DNA from: a virus | Reading direction: 5' to 3' (one strand) | Length of the DNA: 51,171 nt | IMG/VR virus record: IMGVR_UViG_3300032157_000012 | Coordinates: 1 to 51,171 of that record | Part shown: piece by piece, positions 1 through 51,171 of the stretch | Layout: every line of letters starts with the position of its first letter | How positions within the stretch are numbered: position 1 is the stretch's first letter | Translations under genes and position numbers: made by a program | The notes under the pieces: generated by a model | The model's database searches: none | The model's input: only the letters and a program-made list of their open reading frames with translations | What the model was told of the DNA's origin: nothing

Positions 1-127
1 CCAGAAGGCCTTCTCGCCCTTGACTACTGCCGCCTTCTGTACGTGGTATGCGATGTTGAACATCTGACAGTACAGCTGGATTATGCCCAGGTACTGTCCT
101 GCGTCGTAGTTGATGTATGCTCGCTGT
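1..127. repeat. 127-bp exact duplicate of the window end (51045-51171): circular-assembly overlap or terminal redundancy
   Basis: Read base by base: 1-127 equals 51045-51171 (ccagaaggcc...gctcgctgt). Unique length is 51044 bp. Confidence 0.95.
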
Positions 128-309
128 TTGTCCTTGCGGAACTCGAAGTCCTCCACGACGAAGGTGTTCGTCGTATCGAACCAGCGATCGAGGTACTCCC
201 ACAGGACAAGGTGCGGCATCAGTGAAGAGGTAAGGTCGAGCGTTACTCCCTTACCTCTCCAGAAGAAGCCCGTATGTGGTCCTGGGTCGATTGCTACTAG
301 GTCACCCAC
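1..309 (-). CDS. RuvC-like Holliday-junction resolvase, 5-prime part; the ORF wraps the window junction and continues 51044->50904 (149 aa in total)
   Basis: Hand translation from GTG 309 (overlaps the TGA of the upstream ORF) gives VGDLVAIDPGPHTGFFW...VVEDFEF. It joins in frame to ORF 50904..51107, which contains SRHSRDALRHW. This is the IDPG / E / DA..H pattern of RuvC-fold resolvases. Confidence 0.65.
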   Translation of the reverse strand, partial: MGDLVAIDPGPHTGFFWRGKGVTLDLTSSLMPHLVLWEYLDRWFDTTNTFVVEDFEFRKDKQRAYINYDAGQYLGIIQLYCQMFNIAYHVQKAAVVKGEKAFW

Positions 310-742
310 TGTACAGCTCTCCGGTTAGAACGACGATGGACGGTCGTCTGCCGTTAGGTGAGTAGAGCGTAGTACTGTTCCCTGTGTAGAGGAAGTCGGC
401 ATCGTCCAAGGCGTACTCAAACTCTCGCGCGCCCTGTGCGTTGAAGTTGAAGTCCTTAAAACCCCACACGGCCTTGCTGATCTGTGCAGCAGTGTGCTTG
501 TGTGCGAACTTACATCCCTCGGCCAGGTGGGGATTGCTGTGCTGGCACAGGTACTCCCCAGACAAGTGGCTGGCAACCATCTTCGATGTATGAACGACCA
601 TTTTGCTAGTCGGAGTTACGATCACACGTGACCACTGGGGGTAGCCGTCCTGCATGTGACCTTCCAGGAGCCACTTGATGAGCTCCGTCGTTTTACCTTC
701 TCGTCTGTCCCTCACTAAGACCTGGATCTTCTCAGGTTGCAT
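302..742 (-). CDS. small P-loop NTPase-like protein
   Basis: Track ORF 302..850 trimmed to ATG 742, which has GGAGG 5 nt upstream. Walker-A-like DRREGKTT and acidic YALDDAD. Confidence 0.55.
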   Translation of the reverse strand: MQPEKIQVLVRDRREGKTTELIKWLLEGHMQDGYPQWSRVIVTPTSKMVVHTSKMVASHLSGEYLCQHSNPHLAEGCKFAHKHTAAQISKAVWGFKDFNFNAQGAREFEYALDDADFLYTGNSTTLYSPNGRRPSIVVLTGELYSG

Positions 743-757
743 CTGAACCTCCGGGGG

Positions 758-768
758 CGTGTGGAGTT
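758..768 (+). promoter_or_regulatory. isolated copy of the CGTGTGGAGTT arm motif, antisense to local genes, 15 nt upstream of ATG 742
   Basis: Exact 11-mer shared with 8 other sites. On the - strand it reads AACTCCACACG-N15-ATG. Confidence 0.5.
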
Positions 769-793
769 GTGTAAGGTGTTCTAGTAGATAGAC

Positions 794-864
794 GCGGGTT
801 AGACTGACTTCCCGAAAGCCCTTTAGTCCTCTAAAGATCTGACAAGTCATTCAGTCTAACCCGC
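794..864. repeat. 14-bp perfect inverted repeat (GCGGGTTAGACTGA / TCAGTCTAACCCGC) with a 43-nt loop, carrying GGTTAGAC-family motifs
   Basis: Arms are 794-807 and 851-864. Outer imperfect extension gatag/ctatc. Inner hairpin ctttag-agtcct-ctaaag (5 bp + G-U). A third GTCTAAC copy at 875-881 overlaps the stop of the upstream gene. Confidence 0.8.
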
Positions 865-876
865 TTGCTATCTGGT

Positions 877-1185
877 CTAACTTCGCGTCTGAGCTCTAGC
901 TGAAAGCTCGCTCTTGAGGTCTTTGATCATAGCTAGCCTGTCATCAACCTCCGCCTGCAGCTTGGCTATCTTGGCCTCGATGCTCTTGTAGCTCGAGAGC
1001 TCGACCAGTTCGACGTTCTCCTGTGACAAGTTTGTGCGGTCACCGTCGATGAACCTCGCCTTCTCACCTGACAGGAGCTTGCGTCCGAGCTTCTCCTCCA
1101 GGATGAGTGTGTGCGTCCCGATCCAGCCACGGTCTTCAGTCTTGGTCTGACTATAGCCGTTAGCATTGATGGTAACGTCACCCAC
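877..1185 (-). CDS. HNH-like (HNH_3-type layout, apparently degenerate) protein with a coiled-coil tail
   Basis: Track ORF 877..1353 trimmed to GTG 1185, just after the stop of the upstream ORF. INANGY...HTLILEEKLGRKL..GEKARFIDGDRTNLSQENVELV. The usual His pair reads RF. Confidence 0.4.
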   Translation of the reverse strand: MGDVTINANGYSQTKTEDRGWIGTHTLILEEKLGRKLLSGEKARFIDGDRTNLSQENVELVELSSYKSIEAKIAKLQAEVDDRLAMIKDLKSELSARAQTRS

Positions 1186-1201
1186 CTTGGAGGTCCTACC
1201 C

Positions 1202-1465
1202 CTAGGCACCGTAGTCTCTCGTGACGGGCTTCTTCGGATCGAGCTCGTCGGCCTTTGCTCGCAGGATACCTGCCATGACTGTCGGGCTGGTCGTCGTGAC
1301 GTTGTCAGTCTCGATCCAGTTCTCACGGTCACGTGGTGCAGGCTTCTTGTCACCTTGTGCGACTGGACCGTTCAACTCGTCATGGGTGGGATACTCTGTC
1401 CACGTCTGGTACTCCTCTACCCTGACGCGATACTTGGTGACACCCTTGTTACTGATCGATGGCAT
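1202..1465 (-). CDS. hypothetical protein
   Basis: Track ORF 1202..1480. ATG 1465 overlaps the polA stop (TAATG). No motif recognised. Confidence 0.5.
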   Translation of the reverse strand: MPSISNKGVTKYRVRVEEYQTWTEYPTHDELNGPVAQGDKKPAPRDRENWIETDNVTTTSPTVMAGILRAKADELDPKKPVTRDYGA

Positions 1466-3870
1466 TACAGATCCCCCCAACTGGGTCCGTAGCTTACGTC
1501 TACTTCGAATGGTACGTATGTTGTGATGCGTTTAGCTGCTTCGACCATCTCATAGCGAAGCAGTTCCGACACGTATTCCAACTGCGACTCGGCCGTCTCG
1601 ACCACAAGAGCATCGTGAATAGTAAGACGCACAAAGCCCTTACCGCGGAGCTGTGGACGAATCCGCATGAAGGCGTCGATACAAATGTCTGAAGCCGTCG
1701 ACTGAGGCAAGTACGACAAAGCCTCGTTGAAGACTTCCTTCTCGTTCTGGGGCGTGATGAGAGCAAACCGTCGACGGCGTCCGAAGGGACTGATGAGATC
1801 GTGCCCCTCAAGGACGCGGTGCTTGATCGACTCCTGCCATGCCACTGTCCTGGGGATCGTATCGAGGAAGGCCTCGTAGTCCCTGATCGCCTCAGCAAGT
1901 GGAATCTTGTACTCCTTGGAGATGGAGTACGCTTCTCGGCCGAATGCAATGCCGTAGAAGAACGCCTTGGTACGAACACGCTGTTCCTTGTTGTTGATGT
2001 CGAACAAGTTCTTGTACAGGCCCAGACCTAGCTGGTTGAAGAGGTCCTCGTCACTGGCGAAGATGTCTCGGAGGTAGTCGTCCTGAGCCAGCCACGCAAT
2101 GACTCGGCCCTCAGCCTGTTTGTAATCCGCTTGGACGAGAATGTTCCCAGGGCGTGAAGCAACGAACTGCCGGCGAATAGCCTTGTCCCGAACAATATTC
2201 TGAAGGTTCGGGTTACGTGAAGCCAATCGTCCCGACGTGGTACCGTGCAGGAGATAGTTGGTAAAGACACGTCCACCGTAGAGCCTTTGACGAATACCTT
2301 TGACGAACGTTCCGTAACGCTTCGCCTCGAAGCGATGAGCCAGAAGCCTGTCGACGAACACTCCAGCACCGCTATTCGGATCAAGCTTCTCGGCAAGCGC
2401 ACTGAGAATCTCCTTACTCGTTCCTGCAACGTTGATGCGCTGCGTAGCTAGGAACTCCTTGACCTGCTTAGGCGACCTGGGGTTGATGAACGGGACTTCT
2501 CCGTCAGTGGCTACCTTGACGATGTTGGAGATGGCGTCTTCCATCTCGTTCAGCTTCTTCAAGTACGCCAGGCTCAGCTCCGTGTTGTACTTGACATCGA
2601 CTGTGATTCCATTCAGCTCCAGGAACATGAGCTGGTTGGAGGCGGCGACTAGGAAGTCATGCCAATCACGGATCGACTTGATCGGAAGCTCCGGGTAAGG
2701 CCAACGCGACTCGTCAGCTGCGATTGGATCCTCTGCCATTTCAGCCACGAAGAGCTCGTAGAGGTCCCATGTGCAGGCGACGTCGAAGGCGTTGTACTTG
2801 TAGAGGATCTCTCTTGGAATGTTAGCGTAGTTGCCTCCCCGAGGTACGAACTGTTTGATCTCGTCGTCGTAAGCTGGTGCGCCCAGTCGTTCCACGGCCA
2901 GTACCTTGAGTCCATGCCCACCTGTACGCTCGTCAAGAGCGTAATGCGCGAGCATAGTATCGAACCACAGTTCCAGGCGTGGAATGGTAGGCCAAAGACC
3001 CGCCAGGTCAAACTTCCCGTTGTGCGCAATGATCTTTGAACGCCGCAGTAGCGATCCGAGCCGTCCACGAACCTGTGCATTCGCCATTGCTCGTTCACCG
3101 ATGACAAGTGCCTGTCCTCTCGTCCAGGCCAGACCCACACAGAGCATCTGGTACATGTTCGGATGATCGTAGGCGGTATCCTTCTCGATGCCGACCTCGA
3201 TGTCAACGACCATCTCGTAGCGATCGTTGGTACGTTGCCACGCCAAGAGGTAGTCGAGAGCCTTGACGGCGAGAAGCGGCTCATCGTAGTACTGCCAGAA
3301 CGGTTCACACCACTCGTCAATCTGTAGACGATTGACCTTCTCGATGTCCGTTACCAGTGTAGGGAACGCGTCTGAATTGCGAAGTGTATAAGCTGGGTGC
3401 CAGGTCGGAACAACTCGCGTAACACTGCTTCCGTCAAGCGCTCGAGTTGGTCGCTTGGGGGGCCCGACTCGTAGCGTGGTAATGGTTCGCGGATCGTCAA
3501 CGAGAGCGTTAGTGGCAGTTCCACCCAGAGCAACGACAGTTCCCACGTTGCTGGTTGTGAGTTCGTCAATGAGACGCTCGCGACACGCAGCTTGTGCTGT
3601 CGCAGGTGGCGTAGCATTATCCGGCGGACGGCAAAGGCAAACATTCGTGAAGAGAACGTCCTTGCGATCAAAACCATTGTACTCCAATACGCGGTCGAAG
3701 AGCCTGCCTGACGGACCCACGAAGGGTTCCTTGTATACAGTTTCCTGAAAGCCTGGCGCTTCACCTACCACCGCGATGCGAGGGCTGATCGGGATGAGAC
3801 TAGGAGCCATGCCCTCATCCTTAAGAGGACATTCCTCACACTTGGCAAGTGGGTGTTTACGTGCAGACAT
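1465..3870 (-). CDS. polA: family-4 UDG-like domain fused to family A DNA polymerase with 3-5 exonuclease
   Basis: N-terminus: CEECPL, GEAPGFQE..PFVGPSGRLF, NVCLCRPP, WHPAYTLRN. Exonuclease: VVDIEVG. Polymerase motifs: DYKQAEGRV, RTKAFFYGIAFG, IHDALVVE. AGGAGGA lies before the ATG. Confidence 0.9.
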   Translation of the reverse strand: MSARKHPLAKCEECPLKDEGMAPSLIPISPRIAVVGEAPGFQETVYKEPFVGPSGRLFDRVLEYNGFDRKDVLFTNVCLCRPPDNATPPATAQAACRERLIDELTTSNVGTVVALGGTATNALVDDPRTITTLRVGPPKRPTRALDGSSVTRVVPTWHPAYTLRNSDAFPTLVTDIEKVNRLQIDEWCEPFWQYYDEPLLAVKALDYLLAWQRTNDRYEMVVDIEVGIEKDTAYDHPNMYQMLCVGLAWTRGQALVIGERAMANAQVRGRLGSLLRRSKIIAHNGKFDLAGLWPTIPRLELWFDTMLAHYALDERTGGHGLKVLAVERLGAPAYDDEIKQFVPRGGNYANIPREILYKYNAFDVACTWDLYELFVAEMAEDPIAADESRWPYPELPIKSIRDWHDFLVAASNQLMFLELNGITVDVKYNTELSLAYLKKLNEMEDAISNIVKVATDGEVPFINPRSPKQVKEFLATQRINVAGTSKEILSALAEKLDPNSGAGVFVDRLLAHRFEAKRYGTFVKGIRQRLYGGRVFTNYLLHGTTSGRLASRNPNLQNIVRDKAIRRQFVASRPGNILVQADYKQAEGRVIAWLAQDDYLRDIFASDEDLFNQLGLGLYKNLFDINNKEQRVRTKAFFYGIAFGREAYSISKEYKIPLAEAIRDYEAFLDTIPRTVAWQESIKHRVLEGHDLISPFGRRRRFALITPQNEKEVFNEALSYLPQSTASDICIDAFMRIRPQLRGKGFVRLTIHDALVVETAESQLEYVSELLRYEMVEAAKRITTYVPFEVDVSYGPSWGDL

Positions 3871-3915
3871 TCGTCCTCCTTAGTGGTGGCCGCTTACGTC
3901 CGGCCAGTCGTGTTG

Positions 3916-4686
3916 CTACGCCTCGAGGCCGTTGGCCCACATCGTGTACGTGTTGATATTCTTCTGCAGCAGCTCAGTATCCAGCGTACGCGTGGAGGTG
4001 AAGTAGGCGTTCGGGCGATCGATGTGTGCACGCTCAGGCTCAGGTACGCCAAGGTCCTCGCCGGCGATCGTGTAGTTGAACGGTGCACTGCTGTCGACAC
4101 CGCGAGCCCAGGGGAAGTCGCGTCCGAGAACGTGTACCTCACCGATCCAGCTCGAGTTGGTGCCGAGGAAGTGAACGTCGAACCGACCGATGCCGAACGT
4201 ACCCTCGATGAAGGTTGCGAGACGGCATCGTGCGGAAGGATCGGCCAGCGTGTTGATCAGGTGACGAGGAATGCCGAGCGTGCCGGCGACGCCGGACTTC
4301 TCCACCTTGCGGATGAAGTCGTAGCACTCCTCTATGGTCTCACCCTGAACCACAGCCATGAGCTGCAGGTGGCTGAAGTCGTCGTCGGACTCGTTCAGGT
4401 CGTAGATGAACTCGTCGATGGCCGTGAGCGTGCCCTCGCTGTTGCAGATCACGTCGGGCATGACGATCTCGTTGGCCTTAAGTGCCAGTGCAGCGTCGAG
4501 GAGATCCAGGTTCGAGACCTGCTCACCTTCCGCAGCGCCGTTGTCCAGGATGATGAAGTCCGCACCGAGCATCTTGTACGTGCTCAGGTAGCTCTCGCGC
4601 TTGAGCTCCTGTGCCAGGACGAGGTGGTAGTCCGACTGTCCTGCTGTGGTCTCGTAGCCCTTGGGTGGGATGAGTGCTGCCTTCAT
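3916..4686 (-). CDS. dpdA: DpdA-like (tRNA-guanine transglycosylase-fold) DNA 7-deazaguanine transglycosylase
   Basis: Track ORF trimmed to ATG 4686 (ATGA overlap with the upstream stop). FIILDNGAAEGE, VMPDV, GIPRHL, HFLGT, ARGVDSSAPF. Sits next to the preQ0 biosynthesis genes. Confidence 0.8.
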   Translation of the reverse strand: MKAALIPPKGYETTAGQSDYHLVLAQELKRESYLSTYKMLGADFIILDNGAAEGEQVSNLDLLDAALALKANEIVMPDVICNSEGTLTAIDEFIYDLNESDDDFSHLQLMAVVQGETIEECYDFIRKVEKSGVAGTLGIPRHLINTLADPSARCRLATFIEGTFGIGRFDVHFLGTNSSWIGEVHVLGRDFPWARGVDSSAPFNYTIAGEDLGVPEPERAHIDRPNAYFTSTRTLDTELLQKNINTYTMWANGLEA

Positions 4687-4991
4687 TGCTGCGGCATTCC
4701 CTTCAGGTTCATGATCGACTCCTTGCCGATCATCTCCTTGCCTGTCAGAGGCGCAGCCGTCTGCCCCTCTGTCTGAATCCGTGCCAGACCCTCCTGAGCC
4801 AGGCACAGCTTGATGTAGGTCATGCGTGCGTAGTTGCTAGCGTCGATGACCTCGTCCTTAAGGTGCTCCATCGTGTCGACGCCTAGCCACGTACCAGTTC
4901 CGTACTTCTCCTCACCGAGCTGGTGCTTCTCGAAGCACTTCCGATCGAACTCCTCGGACAGTTCGTTGATGCGCCGTTCGAAGTCGTTCAC
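4683..4991 (-). CDS. all-alpha NTP pyrophosphohydrolase-like protein (resembles the phage dATP/dGTP diphosphohydrolase family)
   Basis: Trimmed to GTG 4991 (GTGA overlap; GAGGGAG 8 nt upstream). EEKYGTGTW...HLKDEVIDASNYARM. Confidence 0.5.
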   Translation of the reverse strand: MNDFERRINELSEEFDRKCFEKHQLGEEKYGTGTWLGVDTMEHLKDEVIDASNYARMTYIKLCLAQEGLARIQTEGQTAAPLTGKEMIGKESIMNLKGMPQQ

Positions 4992-5398
4992 TTGAAGTGC
5001 TCCCTCTCGAATGCTTCCCGTGCGTTCTGGTCGGGGGTGATGCACTTGAGCCCGAAGCGCGACTCGTTGTACTGCCGCTTGGCGCTCCAGATAGCATTCC
5101 AGTCGACGTGCTGGAATGTTTCGTGACCCATCAGGTTGCAGAGGTAGATCAGTACGTCGATCACCTCCTCCGGCAACTCCTCCATCATAGCGGTGGAGGA
5201 GAGACTGCCACGAACGTTCTTCTTGACGAGGTTCGCAACCTCACCGACCTCACCAGCCAGACACAGCACCAGGTTCGGTAGCGACTGGGCCTTGCCAGGG
5301 AACCACCTACCGCTGTCGTCGACGCACTGGGCGATCATCTCCTGCAGAATCATGGCGTCGTCAGTGTTAGTCACCCTACGAGTATCCTCCCACCTCAT
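4988..5398 (-). CDS. MazG-like nucleotide pyrophosphohydrolase
   Basis: Trimmed to ATG 5398 (ATGA overlap with the folE stop). LAGEVGEVANLVKK...EELPEEVIDVLIYLCNL. Confidence 0.7.
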   Translation of the reverse strand: MRWEDTRRVTNTDDAMILQEMIAQCVDDSGRWFPGKAQSLPNLVLCLAGEVGEVANLVKKNVRGSLSSTAMMEELPEEVIDVLIYLCNLMGHETFQHVDWNAIWSAKRQYNESRFGLKCITPDQNAREAFEREHFK

Positions 5399-6000
5399 TT
5401 GATTCCCATCAGGAACTCGGCCTTGGCGGTGCGTTCGTGATCCGCGAACACTCCATGGGTTTCCACAGTACGAGTGATCGTGCCCGGTGTCTGGACACCA
5501 CGAATAGTCATGCACAGGTGCTCCGCCTCCATGACGACGATCACGCCGCGAGGGTTGAGACTCTCGTCCAGGAAGCCTGCCACCTCAGCGGTGAGCTCTT
5601 CCTGAACCTGCAGCTTACGAGCGAAGTGGTGAACCACTCGGGCGAACTTGGAGAGCCCTGCCACCTCCTTGTCAGGGACGTAGCCGATCCAGGCGTGACC
5701 GACGAACGGGACGACGTGGTGATTACAGACGCTGGCGAAGGGAATACGGTTCACCACCACCATCTGGTCGACCTCACTCTTGAAGGTCTTCCACTTCATG
5801 CACTCACCGAGGCAGTCCTTACAGCCAGTGAGCTCGTCCAACATCGAGACGAACCTCTTCGGTGTGTCTTTGCCGTGAACGTTCGTCACGTCGAGACCTG
5901 CATGGATCTGCAGGAGCGACTCAGCGTAGTCGAACGTGTCAGCGATGTCACTGGCCTGCACGGACGGAACACCACTGCCGATCCGAGAAGTATCGAACAC
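5395..6000 (-). CDS. folE: GTP cyclohydrolase I
   Basis: CNHHVVPFVGHAWIGYVP, LSKFARVVHHFARKLQVQEELT, HLCMTIRGV. GTG start at 6000. Confidence 0.9.
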   Translation of the reverse strand: MFDTSRIGSGVPSVQASDIADTFDYAESLLQIHAGLDVTNVHGKDTPKRFVSMLDELTGCKDCLGECMKWKTFKSEVDQMVVVNRIPFASVCNHHVVPFVGHAWIGYVPDKEVAGLSKFARVVHHFARKLQVQEELTAEVAGFLDESLNPRGVIVVMEAEHLCMTIRGVQTPGTITRTVETHGVFADHERTAKAEFLMGIK

Positions 6001-6003
6001 GTA

Positions 6004-6714
6004 TCAGACTCCAATCTTGTCAGGGTGCCAGACGTACTTGTGGACTTGCACGTTGAGACGCCAGGGAAGGTTGTCCTCCATCATCCACTGGCAGAGAGTC
6101 TCCGTAGGTGTAGTGTCCCACACGACACCAGCGTAGACCAGAGGTGCTTCTGGACGGTCCTTGAGGTGCTCGTGGTAGCGTCGCCTGGCCTCTTCGTAGT
6201 CGCCGCGATCCTTAATGGTGAACTTGATCGCATCATGACTCTCGAGGTAGTCCATGTTGTTGCCGAGCGTAGGCGTAGGATCGTACTCCTCACCGCTACC
6301 AGGAAGCTTCCAGTCCAAGATGAAGGTATCGATCATGTAAGGCAGATCGTCACCCCACGAGAGTGCACCGTTGGTGAAACACTCCACCTCGATAGTACGA
6401 TCGTCACCTTCACCAAGCTGCTTCAGCTTCGTGATGAACTGCTTCAGGTCCTCCTTGTACTGTAGGAAGACTTCACCTCCGGTGAGGCAGACGTTATCGA
6501 TGCCGAACGAGATAACCTCGGCAGCAAGTGCTGCAGGGTCCCAGAACTTCTGGAGCTCGCGATACTTCGACGGCTGGATGGCGTGCTGCGTATCACACGG
6601 CCACCCAGCGCACTTGAAGTTGCAGCCCGCAAAACGGACGAAGACAGTGGGCCGAGTGGTGTTCGGTCCCTCTCCCTGGTAGCTCGCATAGATCTCTACC
6701 ACCCTCAAGCTCAC
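6004..6714 (-). CDS. queE: 7-carboxy-7-deazaguanine synthase (radical SAM)
   Basis: Trimmed to GTG 6714 (GTGA overlap with the queD stop). EIYASYQGEGPNTTRPTVFVRFAGCNFKCAGWPCDT. Confidence 0.85.
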   Translation of the reverse strand: MSLRVVEIYASYQGEGPNTTRPTVFVRFAGCNFKCAGWPCDTQHAIQPSKYRELQKFWDPAALAAEVISFGIDNVCLTGGEVFLQYKEDLKQFITKLKQLGEGDDRTIEVECFTNGALSWGDDLPYMIDTFILDWKLPGSGEEYDPTPTLGNNMDYLESHDAIKFTIKDRGDYEEARRRYHEHLKDRPEAPLVYAGVVWDTTPTETLCQWMMEDNLPWRLNVQVHKYVWHPDKIGV

Positions 6715-7193
6715 AGCTGCACCTTCGTAGTAGTACCGATCCAGTCGACACGAACCTCCGCACCGTTCGTACGCGTCTCGTCGATTGAGCAGACGACGTC
6801 TGTTCTGAACTGGCGAGCAGCCCACTCACCGATCCACCTGGCAAGGTTCTCGACCGTGGGCTCGCCCGGAACGGTTGTGAGACCGGGTAGCTTAGTCTTC
6901 CACTCAGTACCGGAAGGATCAGCGAAGGTGAGCTCGCCAGCGAAGTCGTCGTCAGCGTTCAGTACGAGATGGTGGTCGTAGTTGCTGTCAACGTAGCTAC
7001 GGAAGGTACGCTTCGCCGAGCCGAACTCGACAGTGTCACCGTAGCGAGTACGAGCCATGCCGTTGTGACCCTCTTCGAGGCCTGGGAAGGAAATGGTGAC
7101 CTGCATCCCGTGGCCGTGGATCTGCTTGCACTTCGTCGTATCCCTAGAGAGTCGGTGTGCGACCTCCATGTTGTGGGTGATCTTAAGCAGCAT
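6711..7193 (-). CDS. queD: 6-carboxy-5,6,7,8-tetrahydropterin synthase
   Basis: Trimmed to ATG 7193 (GAGGAGAG upstream). KITHNMEVAHRL...CKQIHGHGMQVTISF...NYDHHLVLNADD. Confidence 0.85.
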   Translation of the reverse strand: MLLKITHNMEVAHRLSRDTTKCKQIHGHGMQVTISFPGLEEGHNGMARTRYGDTVEFGSAKRTFRSYVDSNYDHHLVLNADDDFAGELTFADPSGTEWKTKLPGLTTVPGEPTVENLARWIGEWAARQFRTDVVCSIDETRTNGAEVRVDWIGTTTKVQL

Positions 7194-7362
7194 TGTCACT
7201 CTCCTCGTCAAGGATGTAGGCCTCGAGGACCTTGGCATCTTGGATGACAGACTCGGCGCTGGCATCCATTGCATTGCCTTCGCCCACGATCGTCTGCACG
7301 AGAAGCAAACGCAGATCAGGGCGACTGAAGACAGTCGTAGCGTCAGAGAGAGTATTGCCCAC
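7183..7362 (-). CDS. candidate 59-aa acidic protein (below the ORF-track size cutoff)
   Basis: Hand translation from GTG 7362 (GAGGG 4 nt upstream): VGNTLSDATTVFSRPDLRLLLVQTIVGEGNAMDASAESVIQDAKVLEAYILDEESDNAA. The stop overlaps the queD start. Confidence 0.35.
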   Translation of the reverse strand: MGNTLSDATTVFSRPDLRLLLVQTIVGEGNAMDASAESVIQDAKVLEAYILDEESDNAA

Positions 7363-7374
7363 GGAACCCTCGCT

Positions 7375-7446
7375 CGTGTGGAGTTTGGAAAGGATGTCAG
7401 TACGATGTTAAACAAGGGTGTGGAGCTGCCGCCACAACTCCACACG
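7375..7446 (-). promoter_or_regulatory. full tripartite element: CGTGTGGAGTT-N20-TTGTTTAACAT-N18-AAACTCCACACG (read on the - strand)
   Basis: Arms at 7436-7446 and 7375-7386; core at 7405-7415. Same architecture as 15052-15125 and 22288-22360. Confidence 0.7.
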
Positions 7447-7461
7447 CCTTGCAGCTTCGAA

Positions 7462-7839
7462 CTAGAGCAGGCGACGCATGCTGTTGAGCTGCCTCTCGTT
7501 CCAGTCGGAGTTCATGTTCCCGTCGGTCTCAGCGTACAGCACCGACGTTTCACTGGTGTTGGAGCACACGCTGTTGTGGTAGACCCGGTAGTCGTACGGC
7601 GTCTCGTTCTTCACCGAGTAGGTACGGTCCGGGTACACCTTGAGGCAGGCCGTGTTGTTCCGGTGCCACTTGTTCTCGATCGGCGCGGCGAACGCCAGGT
7701 AGAGCTCGTAGGTGCAGATGTAGTCGTTCGGGCACGGGTCCACCGCCTGTGCCGCCGATGGGATGAACGCCTGCGCTCCCAGAGCCACGATCGCTGCAGC
7801 GATCAGCGTTCCGAGCCTACGCTTGAACCTGTCTCCCAT
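7462..7839 (-). CDS. small secreted Cys-containing protein (signal peptide); weak resemblance to actinobacterial I36 / beta-gamma-crystallin-like secreted proteins
   Basis: Trimmed to ATG 7839 (GAAAGGAAAAG upstream). MGDRFKRRLGTLIAAAIVALGAQAFIPSAAQA, then VDPCPNDYICTY...; 4 Cys. Confidence 0.6.
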   Translation of the reverse strand: MGDRFKRRLGTLIAAAIVALGAQAFIPSAAQAVDPCPNDYICTYELYLAFAAPIENKWHRNNTACLKVYPDRTYSVKNETPYDYRVYHNSVCSNTSETSVLYAETDGNMNSDWNERQLNSMRRLL

Positions 7840-8029
7840 GGTGCTTTTCCTTTCTCTCACCGAGGCACCAAGCGATGCCATCGAAGACTGTTGCGAGCAT
7901 GTTGTAGGGGTCACATGCACGTGATCCTTCACTGTCCCCATTACCGTTCGACGGCGGAGGATTGCTGGGCCAGGACGGACGTCCCCAGTCCCTCTCAGGG
8001 TTGGATTGTCCACGTCGTTGGACAAACAT
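7817..8029 (-). CDS. possible small P/G/S-rich protein
   Basis: Good SD (AAGGGAGA, 4 nt before ATG 8029), but low-complexity sequence and a 23-nt overlap with the next gene. Confidence 0.2.
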   Translation of the reverse strand: MFVQRRGQSNPERDWGRPSWPSNPPPSNGNGDSEGSRACDPYNMLATVFDGIAWCLGERKEKHHGRQVQA

Positions 8030-8073
8030 CAGGTCTCCCTTCGTCGTCGACGCAGTGGATGAAGTCGTCGTCG

Positions 8074-8925
8074 TTACAGGCTGCGAGGCTGAGAAGAAGC
8101 AGGCTCGTCAGTAGCAGCCTTAGCATCCGCGACCACTCCCTTCCAGTACTCAGTGTCTTCGTACGAGGTATTGTCGTACTGCAGATTCTCGCCGTAGTTC
8201 TCGTTCACTCGCTCCTGAGCCTCGGCGATGGCCTCGAGGCGCTCGACGCAGGTGCCGCACTTGCCGCAGTGGATGTCGCCTCCCTTGTAGCAGCTCCAGG
8301 TGTCCTCGAACGGGACGTAGAGGTAGATCCCCTTCAGAGCGATGTCGGCCTTGGACTGGCCGTGGAAGGGGGCGTAGATGACTCCAGTCACCTCGGTGCC
8401 CTCCTCCTGCTTGGGGATGCAGCCGAAGCCTTCGTTGCCGATTACGATGGAGGCGTTGACAGCGTTGAGGAAGCGAGGGCGACAGTCAGGGTAGACGAAG
8501 TGATCGCCTGAATGAACTCCGGTACCGATGAGGCGGTAACCGTTGTTCACCATGACACCTGCAGCGATGGACAGCATGATCATGTTCCGGTTCGGGACCA
8601 CGGTCAGCTGCATGTTGTCCTCGGCGTAGTGCCCCTCGGGCACCTCGATGAAGTTGCCCGCCAGGTCGGCGCCGACGTACTGCGGAGAGGTGAGGGCCGA
8701 GTTGCTGATCAGGTGGGTGATGCCCGTCAGGTCGACGATGTCGTGGCGCAGGTTGAGTCGCTCGGCGGTGCGCGCTGCGTAGTCCAGTTCCTTGACGTGA
8801 CGCTGACCGTAGTTGAAGCTCAGCAGGTGGGGATTGAGGCCCTGCTGCATCATCTCGTAGACCAGAACGGTAGAGTCCAGACCGCCACTGAAGATGGCGA
8901 CACTGTCGTGGATTCTCTTACTCAC
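8074..8925 (-). CDS. queC: 7-cyano-7-deazaguanine (preQ0) synthase with a ~55-aa C-terminal extension
   Basis: VAIFSGGLDSTVL, NYGQRH, VPNRN, CYKGGDIHCGKCGTCVERL. GTG 8925 with AGGAGGAG upstream; GTGA overlap with the primase stop. Confidence 0.9.
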   Translation of the reverse strand: MSKRIHDSVAIFSGGLDSTVLVYEMMQQGLNPHLLSFNYGQRHVKELDYAARTAERLNLRHDIVDLTGITHLISNSALTSPQYVGADLAGNFIEVPEGHYAEDNMQLTVVPNRNMIMLSIAAGVMVNNGYRLIGTGVHSGDHFVYPDCRPRFLNAVNASIVIGNEGFGCIPKQEEGTEVTGVIYAPFHGQSKADIALKGIYLYVPFEDTWSCYKGGDIHCGKCGTCVERLEAIAEAQERVNENYGENLQYDNTSYEDTEYWKGVVADAKAATDEPASSQPRSL

Positions 8926-11117
8926 TTGGCTCCTCCTGTAAGGGGGTAGTACGTCTGTCGAGACGTAACTGGATCACGCTTCATGGTGATCTGTCCACGC
9001 TGAATGAGCGTGTCGAACGTTTGTGTAGCCTGTGTCGCTGTGAGGTGATGCGACTGCATCAGCTGCGATCGACTGATGCCTGGCCGCCTGACGATCGACA
9101 GGAGCACCTTCTCGAGGTCCCGCTCTGCCGCCGTTCGGCCGATGCCATTCACTACTTCGATAGAGTAGGCTCGCCACTGCTTACAGTACCTGATGGCATG
9201 CAAGATATCAGCGACCTCTACCGTTACGCCTGTCTGTCCTACCTGTCGCGCCGCAGCTAGAAGCACTGCTGCCTTCAAGGTGTTCTTTGCAAGACGGTCG
9301 AAGAGAGGCGTCATCAGCTCAGGCTTCTCGGACTGAAGGCCAGACTGAATCAGACTGAGTTCGAGATCGTTGTACCTCAGCCATGCCTCAGGCGTTAGCT
9401 CAGCGTCTGTGCGCGCTTCTATCTGTGCGTGCTCTCCCCTTTCCTTGATGTGCACAGCACGCGTCTGGCCGTAGTGCTGCTGCATGTTGGTCATCTCGTC
9501 CAGAAGCTGTTGCTTGTTGCCTAGGACCTTCGCCGTTGGAGGACCCAGCGGTTGTAGCTTGGAAGTATCGGACTCCGCAGTAACGAATACGAACCGAGGA
9601 ATGAATCCCGAGGAGACGTGCTCGTGCGTGAGAAGACCTTGCACACGATTACGGATCCCACCTGCGAAGATGAGAAGAATCGGGTGACGTACAACGACTT
9701 CCTCTTTGCGTAGGACTCGCTTCTGCATCTTGCCATCGTATAGCTTCGTGAGTACCTCAGCCATGCCGGCATAGTAGTCCTTCTTGGTGATCATCTCTAG
9801 GAGACCACTGAACTCGTCCCTCAAGAAGATCGACGGGCGCTTCGGCCTCGTGGATAGTTGTTGCATAAGGCCTTCGACGCTGCCGTCCGTCGCCAGGATC
9901 ACGTCCTGGTCTACCTCCATCAGACAGTCCATCGCAATGTCCATCGCAGTGGTCTTCCGAGTCAGGGTAGTGTCGCCCAGGATCATGAACCACAGATTCG
10001 GAACAACTGGCCCGTATGACGTTGGGAGGGTCACACGCCCTGACAGGAGGGCACTTAGGATAGTGAAAGCACCAGCCTGGTGATACTGCGTAGCTGCATC
10101 TCCAAGAGAACTGGCCCATTCGATGTACCTCTCTACGAAGCCTTCCTGCTTAGCTGCGAGCTTCTCCTCTTCCTCTGTCATGAGATCGGCAATGTCGGCA
10201 CCAGGGAAGAAGAGAGCGTTTGTTCGTTCCTGGTAGGTAACGAACGCTCGACACACCTCCGTCCACAGGTGCTCTTGTGACTTACCATCACGACGGTACT
10301 TGTTGCAGGCACTTGCCCACGAGACGACGAACACTTCCTCTCGAGTCATACCCATCTCGAACAGGCACATCTCGAGCTTCCAAAGCTTCTCCGACCAGTC
10401 ACCTGTCTCAGGTGACGCGTGGTACAGTTCGTATGTGGTTGGGAGAAGCGCATGCTTGTAGTTCTGTAGGATGTCTTCCGCATCCTCCTGCGGTAGCTGC
10501 TCCGCTGAGGGCATAGGCGTCTTCAGGAACGCACTGTGCTTCACCTCGGGGAAGACACCGAAGTCGGTTACCGTATACAGGTTCTGTGTGACCTTAGTCA
10601 CCAGGACCTCAGGGTCGTCTGAGTACTTATGGTTGAGCGTCCCGGGTACTCGCAGCAGCTGAGTCAGGTCCCAACCACTACGGTCACAACCATCCTCCGC
10701 ATGGAAGTAAGCGAGACGCTTACTGGCATCTTCAGCGACGTGAGGCGCAGACACATGACTCAAACGCCACAGGGCCTGATGCCTACCTGGTGAAGACTCG
10801 ATCAGGATCGTAGGCTCTAGGGCCAACTTCTCCGGAGGACAGTTGTCCAGGTCTGCCCAAATGGTCGGGCAGCCTACTACGTTATCCTTTCGCCGTCGGC
10901 GCGACTCGAACACCTGAGGACAGTAGTACACATCACTGATGTGCTTACCGTCCGAAGCTGCCTGGGCGGCTCTCTCCAGCTCTTCAGGATACTGGAAGAA
11001 GCGTTCGGTCATCTCCGACTTGCCAGACGGTGTACGCGAAAGGAATGCAATGCAGATGTAGCCCCGGGCCTCAGGACCGAAAGCTAGTTTGAAGAATGTC
11101 GCTATCTTAGCTTCCAT
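8922..11117 (-). CDS. bifunctional primase-polymerase (AEP) / DUF3987-type helicase-like protein
   Basis: 731 aa. WADLDN, ESSPGRHQALWRL (prim-pol). Central LWFMILGDTTLTRKTTAMD...IFLRDEFSGLL. Confidence 0.75.
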   Translation of the reverse strand: MEAKIATFFKLAFGPEARGYICIAFLSRTPSGKSEMTERFFQYPEELERAAQAASDGKHISDVYYCPQVFESRRRRKDNVVGCPTIWADLDNCPPEKLALEPTILIESSPGRHQALWRLSHVSAPHVAEDASKRLAYFHAEDGCDRSGWDLTQLLRVPGTLNHKYSDDPEVLVTKVTQNLYTVTDFGVFPEVKHSAFLKTPMPSAEQLPQEDAEDILQNYKHALLPTTYELYHASPETGDWSEKLWKLEMCLFEMGMTREEVFVVSWASACNKYRRDGKSQEHLWTEVCRAFVTYQERTNALFFPGADIADLMTEEEEKLAAKQEGFVERYIEWASSLGDAATQYHQAGAFTILSALLSGRVTLPTSYGPVVPNLWFMILGDTTLTRKTTAMDIAMDCLMEVDQDVILATDGSVEGLMQQLSTRPKRPSIFLRDEFSGLLEMITKKDYYAGMAEVLTKLYDGKMQKRVLRKEEVVVRHPILLIFAGGIRNRVQGLLTHEHVSSGFIPRFVFVTAESDTSKLQPLGPPTAKVLGNKQQLLDEMTNMQQHYGQTRAVHIKERGEHAQIEARTDAELTPEAWLRYNDLELSLIQSGLQSEKPELMTPLFDRLAKNTLKAAVLLAAARQVGQTGVTVEVADILHAIRYCKQWRAYSIEVVNGIGRTAAERDLEKVLLSIVRRPGISRSQLMQSHHLTATQATQTFDTLIQRGQITMKRDPVTSRQTYYPLTGGAK

Positions 11118-11185
11118 GCACTGCCCTGTATGGTTAGGGAAGGTCCCCCGGCCAGGTGCGTGACCGAGGGACCCTCACAGGTGGA

Positions 11186-11665
11186 TCAGGAAGGCAGGAG
11201 AGAGCTGCTTCCCGGAGTGGCGTTGGCCGTGGGCGCCTGCGCCTTGTAGCCGCCGACCTCGTTCTTGCGCTCGTACGTCTTCTTCTCGCCGGTCGCGGGA
11301 TCGACAACCGTACGCTCACCGACGATCTTGACCTTGGCCCAGACCTGTGCGCCGAGCAGCTCCTCCGCCGACGGGATCTCGAGCTCGCCCTCCTCCGGCT
11401 GCTCACCGGAGAGAGCCGCCACGAGCTGCACGGCCGAGTAGAGAGCGCCCTCGAAGAGCATGACGTTGGAGAAGACCTTGCGACCCTCGTACGTTCCCTC
11501 GGCCACGGTGTGCTCGATGGAGTAGTAGGGCTTGCCCTTGTTCTTCTCCGACTTGCTCTCGCGGAGCTCGACGTCCGTCAGAGTGACGAGGTAGAAGCCA
11601 GACGGGATCGGTTCGAGAACCTTGCTGTCGGCTTCCTTGGCGCTGAGAACGACCTTGATACCCAT
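11186..11665 (-). CDS. DUF669-type phage ssDNA-binding / recombination accessory protein
   Basis: EPIPSGFYLVTLTDVELRESK..GKPYYSIEHTVAEGTYEGRKVFSNVML. Adjacent to the AAA_24-type ATPase. Confidence 0.65.
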   Translation of the reverse strand: MGIKVVLSAKEADSKVLEPIPSGFYLVTLTDVELRESKSEKNKGKPYYSIEHTVAEGTYEGRKVFSNVMLFEGALYSAVQLVAALSGEQPEEGELEIPSAEELLGAQVWAKVKIVGERTVVDPATGEKKTYERKNEVGGYKAQAPTANATPGSSSLLPS

Positions 11666-11668
11666 GCG

Positions 11669-12433
11669 TCAGTTTCCTTTTGTGTAGTAGTTCAGCAGTG
11701 TTTGCATCGTTACTGTTTCGTCGGCACCGATCACAGTCGGCATGCTAGCACCACGCACCTTGGCGACAGCGATGTCCGTCTGCTGGGTGAGCATAAGCCG
11801 TTTCTGCTCACCGTCGACCTCCTGGTTGTACATGAAGAGGACGACATCGGGGATCTGGGGGACCTTCATCTGCAGCTTACCGTTGAGCAACGGCATCCAC
11901 TTGTGCTTGCCTGTCTTGAGCTGAACACGCTCAGCGTGACAGATGAAGATCACATTCAACGGGAGGTCACGGTACAGCCGGATGAGACGCAGCAGACGAA
12001 CCTGCAGCTTGCCCCACTCACGGATGCTCGGGATGTCCTCGTCACGTGCCTCGTTGTCCGGGTCGAGCTTCATCTCGACCATAACCTGGTCCTTACACTG
12101 CTCCAGGATCTCGCTCAGCGAGTCGAGGACAACGGTACGGTAGCTATGGCCACCGGCCTTGAGCGCGTTGTACACGTCGACGTAGCCCTGCCACCGACGA
12201 ATCGGGAGGATCTCAACATCCGGGTGCTCGCGCAGTGTAGCCTTTCCTGCCTCAGCGTCCAGATATAGAACGTTTCGCATGGACGGAACACGACTAGCCG
12301 AACCTGCCAGCCACGTCTTACCAACGCCTGCCTCCCCGTAGATGAGCATGTTCAGCTTCTCGGTCTCGCCGACGTTCGGTCGCTCGATCGGTAGACCCGC
12401 GAAGCTGGTCGGACTGAGTAGTTCAGATGTCAC
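11669..12433 (-). CDS. RecA-fold AAA ATPase (AAA_24-like)
   Basis: MLIYGEAGVGKTWLAGSA (Walker A), TVVLDSLSE (Walker B). Confidence 0.8.
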   Translation of the reverse strand: MTSELLSPTSFAGLPIERPNVGETEKLNMLIYGEAGVGKTWLAGSASRVPSMRNVLYLDAEAGKATLREHPDVEILPIRRWQGYVDVYNALKAGGHSYRTVVLDSLSEILEQCKDQVMVEMKLDPDNEARDEDIPSIREWGKLQVRLLRLIRLYRDLPLNVIFICHAERVQLKTGKHKWMPLLNGKLQMKVPQIPDVVLFMYNQEVDGEQKRLMLTQQTDIAVAKVRGASMPTVIGADETVTMQTLLNYYTKGN

Positions 12434-12687
12434 TTTGTTCCCCTTACCCAGCAGATGCAGCAGTCGATGTCTTCAGGGATGATGTGGCCTGCTCGTCTGG
12501 GATCGTCGAGACAGTGATGGCCCGGACAGGGGTGCTCGTGGTCGAGCACGTTAATTGCGGAGACTCCGACACCCTTGTAGCCGAGGGCCTGTAGTGCCTC
12601 ACCGAGCTCACGCTCAGCTACATCACCATCGGTAACCATGACGATCGTGAAACGCTGAGTGGTACTAGGAGGCGTGTACTCGATCAT
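12430..12687 (-). CDS. hypothetical Cys/His-rich protein
   Basis: Trimmed to ATG 12687. 4-nt overlap with the downstream gene. HEHPCPGHHC...CCIC. Confidence 0.5.
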   Translation of the reverse strand: MIEYTPPSTTQRFTIVMVTDGDVAERELGEALQALGYKGVGVSAINVLDHEHPCPGHHCLDDPRRAGHIIPEDIDCCICWVRGTK

Positions 12688-12784
12688 CGCTTCCACCTTT
12701 TCGGACAGTAGATACAACCAGGAGTCTCGAAGGCGACGAAGCTAACCGTGTGCCAGCCAAGGATGTGACACTTGAACCACTGCT

Positions 12785-14071
12785 TCACGCCGGCTCCATT
12801 CGCTTGTCGGTCGACGGCGGAGCGTCTTCCCAGTAGTGACGGTCGAGCTTCTGGAACATCGTGTCGAGGCTGTACTGGTAGTCCTCGCCACGGTTCTTGC
12901 CGAGACACGGTTCCCAGAAGGCGCAGCCTGAACTGGGTGAGAAGCCCTTGCAGTGGAAGCGGCCAGCGTTCGGGTAGATGAAGAGGTCAGGATTGGTCAT
13001 CTCCTTAGCCTCCATCCAGATGTTGATGCCTGCCTGGCGACATTCCTCAGCGTTGCGATGGATGATGTGCCGGCGGTGGAACTGTGGTCCCTCTTCCCGC
13101 AGGTATGCGATGAAGTCGTCGTACAGGCCGAGCGCATACGCTCCGGGATCGTTCTCCTTGACCGTGTCTTCGTACAGCTTCGCGTTTGTGTTCATCTGCT
13201 TGGAGACGGAGAAGGCACGCCCGAGGCGAACCGACTTCAGTGGCTCAGGCTCTTCAGGTACTGCCTTCTTGATCTCCGCGTAGATGAACCCTGCCACGTT
13301 GAGGCCGATGAGCCGTAGCGCCCAGACGTACCGGGTGATCTGGTCATCGTTCCAGAGGTACTCGTCGGAGGCCTCGGTCCCGCTGAGACGCATCGCGGTC
13401 TTCCAGTCACCGATCCAGAGCCTGCCCTGTTCATCCTCCATCAGGATGTCCAGGCGACCTCCGTAGGTGACAGGAAGCCCTCTCCAGCTCCTCTTGTGTA
13501 CCTCCCAGTCGGTGGCATAGTCCTGGTCTTCTGTCCAGGCTGCGTACGACTTCTTGTAGCGGCGCCAGCAGTGGTCACACTTGCACCAGAGGTCCTGCTC
13601 CCCCGAGTCAGGATTGCTGATGGGAACTTCGAACTTGATCTCGACCTTGAGGGGCTTCAGGCCCTTGTCGTAGATGGGTGCCACATGGCCGAAGTAGTAC
13701 TTCAGCATTCCGACACCGACGTTGACACGATCGTCGTAGTCAGCAGCCGTCTCAGGGTCGATGCCATGGTTCAGCTTGACGAACTTGGCTCGCTGCTCTT
13801 CCGTGACCTGCTTGAACTTTGCCAATGCTAACTGCAGTGCAGCATTGGGATCAGGGTTGACAAACAGTCCAAGGTAGAACTTGTAGTACTCTTCCATAGC
13901 GGCGTGGAAAGCTACGCCGAACTCCAAGGGCCGAGCTGTGATGGTCGGGTAGTAGAACTGACGAGAGATCCAGTCCCACCGACGACGACAGCCTCGAAAG
14001 CTCCGGCTCTCGCTGGTGTGGATACTGTGCGTCAGTCCTGCATTGATGTAGTCATTGACAGTTTCCAGCAT
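12785..14071 (-). CDS. PD-(D/E)XK (RecB/Cas4-like) exonuclease with an Fe-S Cys cluster
   Basis: 428 aa. N-terminal Cys (SFRGCRRRW) plus C-terminal HCKGFSPSSGCAFWEPC. GGRLDILMED...IGDWKT nuclease core. Confidence 0.75.
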   Translation of the reverse strand: MLETVNDYINAGLTHSIHTSESRSFRGCRRRWDWISRQFYYPTITARPLEFGVAFHAAMEEYYKFYLGLFVNPDPNAALQLALAKFKQVTEEQRAKFVKLNHGIDPETAADYDDRVNVGVGMLKYYFGHVAPIYDKGLKPLKVEIKFEVPISNPDSGEQDLWCKCDHCWRRYKKSYAAWTEDQDYATDWEVHKRSWRGLPVTYGGRLDILMEDEQGRLWIGDWKTAMRLSGTEASDEYLWNDDQITRYVWALRLIGLNVAGFIYAEIKKAVPEEPEPLKSVRLGRAFSVSKQMNTNAKLYEDTVKENDPGAYALGLYDDFIAYLREEGPQFHRRHIIHRNAEECRQAGINIWMEAKEMTNPDLFIYPNAGRFHCKGFSPSSGCAFWEPCLGKNRGEDYQYSLDTMFQKLDRHYWEDAPPSTDKRMEPA

Positions 14072-14107
14072 GAGAGTTCCCTCGTTGTGTTGTTCTTTGT
14101 AACTCTT

Positions 14108-14136
14108 AGTTTACTCTGTCCTCAATGGGAAATCAC
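14108..14136 (-). promoter_or_regulatory. sigma70-like promoter (class II): GTGATT-N17-TAAACT
   Basis: - strand reads gcGTGATTtcccattgaggacagagTAAACT. Near-identical to the 20918-20946 site. About 30-nt leader with GAGGGA before ATG 14071. Confidence 0.55.
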
Positions 14137-14300
14137 GCCTCGCGCTTGGTGTCATCTTCGATGTCGTAGTATGCCCAGATACCAGTCAGCATCTCAATAG
14201 TGTATACTAGCGTCCAGAATGTATCGCCCGCGAGAGCGCTATAGCAAGCCGCGCCGAACGCGATGACGGCTGAGTACTTAATGAGACGACGGAGTCGCAC
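14133..14300 (-). CDS. small membrane protein (2 TM)
   Basis: Trimmed to GTG 14300 (TAGTG overlap). IKYSAVIAFGAACYSAL...FWTLVYTIEMLTGIWAYY. Confidence 0.5.
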   Translation of the reverse strand: MRLRRLIKYSAVIAFGAACYSALAGDTFWTLVYTIEMLTGIWAYYDIEDDTKREA

Positions 14301-14689
14301 TACCTCTCTTCCTTCCTGTACACCCACCCGCGTCCGTCGGAACGGAAGCCGATGTAGTAGGGGATCTCCTGAGGCTTCCAGTCAACACGCGTGAGGTCCT
14401 TGGGATGCTGCATGGCACCAGGACGAGGCTTCGCACACTTCGGATGTACGAGCCACCGGTACTTGGACGTAGGTGCAGCCTTACCATCGTAGTCAGGACA
14501 CGTACAGAACTGGGTCGGCTTAGCCCACACTGCAGCGACCTTTGCACCTTCAATGGGCTTGTAGCCAAACGACTTAGAGCCGTCGCCATTCTTGACGGAG
14601 AAGCTCATGATGGCTTCTCCGTTCTTGATCGCCTCAACGAAGGTATCAGCCTCTTCATTGTCCGGGATCTCGAGCAGTACAAGGCGCAT
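14300..14689 (-). CDS. hypothetical protein
   Basis: 129-aa ORF in the gene train; 1-nt overlap with the upstream gene. Confidence 0.6.
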   Translation of the reverse strand: MRLVLLEIPDNEEADTFVEAIKNGEAIMSFSVKNGDGSKSFGYKPIEGAKVAAVWAKPTQFCTCPDYDGKAAPTSKYRWLVHPKCAKPRPGAMQHPKDLTRVDWKPQEIPYYIGFRSDGRGWVYRKEER

Positions 14690-15093
14690 CAGTACACCTT
14701 CATTTCCTTGACGTTACTGTGAATGTTGTCTAGGTTACTGTCCAGGTTCTGTAGTAGCCGAACCTGCTCCTTGAGTAGCCTGTTGGTCTGCTGCTGTTCG
14801 TACACAAGCTGAAGCACAGCGGAGGCAATGGCCGCGATACCGAACGTTCGCGACTGAGCCATGTGCCACCTGTTGTCGGCAATGAGCTGCTTGCCTTGCT
14901 GTGAGGTGGCGTAGCGATACTTCGCATCCTCGGGACCCATGTTCGGGTGCTTCTCGGTATAGGCCTGCTGGCTGGCCTGTAGCTGACCAGCGTAGAAGAG
15001 CTCTCTTGCCTCGATAGCCTTACCCAGGTACTTGAACACGGTACCAACGGTCGTGTGGAGTTTGGATGTGCTGTTAGTTCCCATGTTAAACAT
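14689..15093 (-). CDS. hypothetical protein (start uncertain: ATG 15093/15084 or GTG 15039)
   Basis: 134-aa ORF. Its first 18 codons coincide with the core and inverted arm of regulatory element 15052-15125. Confidence 0.55.
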   Translation of the reverse strand: MFNMGTNSTSKLHTTVGTVFKYLGKAIEARELFYAGQLQASQQAYTEKHPNMGPEDAKYRYATSQQGKQLIADNRWHMAQSRTFGIAAIASAVLQLVYEQQQTNRLLKEQVRLLQNLDSNLDNIHSNVKEMKVY

Positions 15094-15125
15094 CTCCCTT
15101 CGTCTCCACTACAGAACTCCACACG
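15052..15125 (-). promoter_or_regulatory. full tripartite element: CGTGTGGAGTT-N21-ATGTTTAACAT-N19-AAACTCCACACG (- strand)
   Basis: Arms at 15115-15125 and 15052-15063; core at 15083-15093. A variant arm CGTGTGGAGAA lies at 15200-15210, and the inverted repeat acgttaaa/tttaacgt at 15136-15164. Confidence 0.7.
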
Positions 15126-15218
15126 CCTCGTGGATACGTTAAAAGCCCGAAATGGATTTAACGTCAATCTCAAGATCCTACAATTTCCTGAGATACGAAC
15201 GTGTGGAGAACTGTAGCG

Positions 15219-15443
15219 TTACGAGTGAGTTACAGACCCGTACTCGTCATGCTCGTGGAACTTGCAGTTGGAGTCCTGGATTCCATCCGCTGTGAGTACG
15301 TCCTTCCTGTGGTGGTGAACGTAGGTAGTGTGACCTGCCTTGTCGAGTCGTCGCTGGGCCTGTGTAGCGACGACACTGGCATCAACCACTCCGGGCACGA
15401 CGTAGACGTGTACGTCGGCCTTCACTCCTTGGTGCTCAGGCAT
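15219..15443 (-). CDS. hypothetical protein
   Basis: 74-aa ORF; 8-nt overlap with the upstream gene. Confidence 0.5.
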   Translation of the reverse strand: MPEHQGVKADVHVYVVPGVVDASVVATQAQRRLDKAGHTTYVHHHRKDVLTADGIQDSNCKFHEHDEYGSVTHS

Positions 15444-15636
15444 CTGGCATCCCCATTGGCATGTACTGTACGGTCAGGAAGGAGTTCTTCAGTGACAAGA
15501 GAAGCTGGAACGCCTCTGCCCTTGAGAAGCCCTTGGCCATCCAGCTCTCCAGCATCTCTGCGTCCAGCCGTGAAGCAGCATCGATGTCGGTGATGCCCGT
15601 CATCGCGCTGAGCTCTTCGTCGGACGGAGGCATCAC
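15436..15636 (-). CDS. hypothetical protein
   Basis: 66-aa ORF; 4-nt overlap with the upstream gene. Confidence 0.5.
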   Translation of the reverse strand: MMPPSDEELSAMTGITDIDAASRLDAEMLESWMAKGFSRAEAFQLLLSLKNSFLTVQYMPMGMPDA

Positions 15637-15893
15637 TCAACAGCCTCCCACTTGAGCTCCTCGATGTCCGAACTGCCGAACTCGAGAAGGTCGTCCAGGC
15701 CGAACTCGCCTTTCTCGTAGGCTTCGCGATCGGCCTCTACCATGCTCTGCACCGTGAGCGTTTCGATCTCCTCGTCAGTGCGAGTGTGTATCACACCAGC
15801 CTCGTCGTACCAGTACCTATAGTCCTTCCTAACGGGAGTGTACTCCTTGACGATGGTGACACGGATCTTTCCTGTCTTCTCGGGCTCAGTCAT
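15633..15893 (-). CDS. hypothetical acidic protein
   Basis: 86-aa ORF; 4-nt overlaps on both sides. Confidence 0.55.
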   Translation of the reverse strand: MTEPEKTGKIRVTIVKEYTPVRKDYRYWYDEAGVIHTRTDEEIETLTVQSMVEADREAYEKGEFGLDDLLEFGSSDIEELKWEAVE

Positions 15894-16216
15894 CGCCAGG
15901 TCCTCCTGTAGGTGTCACGGTGCTGCGGGTTGACGGTCGTGGACTTGTGCTTGACCTGGCAGGCCGCGGCGTAGCTGACGGTGACCTCTCGGCCGTAGGG
16001 GAGGCCGCGCTCGTTGAAGGTACCGTCCTGCCTCACGATCACCTCGTGCTTGGCGAGAGCGTGAGGACAGATCGTGCCTGCCTTCTGTCCCATGATCGGA
16101 AGGCTCATGAGGTGCTTGGCGTGGTAGGGGAGTCGGTTCTTCTTCTTGGGGTTACGCTTCTTGGTCGCCACTCCCTGCTGACCGTGAGCGTCGAACCAGG
16201 GCTGTCCGTGGTACAT
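15890..16216 (-). CDS. hypothetical basic protein
   Basis: 108-aa ORF; KKRNPKKKNR stretch. Confidence 0.55.
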   Translation of the reverse strand: MYHGQPWFDAHGQQGVATKKRNPKKKNRLPYHAKHLMSLPIMGQKAGTICPHALAKHEVIVRQDGTFNERGLPYGREVTVSYAAACQVKHKSTTVNPQHRDTYRRTWR

Positions 16217-16226
16217 GCTGCTCTCC

Positions 16227-16607
16227 TTAGCGGATCTCGGGCTGCGGGATGATCGTGGCCGGCTTGAAGACGACCTTGTAGTGGCTCTTGCTGACGCCGA
16301 TCTCGTCGATCTGCTCCGAGAACATGGTGACGTTGTCGCTGCGGCCCAGCAGGTGCTTCTTGTAGCCCTTGCCGATCTTGCAGGTGATTGTGTACCTGGC
16401 GGGGTCGGTCATGTCGACCGAGCAGTAGCCCGTGGCCTCGAGGATGTACTCGCCGGTGATGCCGTTGTAGAAGATGGTCCTGCGGAGGACGTTGAAGTTG
16501 TCAGCCTCCTTGGCGAGGTTCTCGTTCACGACGTCGGCGTCGGAGGTACACGCGGTTGCACCGAATAGCAGTACCCCGGCGAGGAGAACTGCAGTGATCT
16601 TCTTCAT
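16227..16607 (-). CDS. lipoprotein
   Basis: Track ORF trimmed to ATG 16607. MKKITAVLLAGVLLFGATAC, a signal peptide with a lipobox-like Cys. Confidence 0.65.
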   Translation of the reverse strand: MKKITAVLLAGVLLFGATACTSDADVVNENLAKEADNFNVLRRTIFYNGITGEYILEATGYCSVDMTDPARYTITCKIGKGYKKHLLGRSDNVTMFSEQIDEIGVSKSHYKVVFKPATIIPQPEIR

Positions 16608-16626
16608 GACGTTACCTTTCTTGTAG

Positions 16627-16914
16627 TTAGTTCCAGGCACCGAATGCTGCTGCGGTGAAGTAGCTCGCGATAGAAACGATCGCCACCACGGGGATGATGG
16701 CCGTGAGGTACACCGCCTTGCGGATCTCCGGAGAGGCCATGGACGAAGCACCGTTCGCGCTGCCGGAGTTACGAGACTTGTCGGCGCGGGTGGTCTTCTT
16801 GACTTTGGGCTTGTTGGCCTTCTTGCCGCCCCTGTGGTTGGAGCTGCCAGAGTTCTTCCCGGCGTAGCCACCGTGAGAACGCCCCTCGTTCTCCATGCGT
16901 TCGTTGTTGGGCAT
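16627..16914 (-). CDS. membrane-anchored basic protein (C-terminal TM)
   Basis: G/S/K/N-rich N-terminus, then AVYLTAIIPVVAIVSIASYFTAAAFGAW. Confidence 0.5.
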   Translation of the reverse strand: MPNNERMENEGRSHGGYAGKNSGSSNHRGGKKANKPKVKKTTRADKSRNSGSANGASSMASPEIRKAVYLTAIIPVVAIVSIASYFTAAAFGAWN

Positions 16915-16915
16915 G

Positions 16916-18439
16916 TCAGCTCCTTACTACTGCAGGGTCGAGAACGGCCTTGAGCCATTCCCACTTCATTTCGATTCGCTCGTTTCGCCGCCGGTCAACG
17001 GTGTCTCGAGCAACGAGCCGGAGAATGAGGACGGCGTTCTTTTGTCCCAGACGATGCAGACGATCCTCAGCCTGTTTGTTTTTCGTGGGGCTCCAATCCC
17101 AGTCCAGGAAAATGCAGATCGAAGCAGCAGTAAGGGTGATACCCACACCACCCGCCTTAATGGTACTGCAAAAGACCCTACGCTTCCCTGCCTGGAACTC
17201 CTCGATAAATAGATCACGATCCGTCTGTTTAGTGTCACCAGTAAGAACCCCATGGGGGATCTTAGCAGCCCGAAGGCGGGCCGCCAGTAGGTTGATGGCC
17301 TGCTTGCTCTGTCCGAAAACCACGACTTGCCCATTGGTTGCCTCAATGAGATCCATTGTCGCGTCGAGCTTACAACTCGGTTCGTCAAGCTCCAGGTACT
17401 GAGTCGGAACCTGGTACGATGTAGCGTACGGTAGCCCCTTGAGTGCACGGAACTCTAGCTGTCTCTCCGTGTACTTGACCGTATTGATCTTGGTCACAAG
17501 CTTACCGTACGCGACAGCGAACTGCTGGAGCCTGACGAGCTGGCTAACAACGTTCACGGCCGGGACAGGTTGGTCCTCGTTCTTACCTACCCAAGCCAGC
17601 ATGTCCTTCGCCATCGCGTCGTATGCTGACCGCTGCTTCGGGTGGAGGTCGACGGGAATGTCGTCGTAGGTTTTCTCCGGAATGTCTTCCCAGACTTCTT
17701 CCTTCGTACGACGAACGTATGCCATCCCCATCGCTTGGTGGATCGTGTCTACTTCAGCGAAGCCGCACACTTCCGTAAAGCTTCTACGGTGGTAGCCTCC
17801 GCAGCCTTCAGCCAGACACGTACCGTCGTTGTGCTTCTTCTGCATCACGTGACGGTTGAAGAAGGCCCAGTAGCTGGTCCACCTCTTCGGCCACAGCCAG
17901 TTCAAGACTGACCATGCGTCGTCTGGTCTGTTGTCTGCCCACGTACCGGACAAGCCTGTCTTGTAGACTGTCCGTAGCTTCTTGAAGTACTGTGTCTGCT
18001 GCGCCTTTCGGTTCTTGATGTTCTGGATCTCGTCGCCGATGATGTGGAACCATCCTACGGTCTGGAGCTCCTCGTGAATGAACCGAAGGCCTTGCCAGTG
18101 GCACACGAAGATCTGGTACTCGTCACTCTTCAGTGCCTCGACGAACTCTTGCCTGTTCTTCCTATCGATCACCTTCACTTTCAGTTGAGGTGCCCAGTTG
18201 TTGTAGTGCTTCTCCCAAGCACCCATGACCGAGGTCATTGTCACGACGAGAGTCTTACCTGTACTCTGTTGTGCCTTACGGTAGCCGGCATCCAGTTCGA
18301 TAGCCTCGATCGTCTTACCGAGACCCATATCGTCACCGATGAGCACTGAGGTGTCAGGAGTACCTCTACGGTACATCTCCCACTGGTGCTCCTGGATCTG
18401 CTTCAAGGCATCGTCTTGGAACTTGTGGAGAGTGAACAT
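16916..18439 (-). CDS. SNF2-family helicase
   Basis: LIGDDMGLGKTIEAI, IIGDEIQNIKN, GLSGTWADN, KAGGVGITLTAAS, QAEDRLHRLGQ. Confidence 0.9.
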   Translation of the reverse strand: MFTLHKFQDDALKQIQEHQWEMYRRGTPDTSVLIGDDMGLGKTIEAIELDAGYRKAQQSTGKTLVVTMTSVMGAWEKHYNNWAPQLKVKVIDRKNRQEFVEALKSDEYQIFVCHWQGLRFIHEELQTVGWFHIIGDEIQNIKNRKAQQTQYFKKLRTVYKTGLSGTWADNRPDDAWSVLNWLWPKRWTSYWAFFNRHVMQKKHNDGTCLAEGCGGYHRRSFTEVCGFAEVDTIHQAMGMAYVRRTKEEVWEDIPEKTYDDIPVDLHPKQRSAYDAMAKDMLAWVGKNEDQPVPAVNVVSQLVRLQQFAVAYGKLVTKINTVKYTERQLEFRALKGLPYATSYQVPTQYLELDEPSCKLDATMDLIEATNGQVVVFGQSKQAINLLAARLRAAKIPHGVLTGDTKQTDRDLFIEEFQAGKRRVFCSTIKAGGVGITLTAASICIFLDWDWSPTKNKQAEDRLHRLGQKNAVLILRLVARDTVDRRRNERIEMKWEWLKAVLDPAVVRS

Positions 18440-18585
18440 CAGTCGCCACGCGTCCAGGAGATATCGAAGCGTCCGATGCTGAGCAAGAACACGTAGGCGC
18501 GACCGTTAAGCATGAAGTAGAAGTAGCCCTTCTTGCTCTGGAAGACACGCTGCTTACGCTTCTGCCCTTTCTCCCAGCTTGTCAT
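18439..18585 (-). CDS. candidate 48-aa basic protein (below the track cutoff)
   Basis: Hand translation: MTSWEKGQKRKQRVFQSKKGYFYFMLNGRAYVFLLSIGRFDISWTRGD. TGATG overlap with the helicase start; ATGA overlap upstream. Confidence 0.4.
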   Translation of the reverse strand: MTSWEKGQKRKQRVFQSKKGYFYFMLNGRAYVFLLSIGRFDISWTRGD

Positions 18586-18848
18586 TGACACCACCTACAC
18601 AATTGTCGTGGACCATACCTTGCGTGGAGGAGGCCCAGCTCGTGGATCCAGTGACTTACGTCAGCGTCACCGAGAAGGGCCAGGTACTGAGGAGCGACAA
18701 TCCTTCCACACACGGCAGGGATGACAGCTATTAGCCCATGGGTCTTGGTTGGCTGCAGTGCTGTCAGTGAGTGATTAATCCTGTGGATGGTCGTCGCCTG
18801 AGGGTTCAGACTGGTGAAGTGGTTCTGAATCAGAAACCTGCCCTGCAT
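18582..18848 (-). CDS. hypothetical protein
   Basis: 88-aa ORF. Strong SD (GGAGGTG, 4 nt before ATG 18848). Overlaps the 3-prime 74 nt of 18775..19026. Confidence 0.4.
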   Translation of the reverse strand: MQGRFLIQNHFTSLNPQATTIHRINHSLTALQPTKTHGLIAVIPAVCGRIVAPQYLALLGDADVSHWIHELGLLHARYGPRQLCRWCQ

Positions 18849-19026
18849 TGTTCACCTCCAGTCCGAAGTAAGTGTCGGCCTCAGCGATGATGACCACCTT
18901 GCGTCCGCAGTCGCACAGTCGCTGCTCGAGCTTGCCTGCTCGGATAGCTGCATAGACCTTCTGAGGGTAGAGGTCACGCAGCTTAGCATACTGGATGACG
19001 GGAAGTCGAGTGACCTCTACCTCCAT
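18775..19026 (-). CDS. putative HTH DNA-binding protein (excisionase/MerR-like helix-turn-helix)
   Basis: VIQYAKLRDLYPQKVYAAIRAGKL near the N-terminus. Confidence 0.45.
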   Translation of the reverse strand: MEVEVTRLPVIQYAKLRDLYPQKVYAAIRAGKLEQRLCDCGRKVVIIAEADTYFGLEVNNAGQVSDSEPLHQSEPSGDDHPQD

Positions 19027-19027
19027 C

Positions 19028-19399
19028 TCAGGCTACCTGCACCATCCGATAGATGTGTGCGTCGTCATCCACCACGACCATCTCGCCGTCGACCTCCTTG
19101 ATGATGGTCACGGTGAGACGTTCGAGGCTCTGGGTCACAGAGGACTTCTTGTCGCCTGGCGGGTCGAACTGCCATGCACCCGAGTGAAGCTTCTTGACGG
19201 GGTAGTTGTACTTCTTCTGCATGTCGCCGTTGGTCACGTGCGCCATGGTGCCCATGATCTGGCCACGATCGTATGTACCCTTGAAGTGCTTTGTCAGCTC
19301 CTCGATCGTGATACCTCTGTCAGGGTTGTTCCAGAAGTACTGCAGGATGTCCTGCTGACGGCCTCGTGAGTACTTACCTGCTCCTGGTGCTGTTGCCAT
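19028..19399 (-). CDS. putative winged-helix DNA-binding protein
   Basis: RQQDILQYFWNNPDRGITIEELTKHF. GGGAGAGGGA SD. Immediately downstream of the GNCTAACC repeat cluster. Confidence 0.5.
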   Translation of the reverse strand: MATAPGAGKYSRGRQQDILQYFWNNPDRGITIEELTKHFKGTYDRGQIMGTMAHVTNGDMQKKYNYPVKKLHSGAWQFDPPGDKKSSVTQSLERLTVTIIKEVDGEMVVVDDDAHIYRMVQVA

Positions 19400-19437
19400 C
19401 GGGATCCCTCTCCCTTGGTTTCTAGTTACGCTGTTGA

Positions 19438-19533
19438 GTTTAGACGTTGATTGGACAAGTTAGCCAATAGGTTAGCCGCGATGACTTCGTGTCTGTGTAG
19501 AGCTCTGTAGGGCGGTTAGACTACGAGTTAGCC
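19438..19533 (-). repeat. cluster of 5 GGTTAG(A/C)C-family octamers (read GNCTAACC on the - strand)
   Basis: Copies at 19438-45, 19458-65, 19470-77, 19514-21 and 19526-33. GGCTAACCTATTGGCTAACT (- strand) matches GACTAACCTATCGGCTAACC at 29452-71. Confidence 0.75.
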
Positions 19534-19673
19534 TTAGGCTTCTCGAGAGTCGACCAGATGAGGTGACCAGCGATTACGTCCTGGGTGAGCTGACGGCCGT
19601 CACGGAAGCGTCCGTAGCGGTCGGCTCCACCAGCGACACGACGACGGCGCTTGTAGGCGGTCTCGTTCTTCAT
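19521..19673 (-). CDS. candidate 50-aa basic protein (below the track cutoff)
   Basis: Hand translation: MKNETAYKRRRRVAGGADRYGRFRDGRQLTQDVIAGHLIWSTLEKPKANS. GAGGAG 5 nt before the ATG. Confidence 0.35.
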   Translation of the reverse strand: MKNETAYKRRRRVAGGADRYGRFRDGRQLTQDVIAGHLIWSTLEKPKANS

Positions 19674-19682
19674 GACAACTCC

Positions 19683-20003
19683 TCAGTAGTGACCGATTTC
19701 GTAGCCAGGCTTCTGCTCGGCTGCGACCTGCTGGGCCAGTGCGTCACGGACCTGCTGCTTAGCAGCTTCCGTCATGGTGTTCTTGAACTGTCGAGGACGA
19801 CTACGATCCGTCTGAGGGTCAGGGATCGTACCGTCAGGGCGCTTCTGAACGATCCACCCCATGTCATGGAACGAACAGTTGCTCTCGGGGCACACGAGGG
19901 TATAGATGGTACCCTCGCCCTTAACGTTACGCTGCGAGATGACCTTGCCCGTGAAGGCACCGTCTCTCGGACACAGGCTCGCCTCTTCCCACGTCGTGCT
20001 CAT
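19683..20003 (-). CDS. hypothetical zinc-ribbon-like protein
   Basis: 106 aa. One Cys (LCPRDG) plus a CxxxxC pair (VCPESNCSFHD). Confidence 0.55.
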   Translation of the reverse strand: MSTTWEEASLCPRDGAFTGKVISQRNVKGEGTIYTLVCPESNCSFHDMGWIVQKRPDGTIPDPQTDRSRPRQFKNTMTEAAKQQVRDALAQQVAAEQKPGYEIGHY

Positions 20004-20257
20004 GGTCGCGTCCAGACGAACACGCCGAGGGAAATGGTGAAGATCACGTACGCCAGGAGAACGAACGCTGCGATCCAGATGAGGTAGTCGACGGAGGACT
20101 TTGGCTGGAGCTCGAGCTTCTTGATACGACTGTCAAGAGCCGTCATGGTCTCGACAGCATCCTGAACGAAGTTGTCATGCTCCGCCTGCTGAGAGGCATA
20201 CGCCTTCTTCAGCTCCTCGACCTGCTCCTGCGTGTGACGCTGGTACAGATCGCTCAC
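20000..20257 (-). CDS. coiled-coil protein with a C-terminal TM helix
   Basis: YLIWIAAFVLLAYVIFTISLGVFVW. 4-nt overlaps. Confidence 0.55.
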   Translation of the reverse strand: MSDLYQRHTQEQVEELKKAYASQQAEHDNFVQDAVETMTALDSRIKKLELQPKSSVDYLIWIAAFVLLAYVIFTISLGVFVWTRP

Positions 20258-20724
20258 AGCTTCGCCTCCAGTCTGTCGATGCGCCTGGTAGCGCTCTCGA
20301 CCTCGTCAGTAAGTCCGTGGACCATACGGGTCAGGTCCTTGACACGCTGCTCGAGCATCTTGACGCCGCCCTTGGGGACGCGATTGCGATCCATGATCGC
20401 GCGGAAGCCCTCTTCGGTGGGTGGTGCGTGAAGGATCCACTTGCTCATGGCAGAGCCGCCACCCCGACGGAGCTGCTCCATGCAGTTCTGCCCCTTCAGA
20501 GCATCCATGATCCGCGTGTAGTACGGGTTCGCGATCTGAAGGTCAGCGAACAGCGTGGTTAGATGTCCTTCGTAGACGTCGACCTCCTTGGTGTTGCTGA
20601 GGTCGACCTCACCATTGTGCTGGGGGCCGATCATCTCCTTGTGGCTTCGTCGAAGCATCTCGTCGTACACACGCTTAGCGTGGTCGAAGAGCTTCGGAGT
20701 CACCTCTTCCACGGTGTCACTCAC
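20254..20724 (-). CDS. hypothetical protein
   Basis: 156-aa ORF with a coiled-coil C-terminus. Confidence 0.6.
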   Translation of the reverse strand: MSDTVEEVTPKLFDHAKRVYDEMLRRSHKEMIGPQHNGEVDLSNTKEVDVYEGHLTTLFADLQIANPYYTRIMDALKGQNCMEQLRRGGGSAMSKWILHAPPTEEGFRAIMDRNRVPKGGVKMLEQRVKDLTRMVHGLTDEVESATRRIDRLEAKL

Positions 20725-20914
20725 AGTCCATCTCCAACCTTTCCTTGAGCTGGTTCATTGTCAGATAGTCCTGCTCCAGCTCCGCATGCTGCCTGAGCAT
20801 CTCTTCCGGCGTCGTATACGTTACGTCGGACTGATGATCGACAAGCATCTCGCGGTAGCTCTCGGCAGTTTCTCCCACGATGCGAGCAGCACGTCTGTGG
20901 TCGAACGCTACCAT
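20717..20914 (-). CDS. hypothetical protein
   Basis: 65-aa ORF. ATG 20914 lies only 3 nt after a TATAAT box, so the start is uncertain. Confidence 0.45.
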   Translation of the reverse strand: MVAFDHRRAARIVGETAESYREMLVDHQSDVTYTTPEEMLRQHAELEQDYLTMNQLKERLEMDCE

Positions 20915-20917
20915 CTT

Positions 20918-20946
20918 ATTATACCTTGTTCCTCAATGGAAATCAC
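20918..20946 (-). promoter_or_regulatory. sigma70-like promoter (class II): GTGATT-N17-TATAAT
   Basis: - strand reads ccGTGATTtccattgaggaacaaggTATAAT. Confidence 0.55.
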
Positions 20947-20960
20947 GGGTAAAAGGTAGA

Positions 20961-21002
20961 AGAATGGCCCGTAGATCACGGAGGAAACCTACGGGCCATT
21001 CT
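20961..21002 (-). terminator. intrinsic-terminator-like hairpin (14-bp perfect stem, 14-nt loop)
   Basis: agaatggcccgtag / ctacgggccattct, followed on the - strand by tctaccttttaccc. Lies between gene 21166..21780 and the class II promoter. Confidence 0.55.
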
Positions 21003-21165
21003 CCTTGGGCGTCAGTCCTTCGTCTGCCGCGATCACGTCCGGCTCGACGAGCTGCATCTGGAACTTAGTCCACCTGGTCTTTCACCAGAACCCACCTTCA
21101 GGAAATCGGACTTACGAAGTACAGCGGCACGAAGGCCAAGTACATGCTGCCGCCTGAAGCTTACC

Positions 21166-21780
21166 TTACTCGGCCTCGACGAGCTCCGGCTGGCCCTCGG
21201 CGACCGCCTCAGGAGTCGTCTCGGTGGCCTTGGCGGCCTTCTTGTCCGCCTTCTCCTTGGCGGCGACCTTGGACGCCTTGACGCGAGCGTCCTTGGCCTC
21301 CCACCACGCGATCGCCTTCTCGGCGTCGACGACGGCCGCACGACCCTCGGCAGGCTCGGACGGGAAGGGGTTCTTGCTGGTCGGGCCGTTGTTCTTGATG
21401 TAGCTGTACACGACCTGCGGAGCGACGGTGATCTCGGCGGCCTCCGAGTCGGTCTCGCGAGCCTTGGCGGTCAGGTGGGCCGACAGGAGCTTGGCGAAGG
21501 CGACGGGGCTAACCTTGCCCTCCGGAACCGGCGGACGCGCCGGTGCCTTGGTCTCGGTCTTGGCCGGCTCGACGGGCTGGGTGGTGGCAACACTGTCCTC
21601 GGCGTCGGCGACGGCAGGGGCGTCGACGTCCACGTCCTGGTCGAAGGCGAGGTCCTGGTCGGCGGCCTCGGGGGCGTCGAAGGTGGGCTCGACGGTCTCG
21701 GTGTTCACAGTGTACTCCTCGACAGTGGGTTCAGGGGTAACCTCGGACGCACGTCGTCCTCGGCCTCGGTTGATGGGCAT
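21166..21780 (-). CDS. hypothetical protein: acidic N-terminal half, Lys/Ala-rich C-terminus; leaderless-type start
   Basis: 204 aa. ATG 21780 lies exactly 6 nt downstream of TATAAT (21792-21787). Confidence 0.6.
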   Translation of the reverse strand: MPINRGRGRRASEVTPEPTVEEYTVNTETVEPTFDAPEAADQDLAFDQDVDVDAPAVADAEDSVATTQPVEPAKTETKAPARPPVPEGKVSPVAFAKLLSAHLTAKARETDSEAAEITVAPQVVYSYIKNNGPTSKNPFPSEPAEGRAAVVDAEKAIAWWEAKDARVKASKVAAKEKADKKAAKATETTPEAVAEGQPELVEAE

Positions 21781-21786
21781 GATGTA

Positions 21787-21815
21787 ATTATACTCCCTCG
21801 GTCTTGGAATCTCAC
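21787..21815 (-). promoter_or_regulatory. sigma70-like promoter (class II): GTGAGA-N17-TATAAT-N6-ATG
   Basis: - strand reads ccGTGAGAttccaagaccgagggagTATAATtacatcATG. Confidence 0.55.
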
Positions 21816-21834
21816 GGGTCTAGCGCAAGATTCT

Positions 21835-22095
21835 TTACGGACTTACGTATTCAGTTTTCTCGTGCTCGAGACGGATCTCGGTCAGCTTATACCTGGTGAT
21901 GTTCTTCTTGGCCTCGACTCCGGAGTACTGGTGACTCCAGTTGATGCCGAAGCGACGGATCATCTCCAGGCGCGTGCCCATGTACGTGCCCTTGAGCACC
22001 ACATAGTTCTGGAACAGAGTCTTCCCCGTCGGTGGCCAGACGTGGTCGTGACCGAACGTGAAGACGTAGTCTTGAACCTTCTCCTCTTCAGGCAC
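21835..22095 (-). CDS. hypothetical protein
   Basis: Track ORF 21835..22164 trimmed to GTG 22095 (GAGAGGAG upstream), because promoter P1 lies inside the longer ORF. Confidence 0.5.
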   Translation of the reverse strand: MPEEEKVQDYVFTFGHDHVWPPTGKTLFQNYVVLKGTYMGTRLEMIRRFGINWSHQYSGVEAKKNITRYKLTEIRLEHEKTEYVSP

Positions 22096-22126
22096 TTCGC
22101 TCCTCTCAGCTTTTTGCGCTGTTTCA

Positions 22127-22157
22127 ATTATATCTGAGGTCCTACGCACCCCTTCAA
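22127..22157 (-). promoter_or_regulatory. sigma70-like promoter (class I): TTGAAG-N19-TATAAT
   Basis: - strand reads cctcTTGAAGgggtgcgtaggacctcagaTATAATtgaa. Spacer conserved with 23911-23940 and 26826-26856. Confidence 0.65.
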
Positions 22158-22570
22158 GAGGCACTCTCAGAAATTTTTTGATGCGGCGTTGGTTCAGGAA
22201 CGTTGCTCGGAGGCAACGAAGTCACAGGTGAAGCTGAGTACGTCGGAACGGCCTTCGAAGAAGGCTTCGGGGACGGTGTCCTCGTAGCGTGTGGAGTCTT
22301 GGAAGGAGTCTTCCGACGTTGTTTAACATGCCTCTGTGTCGGTCTCACGAACTCCACACGGCGCTGGGTTCCTGTTGTCGTCTTAGAAGGGACGACGATT
22401 GGTTCAGGACGTTCTCCCAGGTCGCTGTAGCTTCCTGTGGAAGCTGAAGGTTGAGGTATGGGGTCGTAGTCCTTCTTGGAAACGCCGATGACGCTGCCTA
22501 GTGCTATGGCAGGTATGAGACCTACCCCGACGACTGCACTGAAGAGTTGCACCGGCGTGCGAATGTGCAT
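22154..22570 (-). CDS. membrane protein (N-terminal TM, P/S/T-rich tail)
   Basis: AAAGGAG 4 nt before ATG 22570. LFSAVVGVGLIPAIALGSVIGV. Contains the tripartite element 22288-22360. Confidence 0.5.
   Translation of the reverse strand: MHIRTPVQLFSAVVGVGLIPAIALGSVIGVSKKDYDPIPQPSASTGSYSDLGERPEPIVVPSKTTTGTQRRVEFVRPTQRHVKQRRKTPSKTPHATRTPSPKPSSKAVPTYSASPVTSLPPSNVPEPTPHQKISESAS
22288..22360 (-). promoter_or_regulatory. full tripartite element: CGTGTGGAGTT-N20-ATGTTAAACAA-N18-AAGACTCCACACG (- strand)
   Basis: Arms at 22350-22360 and 22288-22300; core at 22319-22329. Lies inside ORF 22154..22570. Confidence 0.6.
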
Positions 22571-22709
22571 GGCACTCCTTTCTAGTTAGGACGGTTACGT
22601 TCTGCAATTGCAGAACGGATAAGCTACCAGTTCCCCTGGAAGGATTTGAACCTTCTCGCCGTTCACGCTCCAGGCAATAGGCATTACGAACGGAGCAGGG
22701 GAAGACCAG

Positions 22710-23003
22710 TTAGGGCCGATGGTGCCTTCTTGGGAAGAACTTCGGGTGTATTCGCTTGGTCTGGCGCTTTCTGATGCCGTACGTGTTGGAGTAGTACGTC
22801 ACCTTCAGCCAGCCGTCTTCATAGACACCTTCGACGACGACCTGCTGGTCGTCAGAGTTACGAATCCAGGTTCCGAGAAGAGACTCGGTAGGCTCCTGGG
22901 CCGAGGAGGCAGACGGCGCGGGGCTGTTCGTAGAGGACGACGTCGTAGGTAGCGTTGGGGAGGAGGCTCCTCGCTCCTGTGGCGATGCGAACTTCTCGGT
23001 CAC
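22710..23003 (-). CDS. hypothetical protein (only the C-terminal half looks protein-like)
   Basis: GTG 23003. WIRNSDDQQVVVEGVYEDGWLKVTYYSNTYG. The N-terminal S/P/T-rich part overlaps 22858..23055. Confidence 0.35.
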   Translation of the reverse strand: MTEKFASPQERGASSPTLPTTSSSTNSPAPSASSAQEPTESLLGTWIRNSDDQQVVVEGVYEDGWLKVTYYSNTYGIRKRQTKRIHPKFFPRRHHRP

Positions 23004-23055
23004 CGTTCTTCTCCAAGTCCTCTTGAGCCGCCTTCACCAGCTCAGATAGGCGCAT
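22858..23055 (-). CDS. hypothetical protein
   Basis: MRLSELVKAAQEDLEKNGDREVRI. Overlaps 22710..23003 by 146 nt in another frame. Confidence 0.4.
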   Translation of the reverse strand: MRLSELVKAAQEDLEKNGDREVRIATGARSLLPNATYDVVLYEQPRAVCLLGPGAYRVSSRNLDS

Positions 23056-23239
23056 TCAGAACCTCCTCCAGTGTCATGTCCTTCGGAACGAAGGTCTTTG
23101 GGCGAGCCTTGCGCAGGTAGCCCTGCTCGTTGTACGTGCCGAGGTCAGCGTTAGCACGCCGAACAGCCTGAATCCTCCGTACGTTCTTGCGATGCGGACG
23201 CCGAGAGCGCGCCGTTGAAGTTCCGTGACCCCGGCTCAC
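23042..23239 (-). CDS. small basic protein
   Basis: Track ORF trimmed to GTG 23239 (GTGA overlap with the upstream stop). Confidence 0.45.
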   Translation of the reverse strand: MSRGHGTSTARSRRPHRKNVRRIQAVRRANADLGTYNEQGYLRKARPKTFVPKDMTLEEVLNAPI

Positions 23240-23787
23240 TTGCTGTCCTCGACCTTCGGAGCCTTCCACTCCTTGAGCTTCTCACCGCCGGTGACGACGA
23301 TGATCGAGCTGAGGTTGCCGAGGCCGATGTACTCGAGCAGCTGTCGCCAGGTGAAGGCACGACTCGAGGAGCCCGAGACGCGCCAGAGGCCGTTCGGGTC
23401 TGACTTGACAGCAGCGAAGGCGTGCTCGACCATGTCGGGTCCGGTCTTGGTGTAGGCCAGGATCTGCCCGCTCTCGAACGGATCCTGCTGCGGGATGCCC
23501 TTCAGGTGCTCAGCCACGGCTGCGAGTCGGGCAGACTCCCTGAGGTAGAAGTCCGGATCGAAGGTCTGGTTGGTCTCGTCGAAGCTCTGCATGTCGTTGC
23601 CTTCCGTGTAGTAGTGAATTTCGGAGTTAGCAGGGTCGAACGCGGCGACGAGACGCTTGCGCATCCCTTCCTCGTGCCCGCGCACGAGTGCGTCGAGCGG
23701 ACTGCTCTCCAGAAGCTGGTGGTCGTACTTCTTGAGCTCCGGGTTACTCCTGAACAGTTCGGACCAGAAGCTGGTGTTCTCCTCCAT
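23236..23787 (-). CDS. hypothetical protein
   Basis: 183 aa. GGGAGG before ATG 23787. Confidence 0.65.
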   Translation of the reverse strand: MEENTSFWSELFRSNPELKKYDHQLLESSPLDALVRGHEEGMRKRLVAAFDPANSEIHYYTEGNDMQSFDETNQTFDPDFYLRESARLAAVAEHLKGIPQQDPFESGQILAYTKTGPDMVEHAFAAVKSDPNGLWRVSGSSSRAFTWRQLLEYIGLGNLSSIIVVTGGEKLKEWKAPKVEDSK

Positions 23788-23806
23788 GTAGGTTACCTCC
23801 CTTCCG

Positions 23807-23877
23807 TGCCCCTGGCAGGAATCGAACCTGCATCGTCGGCTTCAGCACCTTGGCTCTACCATTTGAGCTACAGGGGA
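23807..23877 (-). tRNA. tRNA-like element (probable degenerate or pseudo-tRNA): canonical D-arm, T-arm and acceptor, no foldable anticodon arm
   Basis: - strand: TCCCCTG TA GCTC AAATGGTA GAGC ...21 nt... GCAGG TTCGATT CCTGC CAGGGGC A. 1:72 is a T:C mismatch. No 5-bp stem with a 7-nt loop fits the central 21 nt. No CCA is encoded. Confidence 0.45.
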
Positions 23878-23910
23878 CCCTAGGATCACCTAGAATTTGC
23901 TGCTAATTCA

Positions 23911-23940
23911 ATTATATCTCAGGACCTTCGAACCCTTCAA
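23911..23940 (-). promoter_or_regulatory. sigma70-like promoter (class I): TTGAAG-N18-TATAAT
   Basis: - strand reads cctcTTGAAGggttcgaaggtcctgagaTATAATtgaa. About 30 nt upstream of the tRNA-like element. Confidence 0.65.
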
Positions 23941-23948
23941 GAGGATCT

Positions 23949-24494
23949 CTACAAGATCTTTTTCGCCGTCACTTTGAACAGGTGACGCATCGGCTCGGGA
24001 ATGGATCCTTGCTGCCAGAGGTTGCGCGTGGTCAGGATCGCCTTCGGAGGTCGCGTGCCTGGTGCACTGTTGTCGAACTCTACGGCGAACCCGTGGTCTC
24101 GAAGCCCGTACGCCTGTTCGAGTTCGAGGATCTCGAACTTGAACTCCCGACCAGCATGGCCGGCGAACTGCGCCTCCGTTACGTCAGGCGAAACCGTGTA
24201 GTGGGCCCACTCTTCGGTGACGATCACCCTACACGAGTTACCGTCGTACCTGGCCATGTCGGTCCAGTACTGGACGCTGTAGTCGTAGAACGGACCATCG
24301 ACAGTAACGCCGCCCATGCGTGCTGTAACGATGTACAGCTTGTACACACCAGGAGAGCTATCGCCGTACCTGACGTGGCACGTCATCATCTTGTCGTCGC
24401 CGTAACCAGGAGACCTAACCGATCTCCTACCCTCTTCTTTCTTGTCGAGGTCCTCGATAGCATCGAGGATATTCGTCCAGAGCATGTCTCTCAC
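23949..24494 (-). CDS. hypothetical protein
   Basis: 181-aa ORF. Confidence 0.65.
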   Translation of the reverse strand: MRDMLWTNILDAIEDLDKKEEGRRSVRSPGYGDDKMMTCHVRYGDSSPGVYKLYIVTARMGGVTVDGPFYDYSVQYWTDMARYDGNSCRVIVTEEWAHYTVSPDVTEAQFAGHAGREFKFEILELEQAYGLRDHGFAVEFDNSAPGTRPPKAILTTRNLWQQGSIPEPMRHLFKVTAKKIL

Positions 24495-24700
24495 CCGCGG
24501 TCCTCCTCGTTCGCCTCGAGGTTTTCGGCAAGACCCTTCAGCAGCACCTGCCGAGGCGTAAGGCCGGCCAGAGTGGTCGTAGGACTCCAGTTCTCACTGA
24601 GGACCTTCTCGTACTCGGTGGCCACGTCCACCAGCAGACAGAACAGCTTCTGCTCTTCGTTGGCGCCCTCGTACTGGGCGGTCATCTCCTGAATGTTCAC
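24491..24700 (-). CDS. hypothetical protein
   Basis: 69 aa; 4-nt overlaps. Confidence 0.5.
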   Translation of the reverse strand: MNIQEMTAQYEGANEEQKLFCLLVDVATEYEKVLSENWSPTTTLAGLTPRQVLLKGLAENLEANEEDRG

Positions 24701-24963
24701 TGGTCGAGCTCCCTGTGATAGGCTTGGTGTTGTGCAGCGGACGTGAACGCCATCTGCGTCAGCTGCGACAATGTCGTCCAGTACAGCAGAACGAGCGGAC
24801 TGCTCTCCAGGTTCTCGTCCGAGAGCAGGTCGGCCCTGATCCCTGTGACTTCCATGGCAGCCTTGTTCAGCTCCTCGTTGATAGCCTTGAGCTTGTCCTC
24901 AGCTCCTTCAGGATTAAGGAGTGCGTCAGCCAGCTGCCTGCCGAGTTCCTCGACCTTCTTCAC
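24697..24963 (-). CDS. hypothetical protein
   Basis: 88 aa; GTG start. Confidence 0.55.
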   Translation of the reverse strand: MKKVEELGRQLADALLNPEGAEDKLKAINEELNKAAMEVTGIRADLLSDENLESSPLVLLYWTTLSQLTQMAFTSAAQHQAYHRELDQ

Positions 24964-25117
24964 GCTTTCGCTCCCTTTCTTCGGCCCGCGCCAGGTGCAC
25001 GCGGCCTAACTGAATTGCCGATCCCTTGTACTGCTGCCACCTACTGAAGTACTTGTTACAGTCACAGTAGGCCTGGTAGCCACGTTTGTCCTCGCGGACT
25101 CTGATTCGGTGGTCCAT
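24926..25117 (-). CDS. hypothetical protein
   Basis: 63 aa. YQAYCDCNKY. 38-nt overlap with the downstream gene. Confidence 0.4.
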   Translation of the reverse strand: MDHRIRVREDKRGYQAYCDCNKYFSRWQQYKGSAIQLGRVHLARAEERERKREEGRGTRQAAG

Positions 25118-25184
25118 TGGCCTCCACTTGGTCTCATCAGGCCCAGCATCTACTGGACGACGCCTCCCGGCGTTTCGACCTGTT

Positions 25185-25460
25185 TCAGTTACAGAATAGT
25201 CCCTCGTGTGTGGAGCCGTCGCAGTCCTCGGAGCACCGCTCCTTAGGGAACATCGTGTCCCAGGCCTCCTGGCACGTACCGGTCAGCAGCATCTCACGCT
25301 GGTCAGCGTTCAGGAACTTGAGATCCTGAAGGTAGAGGCGGCCGGACTTCCAGGCGCCCAAGTCCTCCTCGATGCTGACGATGGCGCTGCTCTCGTCCAC
25401 CTCGAACTCGTGGTTCACGTGGTGAACGTGGCACATGTGATCCGATCGCACCATGGTCAT
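25185..25460 (-). CDS. hypothetical Cys/His-containing protein
   Basis: 91-aa ORF. Confidence 0.55.
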   Translation of the reverse strand: MTMVRSDHMCHVHHVNHEFEVDESSAIVSIEEDLGAWKSGRLYLQDLKFLNADQREMLLTGTCQEAWDTMFPKERCSEDCDGSTHEGLFCN

Positions 25461-25630
25461 CTGTTTGTCCTCTTCAACTCGAGGTGAGCCATCCCCAGCA
25501 TTCGAGTCCAGGCCAACTTACTTCTCACGTCCGTAGCGGCCTGCGCAGCGGCAGAGACCTTCTTGATCTCCTCATCCAGTTCCTTGTCGGTCAGCCCCTT
25601 GAGCCAACCTCTGTAGCTCTCGTACCCCAT
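25457..25630 (-). CDS. hypothetical protein
   Basis: Track ORF trimmed to ATG 25630 (GGAGAGG upstream). Confidence 0.45.
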   Translation of the reverse strand: MGYESYRGWLKGLTDKELDEEIKKVSAAAQAATDVRSKLAWTRMLGMAHLELKRTNR

Positions 25631-25631
25631 C

Positions 25632-25874
25632 TCACCTCTCCTGGAACTTGTCGCCGACCCGCTTGGGCTCACGGATCTTGTAGGAAGTGTAAGGGTTGTA
25701 GTCGGTGACAACGCGCCACTCACCCTCGTCGAAGGTCACGCACGGTGTGAACTCGACGTTCTCGCAGTCAGGGTACGTCTTCACCACAGGAGCAGGCTCC
25801 GAAGGATCCTCGACCTTGCACGCACCGGTCAGGAGAACCAGTGCGGCGACGAAGCTACTGGTGAACTTCCTCAT
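25632..25874 (-). CDS. small lipoprotein-like secreted protein
   Basis: MRKFTSSFVAALVLLTGAC. Confidence 0.55.
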   Translation of the reverse strand: MRKFTSSFVAALVLLTGACKVEDPSEPAPVVKTYPDCENVEFTPCVTFDEGEWRVVTDYNPYTSYKIREPKRVGDKFQER

Positions 25875-26110
25875 GTCACGACTCCTTCTGTTTCTGTGAT
25901 CACGACCAGGTCACCGAAGGGGCAGGCGCACTCCTGCCACATCCAGAAACCGTTCTCCTTGGTCCCGTCCGCGAGGCCTAGGTAGTGAATGTTCCTCTGG
26001 TAAGGGTTCTTCGTGATCCACCTGAGGAACGTGTGGTTCTTACAGGTGATCGAGAAGTGCTCAGGTCCGGGCTCAGGGAATTTGAACTCGTAGACCGGGA
26101 CGAGTTTCAC
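25871..26110 (-). CDS. hypothetical protein
   Basis: 79 aa; 4-nt overlaps. Confidence 0.55.
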   Translation of the reverse strand: MKLVPVYEFKFPEPGPEHFSITCKNHTFLRWITKNPYQRNIHYLGLADGTKENGFWMWQECACPFGDLVVITETEGVVT

Positions 26111-26388
26111 TGCTTCACCCGCACAGCCATGACCAGCACCACGTGCCGCTCGTCAGTACCCTCGGTCGGAGGAATGTCGAACTGCGTCGTAACGAGTCCA
26201 GACATTCCCCTCTCAACGTCCGTGTAGCTGAAGAGCTCACCGCCCTTGGCCTGCATCACCATGTGCAGGATGTTGATCAGGTCCTCACCATCGATCGTGG
26301 TAAGCTTCTGAATCAGCTCCTGGTACTCCTCGTTGCTGAGCGGCACGGCTTCCGCCTTCCTACTACAGTCGCCGAATGCAACTGACAA
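26107..26388 (-). CDS. hypothetical protein
   Basis: 93-aa ORF. Confidence 0.55.
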   Translation of the reverse strand: MSVAFGDCSRKAEAVPLSNEEYQELIQKLTTIDGEDLINILHMVMQAKGGELFSYTDVERGMSGLVTTQFDIPPTEGTDERHVVLVMAVRVKQ

Positions 26389-26425
26389 GAACCCCTACAT
26401 CCGAAGGTGTAGAGGATCTGACCAG

Positions 26426-26794
26426 TTACAGTCTCCTTCCTTGTGGGTTGGAGATCAGGTCTCCAGTCTGGTCACGGAGCTCGGTACGAATGTACGAGCC
26501 CTGAGTCGTGTTCGCGTTCCTCATGGACCTCATCAGCCCAGGAGCCTTCTCGACGACCTTCGTTCCCGTGGTCGCGGCCTGCATCTGTTTCAGTAGCGAA
26601 ACAGCTTGGACTCGCGAACCACCGGGTACGCCTCGGAGGTTCTCTTCGAAGGTGTTCTGCATCTTGTAGCCAACAGGTTTCGCGGACTTCTTGGTAGGAA
26701 CGTAGTCGTTCCCACGTCGGAGCTGTCGCTCTCTCTGTCGCAACAGCTTCAACCTGAACTCCTGTGCCAGTTCCTTAGAACGGTCCTTCTTCAT
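26426..26794 (-). CDS. hypothetical basic protein
   Basis: 122 aa; first gene after class I promoter P3. Confidence 0.6.
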   Translation of the reverse strand: MKKDRSKELAQEFRLKLLRQRERQLRRGNDYVPTKKSAKPVGYKMQNTFEENLRGVPGGSRVQAVSLLKQMQAATTGTKVVEKAPGLMRSMRNANTTQGSYIRTELRDQTGDLISNPQGRRL

Positions 26795-26825
26795 GTTACG
26801 CTCCGAGGTTTTTGTTTTTCTTTTT

Positions 26826-26856
26826 ATTATAGTAGAGGTCCCCTAGCACCTCTCAA
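26826..26856 (-). promoter_or_regulatory. sigma70-like promoter (class I): TTGAGA-N19-TATAAT
   Basis: - strand reads ccTTGAGAggtgctaggggacctctacTATAATaaaaag. Confidence 0.65.
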
Positions 26857-26876
26857 GGATGAATTTAAAATTCACC

Positions 26877-26917
26877 TTGTTAAACATGACAGCCAACAGC
26901 GCCAAGAACTCCACACG
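26877..26917 (-). promoter_or_regulatory. half element: CGTGTGGAGTT-N19-ATGTTTAACAA (- strand), directly upstream of promoter P3
   Basis: Arm at 26907-26917; core at 26877-26887. Confidence 0.6.
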
Positions 26918-26936
26918 GGCCGCTGTGCCTGAGCCG

Positions 26937-27320
26937 CTAGCGAGATCTGGGTCGAGTACGCTCGAGGTACGTGGTGGCCTGGTGAATGACCTGCGGCCTC
27001 CTACCTGATCCAGGATTCTCAGGTCGGTCTACAACGCCTTCGAAGCAGGCGAGGAACAGCTGAAGCCCCGGTCGATCGAGCCTCATCGTCGTGATCCTCA
27101 TACCCTGTGCAGTGTTCGTCGCAATGACGGTGTTGTGTGGCTCGGGAGCGTCCAGGAGTTTCTGAACGTCCTCGCTCTGCATCAAGACCCCGTAGGATCT
27201 CGCGGGAAGTCTTACCTTGTAGGTGAGAGAGGAACGTTGTGGGTCACAGAATGTGGTCAATACAATGTCGATCAATGTTATACCTTTCTCATCGATGGTA
27301 CGTTGTCTGGTTTTCCTCAT
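26937..27320 (-). CDS. hypothetical protein
   Basis: 127-aa ORF downstream of the class II promoter at 27378-27406. Weak SD. Confidence 0.5.
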   Translation of the reverse strand: MRKTRQRTIDEKGITLIDIVLTTFCDPQRSSLTYKVRLPARSYGVLMQSEDVQKLLDAPEPHNTVIATNTAQGMRITTMRLDRPGLQLFLACFEGVVDRPENPGSGRRPQVIHQATTYLERTRPRSR

Positions 27321-27377
27321 GAGTTAGATCATGAGGCCTAGTGGGACTTTGTGTAGCCTTGTGGTCCTTTCTTTTCT

Positions 27378-27406
27378 AGTATAACGCTTTCCGAAACGGA
27401 AATCAA
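27378..27406 (-). promoter_or_regulatory. sigma70-like promoter (class II): TTGATT-N17-TATACT
   Basis: - strand reads ctgTTGATTtccgtttcggaaagcgtTATACT. Confidence 0.5.
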
Positions 27407-27790
27407 CAGGTACATAGAAATCATTTGTTGATAACTAACACTGTGTACCTATTGAAACCTGTTCCGAAGAGTATCCGGAAAATCGGCCCTTTCAGTGCTG
27501 TATCTTCTAACAAAATGTCCGTACGGCAATTAGTTTTTATTAAAAACAAATTGGTACTCTTAGAATAATTATGATGTTATATACTATGTTAGAAGATATA
27601 TTCTATTGTAGATGAATTTCGTTTGTCCTTGTTATACTAACTGGTCTTTTTATAAGCTTGCTCAAAAGCAAACAAGTATAACATACTCTCAACGGGCCCA
27701 CAAGGTGACACCTATGAATTCTCGAGTACACGTGAGAGGAATTGCTCATGGTTTTGTAGCTACCCCAATTAACAAACTTTTTAGTAGCTT
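27407..27790. other. AT-rich non-coding island
   Basis: Visibly A/T-dominated, unlike the GC-rich flanks. No credible ORF. Contains GTATAAC/GTTATAC heptamers (27631, 27676; a further copy at 27379 lies just left of the island), TTCCG-N-CGGAA hairpins and the CCGTACGG palindrome. Confidence 0.8.
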
Positions 27791-27796
27791 GGAGGA

Positions 27797-27824
27797 ACTG
27801 GTCGGACCCATGAGCCCGACCAGT
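27797..27824 (-). terminator. hairpin (9-bp stem, 10-nt loop) after the leftward early mini-operon; possible terminator
   Basis: actggtcgg / ccgaccagt. No clean U-tract follows. Confidence 0.3.
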
Positions 27825-27828
27825 ACTC

Positions 27829-27969
27829 CTAACCCTTCAGAGCACCCGCCACCAACACAAGGAGTGCGAATGTGGGAAGTGCCCACTGCATACCCTGTAG
27901 TACAGCATCCAGGAACTCTAAAGTCCCGCCGATCTTCTTGGCCACTCGTGGCGTGTGGTGTTGTGACAT
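27829..27969 (-). CDS. candidate 46-aa membrane protein (below the track cutoff)
   Basis: Hand translation: MSQHHTPRVAKKIGGTLEFLDAVLQGMQWALPTFALLVLVAGALKG. TGATG overlap with the upstream stop. Confidence 0.4.
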   Translation of the reverse strand: MSQHHTPRVAKKIGGTLEFLDAVLQGMQWALPTFALLVLVAGALKG

Positions 27970-28142
27970 CAGGCGAGGCCCGCGCGGACCGCTGCCTGGA
28001 TACTCTGGAACATCTGGACGGCCCAGGTGTAGTCGTACCCGTCCGTCAAGTCCTTCTCGTACGCGAGCCGTTCCGGGGAGTTCAGGGCCGGAACGTGACC
28101 GTTCGCGATCTCTTCGATGTATGCCGCAGTAAGCTCGGACAT
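27969..28142 (-). CDS. hypothetical protein
   Basis: Track ORF trimmed to ATG 28142 (AAGGAGGA upstream). Confidence 0.5.
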   Translation of the reverse strand: MSELTAAYIEEIANGHVPALNSPERLAYEKDLTDGYDYTWAVQMFQSIQAAVRAGLA

Positions 28143-28219
28143 AGTGTCCTCCTTGTTATACGGGTGGTGATCTACCACCTAGGAAGAGGGACCCCTTTCG
28201 GGGTCCTTCAACCTAGATC

Positions 28220-28561
28220 CTAGATCTCGACGTGCTTGCTGGTGTACTTGAGGACCCAGGTCGTAACCTCGGTCACCGTGTACTCCTTACGACCGGCGGA
28301 ACCCTTTCCGGCGATCATACCCTTTCCGGCGTAGATGTACATCATCTGCGGCGGGATCTGCTTCGAGGTACCCGTCGCCTGGAAGACCAGGTTGACGACC
28401 TTCGCGATCTTGTACGGCGAGATGGTCTCCGACTTACCGAAGACCTGGTCGGTCAGACCCTGGACGATCGTCTCGAGAGTCAGCTCGGTCTCCGACTCGA
28501 CGACCTCTCCGGTGAAGGCGTCCAGCTGACCGTCAACCTCGACGATGGTGTTCTCAGACAT
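28220..28561 (-). CDS. hypothetical protein with an acidic N-terminus; first gene of the leftward arm
   Basis: 113 aa. AGGAGGAC before ATG 28561. Confidence 0.6.
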   Translation of the reverse strand: MSENTIVEVDGQLDAFTGEVVESETELTLETIVQGLTDQVFGKSETISPYKIAKVVNLVFQATGTSKQIPPQMMYIYAGKGMIAGKGSAGRKEYTVTEVTTWVLKYTSKHVEI

Positions 28562-28643
28562 AGTGTCCTCCTAGGACAGTTGCTAGATCCGTCTGATCTA
28601 GTCGCTACGTGTACGAGACTGAGAGCGTGTCGTACACGACGCT

Positions 28644-28674
28644 ACTATGTCAGAAGGGAATATGGAGTTGTCAA
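28644..28674 (-). promoter_or_regulatory. candidate promoter: TTGACA-N19-CATAGT
   Basis: Perfect -35 on the - strand (28674-28669). The -10 is weak. Confidence 0.3.
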
Positions 28675-28722
28675 GGAACGAATTAAGTTGTTGTTGTTTT
28701 TTTTTTGTTTTTCTATAACTAT

Positions 28723-28751
28723 ATTATAGACGAGGAAAGAGGATCTTGCTA
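28723..28751 (-). promoter_or_regulatory. candidate promoter: TAGCAA-N17-TATAAT, followed by an A-rich tract
   Basis: Perfect -10 on the - strand (28728-28723). The -35 is weak. The leader to ATG 28561 would be about 155 nt. Confidence 0.35.
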
Positions 28752-28762
28752 CACCCGTACGG

Positions 28763-28870
28763 GGTTATGGAAACTAGCGGAGAAATGAGTGTTACCTTGT
28801 ATAACATACACTCAGCAGAGGTTATGGAAACTAGCAGGAAATCATGTGTTACCTAGTATAACATACACTC
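28763..28870 (+). repeat. two tandem 51-nt repeat units with a 57-bp period, each ending GTGTTACC-N3-TATAACATACACTC; a third partial copy overlaps the rightward promoter
   Basis: 28763-28813 versus 28820-28870 match at about 42 of 51 positions by eye. GTGTTACGCTATATAAT lies at 28886-28902. Confidence 0.8.
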
Positions 28871-28873
28871 CCC

Positions 28874-28902
28874 TTGTGGAATTCGGTGTTACGCTATATA
28901 AT
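28874..28902 (+). promoter_or_regulatory. sigma70-like rightward promoter: TTGTGG-N17-TATAAT
   Basis: -35 at 28874-79; -10 at 28897-902. GAGAGGAGG and ATG 28925 follow. Confidence 0.6.
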
Positions 28903-28924
28903 CACGGTAAGAGAGGAGGTCACA

Positions 28925-29329
28925 ATGTACGATGACGAAGACGAAGACGAAGACATGGCTGCAGCCGTTGCCCGCAACCAGGCGTGGGTGAGCGACGACG
29001 AGCTCGCTGGTCTCACGTTGGAGCGAGCCTCGGGATTCAAGTCACTGAATGGCCAGCCTGAGAGCCCTGTCGAGCAAGCGGCTCGGATCATTCGGGACAA
29101 TGCACCGCTGGCGGCGCAGACACTGGTCAGGCTGGCGCGCTATGGCGAGTCGGAGACCGTACGTATGAGGGCCGCTACCGAGATCCTCACACGGGCGGCA
29201 GCGCTTGGCACCACAGCCGATGGGCGTGACCCGTGGGATGGTGTGTACGAGCAGGTCCTGGTCACTCGGCCTCCTGTCGTGATCGACGGCGATGTTGTAC
29301 CAGAGTCAGAGACGAAGAAGCGGCCGTGA
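28925..29329 (+). CDS. putative small terminase subunit-like protein
   Basis: Track ORF trimmed to ATG 28925. Acidic N-terminus, then NAPLAAQTLVRLARYGESETVRMRAATEILTRAA, a pattern common in small terminases. First gene of the packaging arm. Confidence 0.45.
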   Translation: MYDDEDEDEDMAAAVARNQAWVSDDELAGLTLERASGFKSLNGQPESPVEQAARIIRDNAPLAAQTLVRLARYGESETVRMRAATEILTRAAALGTTADGRDPWDGVYEQVLVTRPPVVIDGDVVPESETKKRP

Positions 29330-29394
29330 ATGAGTGCCCGATTCACGACCAGCCGTTTCCCGAAGCTTGTGGGCTCTGCCGAAGAATAGCTGTA

Positions 29395-29480
29395 GGTTAG
29401 ACAGCAAGCTAAGCGCTCGCACAGAGAGGTGCGAGATCGTGAAGGCAAGCTGACTAACCTATCGGCTAACCAGTCTAACC
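29395..29480 (+). repeat. GGTTAGAC / GNCTAACC repeat cluster arranged around a central hairpin
   Basis: GGTTAGAC 29395-402. Hairpin ctcgcac-agagag-gtgcgag at about 29415-34. GACTAACC 29452-59, GGCTAACC 29464-71, GTCTAACC 29473-80. Related copies at 29531-39 and 29633-40. Confidence 0.75.
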
Positions 29481-29591
29481 AGCATTCCCTACTGGTTTTA
29501 ATAACACGAGCTGACCCCCTATGGATATCAGTCCTAACCAGCTCAAACTGCGCACAAGCCCAAGCGCTCCGCAGCGCGACGAGACCCAGGC

Positions 29592-29632
29592 CGTGTGGAG
29601 TTGTGTGGCAGGTCTAGGAGGTAGTTTAACAC
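29592..29632 (+). promoter_or_regulatory. half element: CGTGTGGAGTT-N19-TAGTTTAACAC (+ strand), upstream of the packaging/structural genes
   Basis: Arm at 29592-29602; core at 29622-29632. Co-oriented with + strand genes. Confidence 0.6.
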
Positions 29633-29647
29633 GGTTAGGGAGCCGCA

Positions 29648-29851
29648 GTGACTGTAGAGCAGTACAAGATAAGGTTCCTATCGGTGGTATTGACAGTCTG
29701 GGCGGTAGTTGTGGGCGCAGCACTCTACACCTACCTCTTCCGTGCAGGTTCCCTACCAGATCCTGTGTTGCTAGGTATACCAACGGGGACTTGGTTGGCA
29801 GTGTTCCCACCGCTGCCTAGGCCTAGGGAGGAAGTAGCAGATGCAGCTTAG
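29648..29851 (+). CDS. small membrane protein
   Basis: GTG 29648 with GGGAG upstream. FLSVVLTVWAVVVGAALYTYLF. Confidence 0.45.
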   Translation: MTVEQYKIRFLSVVLTVWAVVVGAALYTYLFRAGSLPDPVLLGIPTGTWLAVFPPLPRPREEVADAA

Positions 29852-30035
29852 CTACGTGTGGCAGGCGGTACTGTGGATAGCGGGCTTGTCTGCTGCAGGA
29901 TATGCTCTGGGAGCGACTATAGAGCTGGTGAGGAGGAAGCGTGCGAAGGCTGGAAGCATTCGGAGCCTGGATCGCAGTAGCGGTCGCCAGCGTGGCCGTG
30001 CTGGTACTATACGTAGACAACTACCGCACGCGTGA
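29841..30035 (+). CDS. possible small membrane protein
   Basis: VWQAVLWIAGLSAAGYALGATI, but it overlaps the next, better-supported ORF by 95 nt. Confidence 0.25.
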   Translation: MQLSYVWQAVLWIAGLSAAGYALGATIELVRRKRAKAGSIRSLDRSSGRQRGRAGTIRRQLPHA

Positions 30036-30264
30036 GTGCTTCGCGGACTACATGTCGCGAGACAGTCAGAACACTGTCAACCGTGCGCAGATCCAGGATG
30101 CTGAGAGGGATAAGTTCCTAATCATGCTCAAGGAGCTCATGGACCCAAAGAACGATGCCGAGGCGCGTACGCAAGCGCTTGACGGCTACATCGCAGAGGT
30201 CGAGCGCAATAACGTGTTGCGTGAGCAGAACCCTGTACTTCCTGTTCCTACGGAGTGTGACTGA
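29941..30264 (+). CDS. membrane-anchored protein
   Basis: GTG 29941 with GAGGAGGAAG upstream. AFGAWIAVAVASVAVLVLYV. Confidence 0.55.
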   Translation: MRRLEAFGAWIAVAVASVAVLVLYVDNYRTRECFADYMSRDSQNTVNRAQIQDAERDKFLIMLKELMDPKNDAEARTQALDGYIAEVERNNVLREQNPVLPVPTECD

Positions 30265-30443
30265 TGGATATAGACTCGGCGCAGTATGGAACGTCTCAGC
30301 ACTGGCCGTACTGTCGGCAGGCTAACTGTACTGGCTGCATTCCGCCGTTGACAGAACTTCCGGTGAGGATCTCTACGCGGTCCGAAGACTGGGCCGCACC
30401 AGCACGTGAGATACTACGTAGGCGAGGAGCCTGGAGGAGCTAA
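30264..30443 (+). CDS. candidate 59-aa Cys-rich protein (below the track cutoff)
   Basis: Hand translation: MDIDSAQYGTSQHWPYCRQANCTGCIPP... TGATG overlap upstream. Its stop is 2 nt before the terL ATG. Confidence 0.4.
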   Translation: MDIDSAQYGTSQHWPYCRQANCTGCIPPLTELPVRISTRSEDWAAPAREILRRRGAWRS

Positions 30444-30445
30444 GC

Positions 30446-31882
30446 ATGCTGGCCGTCGACAAGCACAAGTTCTTCGCTCATGTAGGGTACGAGCCTCACG
30501 AGCTACAGTGGCTGTTCCACAATAGCCCTGCACGCTTCCGTATTCCTGTGTGCGGTCGACGGTTCGGTAAGAGTCGAATGTCGGCGATGGACGAGGCACC
30601 CGGCTTGATGCTCCCGAAGCGTCGCGGTTGGATCGTTGGCCCAACGTACGACCTGGCGGAGAAGGAGTTCCGTGTTCTGTGGGACTTGTTCATCCTGCAG
30701 CTGGAGTTCGGCAAGAACAAGCGAGTCAAGAAGGCGTACAACAAGCGCTCTGGGGAGATGTACATCGAGTTCCCCTGGGGTACCCGCGTAGAATGTCGTT
30801 CAGCCGATCACCCGGAGAATCTCGTCGGTGAGAAGTTGGACTTCGCTATTATGTCAGAGGCAGCGAAGCACAAGAAGGACACCTGGGAGCGATTCGTTCG
30901 ACCTGCTCTCGCTGACAAGCGGGGCAATGCTTCGTTTCCGACCACCCCTGAAGGCTTCAACTGGTTGCACGCCCTCTGGCAGACCGGACGTAACCCGAAC
31001 ATGCCGTCGTACGAGTCGTGGCAGTTCCCTTCCTGGACCAATCCGTACGTCTATCCTGGTGGTCGGCAGGACGAGGAAATCCTGGAGATCGAGAAGACCA
31101 CTGCGCCTGAGTGGTTCCTTCAGGAGTACGGTGCAGACTTCTCAGCGTTTGTGGGTAAGATCTATGGTGAGTTCCAAGAGAGTGTCCACGTTACTGAGGT
31201 CAAGTTCAATCCTGCCTGGGATAGCTACGTCGGTTATGATCCCGGGTACACCAATGCTTGGGCTTGGGTATTCTTTCAAGTTGACCCACAGGACAATGTA
31301 TACGTATGGCGTGAGCACTACCGGTCGTACTGGCAGCTCGCGGAACACATCGCGTATATGCGTAACATGGAACAGCCTGAGGGATATCACCTGGATCTCG
31401 CCTTTGGCGATGCCGCGGATCCAGAGGCGTGTGCGAGCATTAGCGAGAACTTCGTGCCCGCGTACGCTGAGCCGGAGGCTAAGAAGAACTGGCGTGAGGG
31501 TGTCGACCTTGTCAAGAGTTATCTGAAGGTCCAGGATGTCTACTCACCTTCAGGGCTCCTTATCGTCGGCGACGAGTACGGGACTCCTGTTCAGAAGCCC
31601 AAGCTGTTTATCGATCATTCGTGTACGAACCTCATCTACGAGTTCAATAACTATCGGGCTCCGGATACGCGGCCGGAAACGAACGTGCGCGAGCAGGCGA
31701 AGAAGCACGCGGACCATGCGCTCGACGCGCTTCGCTATGGACTCATGCACATCTTCAAGCTTGGATGTAACTCGCGACTGACTGACGTGTACCAAGGGCT
31801 AAACGCTGTGGACGTCGATCGCGAGCTGCTGGAACCTTCTGGTGACGGAGGGTACTTCAACCTAGAGAACCTGGAGTTCTAA
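30446..31882 (+). CDS. terL: terminase large subunit
   Basis: 478 aa. CGRRFGKSRM (Walker A-like), LDFAIMSEAA (Walker B), GYDPGYTNAWAW and ADHALDALRYG (nuclease). Confidence 0.9.
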   Translation: MLAVDKHKFFAHVGYEPHELQWLFHNSPARFRIPVCGRRFGKSRMSAMDEAPGLMLPKRRGWIVGPTYDLAEKEFRVLWDLFILQLEFGKNKRVKKAYNKRSGEMYIEFPWGTRVECRSADHPENLVGEKLDFAIMSEAAKHKKDTWERFVRPALADKRGNASFPTTPEGFNWLHALWQTGRNPNMPSYESWQFPSWTNPYVYPGGRQDEEILEIEKTTAPEWFLQEYGADFSAFVGKIYGEFQESVHVTEVKFNPAWDSYVGYDPGYTNAWAWVFFQVDPQDNVYVWREHYRSYWQLAEHIAYMRNMEQPEGYHLDLAFGDAADPEACASISENFVPAYAEPEAKKNWREGVDLVKSYLKVQDVYSPSGLLIVGDEYGTPVQKPKLFIDHSCTNLIYEFNNYRAPDTRPETNVREQAKKHADHALDALRYGLMHIFKLGCNSRLTDVYQGLNAVDVDRELLEPSGDGGYFNLENLEF

Positions 31883-33381
31883 TGAGTGACCAGTTGCAGC
31901 TGTTCGAGCTGCCGCCTACAGGGGATCCGGGTTCGGTCGCTCTGGCTGAACTCCTTTCCTCCTACCAGCTCGTTGACGTGACTGATGACAATGTCGTTAT
32001 CGTGGCTGACGGTCCACCTATGCAGTTCGCTGAGACGATCGCTGTAGGTCCCGAACTGGGATACTCTAGCCCGTCACCGTGGACGGCGTGGACTCGTGAG
32101 GAGTGGAACCCGAAGCTCCGCGACAAGCTCGGCATCACAGAGTACTACCGCATGAAGCGCCTCGACGGTATCATCCGTGGTGCGCTGCGTGTCTTCAAGA
32201 CGCCTGTGCTGTCTGCTCACTGGTTCATGGAGGCTGGCTCAGACTCTACACGTGACAAGAACGTCGCCAAGGAGATCCAGGAGAACTTCGATAGCGGCAT
32301 GTCGACTTCGTGGTCGCGGACGCTCGAAGACATCCTCATCATGTGTGAGTACGGTTACTCCGTGATGGAGAAGGTCTGGGAGCTCAAGTCGGACGGTAAG
32401 ATCGCTCTCCGGAAGCTGGCTCCACGGCACCCTGCTGACATTCAGAAGTTCGTGTACGATCGTAACGGTGGTCCGAAGGCTGTCGTGATGGAACCGATGG
32501 CTTCTGAGGGCACGTTCACTCCTGAGCAGGGTATCGTCATTCCGATCAAGAAGCTCGCCATCTTCGCCTTGGAGGCAGAGGCCGGTGACCTTCAGGGCAT
32601 CTCGATCCTACGGTCGGCGTACAAGCACTACAAGTACAAGGATACTCTGTACAAGATCGACGCGATCCAGAAGGAACGTCACGGCATCGGCGTTCCTGTC
32701 ATTAAGATGCCTCCCGGTTGGAAGAAGGCTGACAAAGATCTAGCCGAGATGATCGGACGCAACCTCCGTACGAACGAGCGTTCACACATCACGCTCCCTC
32801 CGAACTGGGAGATTTACTTCGCCAAGCTCGAAGGGCAGCCGGTCGACTGCATGCCGTCGATCACACACCACAACGAGATGATCATGGCCAACGTACTCGC
32901 TCCCTTCCTCACTGACTCGAACCAGAAGAAGGAAAGCCTGGAGACGTTCTACAAGGGCACGAAGTACGTAGCTGAGACGGTCTCTGACACAATGAACCAG
33001 TTCGTGATCAGTGACCTCGTCGAGATGAACTATAGTCGCGTCAAGATGCCCAAGCTTCGCGTGCGCCGGATCGGCGAGTGGGAAGACCAGCGCACGCAGA
33101 GCTTCACGCTGCGTAACTACGTTGGCGCAAGTCTCATCGTGCCTGACGAGACGCTGGAAGCTCACCTCCGCAAGGAGAACGACCTGCCGCCGATCGACTT
33201 CGAGACGCGGCGAGAGATCGTGGCTCCTCAGGATCCGATGGACGATGAGGATGAGCCGGGCTCTGAATCGAACCGGGCGAATCCTCCTCAGCCGCCCCGC
33301 GTTGGGCCTCCGCGGCAAGGTAAGCCTAACCCGGGAACTCCTCGAGGCAACGGCGGCGTCGACCGTAGCGGAGGACAGTAA
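31882..33381 (+). CDS. portal protein
   Basis: 499 aa. TAATG overlap with terL. Size and position are typical of a portal. P/G/R-rich C-terminal tail. Confidence 0.75.
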   Translation: MSDQLQLFELPPTGDPGSVALAELLSSYQLVDVTDDNVVIVADGPPMQFAETIAVGPELGYSSPSPWTAWTREEWNPKLRDKLGITEYYRMKRLDGIIRGALRVFKTPVLSAHWFMEAGSDSTRDKNVAKEIQENFDSGMSTSWSRTLEDILIMCEYGYSVMEKVWELKSDGKIALRKLAPRHPADIQKFVYDRNGGPKAVVMEPMASEGTFTPEQGIVIPIKKLAIFALEAEAGDLQGISILRSAYKHYKYKDTLYKIDAIQKERHGIGVPVIKMPPGWKKADKDLAEMIGRNLRTNERSHITLPPNWEIYFAKLEGQPVDCMPSITHHNEMIMANVLAPFLTDSNQKKESLETFYKGTKYVAETVSDTMNQFVISDLVEMNYSRVKMPKLRVRRIGEWEDQRTQSFTLRNYVGASLIVPDETLEAHLRKENDLPPIDFETRREIVAPQDPMDDEDEPGSESNRANPPQPPRVGPPRQGKPNPGTPRGNGGVDRSGGQ

Positions 33382-34406
33382 TGGCTACCCCTACGCTGGT
33401 GACTGTTAACGGTGACTTGTCACCCGTCCTGCTCGCTAAGCAGATCACGTTCAAGATCCCTTCTCGCCTGCATCGTACCGGCTCGCCTGATGTGATCTTG
33501 CCGTCTACCATCGAGGCTGAGGTCGCTCCAGACGGTACGTTCACTGTGCAGCTGTACGGCACGAATGACCCTGCATGGAATCCTTCGAACTGGACCTACC
33601 AAGTCACTATCATCGGCGACGATCTTAAGGACCAGTTCTACATCTCGGTCCCGTATAACGCTGGCTCGATCGACTTCGGTGACCTGTTGCCTGCAGTGCC
33701 TGCCTCTGAGGGGTCACTGTACGCAGCGTACCACCACACGCACGAGATCGATGACGTCAACGACCTGCAGGTTCAGCTGGATGGTAAGCAGCCTGCTGGT
33801 TCATACTTGGTGCCTGACGACATCTCTAACCTGGTTAGCACTACTACACTGAACGAGGCTCTAGCCTTCTACCTCACCATCGCAGCGGCGAACGCGAGAG
33901 GGAACCTGCTTACGACTGGTGAAGAGATCCTGCCACGTGACGACGTCGCTGGCGAAGTGGCACTGGTTAGTGGCGTCGCGTACTTCTCCTTCTTCACTGC
34001 TCGCAAGACCGAGACGATTACTACCGTACGTACTGCTACGGGTGCCACTGCTGCTTCTGGGCTGACGTTGGCTCGAATCGGCATCTACAGCACTGACGGT
34101 ACTACGTTAACGCCTGTGGCGAGTACTGCGAATGACACTGCACTGTGGAATGCGACCAACACCATGTTCCCGAAGACCTTTACGGCTGCGTGGAACAAGG
34201 TCGCAGGTCAGCGGTACGCTCAGTGCCTCTTGGCTGTAGGTACTACCATGCCGATCCTCGAAGGCGTTCAGGTACGTCCAAACAGCGTAGGACTTGCTCC
34301 ACGGATCCAGGGCGAGCTCAGTGGTCAATCGAACTTGCCAGCTGGACCTACAGAGGCTTCGCTGTCGAGTGGCTTCAGAAGGTTCCAGGGCATTTACATT
34401 CCGTAA
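33381..34406 (+). CDS. structural protein with a fibre-like N-terminal region
   Basis: 341 aa. 1-nt overlap with the portal gene. VTVNGDLSPVLLAKQITFKIP...APDGTFTVQLYGTNDP...WTYQVTI. Confidence 0.55.
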   Translation: MATPTLVTVNGDLSPVLLAKQITFKIPSRLHRTGSPDVILPSTIEAEVAPDGTFTVQLYGTNDPAWNPSNWTYQVTIIGDDLKDQFYISVPYNAGSIDFGDLLPAVPASEGSLYAAYHHTHEIDDVNDLQVQLDGKQPAGSYLVPDDISNLVSTTTLNEALAFYLTIAAANARGNLLTTGEEILPRDDVAGEVALVSGVAYFSFFTARKTETITTVRTATGATAASGLTLARIGIYSTDGTTLTPVASTANDTALWNATNTMFPKTFTAAWNKVAGQRYAQCLLAVGTTMPILEGVQVRPNSVGLAPRIQGELSGQSNLPAGPTEASLSSGFRRFQGIYIP

Positions 34407-34415
34407 TTGACGTAC

Positions 34416-34444
34416 TTGCCCTTCAGTTGGAAACACTATATAAT
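34416..34444 (+). promoter_or_regulatory. sigma70-like internal promoter: TTGCCC-N17-TATAAT
   Basis: -35 at 34416-21; -10 at 34439-44. The actaTATAATc context mirrors gctaTATAATc at 28893-28903. Confidence 0.5.
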
Positions 34445-34473
34445 CGAGCTAACAGCCCGGGCAGGAGGTGAAT

Positions 34474-35727
34474 ATGGCACGCTTTGGTTACTATGCAGAC
34501 CTCCGAGGGGTGACGTTCTCGGAGACCAAGCAGTGGATCCAGGCCATGCGTGTTGGTGAGTACCAGCATCCCGCGTACGGCAAGATCAACCTGTCGATGG
34601 ATCGCATCAGACGCTTCGCTGACAGTGTGAAGAGCCGAGTCCGTGGCATTGAACTGGACATCGACTACGACCACAAGACTGACCCTGCCCGAGGCAACGA
34701 GGCTGCAGGGTGGGTGAAGGACGCGAAGGTCGAGGGTGACGCTCTCTACCTCCTCGTCGACTGGACCAAGACGGCGCTGGAGAAGATCAAGGAGGGTGCA
34801 TACCGCTACTTCAGTCCTGAGTTCCAGGATGACTGGACTGACGCTACTGGAACTGTGCACCAGGATGTTCTCTTCGGTGGCGGGATCACGAACAGGCCTT
34901 TCCTCAAGGACCTGCTCCCGATCAACCTGAGCGAACTCACATTCGCAGAACAGAAGGAAGGACGACGAATGGATCCGAAGGCGCTTCGCAAGCTCCTCGG
35001 TCTGCCCGAGGACGCGAAGGACGAGCAGGTTCTCGAGCGCATCGAGCAGAACCAGAAGGCGGCACAGTCCAAGGGAAACACCCCTCCGGACGGTCTCGCC
35101 ACTACGCACGCTCCGAACACCGGTGCGACTACCAACCCTGGTGGTACGATCGACGGTAAGCCGTATGACGCGACGACCGCTACGGGCGTCGACAAGGACG
35201 GCAAGGCGCTCTCGCCTGAGGAGATTCAGCTCAACGAGCTGAGCAGGACCAACCCCGCGATGGCCTTCCTGCTGCGTGAGCAGATGAAGACCAACAAGGC
35301 CCTCTCGGAGCAGATCGCTCAGCTTACTGAGGCCAACAAGCTCAGCGAGATTCGAGTCAAGCTCAACGAGTACCAGACCGGTCAGACGGTCATCGCTCCG
35401 GCGGTTCTCGACGAGGCCTCGAAGCTGCTCGCCAAGGCGCCTGTGGCTCTGCACGCGGAGATCCACAACGTCCTCAAGCTGGTGCAGGGTGGCAAGGGTA
35501 CCGTACAGCTCGGCGAGGTGGGCTCGACTGGTCACACCTCAGCTCGCACCGACGGTAAGTCGGCCACGGACCTGTTCGAGGAGGCGATCCAGACGCAGCG
35601 TAAGAAGTTCAGCGAGGCGTCCGGCGGCAAGGAGCTCTCGTACAGCGACGCGCTGATCGACGTGGCGGCGTCCAACCCGGAGCTCTACGCGCGGTACCGC
35701 GAAGAGTCCTACGCGTTCAAGATCTGA
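34474..35727 (+). CDS. Mu gpI-like capsid maturation protease / scaffold
   Basis: ATG 34474 lies 5 nt after AGGAGG. GIELDIDYDHK...NEAAGWVKD...GAYRYFSPEF. Long coiled-coil C-terminal half. Confidence 0.7.
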   Translation: MARFGYYADLRGVTFSETKQWIQAMRVGEYQHPAYGKINLSMDRIRRFADSVKSRVRGIELDIDYDHKTDPARGNEAAGWVKDAKVEGDALYLLVDWTKTALEKIKEGAYRYFSPEFQDDWTDATGTVHQDVLFGGGITNRPFLKDLLPINLSELTFAEQKEGRRMDPKALRKLLGLPEDAKDEQVLERIEQNQKAAQSKGNTPPDGLATTHAPNTGATTNPGGTIDGKPYDATTATGVDKDGKALSPEEIQLNELSRTNPAMAFLLREQMKTNKALSEQIAQLTEANKLSEIRVKLNEYQTGQTVIAPAVLDEASKLLAKAPVALHAEIHNVLKLVQGGKGTVQLGEVGSTGHTSARTDGKSATDLFEEAIQTQRKKFSEASGGKELSYSDALIDVAASNPELYARYREESYAFKI

Positions 35728-35742
35728 GGGGAGGAATAAACA

Positions 35743-36144
35743 ATGAGTGGTCCCAACTACGTTCTCGACAAGGGCTACAACCTCTCGAACAGCGGCGCGG
35801 TTCAGGACATCTACCGGTTCGTGAAGTTCAACGCTGACGAGAACAAGGTCACGCAGGCGACGGCCATCACCGACAAGTGCGTCGGTGTCGTTCAGCAGCG
35901 TGTCGACGCTGCTGACTCTGCGACCGGCAACGTTCAGGTGGACGTGCGCATCCTCGGCATCACCAAGATCGAGGCTGCAGGCTCCATCTCGCTGGGTGCG
36001 CTGGTCGCACCGAGCCTGAACGGTCGAGCGCAGACCGCTGTGTCAACCCAGTTCGCCCACGGCATCGCCTTCCAGGCATCGACCGGTGCAGGGCAGATGA
36101 TCGACGTCCTTCTGACCCCGCCGTCCGGCGCGGCTCTCCCGTAA
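35743..36144 (+). CDS. head decoration-like protein (DUF2190-like)
   Basis: 133 aa. Sits between the protease and the capsid gene, the lambda D position. RFVKF...CVGVVQQ...ILGITKIEA. Confidence 0.55.
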   Translation: MSGPNYVLDKGYNLSNSGAVQDIYRFVKFNADENKVTQATAITDKCVGVVQQRVDAADSATGNVQVDVRILGITKIEAAGSISLGALVAPSLNGRAQTAVSTQFAHGIAFQASTGAGQMIDVLLTPPSGAALP

Positions 36145-36170
36145 CTATCTGAGGAAGGAGGCAACACCCA

Positions 36171-36548
36171 ATGTTCGCTGACACCGATCTTGCCTGGGCG
36201 GCAGGAGTCGTTGACGGTGAAGGTTCTATCGGAGCCTACACCAATGGTGCTTCGGCGTACGTCCTCTCTCTTCAGGTCGGCAATACGGACTTCCGGATGG
36301 TGTCGAAGCTTCACGACATGTTCGGCGGCTCGTTGCGAGAGACGAACCCGTGCGCCTCTGGGCGTACCTACTGGCAGTGGAAGATCAACGCCCAGAAGGC
36401 AGGAGAGGCCATTCGGCTGATCATGCCTTACCTCGTCACCAAGAAGGAGCAGGCAGAGGTGGCACTCGTATTCGTCGACGCTCGAGGCGTCGAACGCGGG
36501 GAGCTGGCTGGCCAGCTTCGTGACATGAAGAAGGGGGTGACAGCGTAA
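36171..36548 (+). CDS. LAGLIDADG homing endonuclease (single-motif, free-standing)
   Basis: LAWAAGVVDGEGSIG near the N-terminus. 125 aa. Wedged between the decoration and major capsid genes. Confidence 0.8.
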   Translation: MFADTDLAWAAGVVDGEGSIGAYTNGASAYVLSLQVGNTDFRMVSKLHDMFGGSLRETNPCASGRTYWQWKINAQKAGEAIRLIMPYLVTKKEQAEVALVFVDARGVERGELAGQLRDMKKGVTA

Positions 36549-37525
36549 TGGCCGTCTACAACCCTAATGGTGGCGGCAACGTTCACATCGACAAGATCCT
36601 CACTCAGATCAGCATCGGGTGGACGAACGGCGAGTTCGCTGGCGAGCAGCTGTTCCCGACCGTTCAGGTCAACAAGCAGTCGGACATCTACTACGTGTTC
36701 GGCCGCGAAGGCTGGCTGCCCGAGCGTGGCGACGAGCGTGCGCCGGGTACTGAGGCCAACGAGATCCCGGGCATGCAGGTCTCGACGCAGCCGTACTACG
36801 CCAAGGAGCACGCGCTCCAGATCGCTGTGACGGACGAGGAGCGGGAGAACGCCGACAGCCCGCTGAGTCCTGACCGCGACGCGACTGAGCTCGTCACGGC
36901 CAAGATCATCCTGGGCCGTGAGCTCATCATCCGTAACCTGGCCGTCACTGCCGCCAACTATGCGACGGGTAACTCGATTACCCTCGCAGGCGTGGACCGC
37001 TGGGACTCCGGTGACGTTGCTGGCTCTCACCCGATCGCAGACATGCGTGTCGGCATCGCTGCGGTACACGCGAAGCTGTTCCGTCGGGTCAACACCGTCG
37101 TCATGCCCTACCAGGTCATGGCGGCGCTGGAGGATCACGCCGACTTCATCGATCGCATCAAGTACTCCGAGCGGGCCATCTTCACGCCGGAGCTCATGGC
37201 GAGCATCATGGGCATCCAGAAGTGGGTCGTTCCGGGTGCAGGCTACAACACCGCCGTCAACTACGGTGCCGCGGAGACGCTCGGCTACCTGTGGGGCGAC
37301 GATGTGGTCATGGCGTGGGTCCCGGATCGTCCCGGCCTGAAGGTCCCTGCCTACGGCTACGAGTTCCGTTGGGGTCCGCAGTTCGTGGACCGGTGGCGTG
37401 AGGAGAAGCGAGCGTCGGACCTCATCCGCGTTCGTCGCCGCTACGACATCAAGCACACGGCTCTCGACGGATCTGGCAAGGCCGTCGCTGGCTACCTGCT
37501 CAAGGACGTCCTCGCGGCGTCGTAA
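36548..37525 (+). CDS. major capsid protein (lambda gpE-like)
   Basis: 325 aa. Position after the protease/decoration genes. FAGEQLFPTVQVNKQSDIYYVF...YYAKEHALQIAVTDEE. Confidence 0.8.
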   Translation: MAVYNPNGGGNVHIDKILTQISIGWTNGEFAGEQLFPTVQVNKQSDIYYVFGREGWLPERGDERAPGTEANEIPGMQVSTQPYYAKEHALQIAVTDEERENADSPLSPDRDATELVTAKIILGRELIIRNLAVTAANYATGNSITLAGVDRWDSGDVAGSHPIADMRVGIAAVHAKLFRRVNTVVMPYQVMAALEDHADFIDRIKYSERAIFTPELMASIMGIQKWVVPGAGYNTAVNYGAAETLGYLWGDDVVMAWVPDRPGLKVPAYGYEFRWGPQFVDRWREEKRASDLIRVRRRYDIKHTALDGSGKAVAGYLLKDVLAAS

Positions 37526-37537
37526 GGAGGGGAAGAC

Positions 37538-37822
37538 ATGGCTGACACGTTCTACGCTGCAACGCAGATCAAGTACGGCTCGCGCAAGGGCGGTAGTCCT
37601 GACGGCGAGTACACGTCCAAGGTGTTCGAGCCCGGTGATAAGGTCACTGGTCTCCCCGTCGAGGACATGAAGGGACTGTGGGCCGCGGGTGCTCTCACCC
37701 GGGAGGCTCCTGCCAAGGAGGAGGCCGACGAGGCTCCTGCCGAGGAGACGCCTCCCGCGGAACCGAAGGCCCCGGCCTCCACTTCGACGCGCGCCTCTGG
37801 GTCCGGTAGTTCGTCGAAGTAA
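37538..37822 (+). CDS. hypothetical protein with a P/A/E-rich tail
   Basis: 94 aa. AAGGAGGGG SD. Confidence 0.55.
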   Translation: MADTFYAATQIKYGSRKGGSPDGEYTSKVFEPGDKVTGLPVEDMKGLWAAGALTREAPAKEEADEAPAEETPPAEPKAPASTSTRASGSGSSSK

Positions 37823-37903
37823 CTCGTAGGTAGTTGGGGCATCTACGAGTTGGGGAGGGACTCAGTGCATCTTCTAAGGGGTAGATGTAAGGGGTCCCTC
37901 CCC
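37822..37903 (+). terminator. two hairpins after the capsid module
   Basis: actcgtag/ctacgagt (37822-37850) and ggggagggac/gtccctcccc (37852-37903), followed by gttgggtt. Confidence 0.45.
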
Positions 37904-37932
37904 GTTGGGTTCGACAAGGGAAGGAGTTAGAC

Positions 37933-38361
37933 ATGGCAACGATCACACTCGCCGAGGCAAGCGCCTGGGGAGAGAAGACCAAGCTGGCTCCCGCTCTGGT
38001 GGCTCTCGACACCGATCTGCTCACGCAGATCGAAGTTGAGGTGTTCGGTGCGATCTCGACCATTGCAGACACTTCAACCTGGGTCGATACTCTTACGACG
38101 CCTAGTCTTGTCAAGACGATCGTCGCCAAGCAGTACATTGCATGGGTCATCGATCGTCAATACTCAGAGGATGCTGACCTGTCTGCCTACGCTGCACTGC
38201 TTCGTGCATCTGCGATGGCTCTGCAGGGGGCGATCATGTCATCGCAGATCGATCTTCCTGGTGCAGTCACTGACGAGCCCGGTGACGGTCTGCCGAGTGT
38301 CTACCCAACTGACACAGACCCTGAGAATGGGCCCTACTTCCGTATGGATGCAGTCTTCTGA
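37933..38361 (+). CDS. head-tail connector/adaptor (by position)
   Basis: 142 aa; first gene after the capsid terminator. Confidence 0.5.
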   Translation: MATITLAEASAWGEKTKLAPALVALDTDLLTQIEVEVFGAISTIADTSTWVDTLTTPSLVKTIVAKQYIAWVIDRQYSEDADLSAYAALLRASAMALQGAIMSSQIDLPGAVTDEPGDGLPSVYPTDTDPENGPYFRMDAVF

Positions 38362-38373
38362 GAGGAGGTCAAC

Positions 38374-39081
38374 ATGGCAGGCGAGAGCGCACTTGGTGCT
38401 GTGATGACAGCTTCTCAAATCGCTGCAGCTATCGATCTGATTCGCTTCGACAAGGCGATCACAGGGTTCGAGTTCTCCCCCTCGCTTGGCATCGTCGCTA
38501 AGCGGTTCGCTGCTCTGGGTGCAGAGTTCGCTGACCTGAGTGAGCCGCTGCGTAAGTCCGTGGGCGACGTCATGACCATCTCTATTCTCGAGAACTTCAT
38601 GTCAGGCGGTAGGCCTGAGTGGGAGGAACTCGAGGAGTCGACGCTACGACGTCGTGCAGAGGAGAAGTCCGGGACGATGACCCTTGTACGCTCCGGCAAG
38701 CTGGCTGACGCTGCTTCGTCTGAGGGTATCTGGTCGATCGGAAAGACTACAGCCACTATCCGCGATCTGCCTGAGAACGTCTGGTACGGTAAGATTCACC
38801 AGGGCGGCATGGCTGCCAACCAATTCTCTGGTGGTAACTGGTTCGAGAAGTACCAGAAGGCGGCACGCAAGGTAGCTGGACCTGATGAGGACGACGAGGA
38901 GATCAACAAGCTGGCGTACAAGCTCTTCGACAAGAGGCTCATCCAGCACGGTCCTGCTCCACAGGGCACTGCGGGGATTCCTGCACGGCCGTTCGCCATG
39001 TTCCAGGAGCAGGACATCGACGACATCCAGAACATCTTCATCGACTGGATCGATGAGCAGGTAAGGGAGGCAGGACTGTAA
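38374..39081 (+). CDS. virion morphogenesis / head-tail joining protein (Mu gpG / HK97 gp10-like)
   Basis: TLVRSGKLADAASS...NVWYGKIHQGG. Confidence 0.55.
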   Translation: MAGESALGAVMTASQIAAAIDLIRFDKAITGFEFSPSLGIVAKRFAALGAEFADLSEPLRKSVGDVMTISILENFMSGGRPEWEELEESTLRRRAEEKSGTMTLVRSGKLADAASSEGIWSIGKTTATIRDLPENVWYGKIHQGGMAANQFSGGNWFEKYQKAARKVAGPDEDDEEINKLAYKLFDKRLIQHGPAPQGTAGIPARPFAMFQEQDIDDIQNIFIDWIDEQVREAGL

Positions 39082-39554
39082 TGGCTACGCCGATTCAGTT
39101 CCCCTCCGAGTTGGCTCAGAGGATGCTAGCCATCCTTCAGGCTAACAAGGTTGCACTGGTTACCTCTGACGGTATGATCCTCTACGGCGACCAGAACAAC
39201 GTGCCTGTGACTCCTACCGTGTGCGTGGAGAGTGGTCCCACTAAGAGAGCTCTTGCGGGCGCACAGTACCGAACCGAGAACGAGCTCACGTGCTACATCC
39301 TGATCTACTGGGCGAAGGTTCAGGACAATCAAACTGACAAACTCGAAGCTGAACAGTGCGCAGAGGCAATCGCAAGGTATGTCGACGCTAATCCTCGACT
39401 GGAACTAAGTGGGGATGGTGGAGTTGTCATTCATGGCTTCATCACTGACGTCGAACCAGGGTACAGTTTCAAGGGCTCTGGCAGAAGCAAGACACTGTAC
39501 CAAGCCGTCCGCCTAACGTGGACAGGTAAGACCAAGACGATGTTGGGGGCTTGA
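39081..39554 (+). CDS. neck / tail-terminator-like protein (by position)
   Basis: 157 aa; 1-nt overlap. Confidence 0.5.
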   Translation: MATPIQFPSELAQRMLAILQANKVALVTSDGMILYGDQNNVPVTPTVCVESGPTKRALAGAQYRTENELTCYILIYWAKVQDNQTDKLEAEQCAEAIARYVDANPRLELSGDGGVVIHGFITDVEPGYSFKGSGRSKTLYQAVRLTWTGKTKTMLGA

Positions 39555-39751
39555 TGCTCTACAAAGTCACGAACAACGGCGAGGCTCGCACCGTCGATTT
39601 CCTTGGCGTGTTCGCAGAAGGTGAGGCTCGGGACTTCACACAGGCCGAGCTCGAGAACTACATGCACATGAACGGCGTACCAGTGGTCAGCGGTCTTCCC
39701 GAAGACTTCGACATCGAGTACGTCGGCGAGCCTGAGAATGGGGGCAAGTAA
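39551..39751 (+). CDS. hypothetical protein
   Basis: 66 aa; 4-nt and 1-nt overlaps. Confidence 0.5.
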   Translation: MMLYKVTNNGEARTVDFLGVFAEGEARDFTQAELENYMHMNGVPVVSGLPEDFDIEYVGEPENGGK

Positions 39752-40683
39752 TGGCTCCGGGCGTAGGCGCAAGCGGCGTCATGGGCATCGCGCTGGAAAC
39801 GGTGGTCGGCACTTACGTCGCTCCGACGAAGTTCATCCCCTTCAACAGCGAGGGCCTCCTGTACCAGCAGTCCACGAACTTCCGGCGGGCGATCCGCAAC
39901 AGTCCTGACGTGACGTACGCCGTGCCGGGCAACGCTCACTGTGAAGGCGATCTGGAGATGGATGCCTTCGACGACATCCTTCCCTACTTCATGATGGCCT
40001 CGCGCATGGGTGTCGTGAAGACCGGAGCGGGCCCGAACTACGTCTACACAGGCACGCCGAACGCCCTGGCTACGCCTGCCAAGACGCTATCGATCACGAT
40101 CGTCCGCAACGGTGTCATCTTCGGCTACACTGGCTGCGTCGTCGGCAACTTCACCTTCGGCATCGACGAGGGTACGCTGACGTACGCTGCGGGCATCGTC
40201 GGCATGGACGAGGCTGTCCAGGCGAACCCGACGCCTACGTGGCCAACCACCACACCGTTCGGCATGGGGCAGTACATCATCGAGATCCCGACGGCCTCTG
40301 TCGTGACGGATACCGACACGTTCGAGTTCCAGGTCGAGGACAACGCCGAGCCGCAGTTCCGTCTGAAGAACCCTGGACGTGCTGCACAGTTCGTGAAGTT
40401 CGGCGAGCGTGAGGTGACGCTGTCGGTGGAGCGCGACTTCGACTCGCGTACCGACTACGACAACTTCAAGGCCATGACGTCGCAGAACATCACCATCACT
40501 GCGACCAAGGGTACGAACAACCAGATCGTCATCAACGCACCTGTCGCCATCAAGGACACGTACGAGTTGGGCCTCGACAGCCAGGGCGATCTCGTCCGTG
40601 CCGAGGTCGCCTACCAGTGTCTGGTGGGACCTGCTACGCCGACGTACACGATCGTCTGCAAGTCGCAGGAGAACATCCCGTAA
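39751..40683 (+). CDS. major tail protein
   Basis: 310 aa; immediately upstream of the G/GT chaperone pair and tape measure. Confidence 0.7.
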   Translation: MAPGVGASGVMGIALETVVGTYVAPTKFIPFNSEGLLYQQSTNFRRAIRNSPDVTYAVPGNAHCEGDLEMDAFDDILPYFMMASRMGVVKTGAGPNYVYTGTPNALATPAKTLSITIVRNGVIFGYTGCVVGNFTFGIDEGTLTYAAGIVGMDEAVQANPTPTWPTTTPFGMGQYIIEIPTASVVTDTDTFEFQVEDNAEPQFRLKNPGRAAQFVKFGEREVTLSVERDFDSRTDYDNFKAMTSQNITITATKGTNNQIVINAPVAIKDTYELGLDSQGDLVRAEVAYQCLVGPATPTYTIVCKSQENIP

Positions 40684-40692
40684 CATGGAGCC

Positions 40693-40740
40693 CTCGGGCG
40701 TGTGGAGTTCGTGCAGGCCTCACACGCCCGAGTTTAACAG
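40693..40740 (+). promoter_or_regulatory. 12-bp perfect hairpin (ctcgggcgtgtg/cacacgcccgag) overlapping a half element CGTGTGGAGTT-N20-GAGTTTAACAG
   Basis: Stem at 40693-704 / 40721-732. Arm at 40699-709; core at 40730-740. A second hairpin agtactg/cagtact lies at 40775-96. Confidence 0.6.
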
Positions 40741-40832
40741 GGTTGAAGATGATTGAGGCAATCTTCAATTCGCTAGTACTGTCAGTTAGCAGTACTTAAC
40801 CAGTTCGGTTACTGTTCAGAGGGAGAACGAAA

Positions 40833-41204
40833 ATGCCAGTCGCAGTCGTCACAGGAGAACTCTTCCGCGAGGAGCTCAAGTCCTGCCCCGGAGGGTTCGT
40901 TGTCATCCGTGAGATGACCTACGGCGAGAAGATCCACCGTACCGGCATGACCGGTGCGATGAAGCTCCTCAAGGAGACCAAGCGGTCCGACTACATCGGC
41001 GAGATGACCATGGAGACCTCCCGGATCACTCTGTGGGACTTCGCCAACTTGGTCGTCGACCACAACCTTGAGGACAAGGAAGGCCGTGCGCTGAACTTCC
41101 GGAACGAGGCCGACACGAAGATGCTCTCGTCCGTGATCGGTGAAGAGGTCGGCATGCTCATCGACAAGTACAACAACTTCGGGGACATCGACGAGGGAAA
41201 CTGA
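40833..41204 (+). CDS. tail assembly chaperone (gpG-like)
   Basis: 123 aa between the major tail and tape measure genes. Ends with the slippery site. Confidence 0.75.
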   Translation: MPVAVVTGELFREELKSCPGGFVVIREMTYGEKIHRTGMTGAMKLLKETKRSDYIGEMTMETSRITLWDFANLVVDHNLEDKEGRALNFRNEADTKMLSSVIGEEVGMLIDKYNNFGDIDEGN

Positions 41205-41455
41205 TCCCGCGGCTCAGAGCGTATGTTGTTCTGAACCGCAGGGATGGATACAACGACACAGACATCGTGCAGCTGCTCAATCTGTACGCACTGTGCTCGA
41301 AGTTCGGACAGTTGCCTAGACCTGGTGGATTGCTAAACCAGTCAGCCAGGCTGATGTACCTTTTCGAACAGGTTACCACGATCGAGGCAGAGCGTGAAGC
41401 TCTGAACCAGAAGCGTGCGAACGATGAGAGGAAGGCCAATGCCGGCAAGCGTTAG
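40833..41455 (+). CDS. tail assembly chaperone frameshift product (gpGT-like) via a -1 shift at 41195-41201
   Basis: The -1 frame is open from the slippery site to TAG 41455 and overlaps the tape-measure start. Confidence 0.65.
41195..41201 (+). other. -1 programmed ribosomal frameshift heptamer G_GGA_AAC
   Basis: X_XXY_YYZ pattern in the zero frame (gaG GGA AAC TGA), immediately before the G stop. Confidence 0.7.
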
Positions 41456-44400
41456 GGACATTCTCCTGGTCATCAAGACCAAGGAGGATGCGCAGCGTGC
41501 GATGAGCGGCATTGCTACTTCCATGCGTAGGGCGGCCGCTCAGGCTGACGCTGCATCTGCCCGTGCTCGGGCGGCTGCTCTACGTGCTCAGGCTACACAG
41601 GCACGTATCGCTGGTGCTACTCAGGACCAGATCAACTCGCTGACTCGTGCAGCGCAGGCGCAGGACAGGCATGCTGCATCGATTGAGCGTGCACAGAAGA
41701 AGTCCAGCAATCTCGGTCAAACCATTGAGCGAGTAGGTACTCTTGCCCAGACTACAGGTCTCATACTTGCCGGTATGGGTGCTGGTGCGTTACTGGGCTT
41801 CAGGCAGGCTGTCGACGTGGCCGCCGAGTGGGACAAGCAGGTGCGTCTCACTTATACCCAGGTGGACAAACGTCTCAAGCCGAGCCTTGAGGAATTGTCC
41901 GACATTGGCCTTCGCGTATCTCGTAACGTGGCCGTTCCGTTCGAGAAGGTTCAGGAAGCGCTCTTCGACGTCTTCTCGTCGACCGAGGCTACTATGCCTC
42001 AGGCTGAGAAGCTCCTGACGTCCTTTGCGAAGGCAGCTGTTGCAGGTAACACTGACGTCCAGACAGCGTCGCGTGCGACTATCGGTCTGATGAACGCCTA
42101 CAAGATTCCTTTCAAGGACGTTAACAAGATCCTTGACATTCAGTTCCAGCTGGTGCAGGAGGGCGTTGGTACCTACGAAGAGTGGGCGCAGCGTATCGGT
42201 CTCGTTACGCCTTCAGCTGTTCGTGCTGGTCAGTCCATCGAGACCATGGCCGCCGCGCTGTCGACTTCCACACGAATGGGTACTTCTGCTGCCCGGTCAG
42301 GCACTGCTGTCGCTCGAGCCTTCGACGCAATGTCCAATCCTAAGACTGAGAAGGCCCTCAAGGGCTTGGGCGTAGCGACTCGTGACGCTAAGGGTAACTT
42401 CCGTCCACTCGTCGACGTACTGACTGACTGGCGCAAGCAGCTCGAGAAGCTGCCGAAGAAGGATCGCATCGGTGCTATCCTCGATACACTTAGGGGCGCA
42501 GGCTCCACGATCGAGGCACGCCGGTTCCTCCAGGGTATCCTACTCACCAAGGGTGGCCTCGAGCTTTTCCAGGATCAGATTAAGGAGTTCGCCACTGACA
42601 AGGGAGCCTTCCAGCGTGCCTACAACGAGATGTCCGAAGGTGTTCGGTCCAAGAGTCAGGTTCTTCACAACAGCTGGATGCAGGTGAAGTTGGCTCTGGG
42701 CGAAGCCCTGATGCCTACCTTCCTCAAGCTCATCGAAGTCGGTCAGAGAGTCCTCGACTGGTTCAACAAGCTACCTAAGAGCACGCAGCAGACTATTGCG
42801 CGCGTCGTAGCCTTCGGTGCTGCACTGACAGTGGTGGCCGGTGTACTGCTCATCGTCGTCGGTTCGTTCATCGCCTTTGCTTCCGCCGTCGCTCTCGCAG
42901 GCACAGCACTGATTCCTGTAGCAGCGACGATGCTGGCTGTAGGTGCTGCTGTTGCTATTCTGGTGGCCGGTCTCATCGCCCTCGGTGCTGCGATGTTCAT
43001 TGCGTACCAGAAGAGTGAGACCTTCCGTGCTGTCATCGACGAAATCTGGCTGGCGATCAAAGATGTCTGGGACATCATCGTCAACTTCGCTTTGGGTGTG
43101 AAGCAGTCATTCGATGAGACCATCGTACCTGCTCTGAGACGTCTGTGGACTGTCATCGAGACAGAGGTGCTCCCCAAGGTTCAGGAGTTCGTATCCTGGT
43201 GGCGTGAGAACATGACGCCCATGATCCAGGGTGCTGCCGACATTATCGAGAATCAGCTCAAGCACGCCTTCGAGGCTGTCGCGCAGATGATCGATCAGGA
43301 CCTGATTCCTTTGCTGAAGGACCTGAGCGCTTGGTGGGACCGCAACAAGGAATCCATGCTGCCTGTGATCAAGTTCCTGGGCTTCATGTTGATCTCGGCG
43401 ATAGCGTTGGCAGCCTTCCTGTCCGTCGGAATGGTCTTCGCACTGGCTCTCTGTGTCAAGTGGTTCATCGCTGTGGCTCGTGCAGTCAAGGACCAGGTCG
43501 TTGGGTCCTTCCGCATCCTTTTCTTCCAGACGCAGCTGGTCATTGCAATCATCAAGAAGGTCTGGGAGTGGTTCAAGAAGCTCGGCGATGGTGCCAAGCA
43601 GGGTGCTACGCAGGCGATGACTGCAATGCTCAACCTCAAGAATCGCATCATGGGGTTGTTCGCCTCTGCTGGTACGTGGCTTATCTCTGCTGGACGTAAC
43701 CTGATCGCAGGATTTGTTGGAGGCATTCGAAACGGTGCTGGCGCTGTTCAGGCCGCTGCACGCGGTGTAGCTCAGAGTGCCATCGCTGCTGCCAAGGCTA
43801 CCCTAGGCGAACACTCGCCGTCGAAGGTCTTCAAGGACATCGGCAAGGACGTTATCCGGGGCTTCATCCTCGGTGTGCGTGACGCTAAGACGTTGAAGCA
43901 GCTTCAGACAGCAATGTACCGTGTCTCTCGAGACGTCATTCGTTCCATCAACGCTGCAGACATCAAGAAGTCCGCCAAGGACAAGATGCGCGTGAAGTGG
44001 AACAAGCGTCTTGCCTCTGCTACCAAGAAGCTGACCGCTCTAGAGTTGAAGCGCGAGGCTGTGCAGAAGAAGCTCACCGCTGCTCAGAAGAACCTGGACG
44101 ATCAGCGAAAGGCGCGCGACGACCTCCGCACTAAGGTCCGTGACGCTATCGCGGCTAGCGCTGACTTGACGACACTCACCGACCAGGAGAAGTCTAGTCC
44201 CGCCTGGATGAAGCGTGGCCTCAACGATCGCCTAGCCGCAGTCAAGGCCTTCTCTGCACAACTCCACAGCCTCGCTAAGAAGGGCCTTGACAAGCAGACA
44301 CTCGCTGACCTGGCCTCACAGGGTGTCGATCAGGCAGGTGCACTGGTTGCTAAGCTCGACACCATGTCAGCAGCTGACCTCAAGGAGATCAGCAAGATCC

Positions 44401-44873
44401 AGGCTGAGATCCGAAAGATCGCTGGTGAGACAGGTAAGACTGTCTCTGACGACATGTACTCTGCTGGCATCAAGGCTGCTGAGGGTCTCGTCAAGGGCCT
44501 GCAGAGCCAGATGGCGAACATCACCAAGCAGATGAACGCCATCGCCCAGGCGCTCGTTAAGGCTATCAAGAAGGAACTGGGTATCAAGTCGCCGTCGAGA
44601 GTGTTCATGGAGCTGGGTGTCAACACCGCTCAGGGCTACGTCAACGGCTACGTCGACTTCATGAACAAGAACCTCGCAGCGTTGCAGACCGCTACAGCAT
44701 TCCAGCCGCAGGGAGCGGTCGGGCGTGTGGCGTCTGGTGGTGTCACTGACCCGCAGGTTTACCCAGGTCTGACTCGTCACTACGAACAGAACATCACGAT
44801 CCATACCCAGGAGATCAATCCGCAGAGGCATGCGGCAGAGTTGGGTTGGCTGCTTGAGAGTAGGGTGAGCTGA
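41439..44873 (+). CDS. tape measure protein
   Basis: Longest ORF (track 41415..44873; ATG 41439 follows GAGAGGAAGG). A/Q-rich coiled coils and central hydrophobic segments. Confidence 0.9.
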   Translation: MPASVRDILLVIKTKEDAQRAMSGIATSMRRAAAQADAASARARAAALRAQATQARIAGATQDQINSLTRAAQAQDRHAASIERAQKKSSNLGQTIERVGTLAQTTGLILAGMGAGALLGFRQAVDVAAEWDKQVRLTYTQVDKRLKPSLEELSDIGLRVSRNVAVPFEKVQEALFDVFSSTEATMPQAEKLLTSFAKAAVAGNTDVQTASRATIGLMNAYKIPFKDVNKILDIQFQLVQEGVGTYEEWAQRIGLVTPSAVRAGQSIETMAAALSTSTRMGTSAARSGTAVARAFDAMSNPKTEKALKGLGVATRDAKGNFRPLVDVLTDWRKQLEKLPKKDRIGAILDTLRGAGSTIEARRFLQGILLTKGGLELFQDQIKEFATDKGAFQRAYNEMSEGVRSKSQVLHNSWMQVKLALGEALMPTFLKLIEVGQRVLDWFNKLPKSTQQTIARVVAFGAALTVVAGVLLIVVGSFIAFASAVALAGTALIPVAATMLAVGAAVAILVAGLIALGAAMFIAYQKSETFRAVIDEIWLAIKDVWDIIVNFALGVKQSFDETIVPALRRLWTVIETEVLPKVQEFVSWWRENMTPMIQGAADIIENQLKHAFEAVAQMIDQDLIPLLKDLSAWWDRNKESMLPVIKFLGFMLISAIALAAFLSVGMVFALALCVKWFIAVARAVKDQVVGSFRILFFQTQLVIAIIKKVWEWFKKLGDGAKQGATQAMTAMLNLKNRIMGLFASAGTWLISAGRNLIAGFVGGIRNGAGAVQAAARGVAQSAIAAAKATLGEHSPSKVFKDIGKDVIRGFILGVRDAKTLKQLQTAMYRVSRDVIRSINAADIKKSAKDKMRVKWNKRLASATKKLTALELKREAVQKKLTAAQKNLDDQRKARDDLRTKVRDAIAASADLTTLTDQEKSSPAWMKRGLNDRLAAVKAFSAQLHSLAKKGLDKQTLADLASQGVDQAGALVAKLDTMSAADLKEISKIQAEIRKIAGETGKTVSDDMYSAGIKAAEGLVKGLQSQMANITKQMNAIAQALVKAIKKELGIKSPSRVFMELGVNTAQGYVNGYVDFMNKNLAALQTATAFQPQGAVGRVASGGVTDPQVYPGLTRHYEQNITIHTQEINPQRHAAELGWLLESRVS

Positions 44874-45742
44874 TGCCGGTACTTACAGACGACTTCACGT
44901 ATGTGTTGACGTCGACGGGAGTAGTACTCAACCCGACAGCGCTCACGTCCCCCTTCGTGGATATCACGAAGGTGAAGGGACTCGACAGTGCTGACCTTCG
45001 TACTACTGAACGTGACCACGAAGGTGTCGACGGTGGCTTCATCGATGCCTACTATGAGAAGATGCGGGTCATCGTTCTCGAAGGTCAGTTGTACTGTAAC
45101 GACTACCTGCTAGTAGAATCGTACCTAGATAGTCTCAAGTCTAACTGGGGGCCCGTACGCCTACCTATCCCGTTCTACTTCAAAAAGCCGGGAGTTAGCG
45201 AGCGTCTAATCCTCGTCAAACCTCTAGGCGTGAAGTATGATGTCGATGAGCTCAGGCGGTTGGGTTGCTGCGCTGTGCAGTTCATGGCGCAAGCAGAAGA
45301 CCCTCGTGTGTACACAAGTGATGGGATCGTTGAAGCTGCGATCCCTCAAGGGGCTGCATCTGTTACTGGATTCGGGTTCCCTCTGGGGTTCCCGTTCGGC
45401 TTCGGTGCACCTGTTACACCTGCGACGTTCAACGCAGCCAATCTAGGTAACCGTTCAACTCCTGCGGTCATCAAGATTCCTGGGCCAGTAACTAACCCTC
45501 GCATCTACAACGATACGGTCAGCAAGGGTTTGGAGTTCACCATTGATCTGGCGTCTGGTGAATTTCTGGAGATCGATCTATACTATAAGACAGTCAAGCT
45601 GAACGGTACTGTATCACGTCGTTCAGCCTTGATCAACCCAACCTGGTTCCTGCTTGAGCCTGGTGACAACTTCCTTCGGTACCAGGCGGACACAACAGGT
45701 AACCCGTCCGCTCTCATTACCTATCGTCACGCGTGGAGGTGA
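44873..45742 (+). CDS. distal tail protein (Dit-like, by position)
   Basis: 289 aa. TGATG overlap with the tape measure gene. Confidence 0.6.
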   Translation: MPVLTDDFTYVLTSTGVVLNPTALTSPFVDITKVKGLDSADLRTTERDHEGVDGGFIDAYYEKMRVIVLEGQLYCNDYLLVESYLDSLKSNWGPVRLPIPFYFKKPGVSERLILVKPLGVKYDVDELRRLGCCAVQFMAQAEDPRVYTSDGIVEAAIPQGAASVTGFGFPLGFPFGFGAPVTPATFNAANLGNRSTPAVIKIPGPVTNPRIYNDTVSKGLEFTIDLASGEFLEIDLYYKTVKLNGTVSRRSALINPTWFLLEPGDNFLRYQADTTGNPSALITYRHAWR

Positions 45743-45745
45743 GCG

Positions 45746-46774
45746 ATGGCAGTAACTAACCCGCCCATTGCGTTGCAGAACCTGGCAACGCACACTGCCC
45801 AGCTGCTTCGCGTTGCTACAACGACGGACCAGTCGGCACCTCGAACGGGCTCGTCTCTCGTACCTCGAGGAGGCGTCCATCCGTTCCTGGGCTCTGCGAT
45901 GGCGGTATCACAGCAGGGCTCGCCCACCATGGGCGTTACCGTGCAGGCCGGCATCGCTACTGTTCCAGGCACAGAGGCAGCGTCTCAGGGAGCCTACACG
46001 TGTCTTTCCGCCAGCGCGGAGAACGTGACGATCGCTGCCGCTCACGCATCGCTGCCACGCATCGATCTCATCGTGGCTAAGGTTGAAGACGCCGCGTTCA
46101 GTGGTGCCGTCAATGCTTGGTCGTTGGCTGCAGTCACTGGAACTGCCGCCGGCTCTCCTGTAGCACCTACCGCGCCGAACAACTCCATCACGTTGGCCCA
46201 GGTCGCTGTCGGTGCCGCCGTGACGCAGATCCTGAACGCGAACATCACCGACCGGCGAATCTTCTCTTCGACCGGCATCATCTCGTGTACGAGCACGACT
46301 CGACCGAACCCTGCTCTCACGAACATGGTGATCGTCGAGAGCGACACAGGTGACATCCTTCGGTACAACGGTTCGAGCTGGACCGTACCGTACGCCCAGA
46401 ACTGGACGAACTGGACCCCTACGATCTACCAGAACATGGCAACAGCGCCGTCTGCCGTGGGCGGGTCGGTCTCCTACGCACGCTACCGTAAGGTAGGCAC
46501 GACCGTTCACGTCCTCTGGAATGTGCTGGTCACACCTGTCACGACTGGTGGCGTAGGCATCTCGCTGCCGTTCCCACAGGCCCAGCGCTTCCAGGGTATG
46601 GGCGTTGGCGGTATCTGGGGTGGCGGTACTCCTGCAGACCAGACGGGCTGGATGTACGGCATGCCGTCTCCACACCTGGACAAGATCGTCGTCACCGCCT
46701 ACACTGGAGCCTTCCGAGACACTACAGCCGCGAGCCAAGCCTATCGAGGCGCTGGCACATACGAAACGACGTGA
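45746..46774 (+). CDS. minor tail / fibre-like protein
   Basis: 342 aa. ASLPRIDLIVAKVEDAAF...TGTAAGSPVAPTAPNNSITLAQVAV...ITDRRIF. Confidence 0.55.
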   Translation: MAVTNPPIALQNLATHTAQLLRVATTTDQSAPRTGSSLVPRGGVHPFLGSAMAVSQQGSPTMGVTVQAGIATVPGTEAASQGAYTCLSASAENVTIAAAHASLPRIDLIVAKVEDAAFSGAVNAWSLAAVTGTAAGSPVAPTAPNNSITLAQVAVGAAVTQILNANITDRRIFSSTGIISCTSTTRPNPALTNMVIVESDTGDILRYNGSSWTVPYAQNWTNWTPTIYQNMATAPSAVGGSVSYARYRKVGTTVHVLWNVLVTPVTTGGVGISLPFPQAQRFQGMGVGGIWGGGTPADQTGWMYGMPSPHLDKIVVTAYTGAFRDTTAASQAYRGAGTYETT

Positions 46775-46777
46775 CCC

Positions 46778-47638
46778 ATGAAGATTCTGGCCGTACCCCT
46801 TACGTTGCTCATGCTAGCCATTCCCAGTCCGTGTGCGGCTGCAGATGCAACGGCGTGCCCGAAGATCATCGCACACAAGACCAATCCGCTCGAGGCTCCT
46901 GAAGACAGCATCCAAGGTATCCTCTCTGTGCCAGCAACTCAGGCGCAGGCAGTCGAAGTCGACCTGAGGTTCAACAAGTCGAACTGGCCTGTCGCTATGC
47001 ACGATAAGACAGTCGACAGGACCACAACGGGTACAGGTAACGTCAACACCTACTACCTACCCGACATCGTCAAGCTGTCCGCTGCTGACTACGCGCCTTG
47101 GAACACCGACCCCCGCTTCGCTGGCTTCTGGCCTGACGGTACGCCTAAGGTGAAGGTGCCCTACACTTGGGATATCGTCAACGCTGCGAACACATCTGAC
47201 GTAGACCTTCTACTGGATGTCAAGGAGACTCCGCCTAACGCTGAGGCTGCTTACAAGATTTGGGACTACCTCAACAGGTTCAACTACTTCAACCGGACCA
47301 TCTACATGGGGAGTCCTGAGTCCATCACAGCGATGCGTGCTCTCTACCCTTCTCTCCAGTACATGCTCATCGAGTACCCTGCAGCTACCTACATGGGACG
47401 GTCAGCATCGTACTTGAAGAGCCTGGGCGTGATAGGCTACGCTGTCCCTTTCGGTTCGGTGGACGAGAACTTCGTCAACTACTACCGCGCCAATAACATC
47501 CAGGTGTATACCTGGACGTCGGACAATGTCGGTGTAGATGTTTACGCTAACTGGCAGAAGATGGCCGATGCTGGGGTTACTGCGTTAGTTACCAATAACC
47601 CGAAGGCTGCTCGCGAGAGCATCACGCAGTGTCAGTAA
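46778..47638 (+). CDS. glycerophosphodiester phosphodiesterase (GDPD) with an N-terminal signal peptide
   Basis: MKILAVPLTLLMLAIPSPCAA; IIAHKTNPLEAPEDS; VEVDLRF; VAMHDKTVDRTTTGTG. Confidence 0.75.
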   Translation: MKILAVPLTLLMLAIPSPCAAADATACPKIIAHKTNPLEAPEDSIQGILSVPATQAQAVEVDLRFNKSNWPVAMHDKTVDRTTTGTGNVNTYYLPDIVKLSAADYAPWNTDPRFAGFWPDGTPKVKVPYTWDIVNAANTSDVDLLLDVKETPPNAEAAYKIWDYLNRFNYFNRTIYMGSPESITAMRALYPSLQYMLIEYPAATYMGRSASYLKSLGVIGYAVPFGSVDENFVNYYRANNIQVYTWTSDNVGVDVYANWQKMADAGVTALVTNNPKAARESITQCQ

Positions 47639-47647
47639 GGAGGTGTC

Positions 47648-48412
47648 ATGGCTGATCCGTATTTGGTGCCTTGTCTAGTCACCTTACGGGATGAGTTCAA
47701 CAGGCTCAACCCGAATCGTGACAAGTCAAGCGACGGCTGGATTGGTGACGCGTCTCACCAGTCCGGTAGCTCGGATCACAATCCTGCCTCAGACGGTGGC
47801 GTCCACGCTATCGATGTGGACGAGACGGGTGGCTGGCCTGATGGCTGTACCATGGAGAAGATGGTCCAGTACATCATCGCCGAGTGCCGCAAGTCTGGTG
47901 AGTCAGGTATGGATCGCGGGCGACTCAAGTACGTCATCTACGAGCGCCGGATCTGGTCGGCGTCCAACGGATGGCAAGAGGAGTACTACGACGGCAGCAA
48001 TGCCCACGACAAGCACGTACACTTCAGTGGCGAGTACTCGTCGGAGTACGAGAACGATACGCGCTCGTGGGGCCTGTACGACAAGTTTGGAGATGACATG
48101 CCAACAGTAGACGAGTTCTGGAACGCGGCGTTCCCTGACCCGTACGACGAGAGCCCTAACCCTCGCATGGTCAAGGCGAAGGACTGGCTGCGGTACGTGC
48201 CGTCCGACGCTGACGTGAAGAACGTCGGCAAGAAGGTCGACACGGCGAACGGCAAGCTGGACCAGATGATCGCGTCGCTGACTGGTGACATGGAGGCGCT
48301 GGCCCAGTCGATCGTCGATAAGCTTCTGGAGCAGGCGCCTCCCGGCACGATCACTCAGCAGCAGATCGTCGACGCCGTCAAGCAGGCCTTCCGTGAAGGC
48401 TCCGCCGTCTAG
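47648..48412 (+). CDS. LAS-type (M15-like) zinc peptidase; candidate endolysin or tail lysin
   Basis: SHQSGSSDHNP..GGVHAIDVD and AHDKHVHFS (H-x6-D ... HxH pattern). Confidence 0.55.
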   Translation: MADPYLVPCLVTLRDEFNRLNPNRDKSSDGWIGDASHQSGSSDHNPASDGGVHAIDVDETGGWPDGCTMEKMVQYIIAECRKSGESGMDRGRLKYVIYERRIWSASNGWQEEYYDGSNAHDKHVHFSGEYSSEYENDTRSWGLYDKFGDDMPTVDEFWNAAFPDPYDESPNPRMVKAKDWLRYVPSDADVKNVGKKVDTANGKLDQMIASLTGDMEALAQSIVDKLLEQAPPGTITQQQIVDAVKQAFREGSAV

Positions 48413-48430
48413 TTCTACAGGAGATCAAAA

Positions 48431-49498
48431 GTGGCTGAAGTTCGTTATGTCTTCGGAGACGCTCTCACTGGTGCGGTGATCGAGGAGATCGCACTCCAGG
48501 GCGTGAGCGTCTCTGAAGGTATCGATGGTGGCGATCTGCAAGGCTCTTTTGGTCTCAATCAGACAGGCAAGAACAACAGTGACCTGATCGGTGCGACCAT
48601 CCCAGGTAAGTGCTTCGTCGTCATGGAACGTAACGACCAGCCTATCTGGGGTGGTCTGATCTGGTCTCGAGTGTACCAGTCTCAGGCTGAGAGCGTACAG
48701 CTCTACGCTAAGACGTTCGACCAGTACCTAACGAAGCGCGTCATCGACTACGACATCTCGATCACTGCTACTGACCCTCGCAACATCATGCGCACGCTGT
48801 ACAACACGATGCAGCTTGACCCGTACAGCATTAGGGTCGACGTGCCTGCAGCAGTCGCTACCCTAACCACAATGGACCTGGAAGTCTTCGGCACCGAGCT
48901 GAAGACCTACAGAACAGTAGCGGATCAGATCGCTGCGAACAACTTCGAGTGGCGAGTTGCATGGGCTCGTGTTGGTGGTGTGTACGTCAAGACGCTAACG
49001 ATGGGTCAGCCTACGATCGGTCAGACCTATGGTCCTAACAGCACCACGTTCGAGTACCCTGGCAACATCCTGAACTTCTGGCAGAACACTACGATCGCCC
49101 AATCAGGAACTGACATCTATGGTGTCGGTTCAGGCGAAGGTGCCAGTATGCCAATCATTCGGGTCACTCACGCTGATCTGCAGACTAACAACTGGCCTCG
49201 ACTGGATGCACAGATCACCAGGAAGGGTATCGACGATGTCAGTCTGCTCACACAAGTAACGCAAGAGCAGGCTGCAGTACTTAAGGCTCCGTCGAACATC
49301 TATACGGTTGAGATGAAGGCTGACCGTGAGCCCGAGTTCAGTGACTGGGGCCTTGGTGATGGCTGTAACTTGGTACTGCAAAGTGGCCTAGGTACCATAG
49401 TGCAGCCAGCACGCATCATTAACTGGGTGTACACACCTCCGCAGTCAGATACTGTCGAAGAGGTACGCCTGATGTTCGAGGGGGACGAACTGGCATGA
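48431..49498 (+). CDS. Tal-like minor tail protein (N-terminal tail-tip domain pattern)
   Basis: GTG start. YVFGDALTG...CFVVMERNDQPIWGGLIWSRVY. Confidence 0.6.
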   Translation: MAEVRYVFGDALTGAVIEEIALQGVSVSEGIDGGDLQGSFGLNQTGKNNSDLIGATIPGKCFVVMERNDQPIWGGLIWSRVYQSQAESVQLYAKTFDQYLTKRVIDYDISITATDPRNIMRTLYNTMQLDPYSIRVDVPAAVATLTTMDLEVFGTELKTYRTVADQIAANNFEWRVAWARVGGVYVKTLTMGQPTIGQTYGPNSTTFEYPGNILNFWQNTTIAQSGTDIYGVGSGEGASMPIIRVTHADLQTNNWPRLDAQITRKGIDDVSLLTQVTQEQAAVLKAPSNIYTVEMKADREPEFSDWGLGDGCNLVLQSGLGTIVQPARIINWVYTPPQSDTVEEVRLMFEGDELA

Positions 49499-50205
49499 GC
49501 ATAAGAACAGTACGCGTACCCAAAGACGTGATGGACTACATCGGTGAGCTGGAGATGCGCATCCGCGCGTTGGAGACTAGCCACCAGATCGGTAACACAT
49601 CCGTCGACAACGGTGAGTTCACCGTACGTAACGGAGACATCGTCGTTAGGACCGACGACGACGAAGAAGTTACTCGAATCAAGCACGGTGACATTCCTGA
49701 GATCGTCATGACGCCCATCAGCACAACGGGCGAGGACCTCGAGATGAAGGTCTTTGCTTGGGAGGACGGCGACTCCGGTGGCGCTCTACAGCTGTGCGTC
49801 GAACGTCCTGGCACAGGCCAGGATGGTGGTAAGCTCCTCCTGATGCGTGACGCTGCGTTCCTGTCACATCAGCCCGATGGCCGGCTCGAAGGCTACCTCT
49901 CCATCGGCTACTTCCAGGACGAGCTCATCTACATGCAGGGAGCATTCGGCCAAGACCTCGGCTACTCAGATACGGCCTTCGTATGCGGTCGTAACGTTGT
50001 GGCAGCAGGCTTCGGCAGCTTCGCCTATACGTACCCTGCACCGCTGTCCAATGGTGTCATGGTTCCTGTTGTGCAGATGACCAACACCGCAGGCGCTATC
50101 GCAGGGTGTCTCATCGCACAGTCCAACTCAGGGTGGACGTACTCTTGGACAGGCACACTGGCCAAGACCATCAACTACTGGTGCTTCAGGGTGATTACGC
50201 CATGA
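49495..50205 (+). CDS. minor tail protein
   Basis: 236 aa; 4-nt overlap. Confidence 0.55.
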   Translation: MSIRTVRVPKDVMDYIGELEMRIRALETSHQIGNTSVDNGEFTVRNGDIVVRTDDDEEVTRIKHGDIPEIVMTPISTTGEDLEMKVFAWEDGDSGGALQLCVERPGTGQDGGKLLLMRDAAFLSHQPDGRLEGYLSIGYFQDELIYMQGAFGQDLGYSDTAFVCGRNVVAAGFGSFAYTYPAPLSNGVMVPVVQMTNTAGAIAGCLIAQSNSGWTYSWTGTLAKTINYWCFRVITP

Positions 50206-50813
50206 TCAGTGTCGAAACTGTTTCTGTTGTCCGCAATGGTAATACATGGGAGCACGTCTCTCAACTCACCCTGGAGGACGGCTCAACCTCGCTGTGCCTT
50301 CACACCATCCCGGACAGCGCCTTCTCTGGCTACTCTCAGCACTTCAACGAGACAGATCCTGAGAAGGTCCTGGACCTCGTTCTGCATGCACCTTATGTAG
50401 ACGACATGTCTCGAGAAGGATTCGACGCGACCATCGCGCGGCTCCGCCCCAAGAACAAAACACCACACGCACGCCTGACGCAGTCCTGTAAGGATTGTGG
50501 CATCGATGAACGTTACCTCCCCAACGGTAAGGACCCTCGCGAGACGCTCCTGAGGGCCGCTAGGAAAGGAATTGACCATGCAAAGGTTCAACAAGCTGTG
50601 GGCAGCACTGCTCGCAGGCCTACTGGTCGCGGTCCCGTCGATCGCAGCGGCGAACAACGACGGAACGGTGTCGACGCAAGAGTGGCTAACAGCACTCGGA
50701 TTGTTCCTGCCAGCAGTATTCGTCGCGTTGTCGCCCGCAAACGCTTTGACAACGCTGGAGCTGATCCGGCAGGCCCTCGCGGACCCCAAGATCCAGATGC
50801 AGGTCAGCGGTAA
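50202..50813 (+). CDS. hypothetical protein (3-prime end doubtful)
   Basis: ATGA overlap at 50202. The last 236 nt overlap the holin-like gene and encode an R/G-rich, low-quality sequence. Confidence 0.4.
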   Translation: MISVETVSVVRNGNTWEHVSQLTLEDGSTSLCLHTIPDSAFSGYSQHFNETDPEKVLDLVLHAPYVDDMSREGFDATIARLRPKNKTPHARLTQSCKDCGIDERYLPNGKDPRETLLRAARKGIDHAKVQQAVGSTARRPTGRGPVDRSGEQRRNGVDARVANSTRIVPASSIRRVVARKRFDNAGADPAGPRGPQDPDAGQR

Positions 50814-50838
50814 GTCCGACCCGCGTGGTCTGGATTAA
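50578..50838 (+). CDS. holin-like 2-TM membrane protein
   Basis: AGGAAAGGA before ATG 50578. LWAALLAGLLVAVPSIAAANNDGTVSTQEWLTALGLFLPAVFVALSPAN. Last gene of the + arm. Confidence 0.55.
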   Translation: MQRFNKLWAALLAGLLVAVPSIAAANNDGTVSTQEWLTALGLFLPAVFVALSPANALTTLELIRQALADPKIQMQVSGKSDPRGLD

Positions 50839-50845
50839 ATAGACA

Positions 50846-50900
50846 CCTGGCCCCCTACCTCCCGTCAGGCCTCACGGGAATCCCTCGGTAGGGGGCCAGG
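50846..50900. terminator. bidirectional terminator hairpin (14-bp perfect stem) between convergent arms
   Basis: cctggccccctacc / ggtagggggccagg, with an inner cccgt/acggg stem. Lies between the holin stop (50838) and the RuvC-like stop (50904). Confidence 0.6.
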
Positions 50901-50903
50901 ACT

Positions 50904-51171
50904 CTACTTAAGCTTCTGTAGCCATTGCTGGCCGTTCAGGTAGAGGTAGAACGTATCGTAGTGTAGCCAGTGCCGTAGTGCATCACGACTGTGACGTGAA
51001 TCACACTCGTTGTAGAGGCCGACCTTCTTGAGCTTGACGTCAGTCCAGAAGGCCTTCTCGCCCTTGACTACTGCCGCCTTCTGTACGTGGTATGCGATGT
51101 TGAACATCTGACAGTACAGCTGGATTATGCCCAGGTACTGTCCTGCGTCGTAGTTGATGTATGCTCGCTGT
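50904..51171 (-). CDS. RuvC-like resolvase, 3-prime part (same gene as 1..309; 51045-51171 duplicates 1-127)
   Basis: Track ORF 50904..51107 is in frame with upstream codons through the window end. Confidence 0.65.
   Translation of the reverse strand, partial: QRAYINYDAGQYLGIIQLYCQMFNIAYHVQKAAVVKGEKAFWTDVKLKKVGLYNECDSRHSRDALRHWLHYDTFYLYLNGQQWLQKLK
51045..51171. repeat. second copy of the 127-bp terminal duplication
   Basis: Identical to 1-127. Confidence 0.95.

Follow-up and report, generated by a model that had tools for sequence, protein, structure and literature searches.

A DpdA3-type 7-deazaguanine DNA-modification module predicted in the replication operon of an uncultivated siphovirus

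As reported, FolE, QueD, QueE and QueC together with DpdA give rise to dPreQ0 in the phages Rosebush and CAjan (PMC6884629). The DpdA3 subfamily, whose founding member is CGPG_00065 of Cellulophaga phage phiST, has been linked to complete G replacement; phiST, with its DpdA3 module CGPG_00065-00071, has DNA with 100% 2'-deoxy-7-deazaguanine, and attempts to reconstitute DpdA3 in E. coli failed (PMC10516641). In the solved DpdA, the Zn subdomain/Ins8 is a DpdA-specific insertion that makes up 30% of the protein and is stressed in the DpdA-DNA model (PMC10164549).

In this study, we analyzed a window of 51,171 nt, which is the complete ~51-kb genome of an uncultivated siphovirus with a probably Gram-positive or actinobacterial host. 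An earlier note, made from the sequence alone, had proposed a 7-deazaguanine DNA-modification island between the polymerase and the primase. Our analysis supports this island, in which a DpdA-type transglycosylase is encoded with FolE, QueD, QueE and QueC; the five minus-strand ORFs and the motifs quoted for them were all located where the note had placed them. A DpdA3-type 7-deazaguanine DNA-modification module is likely the explanation of the whole locus, and systems of the DpdA3 type are already known as DNA modifications directed against restriction.

The module lies on the minus strand within the replication operon, flanked by the genes for a UDG-fused PolA and a primase. Across ~80 viral contigs, the common order is primase-QueC-(variable slot)-QueD-QueE-FolE-MazG-ORF120-DpdA3-PolA. 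In the synteny comparison, QueC occurs in 44 of 47 related loci; of the 68 loci with sufficient upstream sequence, 56 have MazG and 52 have ORF120. The primase lies upstream in 41 of the 47 loci whose upstream sequence extends for 7 kb or more. This extends the DpdA3 module to a large, previously unstudied clade of phages, in which MazG and ORF120 are additional conserved partners. Most module genes are joined by 4-nt start/stop overlaps, and the start and stop positions confirm the proposed chains dpdA-ORF120-mazG-folE and queE-queD, with ATGA at ORF120/dpdA and folE/mazG and GTGA at mazG/ORF120 and queD/queE. The primase and queC are also coupled, the primase stop overlapping the queC start in a GTGA, and queE and folE are separated by a gap of 3 nt. 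The true bounds of DpdA, ORF120, MazG, QueE and QueD are shorter than the maximal ORFs; independent gene calls agree on the first three, and the starts of QueE (a GTG) and QueD were set by start/stop overlaps and motifs.

A minimal DpdA3-type transglycosylase

The DpdA-like protein (3916..4686, 256 aa) gave no match to Pfam and NCBIfam HMMs, including the TGT models, but its fold, its best BFVD match and its family profile all bear out the earlier assignment. Its AF2 model (pLDDT 96.9) is a minimal TGT barrel, for which a Foldseek search of the PDB returned TGT in all 50 matches listed, with probability 1.00. The best BFVD match is phiST DpdA3 (M4SLA5; E 4.4e-16, TM 0.83), which nearly superposes on the model, and the identity to CGPG_00065 is 27% (tblastn/blastp). 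Based on this fold and homology, the enzyme is a member of the already described DpdA3 subfamily (PMC10516641). It is also homologous in sequence to the PolA-adjacent proteins of phages Youna2 and BSP7. Furthermore, the family profile matches the solved DpdA 7ui4 (E 0.0027) over a region spanning the His/Gln and nucleophile-Asp motifs; the nucleophile Asp256 aligns with D198, and the base-recognition His181 aligns with Q114. The catalytic Asp residues are kept, and D48, N49, G50, D78, R153, H172, G175, D198 and N243 are invariant. The motifs ILDNGA and PDVxGD align with IIDSGA and LDVIGD of actinophage DpdA1. The protein has no conserved Cys cluster, and the Zn subdomain is absent. In addition, the protein is very acidic (pI 4.5), and its net charge of about -20 makes it an awkward fit for a stand-alone DNA enzyme. 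The DpdA3 type comprises 5514 viral clusters at 50% identity, and a search of 185,579 species genomes gave a single match, on a MAG contig.

FolE, QueD, QueE and QueC form the bacterial queuosine-precursor pathway, and this favors a reading in which the locus is an auxiliary metabolic module whose extra queuosine/preQ0 serves tRNA modification and translation instead of DNA. Such a role is very improbable here. The transglycosylase is of a type that is viral apart from the one MAG-contig match, and the Zn subdomain through which tRNA is bound is missing from it. The module sits amid the replication genes and is translated together with them, and modified DNA has been found in every analyzed phage having DpdA and these genes (PMC6884629, PMC10516641).

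Biosynthetic enzymes and the predicted base

The five module enzymes are identified and intact. FolE, GTP cyclohydrolase I (5395..6000, 201 aa), matches PF01227 (5.9e-53) and NF006825 (176.5 bits; cutoff, 174). QueE, the radical-SAM 7-carboxy-7-deazaguanine synthase (6004..6714), was assigned by its motif and the PHROG QueE profile (2e-25); it also matches TIGR04349 (1.7e-34) and TIGR03963 (5.1e-32), each below the equivalog cutoff. QueD, 6-carboxytetrahydropterin synthase (6711..7193, 160 aa), matches PF01242 (4e-18) and PHROG QueD (8.7e-26). QueC, 7-cyano-7-deazaguanine (preQ0) synthase (8074..8925, 283 aa), matches PF06508 (7e-51) and TIGR00364 (155.7 bits; cutoff, 150.3), and among cultured phages it is closest to the QueCs of actinophages, with 41-49% identity. 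Across 56-73 homologues, the catalytic motifs are kept, namely, CxHH of FolE, CxxxHGH of QueD, the Cys triad CxxxCxxxxC and DT of QueE, and SGGxDS (here SGGLDS) with four invariant Cys of QueC. The QueD signature is that of QueD itself, as opposed to LxxxHRHxF of DpdL (PMC10516641). A C-terminal QueC extension of ~55 aa had been described in the earlier note; this was overstated, as clade-wide conservation extends to about residue 262, and the unique, unconserved tail (about 266-283) amounts to about 20 residues with no domain.

A Pfam scan of all ORFs of at least 110 aa detected no QueF, ArcS or amidotransferase (GATase), in line with what had been noted before, and the scanned ORFs yielded no PTPS paralogue, DUF3109 protein or formyltransferase either. 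DpdL, DpdM and DpdN are likewise not encoded. As QueF, amidotransferase, DpdL, DpdM and DpdN are all missing, the predicted base is preQ0 (dPreQ0 in DNA), which we slightly favor as the one inserted. FolE, QueD, QueE and QueC would convert GTP to preQ0 (7-cyano-7-deazaguanine), and the minimal DpdA3 would then swap guanine for preQ0, giving progeny DNA with dPreQ0 in place of dG. Going by the three DpdA3 phages analyzed, this swap may affect most G positions or all of them, and we put the chance of near-complete replacement at about even. The modified DNA would be shielded from restriction and other nucleic-acid-targeting defenses. G-containing palindromes are not avoided in the genome, which is weak evidence consistent with a protected genome.

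Alternatively, the final DNA base might be dADG or a further derivative, which we consider possible but doubtful. A QueC*-like enzyme might stop at the amide, the nitrile might be hydrated after insertion to give dADG, or an enzyme not recognized as such, like the product of ORF120 or of some other unannotated ORF, might produce a further derivative. In particular, dADG occurs in the Campylobacter DpdA3 phages, whose QueC homologue has been proposed as an ADG synthase, and the same authors thought it unlikely that DpdA3 inserts preQ0 (PMC10516641). Many ORFs of this genome are also without a family match, and the queC-queD slot of related loci offers extra candidates, such as a DJ-1/PfpI protein. 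Nevertheless, the score of QueC against TIGR00364, the equivalog model for preQ0 synthase, exceeds the trusted cutoff, and the nearest cultured relatives of this QueC are from actinophages, including cluster-B mycobacteriophages, whose relative Rosebush has dPreQ0 (PMC6884629). Moreover, the 102 aa of ORF120 form a helical hairpin that shows no sign of a catalytic fold, and the sole non-conserved gene inside the island encodes a secreted protein.

Partner genes and the level of base exchange

Extra genes inside the island had been pointed out previously; MazG and ORF120 are indeed conserved module members, but the queC-queD slot is occupied by a variable moron outside the conserved module. This gene (7462..7839, 125 aa from MGDRFKRRL...) encodes a predicted secreted, Cys-containing protein with a signal-peptide-like N-terminus, which has no family match in Pfam, PHROG or NCBIfam and no homologue in 84 related loci. 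In relatives, the slot holds other secreted proteins and also, for example, the DJ-1/PfpI protein. ORF120 (4683..4991, gene call P0121) is a small acidic protein that AF2 models as two long helices (pLDDT 78), with G26, Y30, G31, E47, D50, N53 and Y54 invariant. It has no fold, Pfam or PDB match and no tblastn match in GenBank phages, and its earlier label "PPase" (pyrophosphatase) was dropped for want of any significant match. The MazG-like NTP pyrophosphohydrolase (4988..5398, 136 aa) matches PF03819 weakly (1.1e-3); its family profile, compared with the PDB, matches 2q73 (1.1e-12), dCTP pyrophosphatase 1 (3.3e-12) and, more weakly, the MazZ structure 7ODY (3.7e-3). It is of the all-alpha type, with E50, E53, K60, E78, D81 and Y85 invariant.

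PolA (1465..3870, 801 aa), directly downstream of dpdA3, combines an N-terminal family-4-like UDG domain (PF03167, 4.5e-25), a 3'-5' exonuclease (PF01612, 4.1e-9) and the polymerase (PF00476, 9.6e-59). PolA follows DpdA3 in most related loci, always with a UDG-like N-terminus. Its nearest cultured relatives, at about 30% identity, are those of Youna2 and the BSP7/BSTP phages, which share the module. The primase/helicase (RepB-primase plus DUF3987; 8922..11117; PF13148, 2.8e-18; PF16793, 1.3e-9) forms the upstream border.

Exchange on DNA, not on the nucleotide, has an even or marginally better chance. The MazG-like enzyme and ORF120 would then be co-translated, clade-conserved accessory factors, and the adjacent UDG-fused PolA would copy the modified genome. 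Exchange at the DNA level leaves the co-translated, conserved MazG with no obvious role.

A rather less probable alternative is base exchange by DpdA3 at the level of the deoxynucleotide. MazG would convert dGTP to dGMP, both depleting dGTP and supplying substrate; DpdA3 would replace the guanine of dGMP with preQ0; phosphorylation of the product to the triphosphate would fall to kinases (those of the host in this case, and Tmk-like or AAA_18 phage proteins in BSP7, Youna2 and phiST); and the linked PolA would incorporate it, leading to complete replacement, as a guanine counterpart to the PurZ/MazZ/DpoZ logic of Z-genomes. Family-A polymerases use 7-deaza-dGTP well, which suits this route, but we know of no TGT-superfamily enzyme that acts on mononucleotides. 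MazG and ORF120 are coupled to and conserved with DpdA3, and the MazG profile resembles dCTP pyrophosphatase 1 and, less closely, MazZ; however, MazG genes are common among phages without modified DNA. Thymidylate-kinase-like genes lie directly upstream of DpdA3 in BSP7 and Youna2 (phrog_761, 9.5e-16 and 1.5e-9), as does an AAA_18 kinase-like gene in phiST, whereas no nucleotide kinase was found among the ORFs scanned in this 51-kb genome. DpdA3 nearly always adjoins a dedicated PolA, although adjacency to replication genes suits a co-replicative DNA enzyme equally well. The bare acidic barrel, without the Zn/Ins8 subdomain (PMC10164549), also argues for exchange on the nucleotide, as do the complete replacement, the lack of DNA modification by DpdA3 in E. 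coli and the ADG nucleoside in the cytoplasm of infected Campylobacter, yet the literature places insertion after replication (PMC10516641). A modified-dGTP route has been suggested for Campylobacter phages (PMC6884629).

Comparison with known systems

Bacterial DpdA/DpdB/DpdC (7UI4, PMC10164549) shares the TIM-barrel TGT fold and the aligned Asp256/D198 and His181/Q114 positions; it is cellular, not viral, and differs in having the Zn site, Ins8 and the DpdB ATPase partner. DpdA1 phages have the same four biosynthetic enzymes and predicted base, and the QueCs of cluster-B mycobacteriophages (Rosebush relatives) are 41-43% identical to that of this genome. However, their DpdA1 is larger and basic (Rinkes: 290 aa, pI 8.8), often lies beside a ParB/DpdB-like gene, resembles the minimal acidic DpdA3 at the motif level only, and replaces G only partially.

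In the Z-genome cluster PurZ/MazZ/DatZ/DpoZ, which makes 2-aminoadenine, the neighbors of the base-changing enzyme include a dedicated PolA and a pyrophosphohydrolase of the MazG type, and the canonical base is completely replaced. The likeness applies only if exchange precedes replication. The chemistry differs, PurZ being an adenylosuccinate-synthase homologue, and save for the MazG fold, this is analogy and not homology; a dGTPase role here is putative.

QueF/formyltransferase-type DpdA3 phages also combine a DpdA3-type enzyme with a phage-encoded 7-deazaguanine pathway and replace G completely, whereas this genome has no QueF or formyltransferase among the ORFs scanned; their DpdA3s were not detectable by tblastn from the DpdA3 of this genome. 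The cultured Bacillus phages BSP7/BSTP and Weizmannia phage Youna2 share the order primase-QueC-x-QueD-QueE-FolE-x-DpdA3-like-UDG-PolA and the gene content for a preQ0 end product. In contrast, a thymidylate-kinase-like gene replaces MazG and ORF120 upstream of their DpdA3, which is only about 27% identical. The module is unrecognized in the annotation of these phages, and we found no data on their DNA composition in the literature. Finally, phiST shares the DpdA3 fold and, in one operon by the polymerase region, FolE, QueE, QueD and a MazG-like gene. It encodes DpdL, a QueD paralogue, together with an AAA_18 kinase-like protein but no QueC, whereas this genome has QueC and ORF120 without DpdL or a kinase. 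Since QueC is present here without DpdL, and DpdL in phiST without QueC, the base predicted for this genome is preQ0, as opposed to the 7-deazaguanine of phiST.

Gene order and the preQ0 enzymes

The best-supported reading of this region is a DpdA3-type 7-deazaguanine DNA-modification module, and we consider it highly probable. The earlier note had proposed such an island, and the proposal is upheld by intact preQ0 enzymes, by the recognition of DpdA3 through fold and homology, and by a conserved gene block. In the ORF listing, the region forms a single long series of genes on the − strand. A UDG-fused family-A polymerase (PolA, 801 aa; 1465-3870; PF00476 9.6e-59, PF03167 4.5e-25) is followed by a DpdA-like ORF (256 aa; 3916-4686) and the small ORF120 (102 aa; 4683-4991), both without a Pfam or NCBIfam match, and by a MazG-like ORF (136 aa; 4988-5398) with a weak match to PF03819. 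Next come FolE (201 aa; 5395-6000; PF01227 5.9e-53, NCBIfam score above the cutoff), QueE (6004-6714; PHROG QueE 2e-25, TIGR04349 1.7e-34) and QueD (6711-7193; PF01242 4e-18). ORF187, which has neither relatives nor a family match (7462-7839), separates QueD from QueC (8074-8925; PF06508 7e-51, TIGR00364 155.7 against a cutoff of 150.3), and a primase/helicase completes the series (8922-11117; PF13148, PF16793). Independent gene calls of public assemblies give the same lengths for FolE, MazG, ORF120, DpdA and PolA. The start-stop overlaps described from the sequence alone read as stated, with ATGA/GTGA junctions at ORF120/dpdA, mazG/ORF120, folE/mazG, queD/queE and primase/queC; 3 nt separate queE from folE. 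When the island was compared by megablast with 50,697 phage records, no match was returned.

The ORFs and motifs expected of the island are present, and their catalytic signatures are kept across 56-73 homologues. For FolE, 71 of 73 sequences keep the Zn-binding and catalytic C-x-H-H motif, and the scores exceed the cutoffs of NF006825 and NF006826. For QueD, the signature CxxxHGH appears as KCKQIHGHG, which is of the QueD rather than the DpdL type; 65 of the 68 sequences share its C, H and G, and 63 share the second H. The radical-SAM Cys triad and DT of QueE are invariant in 62/64 sequences, and the TIGR QueE models match with scores below their equivalog cutoffs. Finally, the PP-loop SGGxDS and four-Cys Zn site of QueC are invariant in all 56 sequences. 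The C-terminal extension of about 55 aa ascribed to QueC was overstated. Alignments with actinophage QueCs reach residue 262-268, and residues 251-262 are kept within the clade, while 266-283 are not. The extra length consists mainly of three short insertions, and Pfam detected no additional domain and no GATase domain in QueC. An extra C-terminal domain was therefore rejected, since only about 18 residues are unique and these are not conserved.

A minimal DpdA3

Curated models miss the DpdA-like protein: PF01702 and the NCBIfam TGT models gave no match at E<=0.01, and a single-sequence search against the PDB returned only noise. In contrast, its assignment to the TGT/DpdA proteins is supported by the fold, the family profile and homology to phage phiST. 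Based on an AF2 model from a 50-sequence alignment (pLDDT 96.9, pTM 0.93), the protein is a (beta/alpha)8 TGT-type barrel. The 50 PDB matches listed by Foldseek are TGTs throughout (probability 1.00, TMq 0.47-0.60), and the family profile matches the solved bacterial DpdA 7UI4 (E 0.0027). Among the predicted viral structures of BFVD, the best match is M4SLA5 of phiST (E 4.4e-16, TM 0.83/0.82), followed by actinophage DpdA1 proteins with a TM of about 0.5. This phiST protein, CGPG_00065, was named DpdA3 by Cui, Hutinet et al. (PMC10516641), and it is also recovered by blastp (1.4e-13, in a small database). Five of the six GenBank phage records found by tblastn belong to phiST-group Cellulophaga phages. 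The single PHROG match of the DpdA-like protein is to an unannotated PHROG, and both it and the phiST protein fall in the territory of phrog_20335. Moreover, the protein is encoded beside 7-deazaguanine synthesis genes in a complete phage genome. Collectively, the DpdA-like protein is a distant member of the DpdA3 subfamily; tblastn aligns 94% of the query with the type protein at 27% identity (E 7e-6).

Asp48, Asp78 and Asp198 are invariant in 50-52 homologues and, as judged from the alignments, would form the TGT active-site Asp trio of general acid/base, base recognition and nucleophile. In an actinophage DpdA1, the counterparts of D48 and D78 lie in the DSGA and LDV motifs; ILDNGA and PDVxGD, near the N-terminus of the window protein, line up with IIDSGA and LDVIGD in DpdA1 from mycobacteriophage Rinkes. 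When a 20-residue tag offset is allowed for, the nucleophile Asp256 of the solved DpdA corresponds to D198, and its His181 corresponds to the nearly invariant Q114 (PMC10164549 for both residues of the solved enzyme).

Classical TGT and DpdA enzymes contain a structural Zn2+ site and a C-terminal subdomain (Ins8 in DpdA), whereas the DpdA3 of the window lacks both. In the DpdA3 alignment, Cys conservation does not exceed 54% in any column and the sole invariant His is H172; the lack of a conserved Cys/His cluster thus indicates that neither the Zn subdomain nor Ins8 is present. The protein is a bare eight-stranded barrel whose C-terminus lies 58 residues past the nucleophile. It is also acidic: its net charge is near −20 and its pI is 4.5 (family median pI 5.8), in contrast to the pI of 8.8 of Rinkes DpdA1. 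The DpdA3 family comprises 5514 clusters at 50% identity (E<=1e-3), and a search of 185,579 species-representative genomes (GTDB) gave a single match, on a MAG contig. The family is therefore large and essentially virus-only.

A conserved block and a variable slot in related loci

Eighty IMG/VR loci were compared using iterated local HMMs, and the gene order is fixed: primase, QueC, a variable position, QueD, QueE, FolE, MazG, ORF120, DpdA3 and PolA. Of the 47 loci whose upstream sequence spans 7 kb or more, 44 contain QueC, 44 QueE, 45 QueD and 45 FolE. Of the 68 loci that extend 1.2 kb or more upstream, 56 contain MazG and 52 contain ORF120, which never occurs without MazG. Across the related loci, the PolAs linked to DpdA3 genes all carry a UDG-like N-terminus, and the N-terminal ~170 aa of the window PolA are a predicted family-4-like UDG domain with a GEAPG motif and Cys pairs. 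The MazG family retains the metal-binding residues ExxE...ExxD (E50, E53, E78 and D81) as invariant positions. Its profile matches 2q73 (1.1e-12), dCTP pyrophosphatase 1 (DCTPP1, 3.3e-12) and MazZ (3.7e-3) in the PDB; the single-sequence match to PF03819 is below the gathering score, and tblastn of MazG against GenBank phages gave no match.

ORF120 is a new orphan family. Its conserved core reads S-EFD--C--RH--G--(K/E)YG---F---D----EE--D-ANYARY-YIKL, and the protein is predicted to adopt a two-helix hairpin. None of 47 members has a Pfam match; NCBIfam and PDB searches gave no match, tblastn found no relative in GenBank phages, and the comparison with AF_0060 reached only E 0.26. The earlier label of ORF120 as a PPase is unsupported, because its only tie to pyrophosphatases is a 14-column EExxDxxNY match to the neighboring MazG family (hhalign probability 2%), with no significant similarity to any NTP-PPase family; a MazG paralogue was rejected on the same basis. 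Additionally, a DpdL or QueD paralogue was rejected for lack of similarity, membership in a DUF3310-like or 8-locus helical family by negative hhalign results, and a known fold by zero Foldseek matches. In six loci without ORF120 (L030, L033, L062, L073, L081 and L082), a DUF3310 protein (PF11753, 9e-12) adjoins DpdA3, for example at L033 10744-11157.

The position between queC and queD varies among the loci. In the window it is occupied by ORF187, which is unique to this genome, has a signal-peptide-like N-terminus and encodes a Cys-containing protein predicted to be secreted; Pfam and NCBIfam returned nothing for it. The same slot in the closest relatives holds unrelated small secreted Cys-rich proteins (e.g., L003 3840-4301 and L005 5157-5666). 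A pathway enzyme was rejected for ORF187 given its uniqueness, its signal peptide and its variable slot; it is a moron rather than a pathway gene, and the slot resembles a hot-spot for morons within the modification operon.

Other loci differ in this part of the operon. A DJ-1/PfpI-family protein (PF01965, 2.5e-14; for example L039 6640-7293) lies between queC and queD in L036, L039, L043 and L057, accompanied in all four by a 127-140-aa protein; the DJ-1/PfpI protein is a candidate for further 7-deazaguanine base modification. The short contig L062 encodes at 5738-6094 a DpdL-like QueD paralogue with the motif LKNLHRHLF, which groups with DpdL of phiST; QueC was not detected on the contig. 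The paralogue probably indicates that the clade includes a 7-deazaguanine (dDG) variant.

Predicted base, host and route of replacement

Pfam scans, which covered some 50 ORFs of 110 aa or longer throughout the genome, revealed no QueF, glutamine amidotransferase, ArcS, DpdL/PTPS paralogue, DUF3109 (DpdM) or formyltransferase (DpdN/PF00551), so that the absence of queF, arcS and an amidotransferase noted earlier holds at this scope. The same scans recovered the replication and recombination genes AAA_24, PD-(D/E)XK and SNF2 helicase together with siphovirus structural genes. [quoted passage not shown] The three chemically analyzed DpdA3 phages show complete replacement, by dADG in CP220, dDG in phiST and fdPreQ1 in immuto (PMC10516641); by analogy, a high or complete level of G replacement is plausible in the window phage. 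Palindromic 4- and 6-mers that contain G are not avoided in the window, a weak piece of evidence that fits a protected genome. As separate observations, CTAG alone among the palindromes falls clearly short of expectation (72 observed against 122 expected, z −4.5), and TATA occurs in excess. In the clade, DpdA3 plus QueC without QueF or DpdL is the dominant gene set and predicts fully dPreQ0-substituted DNA. Such phage DNA was not reported in the literature examined, although the DpdA3 and QueC set may already be catalogued in PMC10516641; no DNA composition for phages BSP7 or Youna2 and no later mechanistic work on DpdA3 were found in the literature.

An exact 127-bp direct repeat (1-127 and 51045-51171) indicates that the 51,044-bp genome is complete and was assembled as a circle. 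No GenBank phage contains near-identical DNA. The large terminase shares 37% identity with its counterpart in Arthrobacter phage Wollypog, and QueC is closest to actinophage QueCs. A protein with a Phage_VG64 domain (PF25682, 2.5e-46; 16227-16964, − strand), a family named after a mycobacteriophage protein, supports the actinophage affiliation. Among the tail genes, a glycerophosphodiester phosphodiesterase (GDPD) domain protein (PF03009, 4.8e-21; 46778-47638, + strand) suggests degradation of a teichoic-acid-type receptor and a Gram-positive host. We infer that the host is Gram-positive and probably actinobacterial. Rfam calls a tRNA at 23807-23877 on the − strand (RF00005, 40 bits, E 4.5e-5), although ARAGORN found no tRNA in the window.

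In the published view, the modified base is inserted into DNA after replication; DpdA3 is the one subfamily tied to complete G replacement, and its activity has never been reconstituted or seen in a heterologous assay (PMC10516641). Less probably, DpdA3 might be a nucleotide-level exchanger instead of a DNA transglycosylase, converting dGMP and preQ0 to dPreQ0-MP and guanine. Along this tentative route, a dGTP-specific MazG would feed DpdA3 with the assistance of ORF120, and kinases and the dedicated UDG-fused PolA would act thereafter. MazG, ORF120, DpdA3 and PolA could then, although we hold this doubtful, constitute a pre-replicative "G-replacement" pathway resembling PurZ/MazZ/DpoZ, the pathway for 2-aminoadenine. 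Such a route would fit the co-translation of MazG with the DpdA3 block, the acidic DpdA3 without a Zn/Ins8 subdomain, and the dedicated polymerase that constantly adjoins DpdA3. Furthermore, P-loop nucleotide-kinase-like genes lie directly upstream of DpdA3 in three cultured phages, thymidylate-kinase-like (phrog_761) in BSP7 (BSP7_056, L088 7339-7902; 9.5e-16) and Youna2 (L002 7453-8004; 1.5e-9) and AAA_18 kinase-like in phiST (CGPG_00066, L001 7520-7999; 9.4e-7), which hints at a nucleotide-level step. However, no TGT-family enzyme is known to act on mononucleotides, and the Pfam scans found no nucleotide kinase among the ~50 window ORFs of at least 110 aa. The co-translated MazG, the reduced and acidic DpdA3, the adjoining polymerase and the kinase-like genes fit a nucleotide-level route at least as well as post-replicative insertion, and such a route, if true, would explain why 100% replacement is confined to DpdA3 phages and why the Zn/DNA-binding subdomain is missing. 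For the favored DpdA3-type modification module, the question of post- or pre-replicative modification is directly testable, because the cultured B. subtilis phages BSP7 and BSTP carry the same module.

Genomes built with 7-deazaguanines are a major means by which phages counter defence. Here, one abundant clade of ~50-kb phages keeps DpdA3 in a fixed, co-translated block with MazG, ORF120 and a UDG-fused polymerase. DpdA3 modules have already been described (PMC10516641), and the module is of this known kind; what is new in comparison is how large and uniform the uncultivated clade is, together with its MazG-ORF120-DpdA3-PolA block, the ORF120 family, a DpdA3 that is minimal and lacks Zn, and the dominance of DpdA3 with QueC.

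Follow-up and report, generated by a model that had tools for sequence, protein, structure and literature searches.

The window, meaning the whole stretch of DNA that was analysed, is 51,171 nt long and corresponds to IMG/VR record IMGVR_UViG_3300032157_000012, from an uncultured soil phage. It contains an 11-mer, here called the arm (CGTGTGGAGTT), and a palindromic core that follows it at a short distance. The sites built from these two parts, lettered A to G along the window, and the associated features are as follows:

758..768, plus strand: isolated arm of site A, in arm-2 orientation, 5 nt before the RBS GGAGG and 15 nt before ATG 742
7375..7385, plus strand: arm 2 of site B, reading AACTCCACACG on the transcribed strand, 2-3 nt before the RBS GAGGG and 12 nt before GTG 7362
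7405..7415, minus strand: core of site B, TTGTTTAACAT, with GTTTAAC at 7407-7413
7414..7450, minus strand: predicted terminator-like RNA hairpin of site B (-25.2 kcal/mol), starting 12 nt past the stop codon at 7462 and ending directly at the core
7436..7446, minus strand: arm 1 of site B (CGTGTGGAGTT), pointing with transcription and forming the 5' strand of the local RNA hairpin
15052..15062, plus strand: arm 2 of site C, within ORF 14689-15093 (codons S-K-L-H-T)
15083..15093, minus strand: core of site C, ATGTTTAACAT, overlapping ATG 15093 and ATG 15084, downstream of the RBS AAGGGAG
15115..15125, minus strand: arm 1 of site C, exact copy
15200..15210, plus strand: degenerate arm near site C, CGTGTGGAGAA, two mismatches
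18775..19026, minus strand: gene of a candidate trans-acting factor (83 aa), predicted BldC/Xis/MerR-type winged-helix fold
22288..22298, plus strand: arm 2 of site D, CGTGTGGAGTC, one mismatch
22319..22329, minus strand: core of site D, ATGTTAAACAA, with GTTTAAC on the plus strand at 22321-22327
22350..22360, minus strand: arm 1 of site D, inside ORF 22154-22570
26877..26887, minus strand: core of site E, ATGTTTAACAA
26907..26917, minus strand: arm of site E, a single unit, followed by a promoter-like TTGAGA-N-TATAAT at 26856-26826
27952..27962, plus strand: one-mismatch arm CGTGTGGTGTT in the early non-coding region
28768..28862, plus strand: pair of boxes of a related kind within the divergent control region, arranged as two 57-bp units, each TGGAAACTAGC-N24-GTATAACA
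29592..29602, plus strand: arm of site F, a single unit in the 5' leader of a small membrane-protein gene starting at GTG 29648
29622..29632, plus strand: core of site F, TAGTTTAACAC, 16 nt before GTG 29648
40694..40731, plus strand: predicted terminator-like RNA hairpin of site G (-23.5 kcal/mol), with flanks that covary in seven lineages
40699..40709, plus strand: arm of site G, a single unit 15 nt past the stop codon of gene 39751-40683
40730..40740, plus strand: core of site G, GAGTTTAACAG

Copies and geometry of the arm-core unit

Counting recovered all nine exact arm copies listed in the initial annotation (758+, 7375+, 7436-, 15052+, 15115-, 22350-, 26907-, 29592+ and 40699+). Its two near-copies are also real, with one mismatch at 22288+ and two at 15200+, and three further one-mismatch arms that it had missed lie at 460-, 27952+ and 50459-. 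At one mismatch or fewer, the window holds 13 matches against 1.36 expected, a number reached by none of 100 shuffles. All six GTTTAAC heptamers in the window adjoin an arm, 20-22 nt away, and the composite GTGTGGAGTT-N15-25-GTTTAAC occurs five times (0.00 expected); a sixth case, at 22.3 kb, has a core that reads GTTAAAC in the direction of transcription.

The unit takes three forms: single, two inverted units with a common palindromic core (arm-core-arm, ~72 bp), and two units back to back. The TT ends of the arms are always turned toward the core. The arm-core-arm geometry is symmetric, its sites lie about three helical turns apart, and the two arms are ~50 bp apart around the core. The core is a 9-bp palindrome, T-GTT-w-AAC-A, with T or A as its central base and inverted arms 20-23 nt on either side; symmetry beyond these 9 bp did not exceed that of shuffled controls. 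Dyad symmetry is conserved in sequence at the core, as in the operator of a dimeric DNA-binding protein. Spacing in the left arm of the genome is roughly even, at ~7 kb (0.76, 7.4, 15.1 and 22.3 kb).

The arm-to-start distances given earlier (12 nt for GTG 7362 and GTG 15039, 15 nt for ATG 742) were confirmed. At 15.1 kb, however, the likelier start is ATG 15093/15084 rather than GTG 15039, which places arm 2 inside the ORF, where it forms a roughly 7-codon extension of ORF 14689-15093 compared with relatives. The degenerate arm at 15200..15210 is a remnant of an opposite-facing unit that relatives have at the 15-kb site. That unit also limits the claim that the motif always runs in the direction of transcription: the claim holds in the window, where the single units do face that way, but not in the relatives. 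The whole 22.3-kb element lies within ORF 22154-22570.

Conservation in related phages and a candidate factor

A search in related phages, one of the checks suggested in the initial annotation, found the motif conserved. The unit CGTGTGGAGTT-N20-23-GTTwAACA recurs at matching map positions in >30 metagenomic relatives, with DNA identities of only about 70-77% and protein identities of 30-85%. Exact composite matches were found in 56 IMG/VR stretches, 31 of them related to the window and with arms at the same window positions; the other 25 are unrelated to it and look like chance matches. Across 56 distinct units there is no variation at arm positions 1-7 and 9, nor at six of the core's seven positions (the central T/A being the exception); the spacers are free in sequence and limited in length to 20-23 nt. 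Conservation of the arm is the same whichever way it points.

Synteny is retained at all of the sites, and their decay is gradual, with no presence/absence pattern. Relatives keep the isolated arm of site A at the same site and have arms at about 27.7-28.0 kb, near the 27952 arm; the site F unit was found in 16 related loci, and the single units at sites F and G face the direction of transcription in all relatives. Paired arms are confined to the replication arm. Site D is kept in frame within coding sequence in three lineages. Since this element and arm 2 of site C persist inside coding sequence, selection acts on the nucleotides and not on the protein. Related clades carry variant arms (GTGTGGGAGC in L075, GGTGTGGATCTTTT in L079), and such clade-specific variants would fit co-evolution with a phage factor. 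The early control region has boxes of a similar kind: the GTATAAC box of 28768..28862 is replaced in relatives by GTTTAAC, GTTAAAC, GTAGAAC or GTTATAC, and it is assigned to the same box family as the core because of these exchanges with core-type boxes. The core-like GTwwAAC boxes of this region pair with a different upstream box, an observation that was counted toward an operator reading.

None of 185,579 bacterial and archaeal genomes contains the full element; six genome matches considered as possible host copies are Streptomyces coding sequence or otherwise unrelated, and all lack the core. No match to the region was returned by megablast against GenBank phages, the closest TerL among cultured phages is only 37% identical, the clade has no known cultured member, and a literature search for the sequence string yielded primers only. 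Because distant relatives keep the identical unit at the same gene-block junctions, the arm-core unit is, on this comparative evidence, a real gene-control signal: clade-specific, cis-acting and placed at module boundaries.

Among the proteins proposed as regulators in the initial annotation, that encoded at 18775-19026 is predicted to fold as a BldC/Xis-type winged-helix DNA-binding protein (Foldseek probability 1.0, TM 0.65-0.70 on target, E = 7e-3). Its helix residues are invariant across 25 homologues, and it co-occurs with the motif in every relative examined. The same fold is used by Xis, Cox and BldC proteins, and Cox-type proteins bind short asymmetric boxes. We regard this protein as a candidate partner of the motif. 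The early protein 28220-28561 has homologues that carry no annotation, and its model (pLDDT 80) gave no informative structural match. A comparison of 37 ORFs with Pfam and/or PHROGs, three of them also with PDB sequences, found no sigma factor, RNA polymerase, repressor, integrase, partition protein or recombinase gene, and no family matches for the small ORFs.

Promoter signals and RNA hairpins at the sites

One explanation is that the unit is a phage-specific middle or late promoter, with an activator or sigma-like factor on the arm ~30 bp upstream of the core centre, the core serving as a weak -10-like element for the host polymerase, and the full elements acting in both directions. We consider this possible, if doubtful. 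The bipartite motif with its narrow spacing and the direction of the single units are consistent with it, and the replication genes and most structural genes are without a recognisable promoter, the TATAAT at 34439 excepted. The scarcity of canonical sigma-A promoter-like sites remarked on earlier was borne out for 0.3-20.9 kb and most of the late region: below 20.9 kb there is no coding-strand TATAAT box (two lie on the plus strand), a promoter consensus scan reaching no further than 31 kb returned only shuffle-level scores for 1-20 kb, and TATAAT boxes fall mostly within 20.9-28.9 kb. Furthermore, the core is one base off the early GTATAACA boxes, and the two interchange between relatives. 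Essential replication genes lie downstream of the site B hairpin, so that restart or read-through would be needed there.

The form of promoter proposed in the initial annotation, with the arm as -35 and the core as -10, is nonetheless a poor fit and probably not what the unit represents, given the placement of RBSs and starts, the host-type promoters upstream or downstream, and the element inside an ORF. The implied transcription start does not lie upstream of the RBS and start codon, as it would for a sigma-A promoter, at sites C, F and G. At site C the order is GGAGG-TTTAACA-ATG in four relatives and AAGGGAG-ATGTTTAAC-ATG in the window; with the core between RBS and ATG, a transcript begun past the core would therefore lack that gene's RBS and start codon. 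At site F only 16 nt separate core and GTG, a conserved GGGAG included, and a sigma-A-like extended -10 with a covarying leader hairpin lies ~100 nt upstream of the element. At site G an ATG is found 0-10 nt past the core. Canonical TATAAT promoters follow 40-130 nt past the 26.9- and 22.3-kb elements (sites E and D) and equally far downstream of the relatives' 40.7-kb site (site G) and of a 33.4-kb site in L074.

The sequences themselves are also unlike those of known promoters. No TAnnnT hexamer or -35 match recurs at a consistent position among the elements; the arm-to-core gap is 20-23 nt, against 16-18 bp in sigma-70/sigma-A promoters; the core hexamers TTTAAC and TAACAn are without A-11 or T-7 at most sites; and the promoter consensus scan calls no element a promoter. 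Several sigma-70 placements were tried (core as -10, core as -35, arm 2 as -10, arm as extended -10), and none is consistent, while the familiar SigB/F-type (GTTTAA-N-GGGTA), ECF-type (GGAAC-N-GTT) and sigma-54 patterns misfit in spacing or in the second element. No sigma factor or RNA polymerase gene was seen among the ORFs scanned, and a conserved arm 2 would give antisense transcripts of no evident use.

At sites B and G the transcript is predicted to fold into a local hairpin in 15/15 instances (-13 to -31 kcal/mol). These hairpins are strand-specific and covarying, with many G·U pairs, and only 0-2 nt separate the stem from (G)UUUAAC. GC, CG, AT and TA exchanges occur at flank positions -1 to -7, and at site B eight relatives retain the hairpin with compensatory flank changes and G·U pairs. 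Because a MAFFT hairpin alignment misplaced the 3' strands, pairing was scored on the fold of each individual sequence and tested with chimeric folds, in which the native 3' half ranked first in 9/15 cases and among the top four in 12/15. The tail after the stem, (G)UUUAACA, has three U, or two where the core is GTTAAAC. The 7.4-kb hairpin scored as terminator-like in a scan that left out the 40.7-kb hairpin region. A stable GC-rich covarying hairpin, as expected of an intrinsic terminator, is found only at sites B and G, and no stable local hairpin forms at sites C, D, E and F (-5 to -16 kcal/mol). Within the hairpins the arm strand alone is fixed, its partner being variable and using G·U pairs; the arm must therefore be constrained by something besides the helix.

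The long-range arm:arm RNA hairpin offered as an alternative in the initial annotation is not supported, as no covariation was detected among 26 full elements, whose two arms vary independently. Between arm 1 and arm 2, changes at position 8 are uncompensated in 7/9 variant elements (one compensated, one wobble), and 7/10 variant cases at position 11 are not concerted; positions 1-7 and 9, and position 10 in all but one element, are invariant and thus uninformative on pairing. For most arms, a CACACG-type partner is found in the transcript at a distance of no more than about 75 nt. The variant motif GGCGGTGTGGATCTTTT of the distant relative L079 forms the 3' half and U-tract of classical terminator hairpins; no consistent variant-motif hairpin was found in the distant relatives L075, L080, L085 and L091. 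A role of arm 2 as an anti-Shine-Dalgarno sequence sequestering the RBS was also considered and set aside, the pairing not being general across sites. An Rfam scan of the window at gathering thresholds gave only a tRNA-like match, elsewhere, and E-value scans of the 7.4-, 29.6- and 40.7-kb regions gave nothing relevant.

An element acting mainly in RNA could account for part of this. The arm would be a conserved single-strand recognition sequence, with a parallel in the RAT element of Bgl-type antiterminators, or the site of a translational or processing factor. It would overlap the 5' strand of terminator or structural hairpins, the core would be a U-rich tail or cleavage site, and the choice of termination, processing or translation would fall to a phage RNA-binding protein or small RNA. 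The covarying hairpins, the preference for native 3' halves, the L079 terminators and the CACACG-type partners point this way, as does the proximity of the elements to RBSs and start codons, which recalls the start-associated sequences of Cluster K phages. We judge it unlikely, however: arm 2 is a different sequence in RNA and yet conserved as strongly as arm 1, four sites are without a stable local hairpin, arm:arm covariation is absent, the core is sequence-specific and palindromic beyond mere U-richness, and there is no Rfam match.

Boundary marking and comparison with known systems

A role on DNA apart from transcription (anchoring, looping, condensation, replication or recombination signals, or polar barriers at ~7-kb spacing) is improbable. 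Even spacing in the left arm, symmetric elements with sites about three helical turns apart, and the restriction of paired arms to the replication arm would suit such a role, but every site is placed at a gene junction or a translation start, single units run with transcription, RNA hairpins incorporate the arm, and neither partition nor recombinase genes were found among the ORFs scanned. The length of the full elements (~72 bp) and their inverted ends might suggest a MITE-like miniature mobile element with 11-bp terminal inverted repeats, but this is effectively refuted by synteny, the same positions being occupied in all relatives with no empty sites or target-site duplications. Moreover, conservation is just as strong for single units and for isolated arms, spacers (and thus internal sequences) differ wholly between copies, and bacterial genomes hold zero copies.

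The explanation that we favour, and hold tentatively, is that the sites are recognition sites for a phage-encoded sequence-specific factor and mark the boundaries of transcription units, two of them overlapping RNA hairpins. The unit ggS-CGTGTGG(A)GT(T)-tKG, 20-23 nt, (T)GTTwAACA-nGG would be recognised by what is most likely a phage-encoded DNA-binding protein, and the sites at 0.76, 7.4, 15.1, 22.3 and 26.9 kb would delimit transcription/translation units of the replication arm, those at 29.6 and 40.7 kb units of the structural arm. The bound factor would set read-through versus restart of RNA polymerase at these boundaries, and with it the timing of middle- and late-gene expression. The free spacer of the 7.4- and 40.7-kb sites may have evolved to pair with the fixed arm, giving a terminator-like hairpin that stops at the core's UUUAAC.

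Equal conservation of the arm both ways, the palindromic core and the arms facing it are together the hallmark of recognition on the double strand by a protein that is symmetric or has two domains. We infer that recognition takes place on double-stranded DNA and that transcription is affected; the BldC/Xis-like protein 18775-19026 is a candidate for the factor. An operator acting on DNA only does not explain why the single units, in the window and at the relatives' sites F and G, face the direction of transcription, or why CACACG-like transcript partners lie near most arms.

A bolder proposal, which we put forward as speculative and unlikely, is that the arm-core unit is the cis element of a new phage gene-timing system. 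An Xis/BldC-like or other factor on arm-core-arm would determine whether host RNA polymerase stops at a module boundary or instead continues or restarts there, overriding hairpins encoded by the same DNA. This would amount to a DNA-loaded antitermination/activation device that a lytic, actinophage-like clade with 7-deazaguanine DNA employs ~7 times in each genome.

The arm-core unit adds to the cluster-specific repeats already known in actinobacteriophages, which are common and whose functions, apart from stoperators, are mostly unsettled. The comparative evidence is unusually sharp, with identical sequence across phages diverged to 30-50% protein identity in early genes; the fixed two-part geometry, survival in coding sequence and partial use as an RNA hairpin strand add to the case. 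The unit offers a testable handle on transcription in an uncultured soil phage clade that has no recognisable middle and few late promoters, together with a candidate pairing of a cis site and a small winged-helix protein. It would represent a new kind of biology only if the mechanism proves unusual.

Sites B and G resemble intrinsic terminators and the terminator-then-promoter junctions of compact phage genomes, having a GC-rich covarying hairpin 12-15 nt past a stop codon, then UUU and, in relatives, a TATAAT promoter. Ordinary terminators have neither an invariant 5' strand nor an invariant tail, whereas here both are invariant; moreover, the U-tract is only 3 nt long and four other site classes are without a hairpin. 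The stoperators of Cluster A mycobacteriophages (the L5 gp71 sites) are single boxes in one orientation, about 20-30 per genome, to which a temperate phage's immunity repressor binds; a comparison with them is made in PMC3203893. The present arm is like them in being a short (11-13 bp), asymmetric, multicopy and cluster-specific sequence in short intergenic gaps across the genome, and both presumably act on RNA polymerase during elongation. It differs in that ~10 arms stand at a fixed distance from a palindromic core, in both orientations, often as inverted pairs and in some cases within RNA hairpins, and in that family scans of the ORFs turned up neither a repressor nor an integrase.

Start-associated sequences (SAS) and ESAS are known from Cluster K mycobacteriophages and Cluster EF Microbacterium phages (PMC3203893, PMC7302621). 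The SAS is a 13-bp repeat that contains the RBS, lies 3-8 bp from the start codon and is restricted to non-structural genes, and the ESAS has 17-bp inverted repeats separated by 4-13 bp (PMC3203893, PMC7302621). Like the present units, these are cluster-specific repeats near translation starts, sometimes with imperfect inverted repeats upstream; they are kept even before unrelated genes, are absent from the host genome, and show departures in the inverted repeats that lend no support to an mRNA hairpin (PMC3203893, PMC7302621). Unlike the SAS, the arm excludes the RBS, lying upstream of it and ending 11-18 nt before the start codon, and units also occur past stop codons, inside ORFs and in the structural arm. 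Finally, Cluster O mycobacteriophages and Cluster EG Microbacterium phages carry inverted repeats of 17-18 bp (PMC4351075, PMC7302621). These are likewise dyad-symmetric, conserved within the cluster and situated in short intergenic gaps 14-22 bp before start codons, in 8-35 copies (PMC4351075, PMC7302621). They are compact palindromes, in contrast to the ~72-bp three-part site described here, whose asymmetric arms appear also to function singly.

Phage genome and arm-core motif

The window, 51.2 kb at 57% GC, looks like a complete tailed-phage genome. Rightward genes start at 28.9 kb and encode small-terminase-like, TerL, portal, capsid, tail and tape-measure (1,152 aa) proteins. The replication set comprises PolA with an N-terminal UDG-superfamily domain (1465-3870), a RepB-type primase/DUF3987, an SNF2 helicase, a PD-(D/E)XK nuclease, AAA_24 and DUF669. 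A 7-deazaguanine precursor set is also present, and no match to the DpdA/TGT family was found among the ORFs scanned:

5395-6000, FolE
6004-6714, QueE-like radical-SAM gene
6711-7193, QueD
8074-8925, QueC

Megablast returned no close cultured phage; the best TerL match, 37% identical, is Arthrobacter phage Wollypog. Together with the TerL neighbours, a match to the Pfam domain 'Mycobacterium phage VG64' suggests an actinobacterial host. The sole match of ORF 3916-4686 (256 aa) is a PHROG of unknown function. Leftward genes run from the left end (1-300) on into the right end (50200-51171; genes at 50283-51107, - strand), where they converge on the last part of the rightward late operon, so the sequence is circularly permuted in the form given.

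The 11-nt arm, CGTGTGGAGTT, has 9 exact copies and 13 with at most one mismatch against 1.36 expected, a count reached in no shuffle. All six GTTTAAC heptamers, the palindromic core, adjoin an arm, and the arm-core composite occurs 5 times where zero are expected. Every coordinate and distance in the initial annotation was correct on re-check and its listed copies are real; it had missed one-mismatch arms at 460 (-), 27952 (+) and 50459 (-). Of the nine exact copies, eight lie outside called genes and one is in the first codons of gene 14689-15093.

Across 56 distinct units (arm, spacer and core), the arm consensus is ggS-CGTGTGG-A-G-T-T-tKG and the core consensus (T)-GTT-(T/A)-AAC-A-n-G-G, with spacers of 20 nt (7 units), 21 nt (28), 22 nt (16) or 23 nt (5). 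Within the arm, variation is found at positions 8 and 11, with little or none at 1-7 and 9. The core's palindromic symmetry spans 9 bp and no more, and in every case the TT end of the arm faces the core. Units occur singly, as two units sharing a core with both spacers ~21 nt (26 distinct examples), or back to back (core-arm ... arm-core; inter-arm gap 24-69 nt) at the 15-kb site of several relatives, where the first core provides the upstream gene's stop codon and the second lies between the next gene's ribosome-binding site and ATG.

Scanning IMG/VR for the exact pattern gave 56 stretches, of which 31 are relatives of the window (~68-78% nucleotide identity). The other 25 are unrelated single matches, most of them with a base other than C 5' of GTGTGG, in line with chance. 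Further relatives were added through protein-anchored scans and contig look-ups. Proteins of the relatives are 23-87% identical to those of the window (early proteins often 30-50%), and despite this low identity their arms map to the same window positions:

Motif sites in relatives, mapped on the window
About 0.6-0.8 kb, arm only
7.2-8.1 kb, arm-core-arm
15.1-15.9 kb, motif site
22.0-22.3 kb, arm-core-arm
26-28 kb, variable
29.59 kb, single unit (16 loci)
40.7 kb, single unit (11 loci)

Some copies are degenerate, such as those in metagenomic relatives L070 (22 kb), L071 (40.7 kb) and L074 (29.6 kb). Relatives whose TerL is no more than 66% identical lack the motif; some of these carry variant repeats on the same GTGTGG kernel, namely GTGTGGGAGC (four copies in L075) and GGCGGTGTGGATCTTTT (five in L079). 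Among 185,579 prokaryotic species, one genome each, six matches to the full-element pattern were found, all unrelated (three of them within a Streptomyces enzyme gene) and none with the core.

Two tandem units of 57 bp (28750-28863), TGGAAACTAGC-N24-GTATAACA, lie in the divergent control region (28561-28925), just upstream of the TATATAAT promoter (28895-28902) of the first rightward gene. Relatives replace their GTATAAC box with GTTTAAC, GTTAAAC, GTTAAC, GTAGAAC or GTTATAC; the core therefore belongs to a GTwwAAC family that is also paired with a different upstream box. Other features of this region are an imperfect inverted repeat of 31 nt (28589-28657), a leftward TATAAT at 28728, a long run rich in T and a block, TAACTATATTATAATGC, conserved in relatives.

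Position relative to start signals, promoters and coding sequence

The initial annotation had placed the arm over a -35 region and the core over -10, a geometry that fits poorly with what surrounds the elements. The 15-kb site reads GGAGG-TTTAACA-ATG in four relatives and AAGGGAG-ATGTTTAAC-ATG in the window, and the encoded N-termini align, so the core is the spacer between that gene's ribosome-binding site and start codon. At 29.6 kb, the 16-nt gap from core to GTG includes a conserved GGGAG. A conserved extended -10-like ACTGGTTTAATA lies ~100 nt upstream of this element with a covarying leader hairpin right after it; at ~29497-29562, extended -10-like ACTGGTTTTAATAA leads directly into the hairpin GAGCTGA..CCTAtGG-loop-CCTAACCAGCTC, kept, with compensatory CG/AU pairs, in 9-10 of 11 relatives. 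The 29.6-kb element therefore lies within a transcribed leader. Canonical TTGnnn-N16-18-TATAAT promoters stand 40-130 nt past the 26.9- and 22.3-kb elements; the same holds, at that spacing, for three relatives at the 40.7-kb site and for L074 at a 33.4-kb unit.

The 22.3-kb element, arm pair included, lies entirely and in frame within ORF 22154-22570 (-), which has conserved homologues although the codon-usage gene caller rejected it; its product is membrane-anchored (N-terminal transmembrane helix) with a Pro/Thr/Ser-rich tail. The frame is identical in the window and relatives L003 and L062 (RV(E/V)F ... VKQ ... KTPHA). In L070, where the element is degenerate (two mismatches in arm 1, core GTTCAAC), the arm-1 frame is unchanged (RVVV) and arm 2 is in another frame. 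Arm 2 of the window's 15.1-kb element falls within gene 14689-15093, whose N-terminus is ~7 codons longer than in arm-less relatives. Judging from these comparisons, the element is selected as nucleotide sequence.

These positions at start signals, within a leader, ahead of canonical promoters and inside an ORF count against an activator-dependent promoter, as does the lack of any sigma factor or RNA polymerase gene detected among the ORFs searched. A promoter-like role is favoured, on the other hand, by the distribution of coding-strand TATAAT boxes, which are mostly confined to 20.9-28.9 kb (one exception at 34439, before the capsid gene), and by a promoter consensus scan at shuffle level over 1-20 kb. 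Because replication-essential genes sit beyond the 7.4-kb hairpin, read-through or restart must occur there. On balance this explanation is doubtful.

Two near-identical canonical promoters, CTCTTGAAGGG-N13-AGATATAATTGAA, at 23916 and 22132 (-), suggest a duplicated early promoter cassette. An Rfam tRNA match at 23807-23877 (-; 40 bits, over the gathering score), where ARAGORN makes no call, sits just downstream of the promoter-like TTGAAG-18-TATAAT at 23940-23911. A conserved micro-ORF (40749-40799, +) follows the 40.7-kb element, reading MIEA(I/V)... in the window and three relatives; in others (L024, L026, L030) a micro-ORF MV(T/A)...GLL* starts from an ATG abutting the 40.7-kb-type core, and a TTGCTT-N18-TATAAT promoter comes next.

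RNA structure

A long-range RNA helix between arm 1 and arm 2, the other reading offered initially, finds no support, as the arms vary mostly without compensation. Of the nine elements with a change at position 8, one is compensated, another pairs by wobble, and A·A, U·U, A·G or A·C is seen in the remaining seven. At position 11, 7 of 10 variants are not concerted; the rest of the arm is near-constant, apart from one element that differs at position 10, and is uninformative on pairing.

Folding of flank, arm and spacer gave a two-peaked energy distribution. A local hairpin at the 7.4- and 40.7-kb site classes is well supported, forming in the direction of transcription in 15 of 15 independent instances (-13 to -31 kcal/mol). 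The stem begins 3-7 nt 5' of the arm and finishes 0-2 nt short of the core; the hairpins start 12-15 nt past a stop codon, with (G)UUUAAC after them. From lineage to lineage, flank pairs swap among GC, CG, AT and TA. The arm strand stays constant and the strand opposite varies, with many G·U pairs, giving a helix possible only in sense-strand RNA. In chimeric folds, the native 3' half was best against the other fourteen in 9 of 15 elements and among the top four in 12 of 15 (mean -23.5 kcal/mol native, -17.4 chimeric).

These terminator-like hairpins, which incorporate the arm, favour a mainly RNA-level element. Against it, the 15.1-, 22.3-, 26.9- and 29.6-kb classes fold weakly (-5 to -16 kcal/mol) and no Rfam family matches the element; this account is unlikely.

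A second conserved hairpin family, GGTTAGAC ... GTCTAACC with a loop of 40-60 nt, lies past a stop codon and upstream of an arm at 798-860 and 29396-29479. Its stem is longer in relatives, with compensatory changes (for example GTTAGACGAGCAA/TTGCTCGTCTAAC in L063, GGTTAGACCGGAG/CTCCGGTCTAAC in L071). In the distant relative L079 (IMGVR_UViG_3300043331_000861), the repeated 17-mer GGCGGTGTGGATCTTTT forms the 3' half and U-tract of hairpins at five sites; the 5' half, (C)CACAAGCC, is conserved too, and a stable mini-hairpin motif, GCGAAGC or a one-base variant, follows three of the five.

Candidate factor and comparison with known repeats

Family and sequence searches with the regulators proposed initially (18775-19026 and 19028-19399) gave no matches. 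Modelled with AlphaFold from 25 homologues, 18775-19026 forms a winged helix (beta-alpha-alpha-beta-beta-alpha; mean pLDDT 76, >90 over residues 10-50). The structures that this model matches best are Streptomyces BldC-DNA complexes, the Xis of mycobacteriophage Pukovnik, a DNA-binding protein of phage P2 and MerR-type domains (Foldseek probability 1.0, TM 0.65-0.70 on target, E = 7e-3). Helix residues are invariant in the family, and homologues are present in every motif-bearing relative examined, the comparison set being motif-bearing genomes only. The conserved first early protein (28220-28561) gave a confident model, for which structure comparison found no informative match.

A DNA role outside transcription is improbable. 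That the element is mobile is scarcely credible, since relatives show neither empty sites nor target duplications. We tentatively prefer a trans-acting factor that recognises the element by sequence, in the simplest case a protein, symmetric or with two domains, bound to double-stranded DNA. Taken together, several features favour this reading: an arm that does not change in either orientation, a palindromic core that is itself fixed and set at a constant distance, independent variation of the two arms, persistence of the element within coding sequence, and a motif that differs between clades and that cellular genomes lack. The position of the element at each major module junction, with terminator-like hairpins at two, points to transcript-boundary control: a factor bound at these junctions would control where transcripts begin or end.

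Actinobacteriophage clusters carry their own conserved repeats (PMC3203893, PMC7302621, PMC4351075): stoperators in Cluster A (PMC3203893), 13-bp start-associated sequences with extended inverted repeats in Clusters K and EF (PMC3203893, PMC7302621), and 17-18-bp inverted repeats in Clusters O and EG (PMC4351075, PMC7302621). The arm-core element is of the same broad kind but lacks the defining features of each. Its architecture is distinct, combining asymmetric arms, a palindromic core, three arrangements and a double use as an RNA-hairpin strand.
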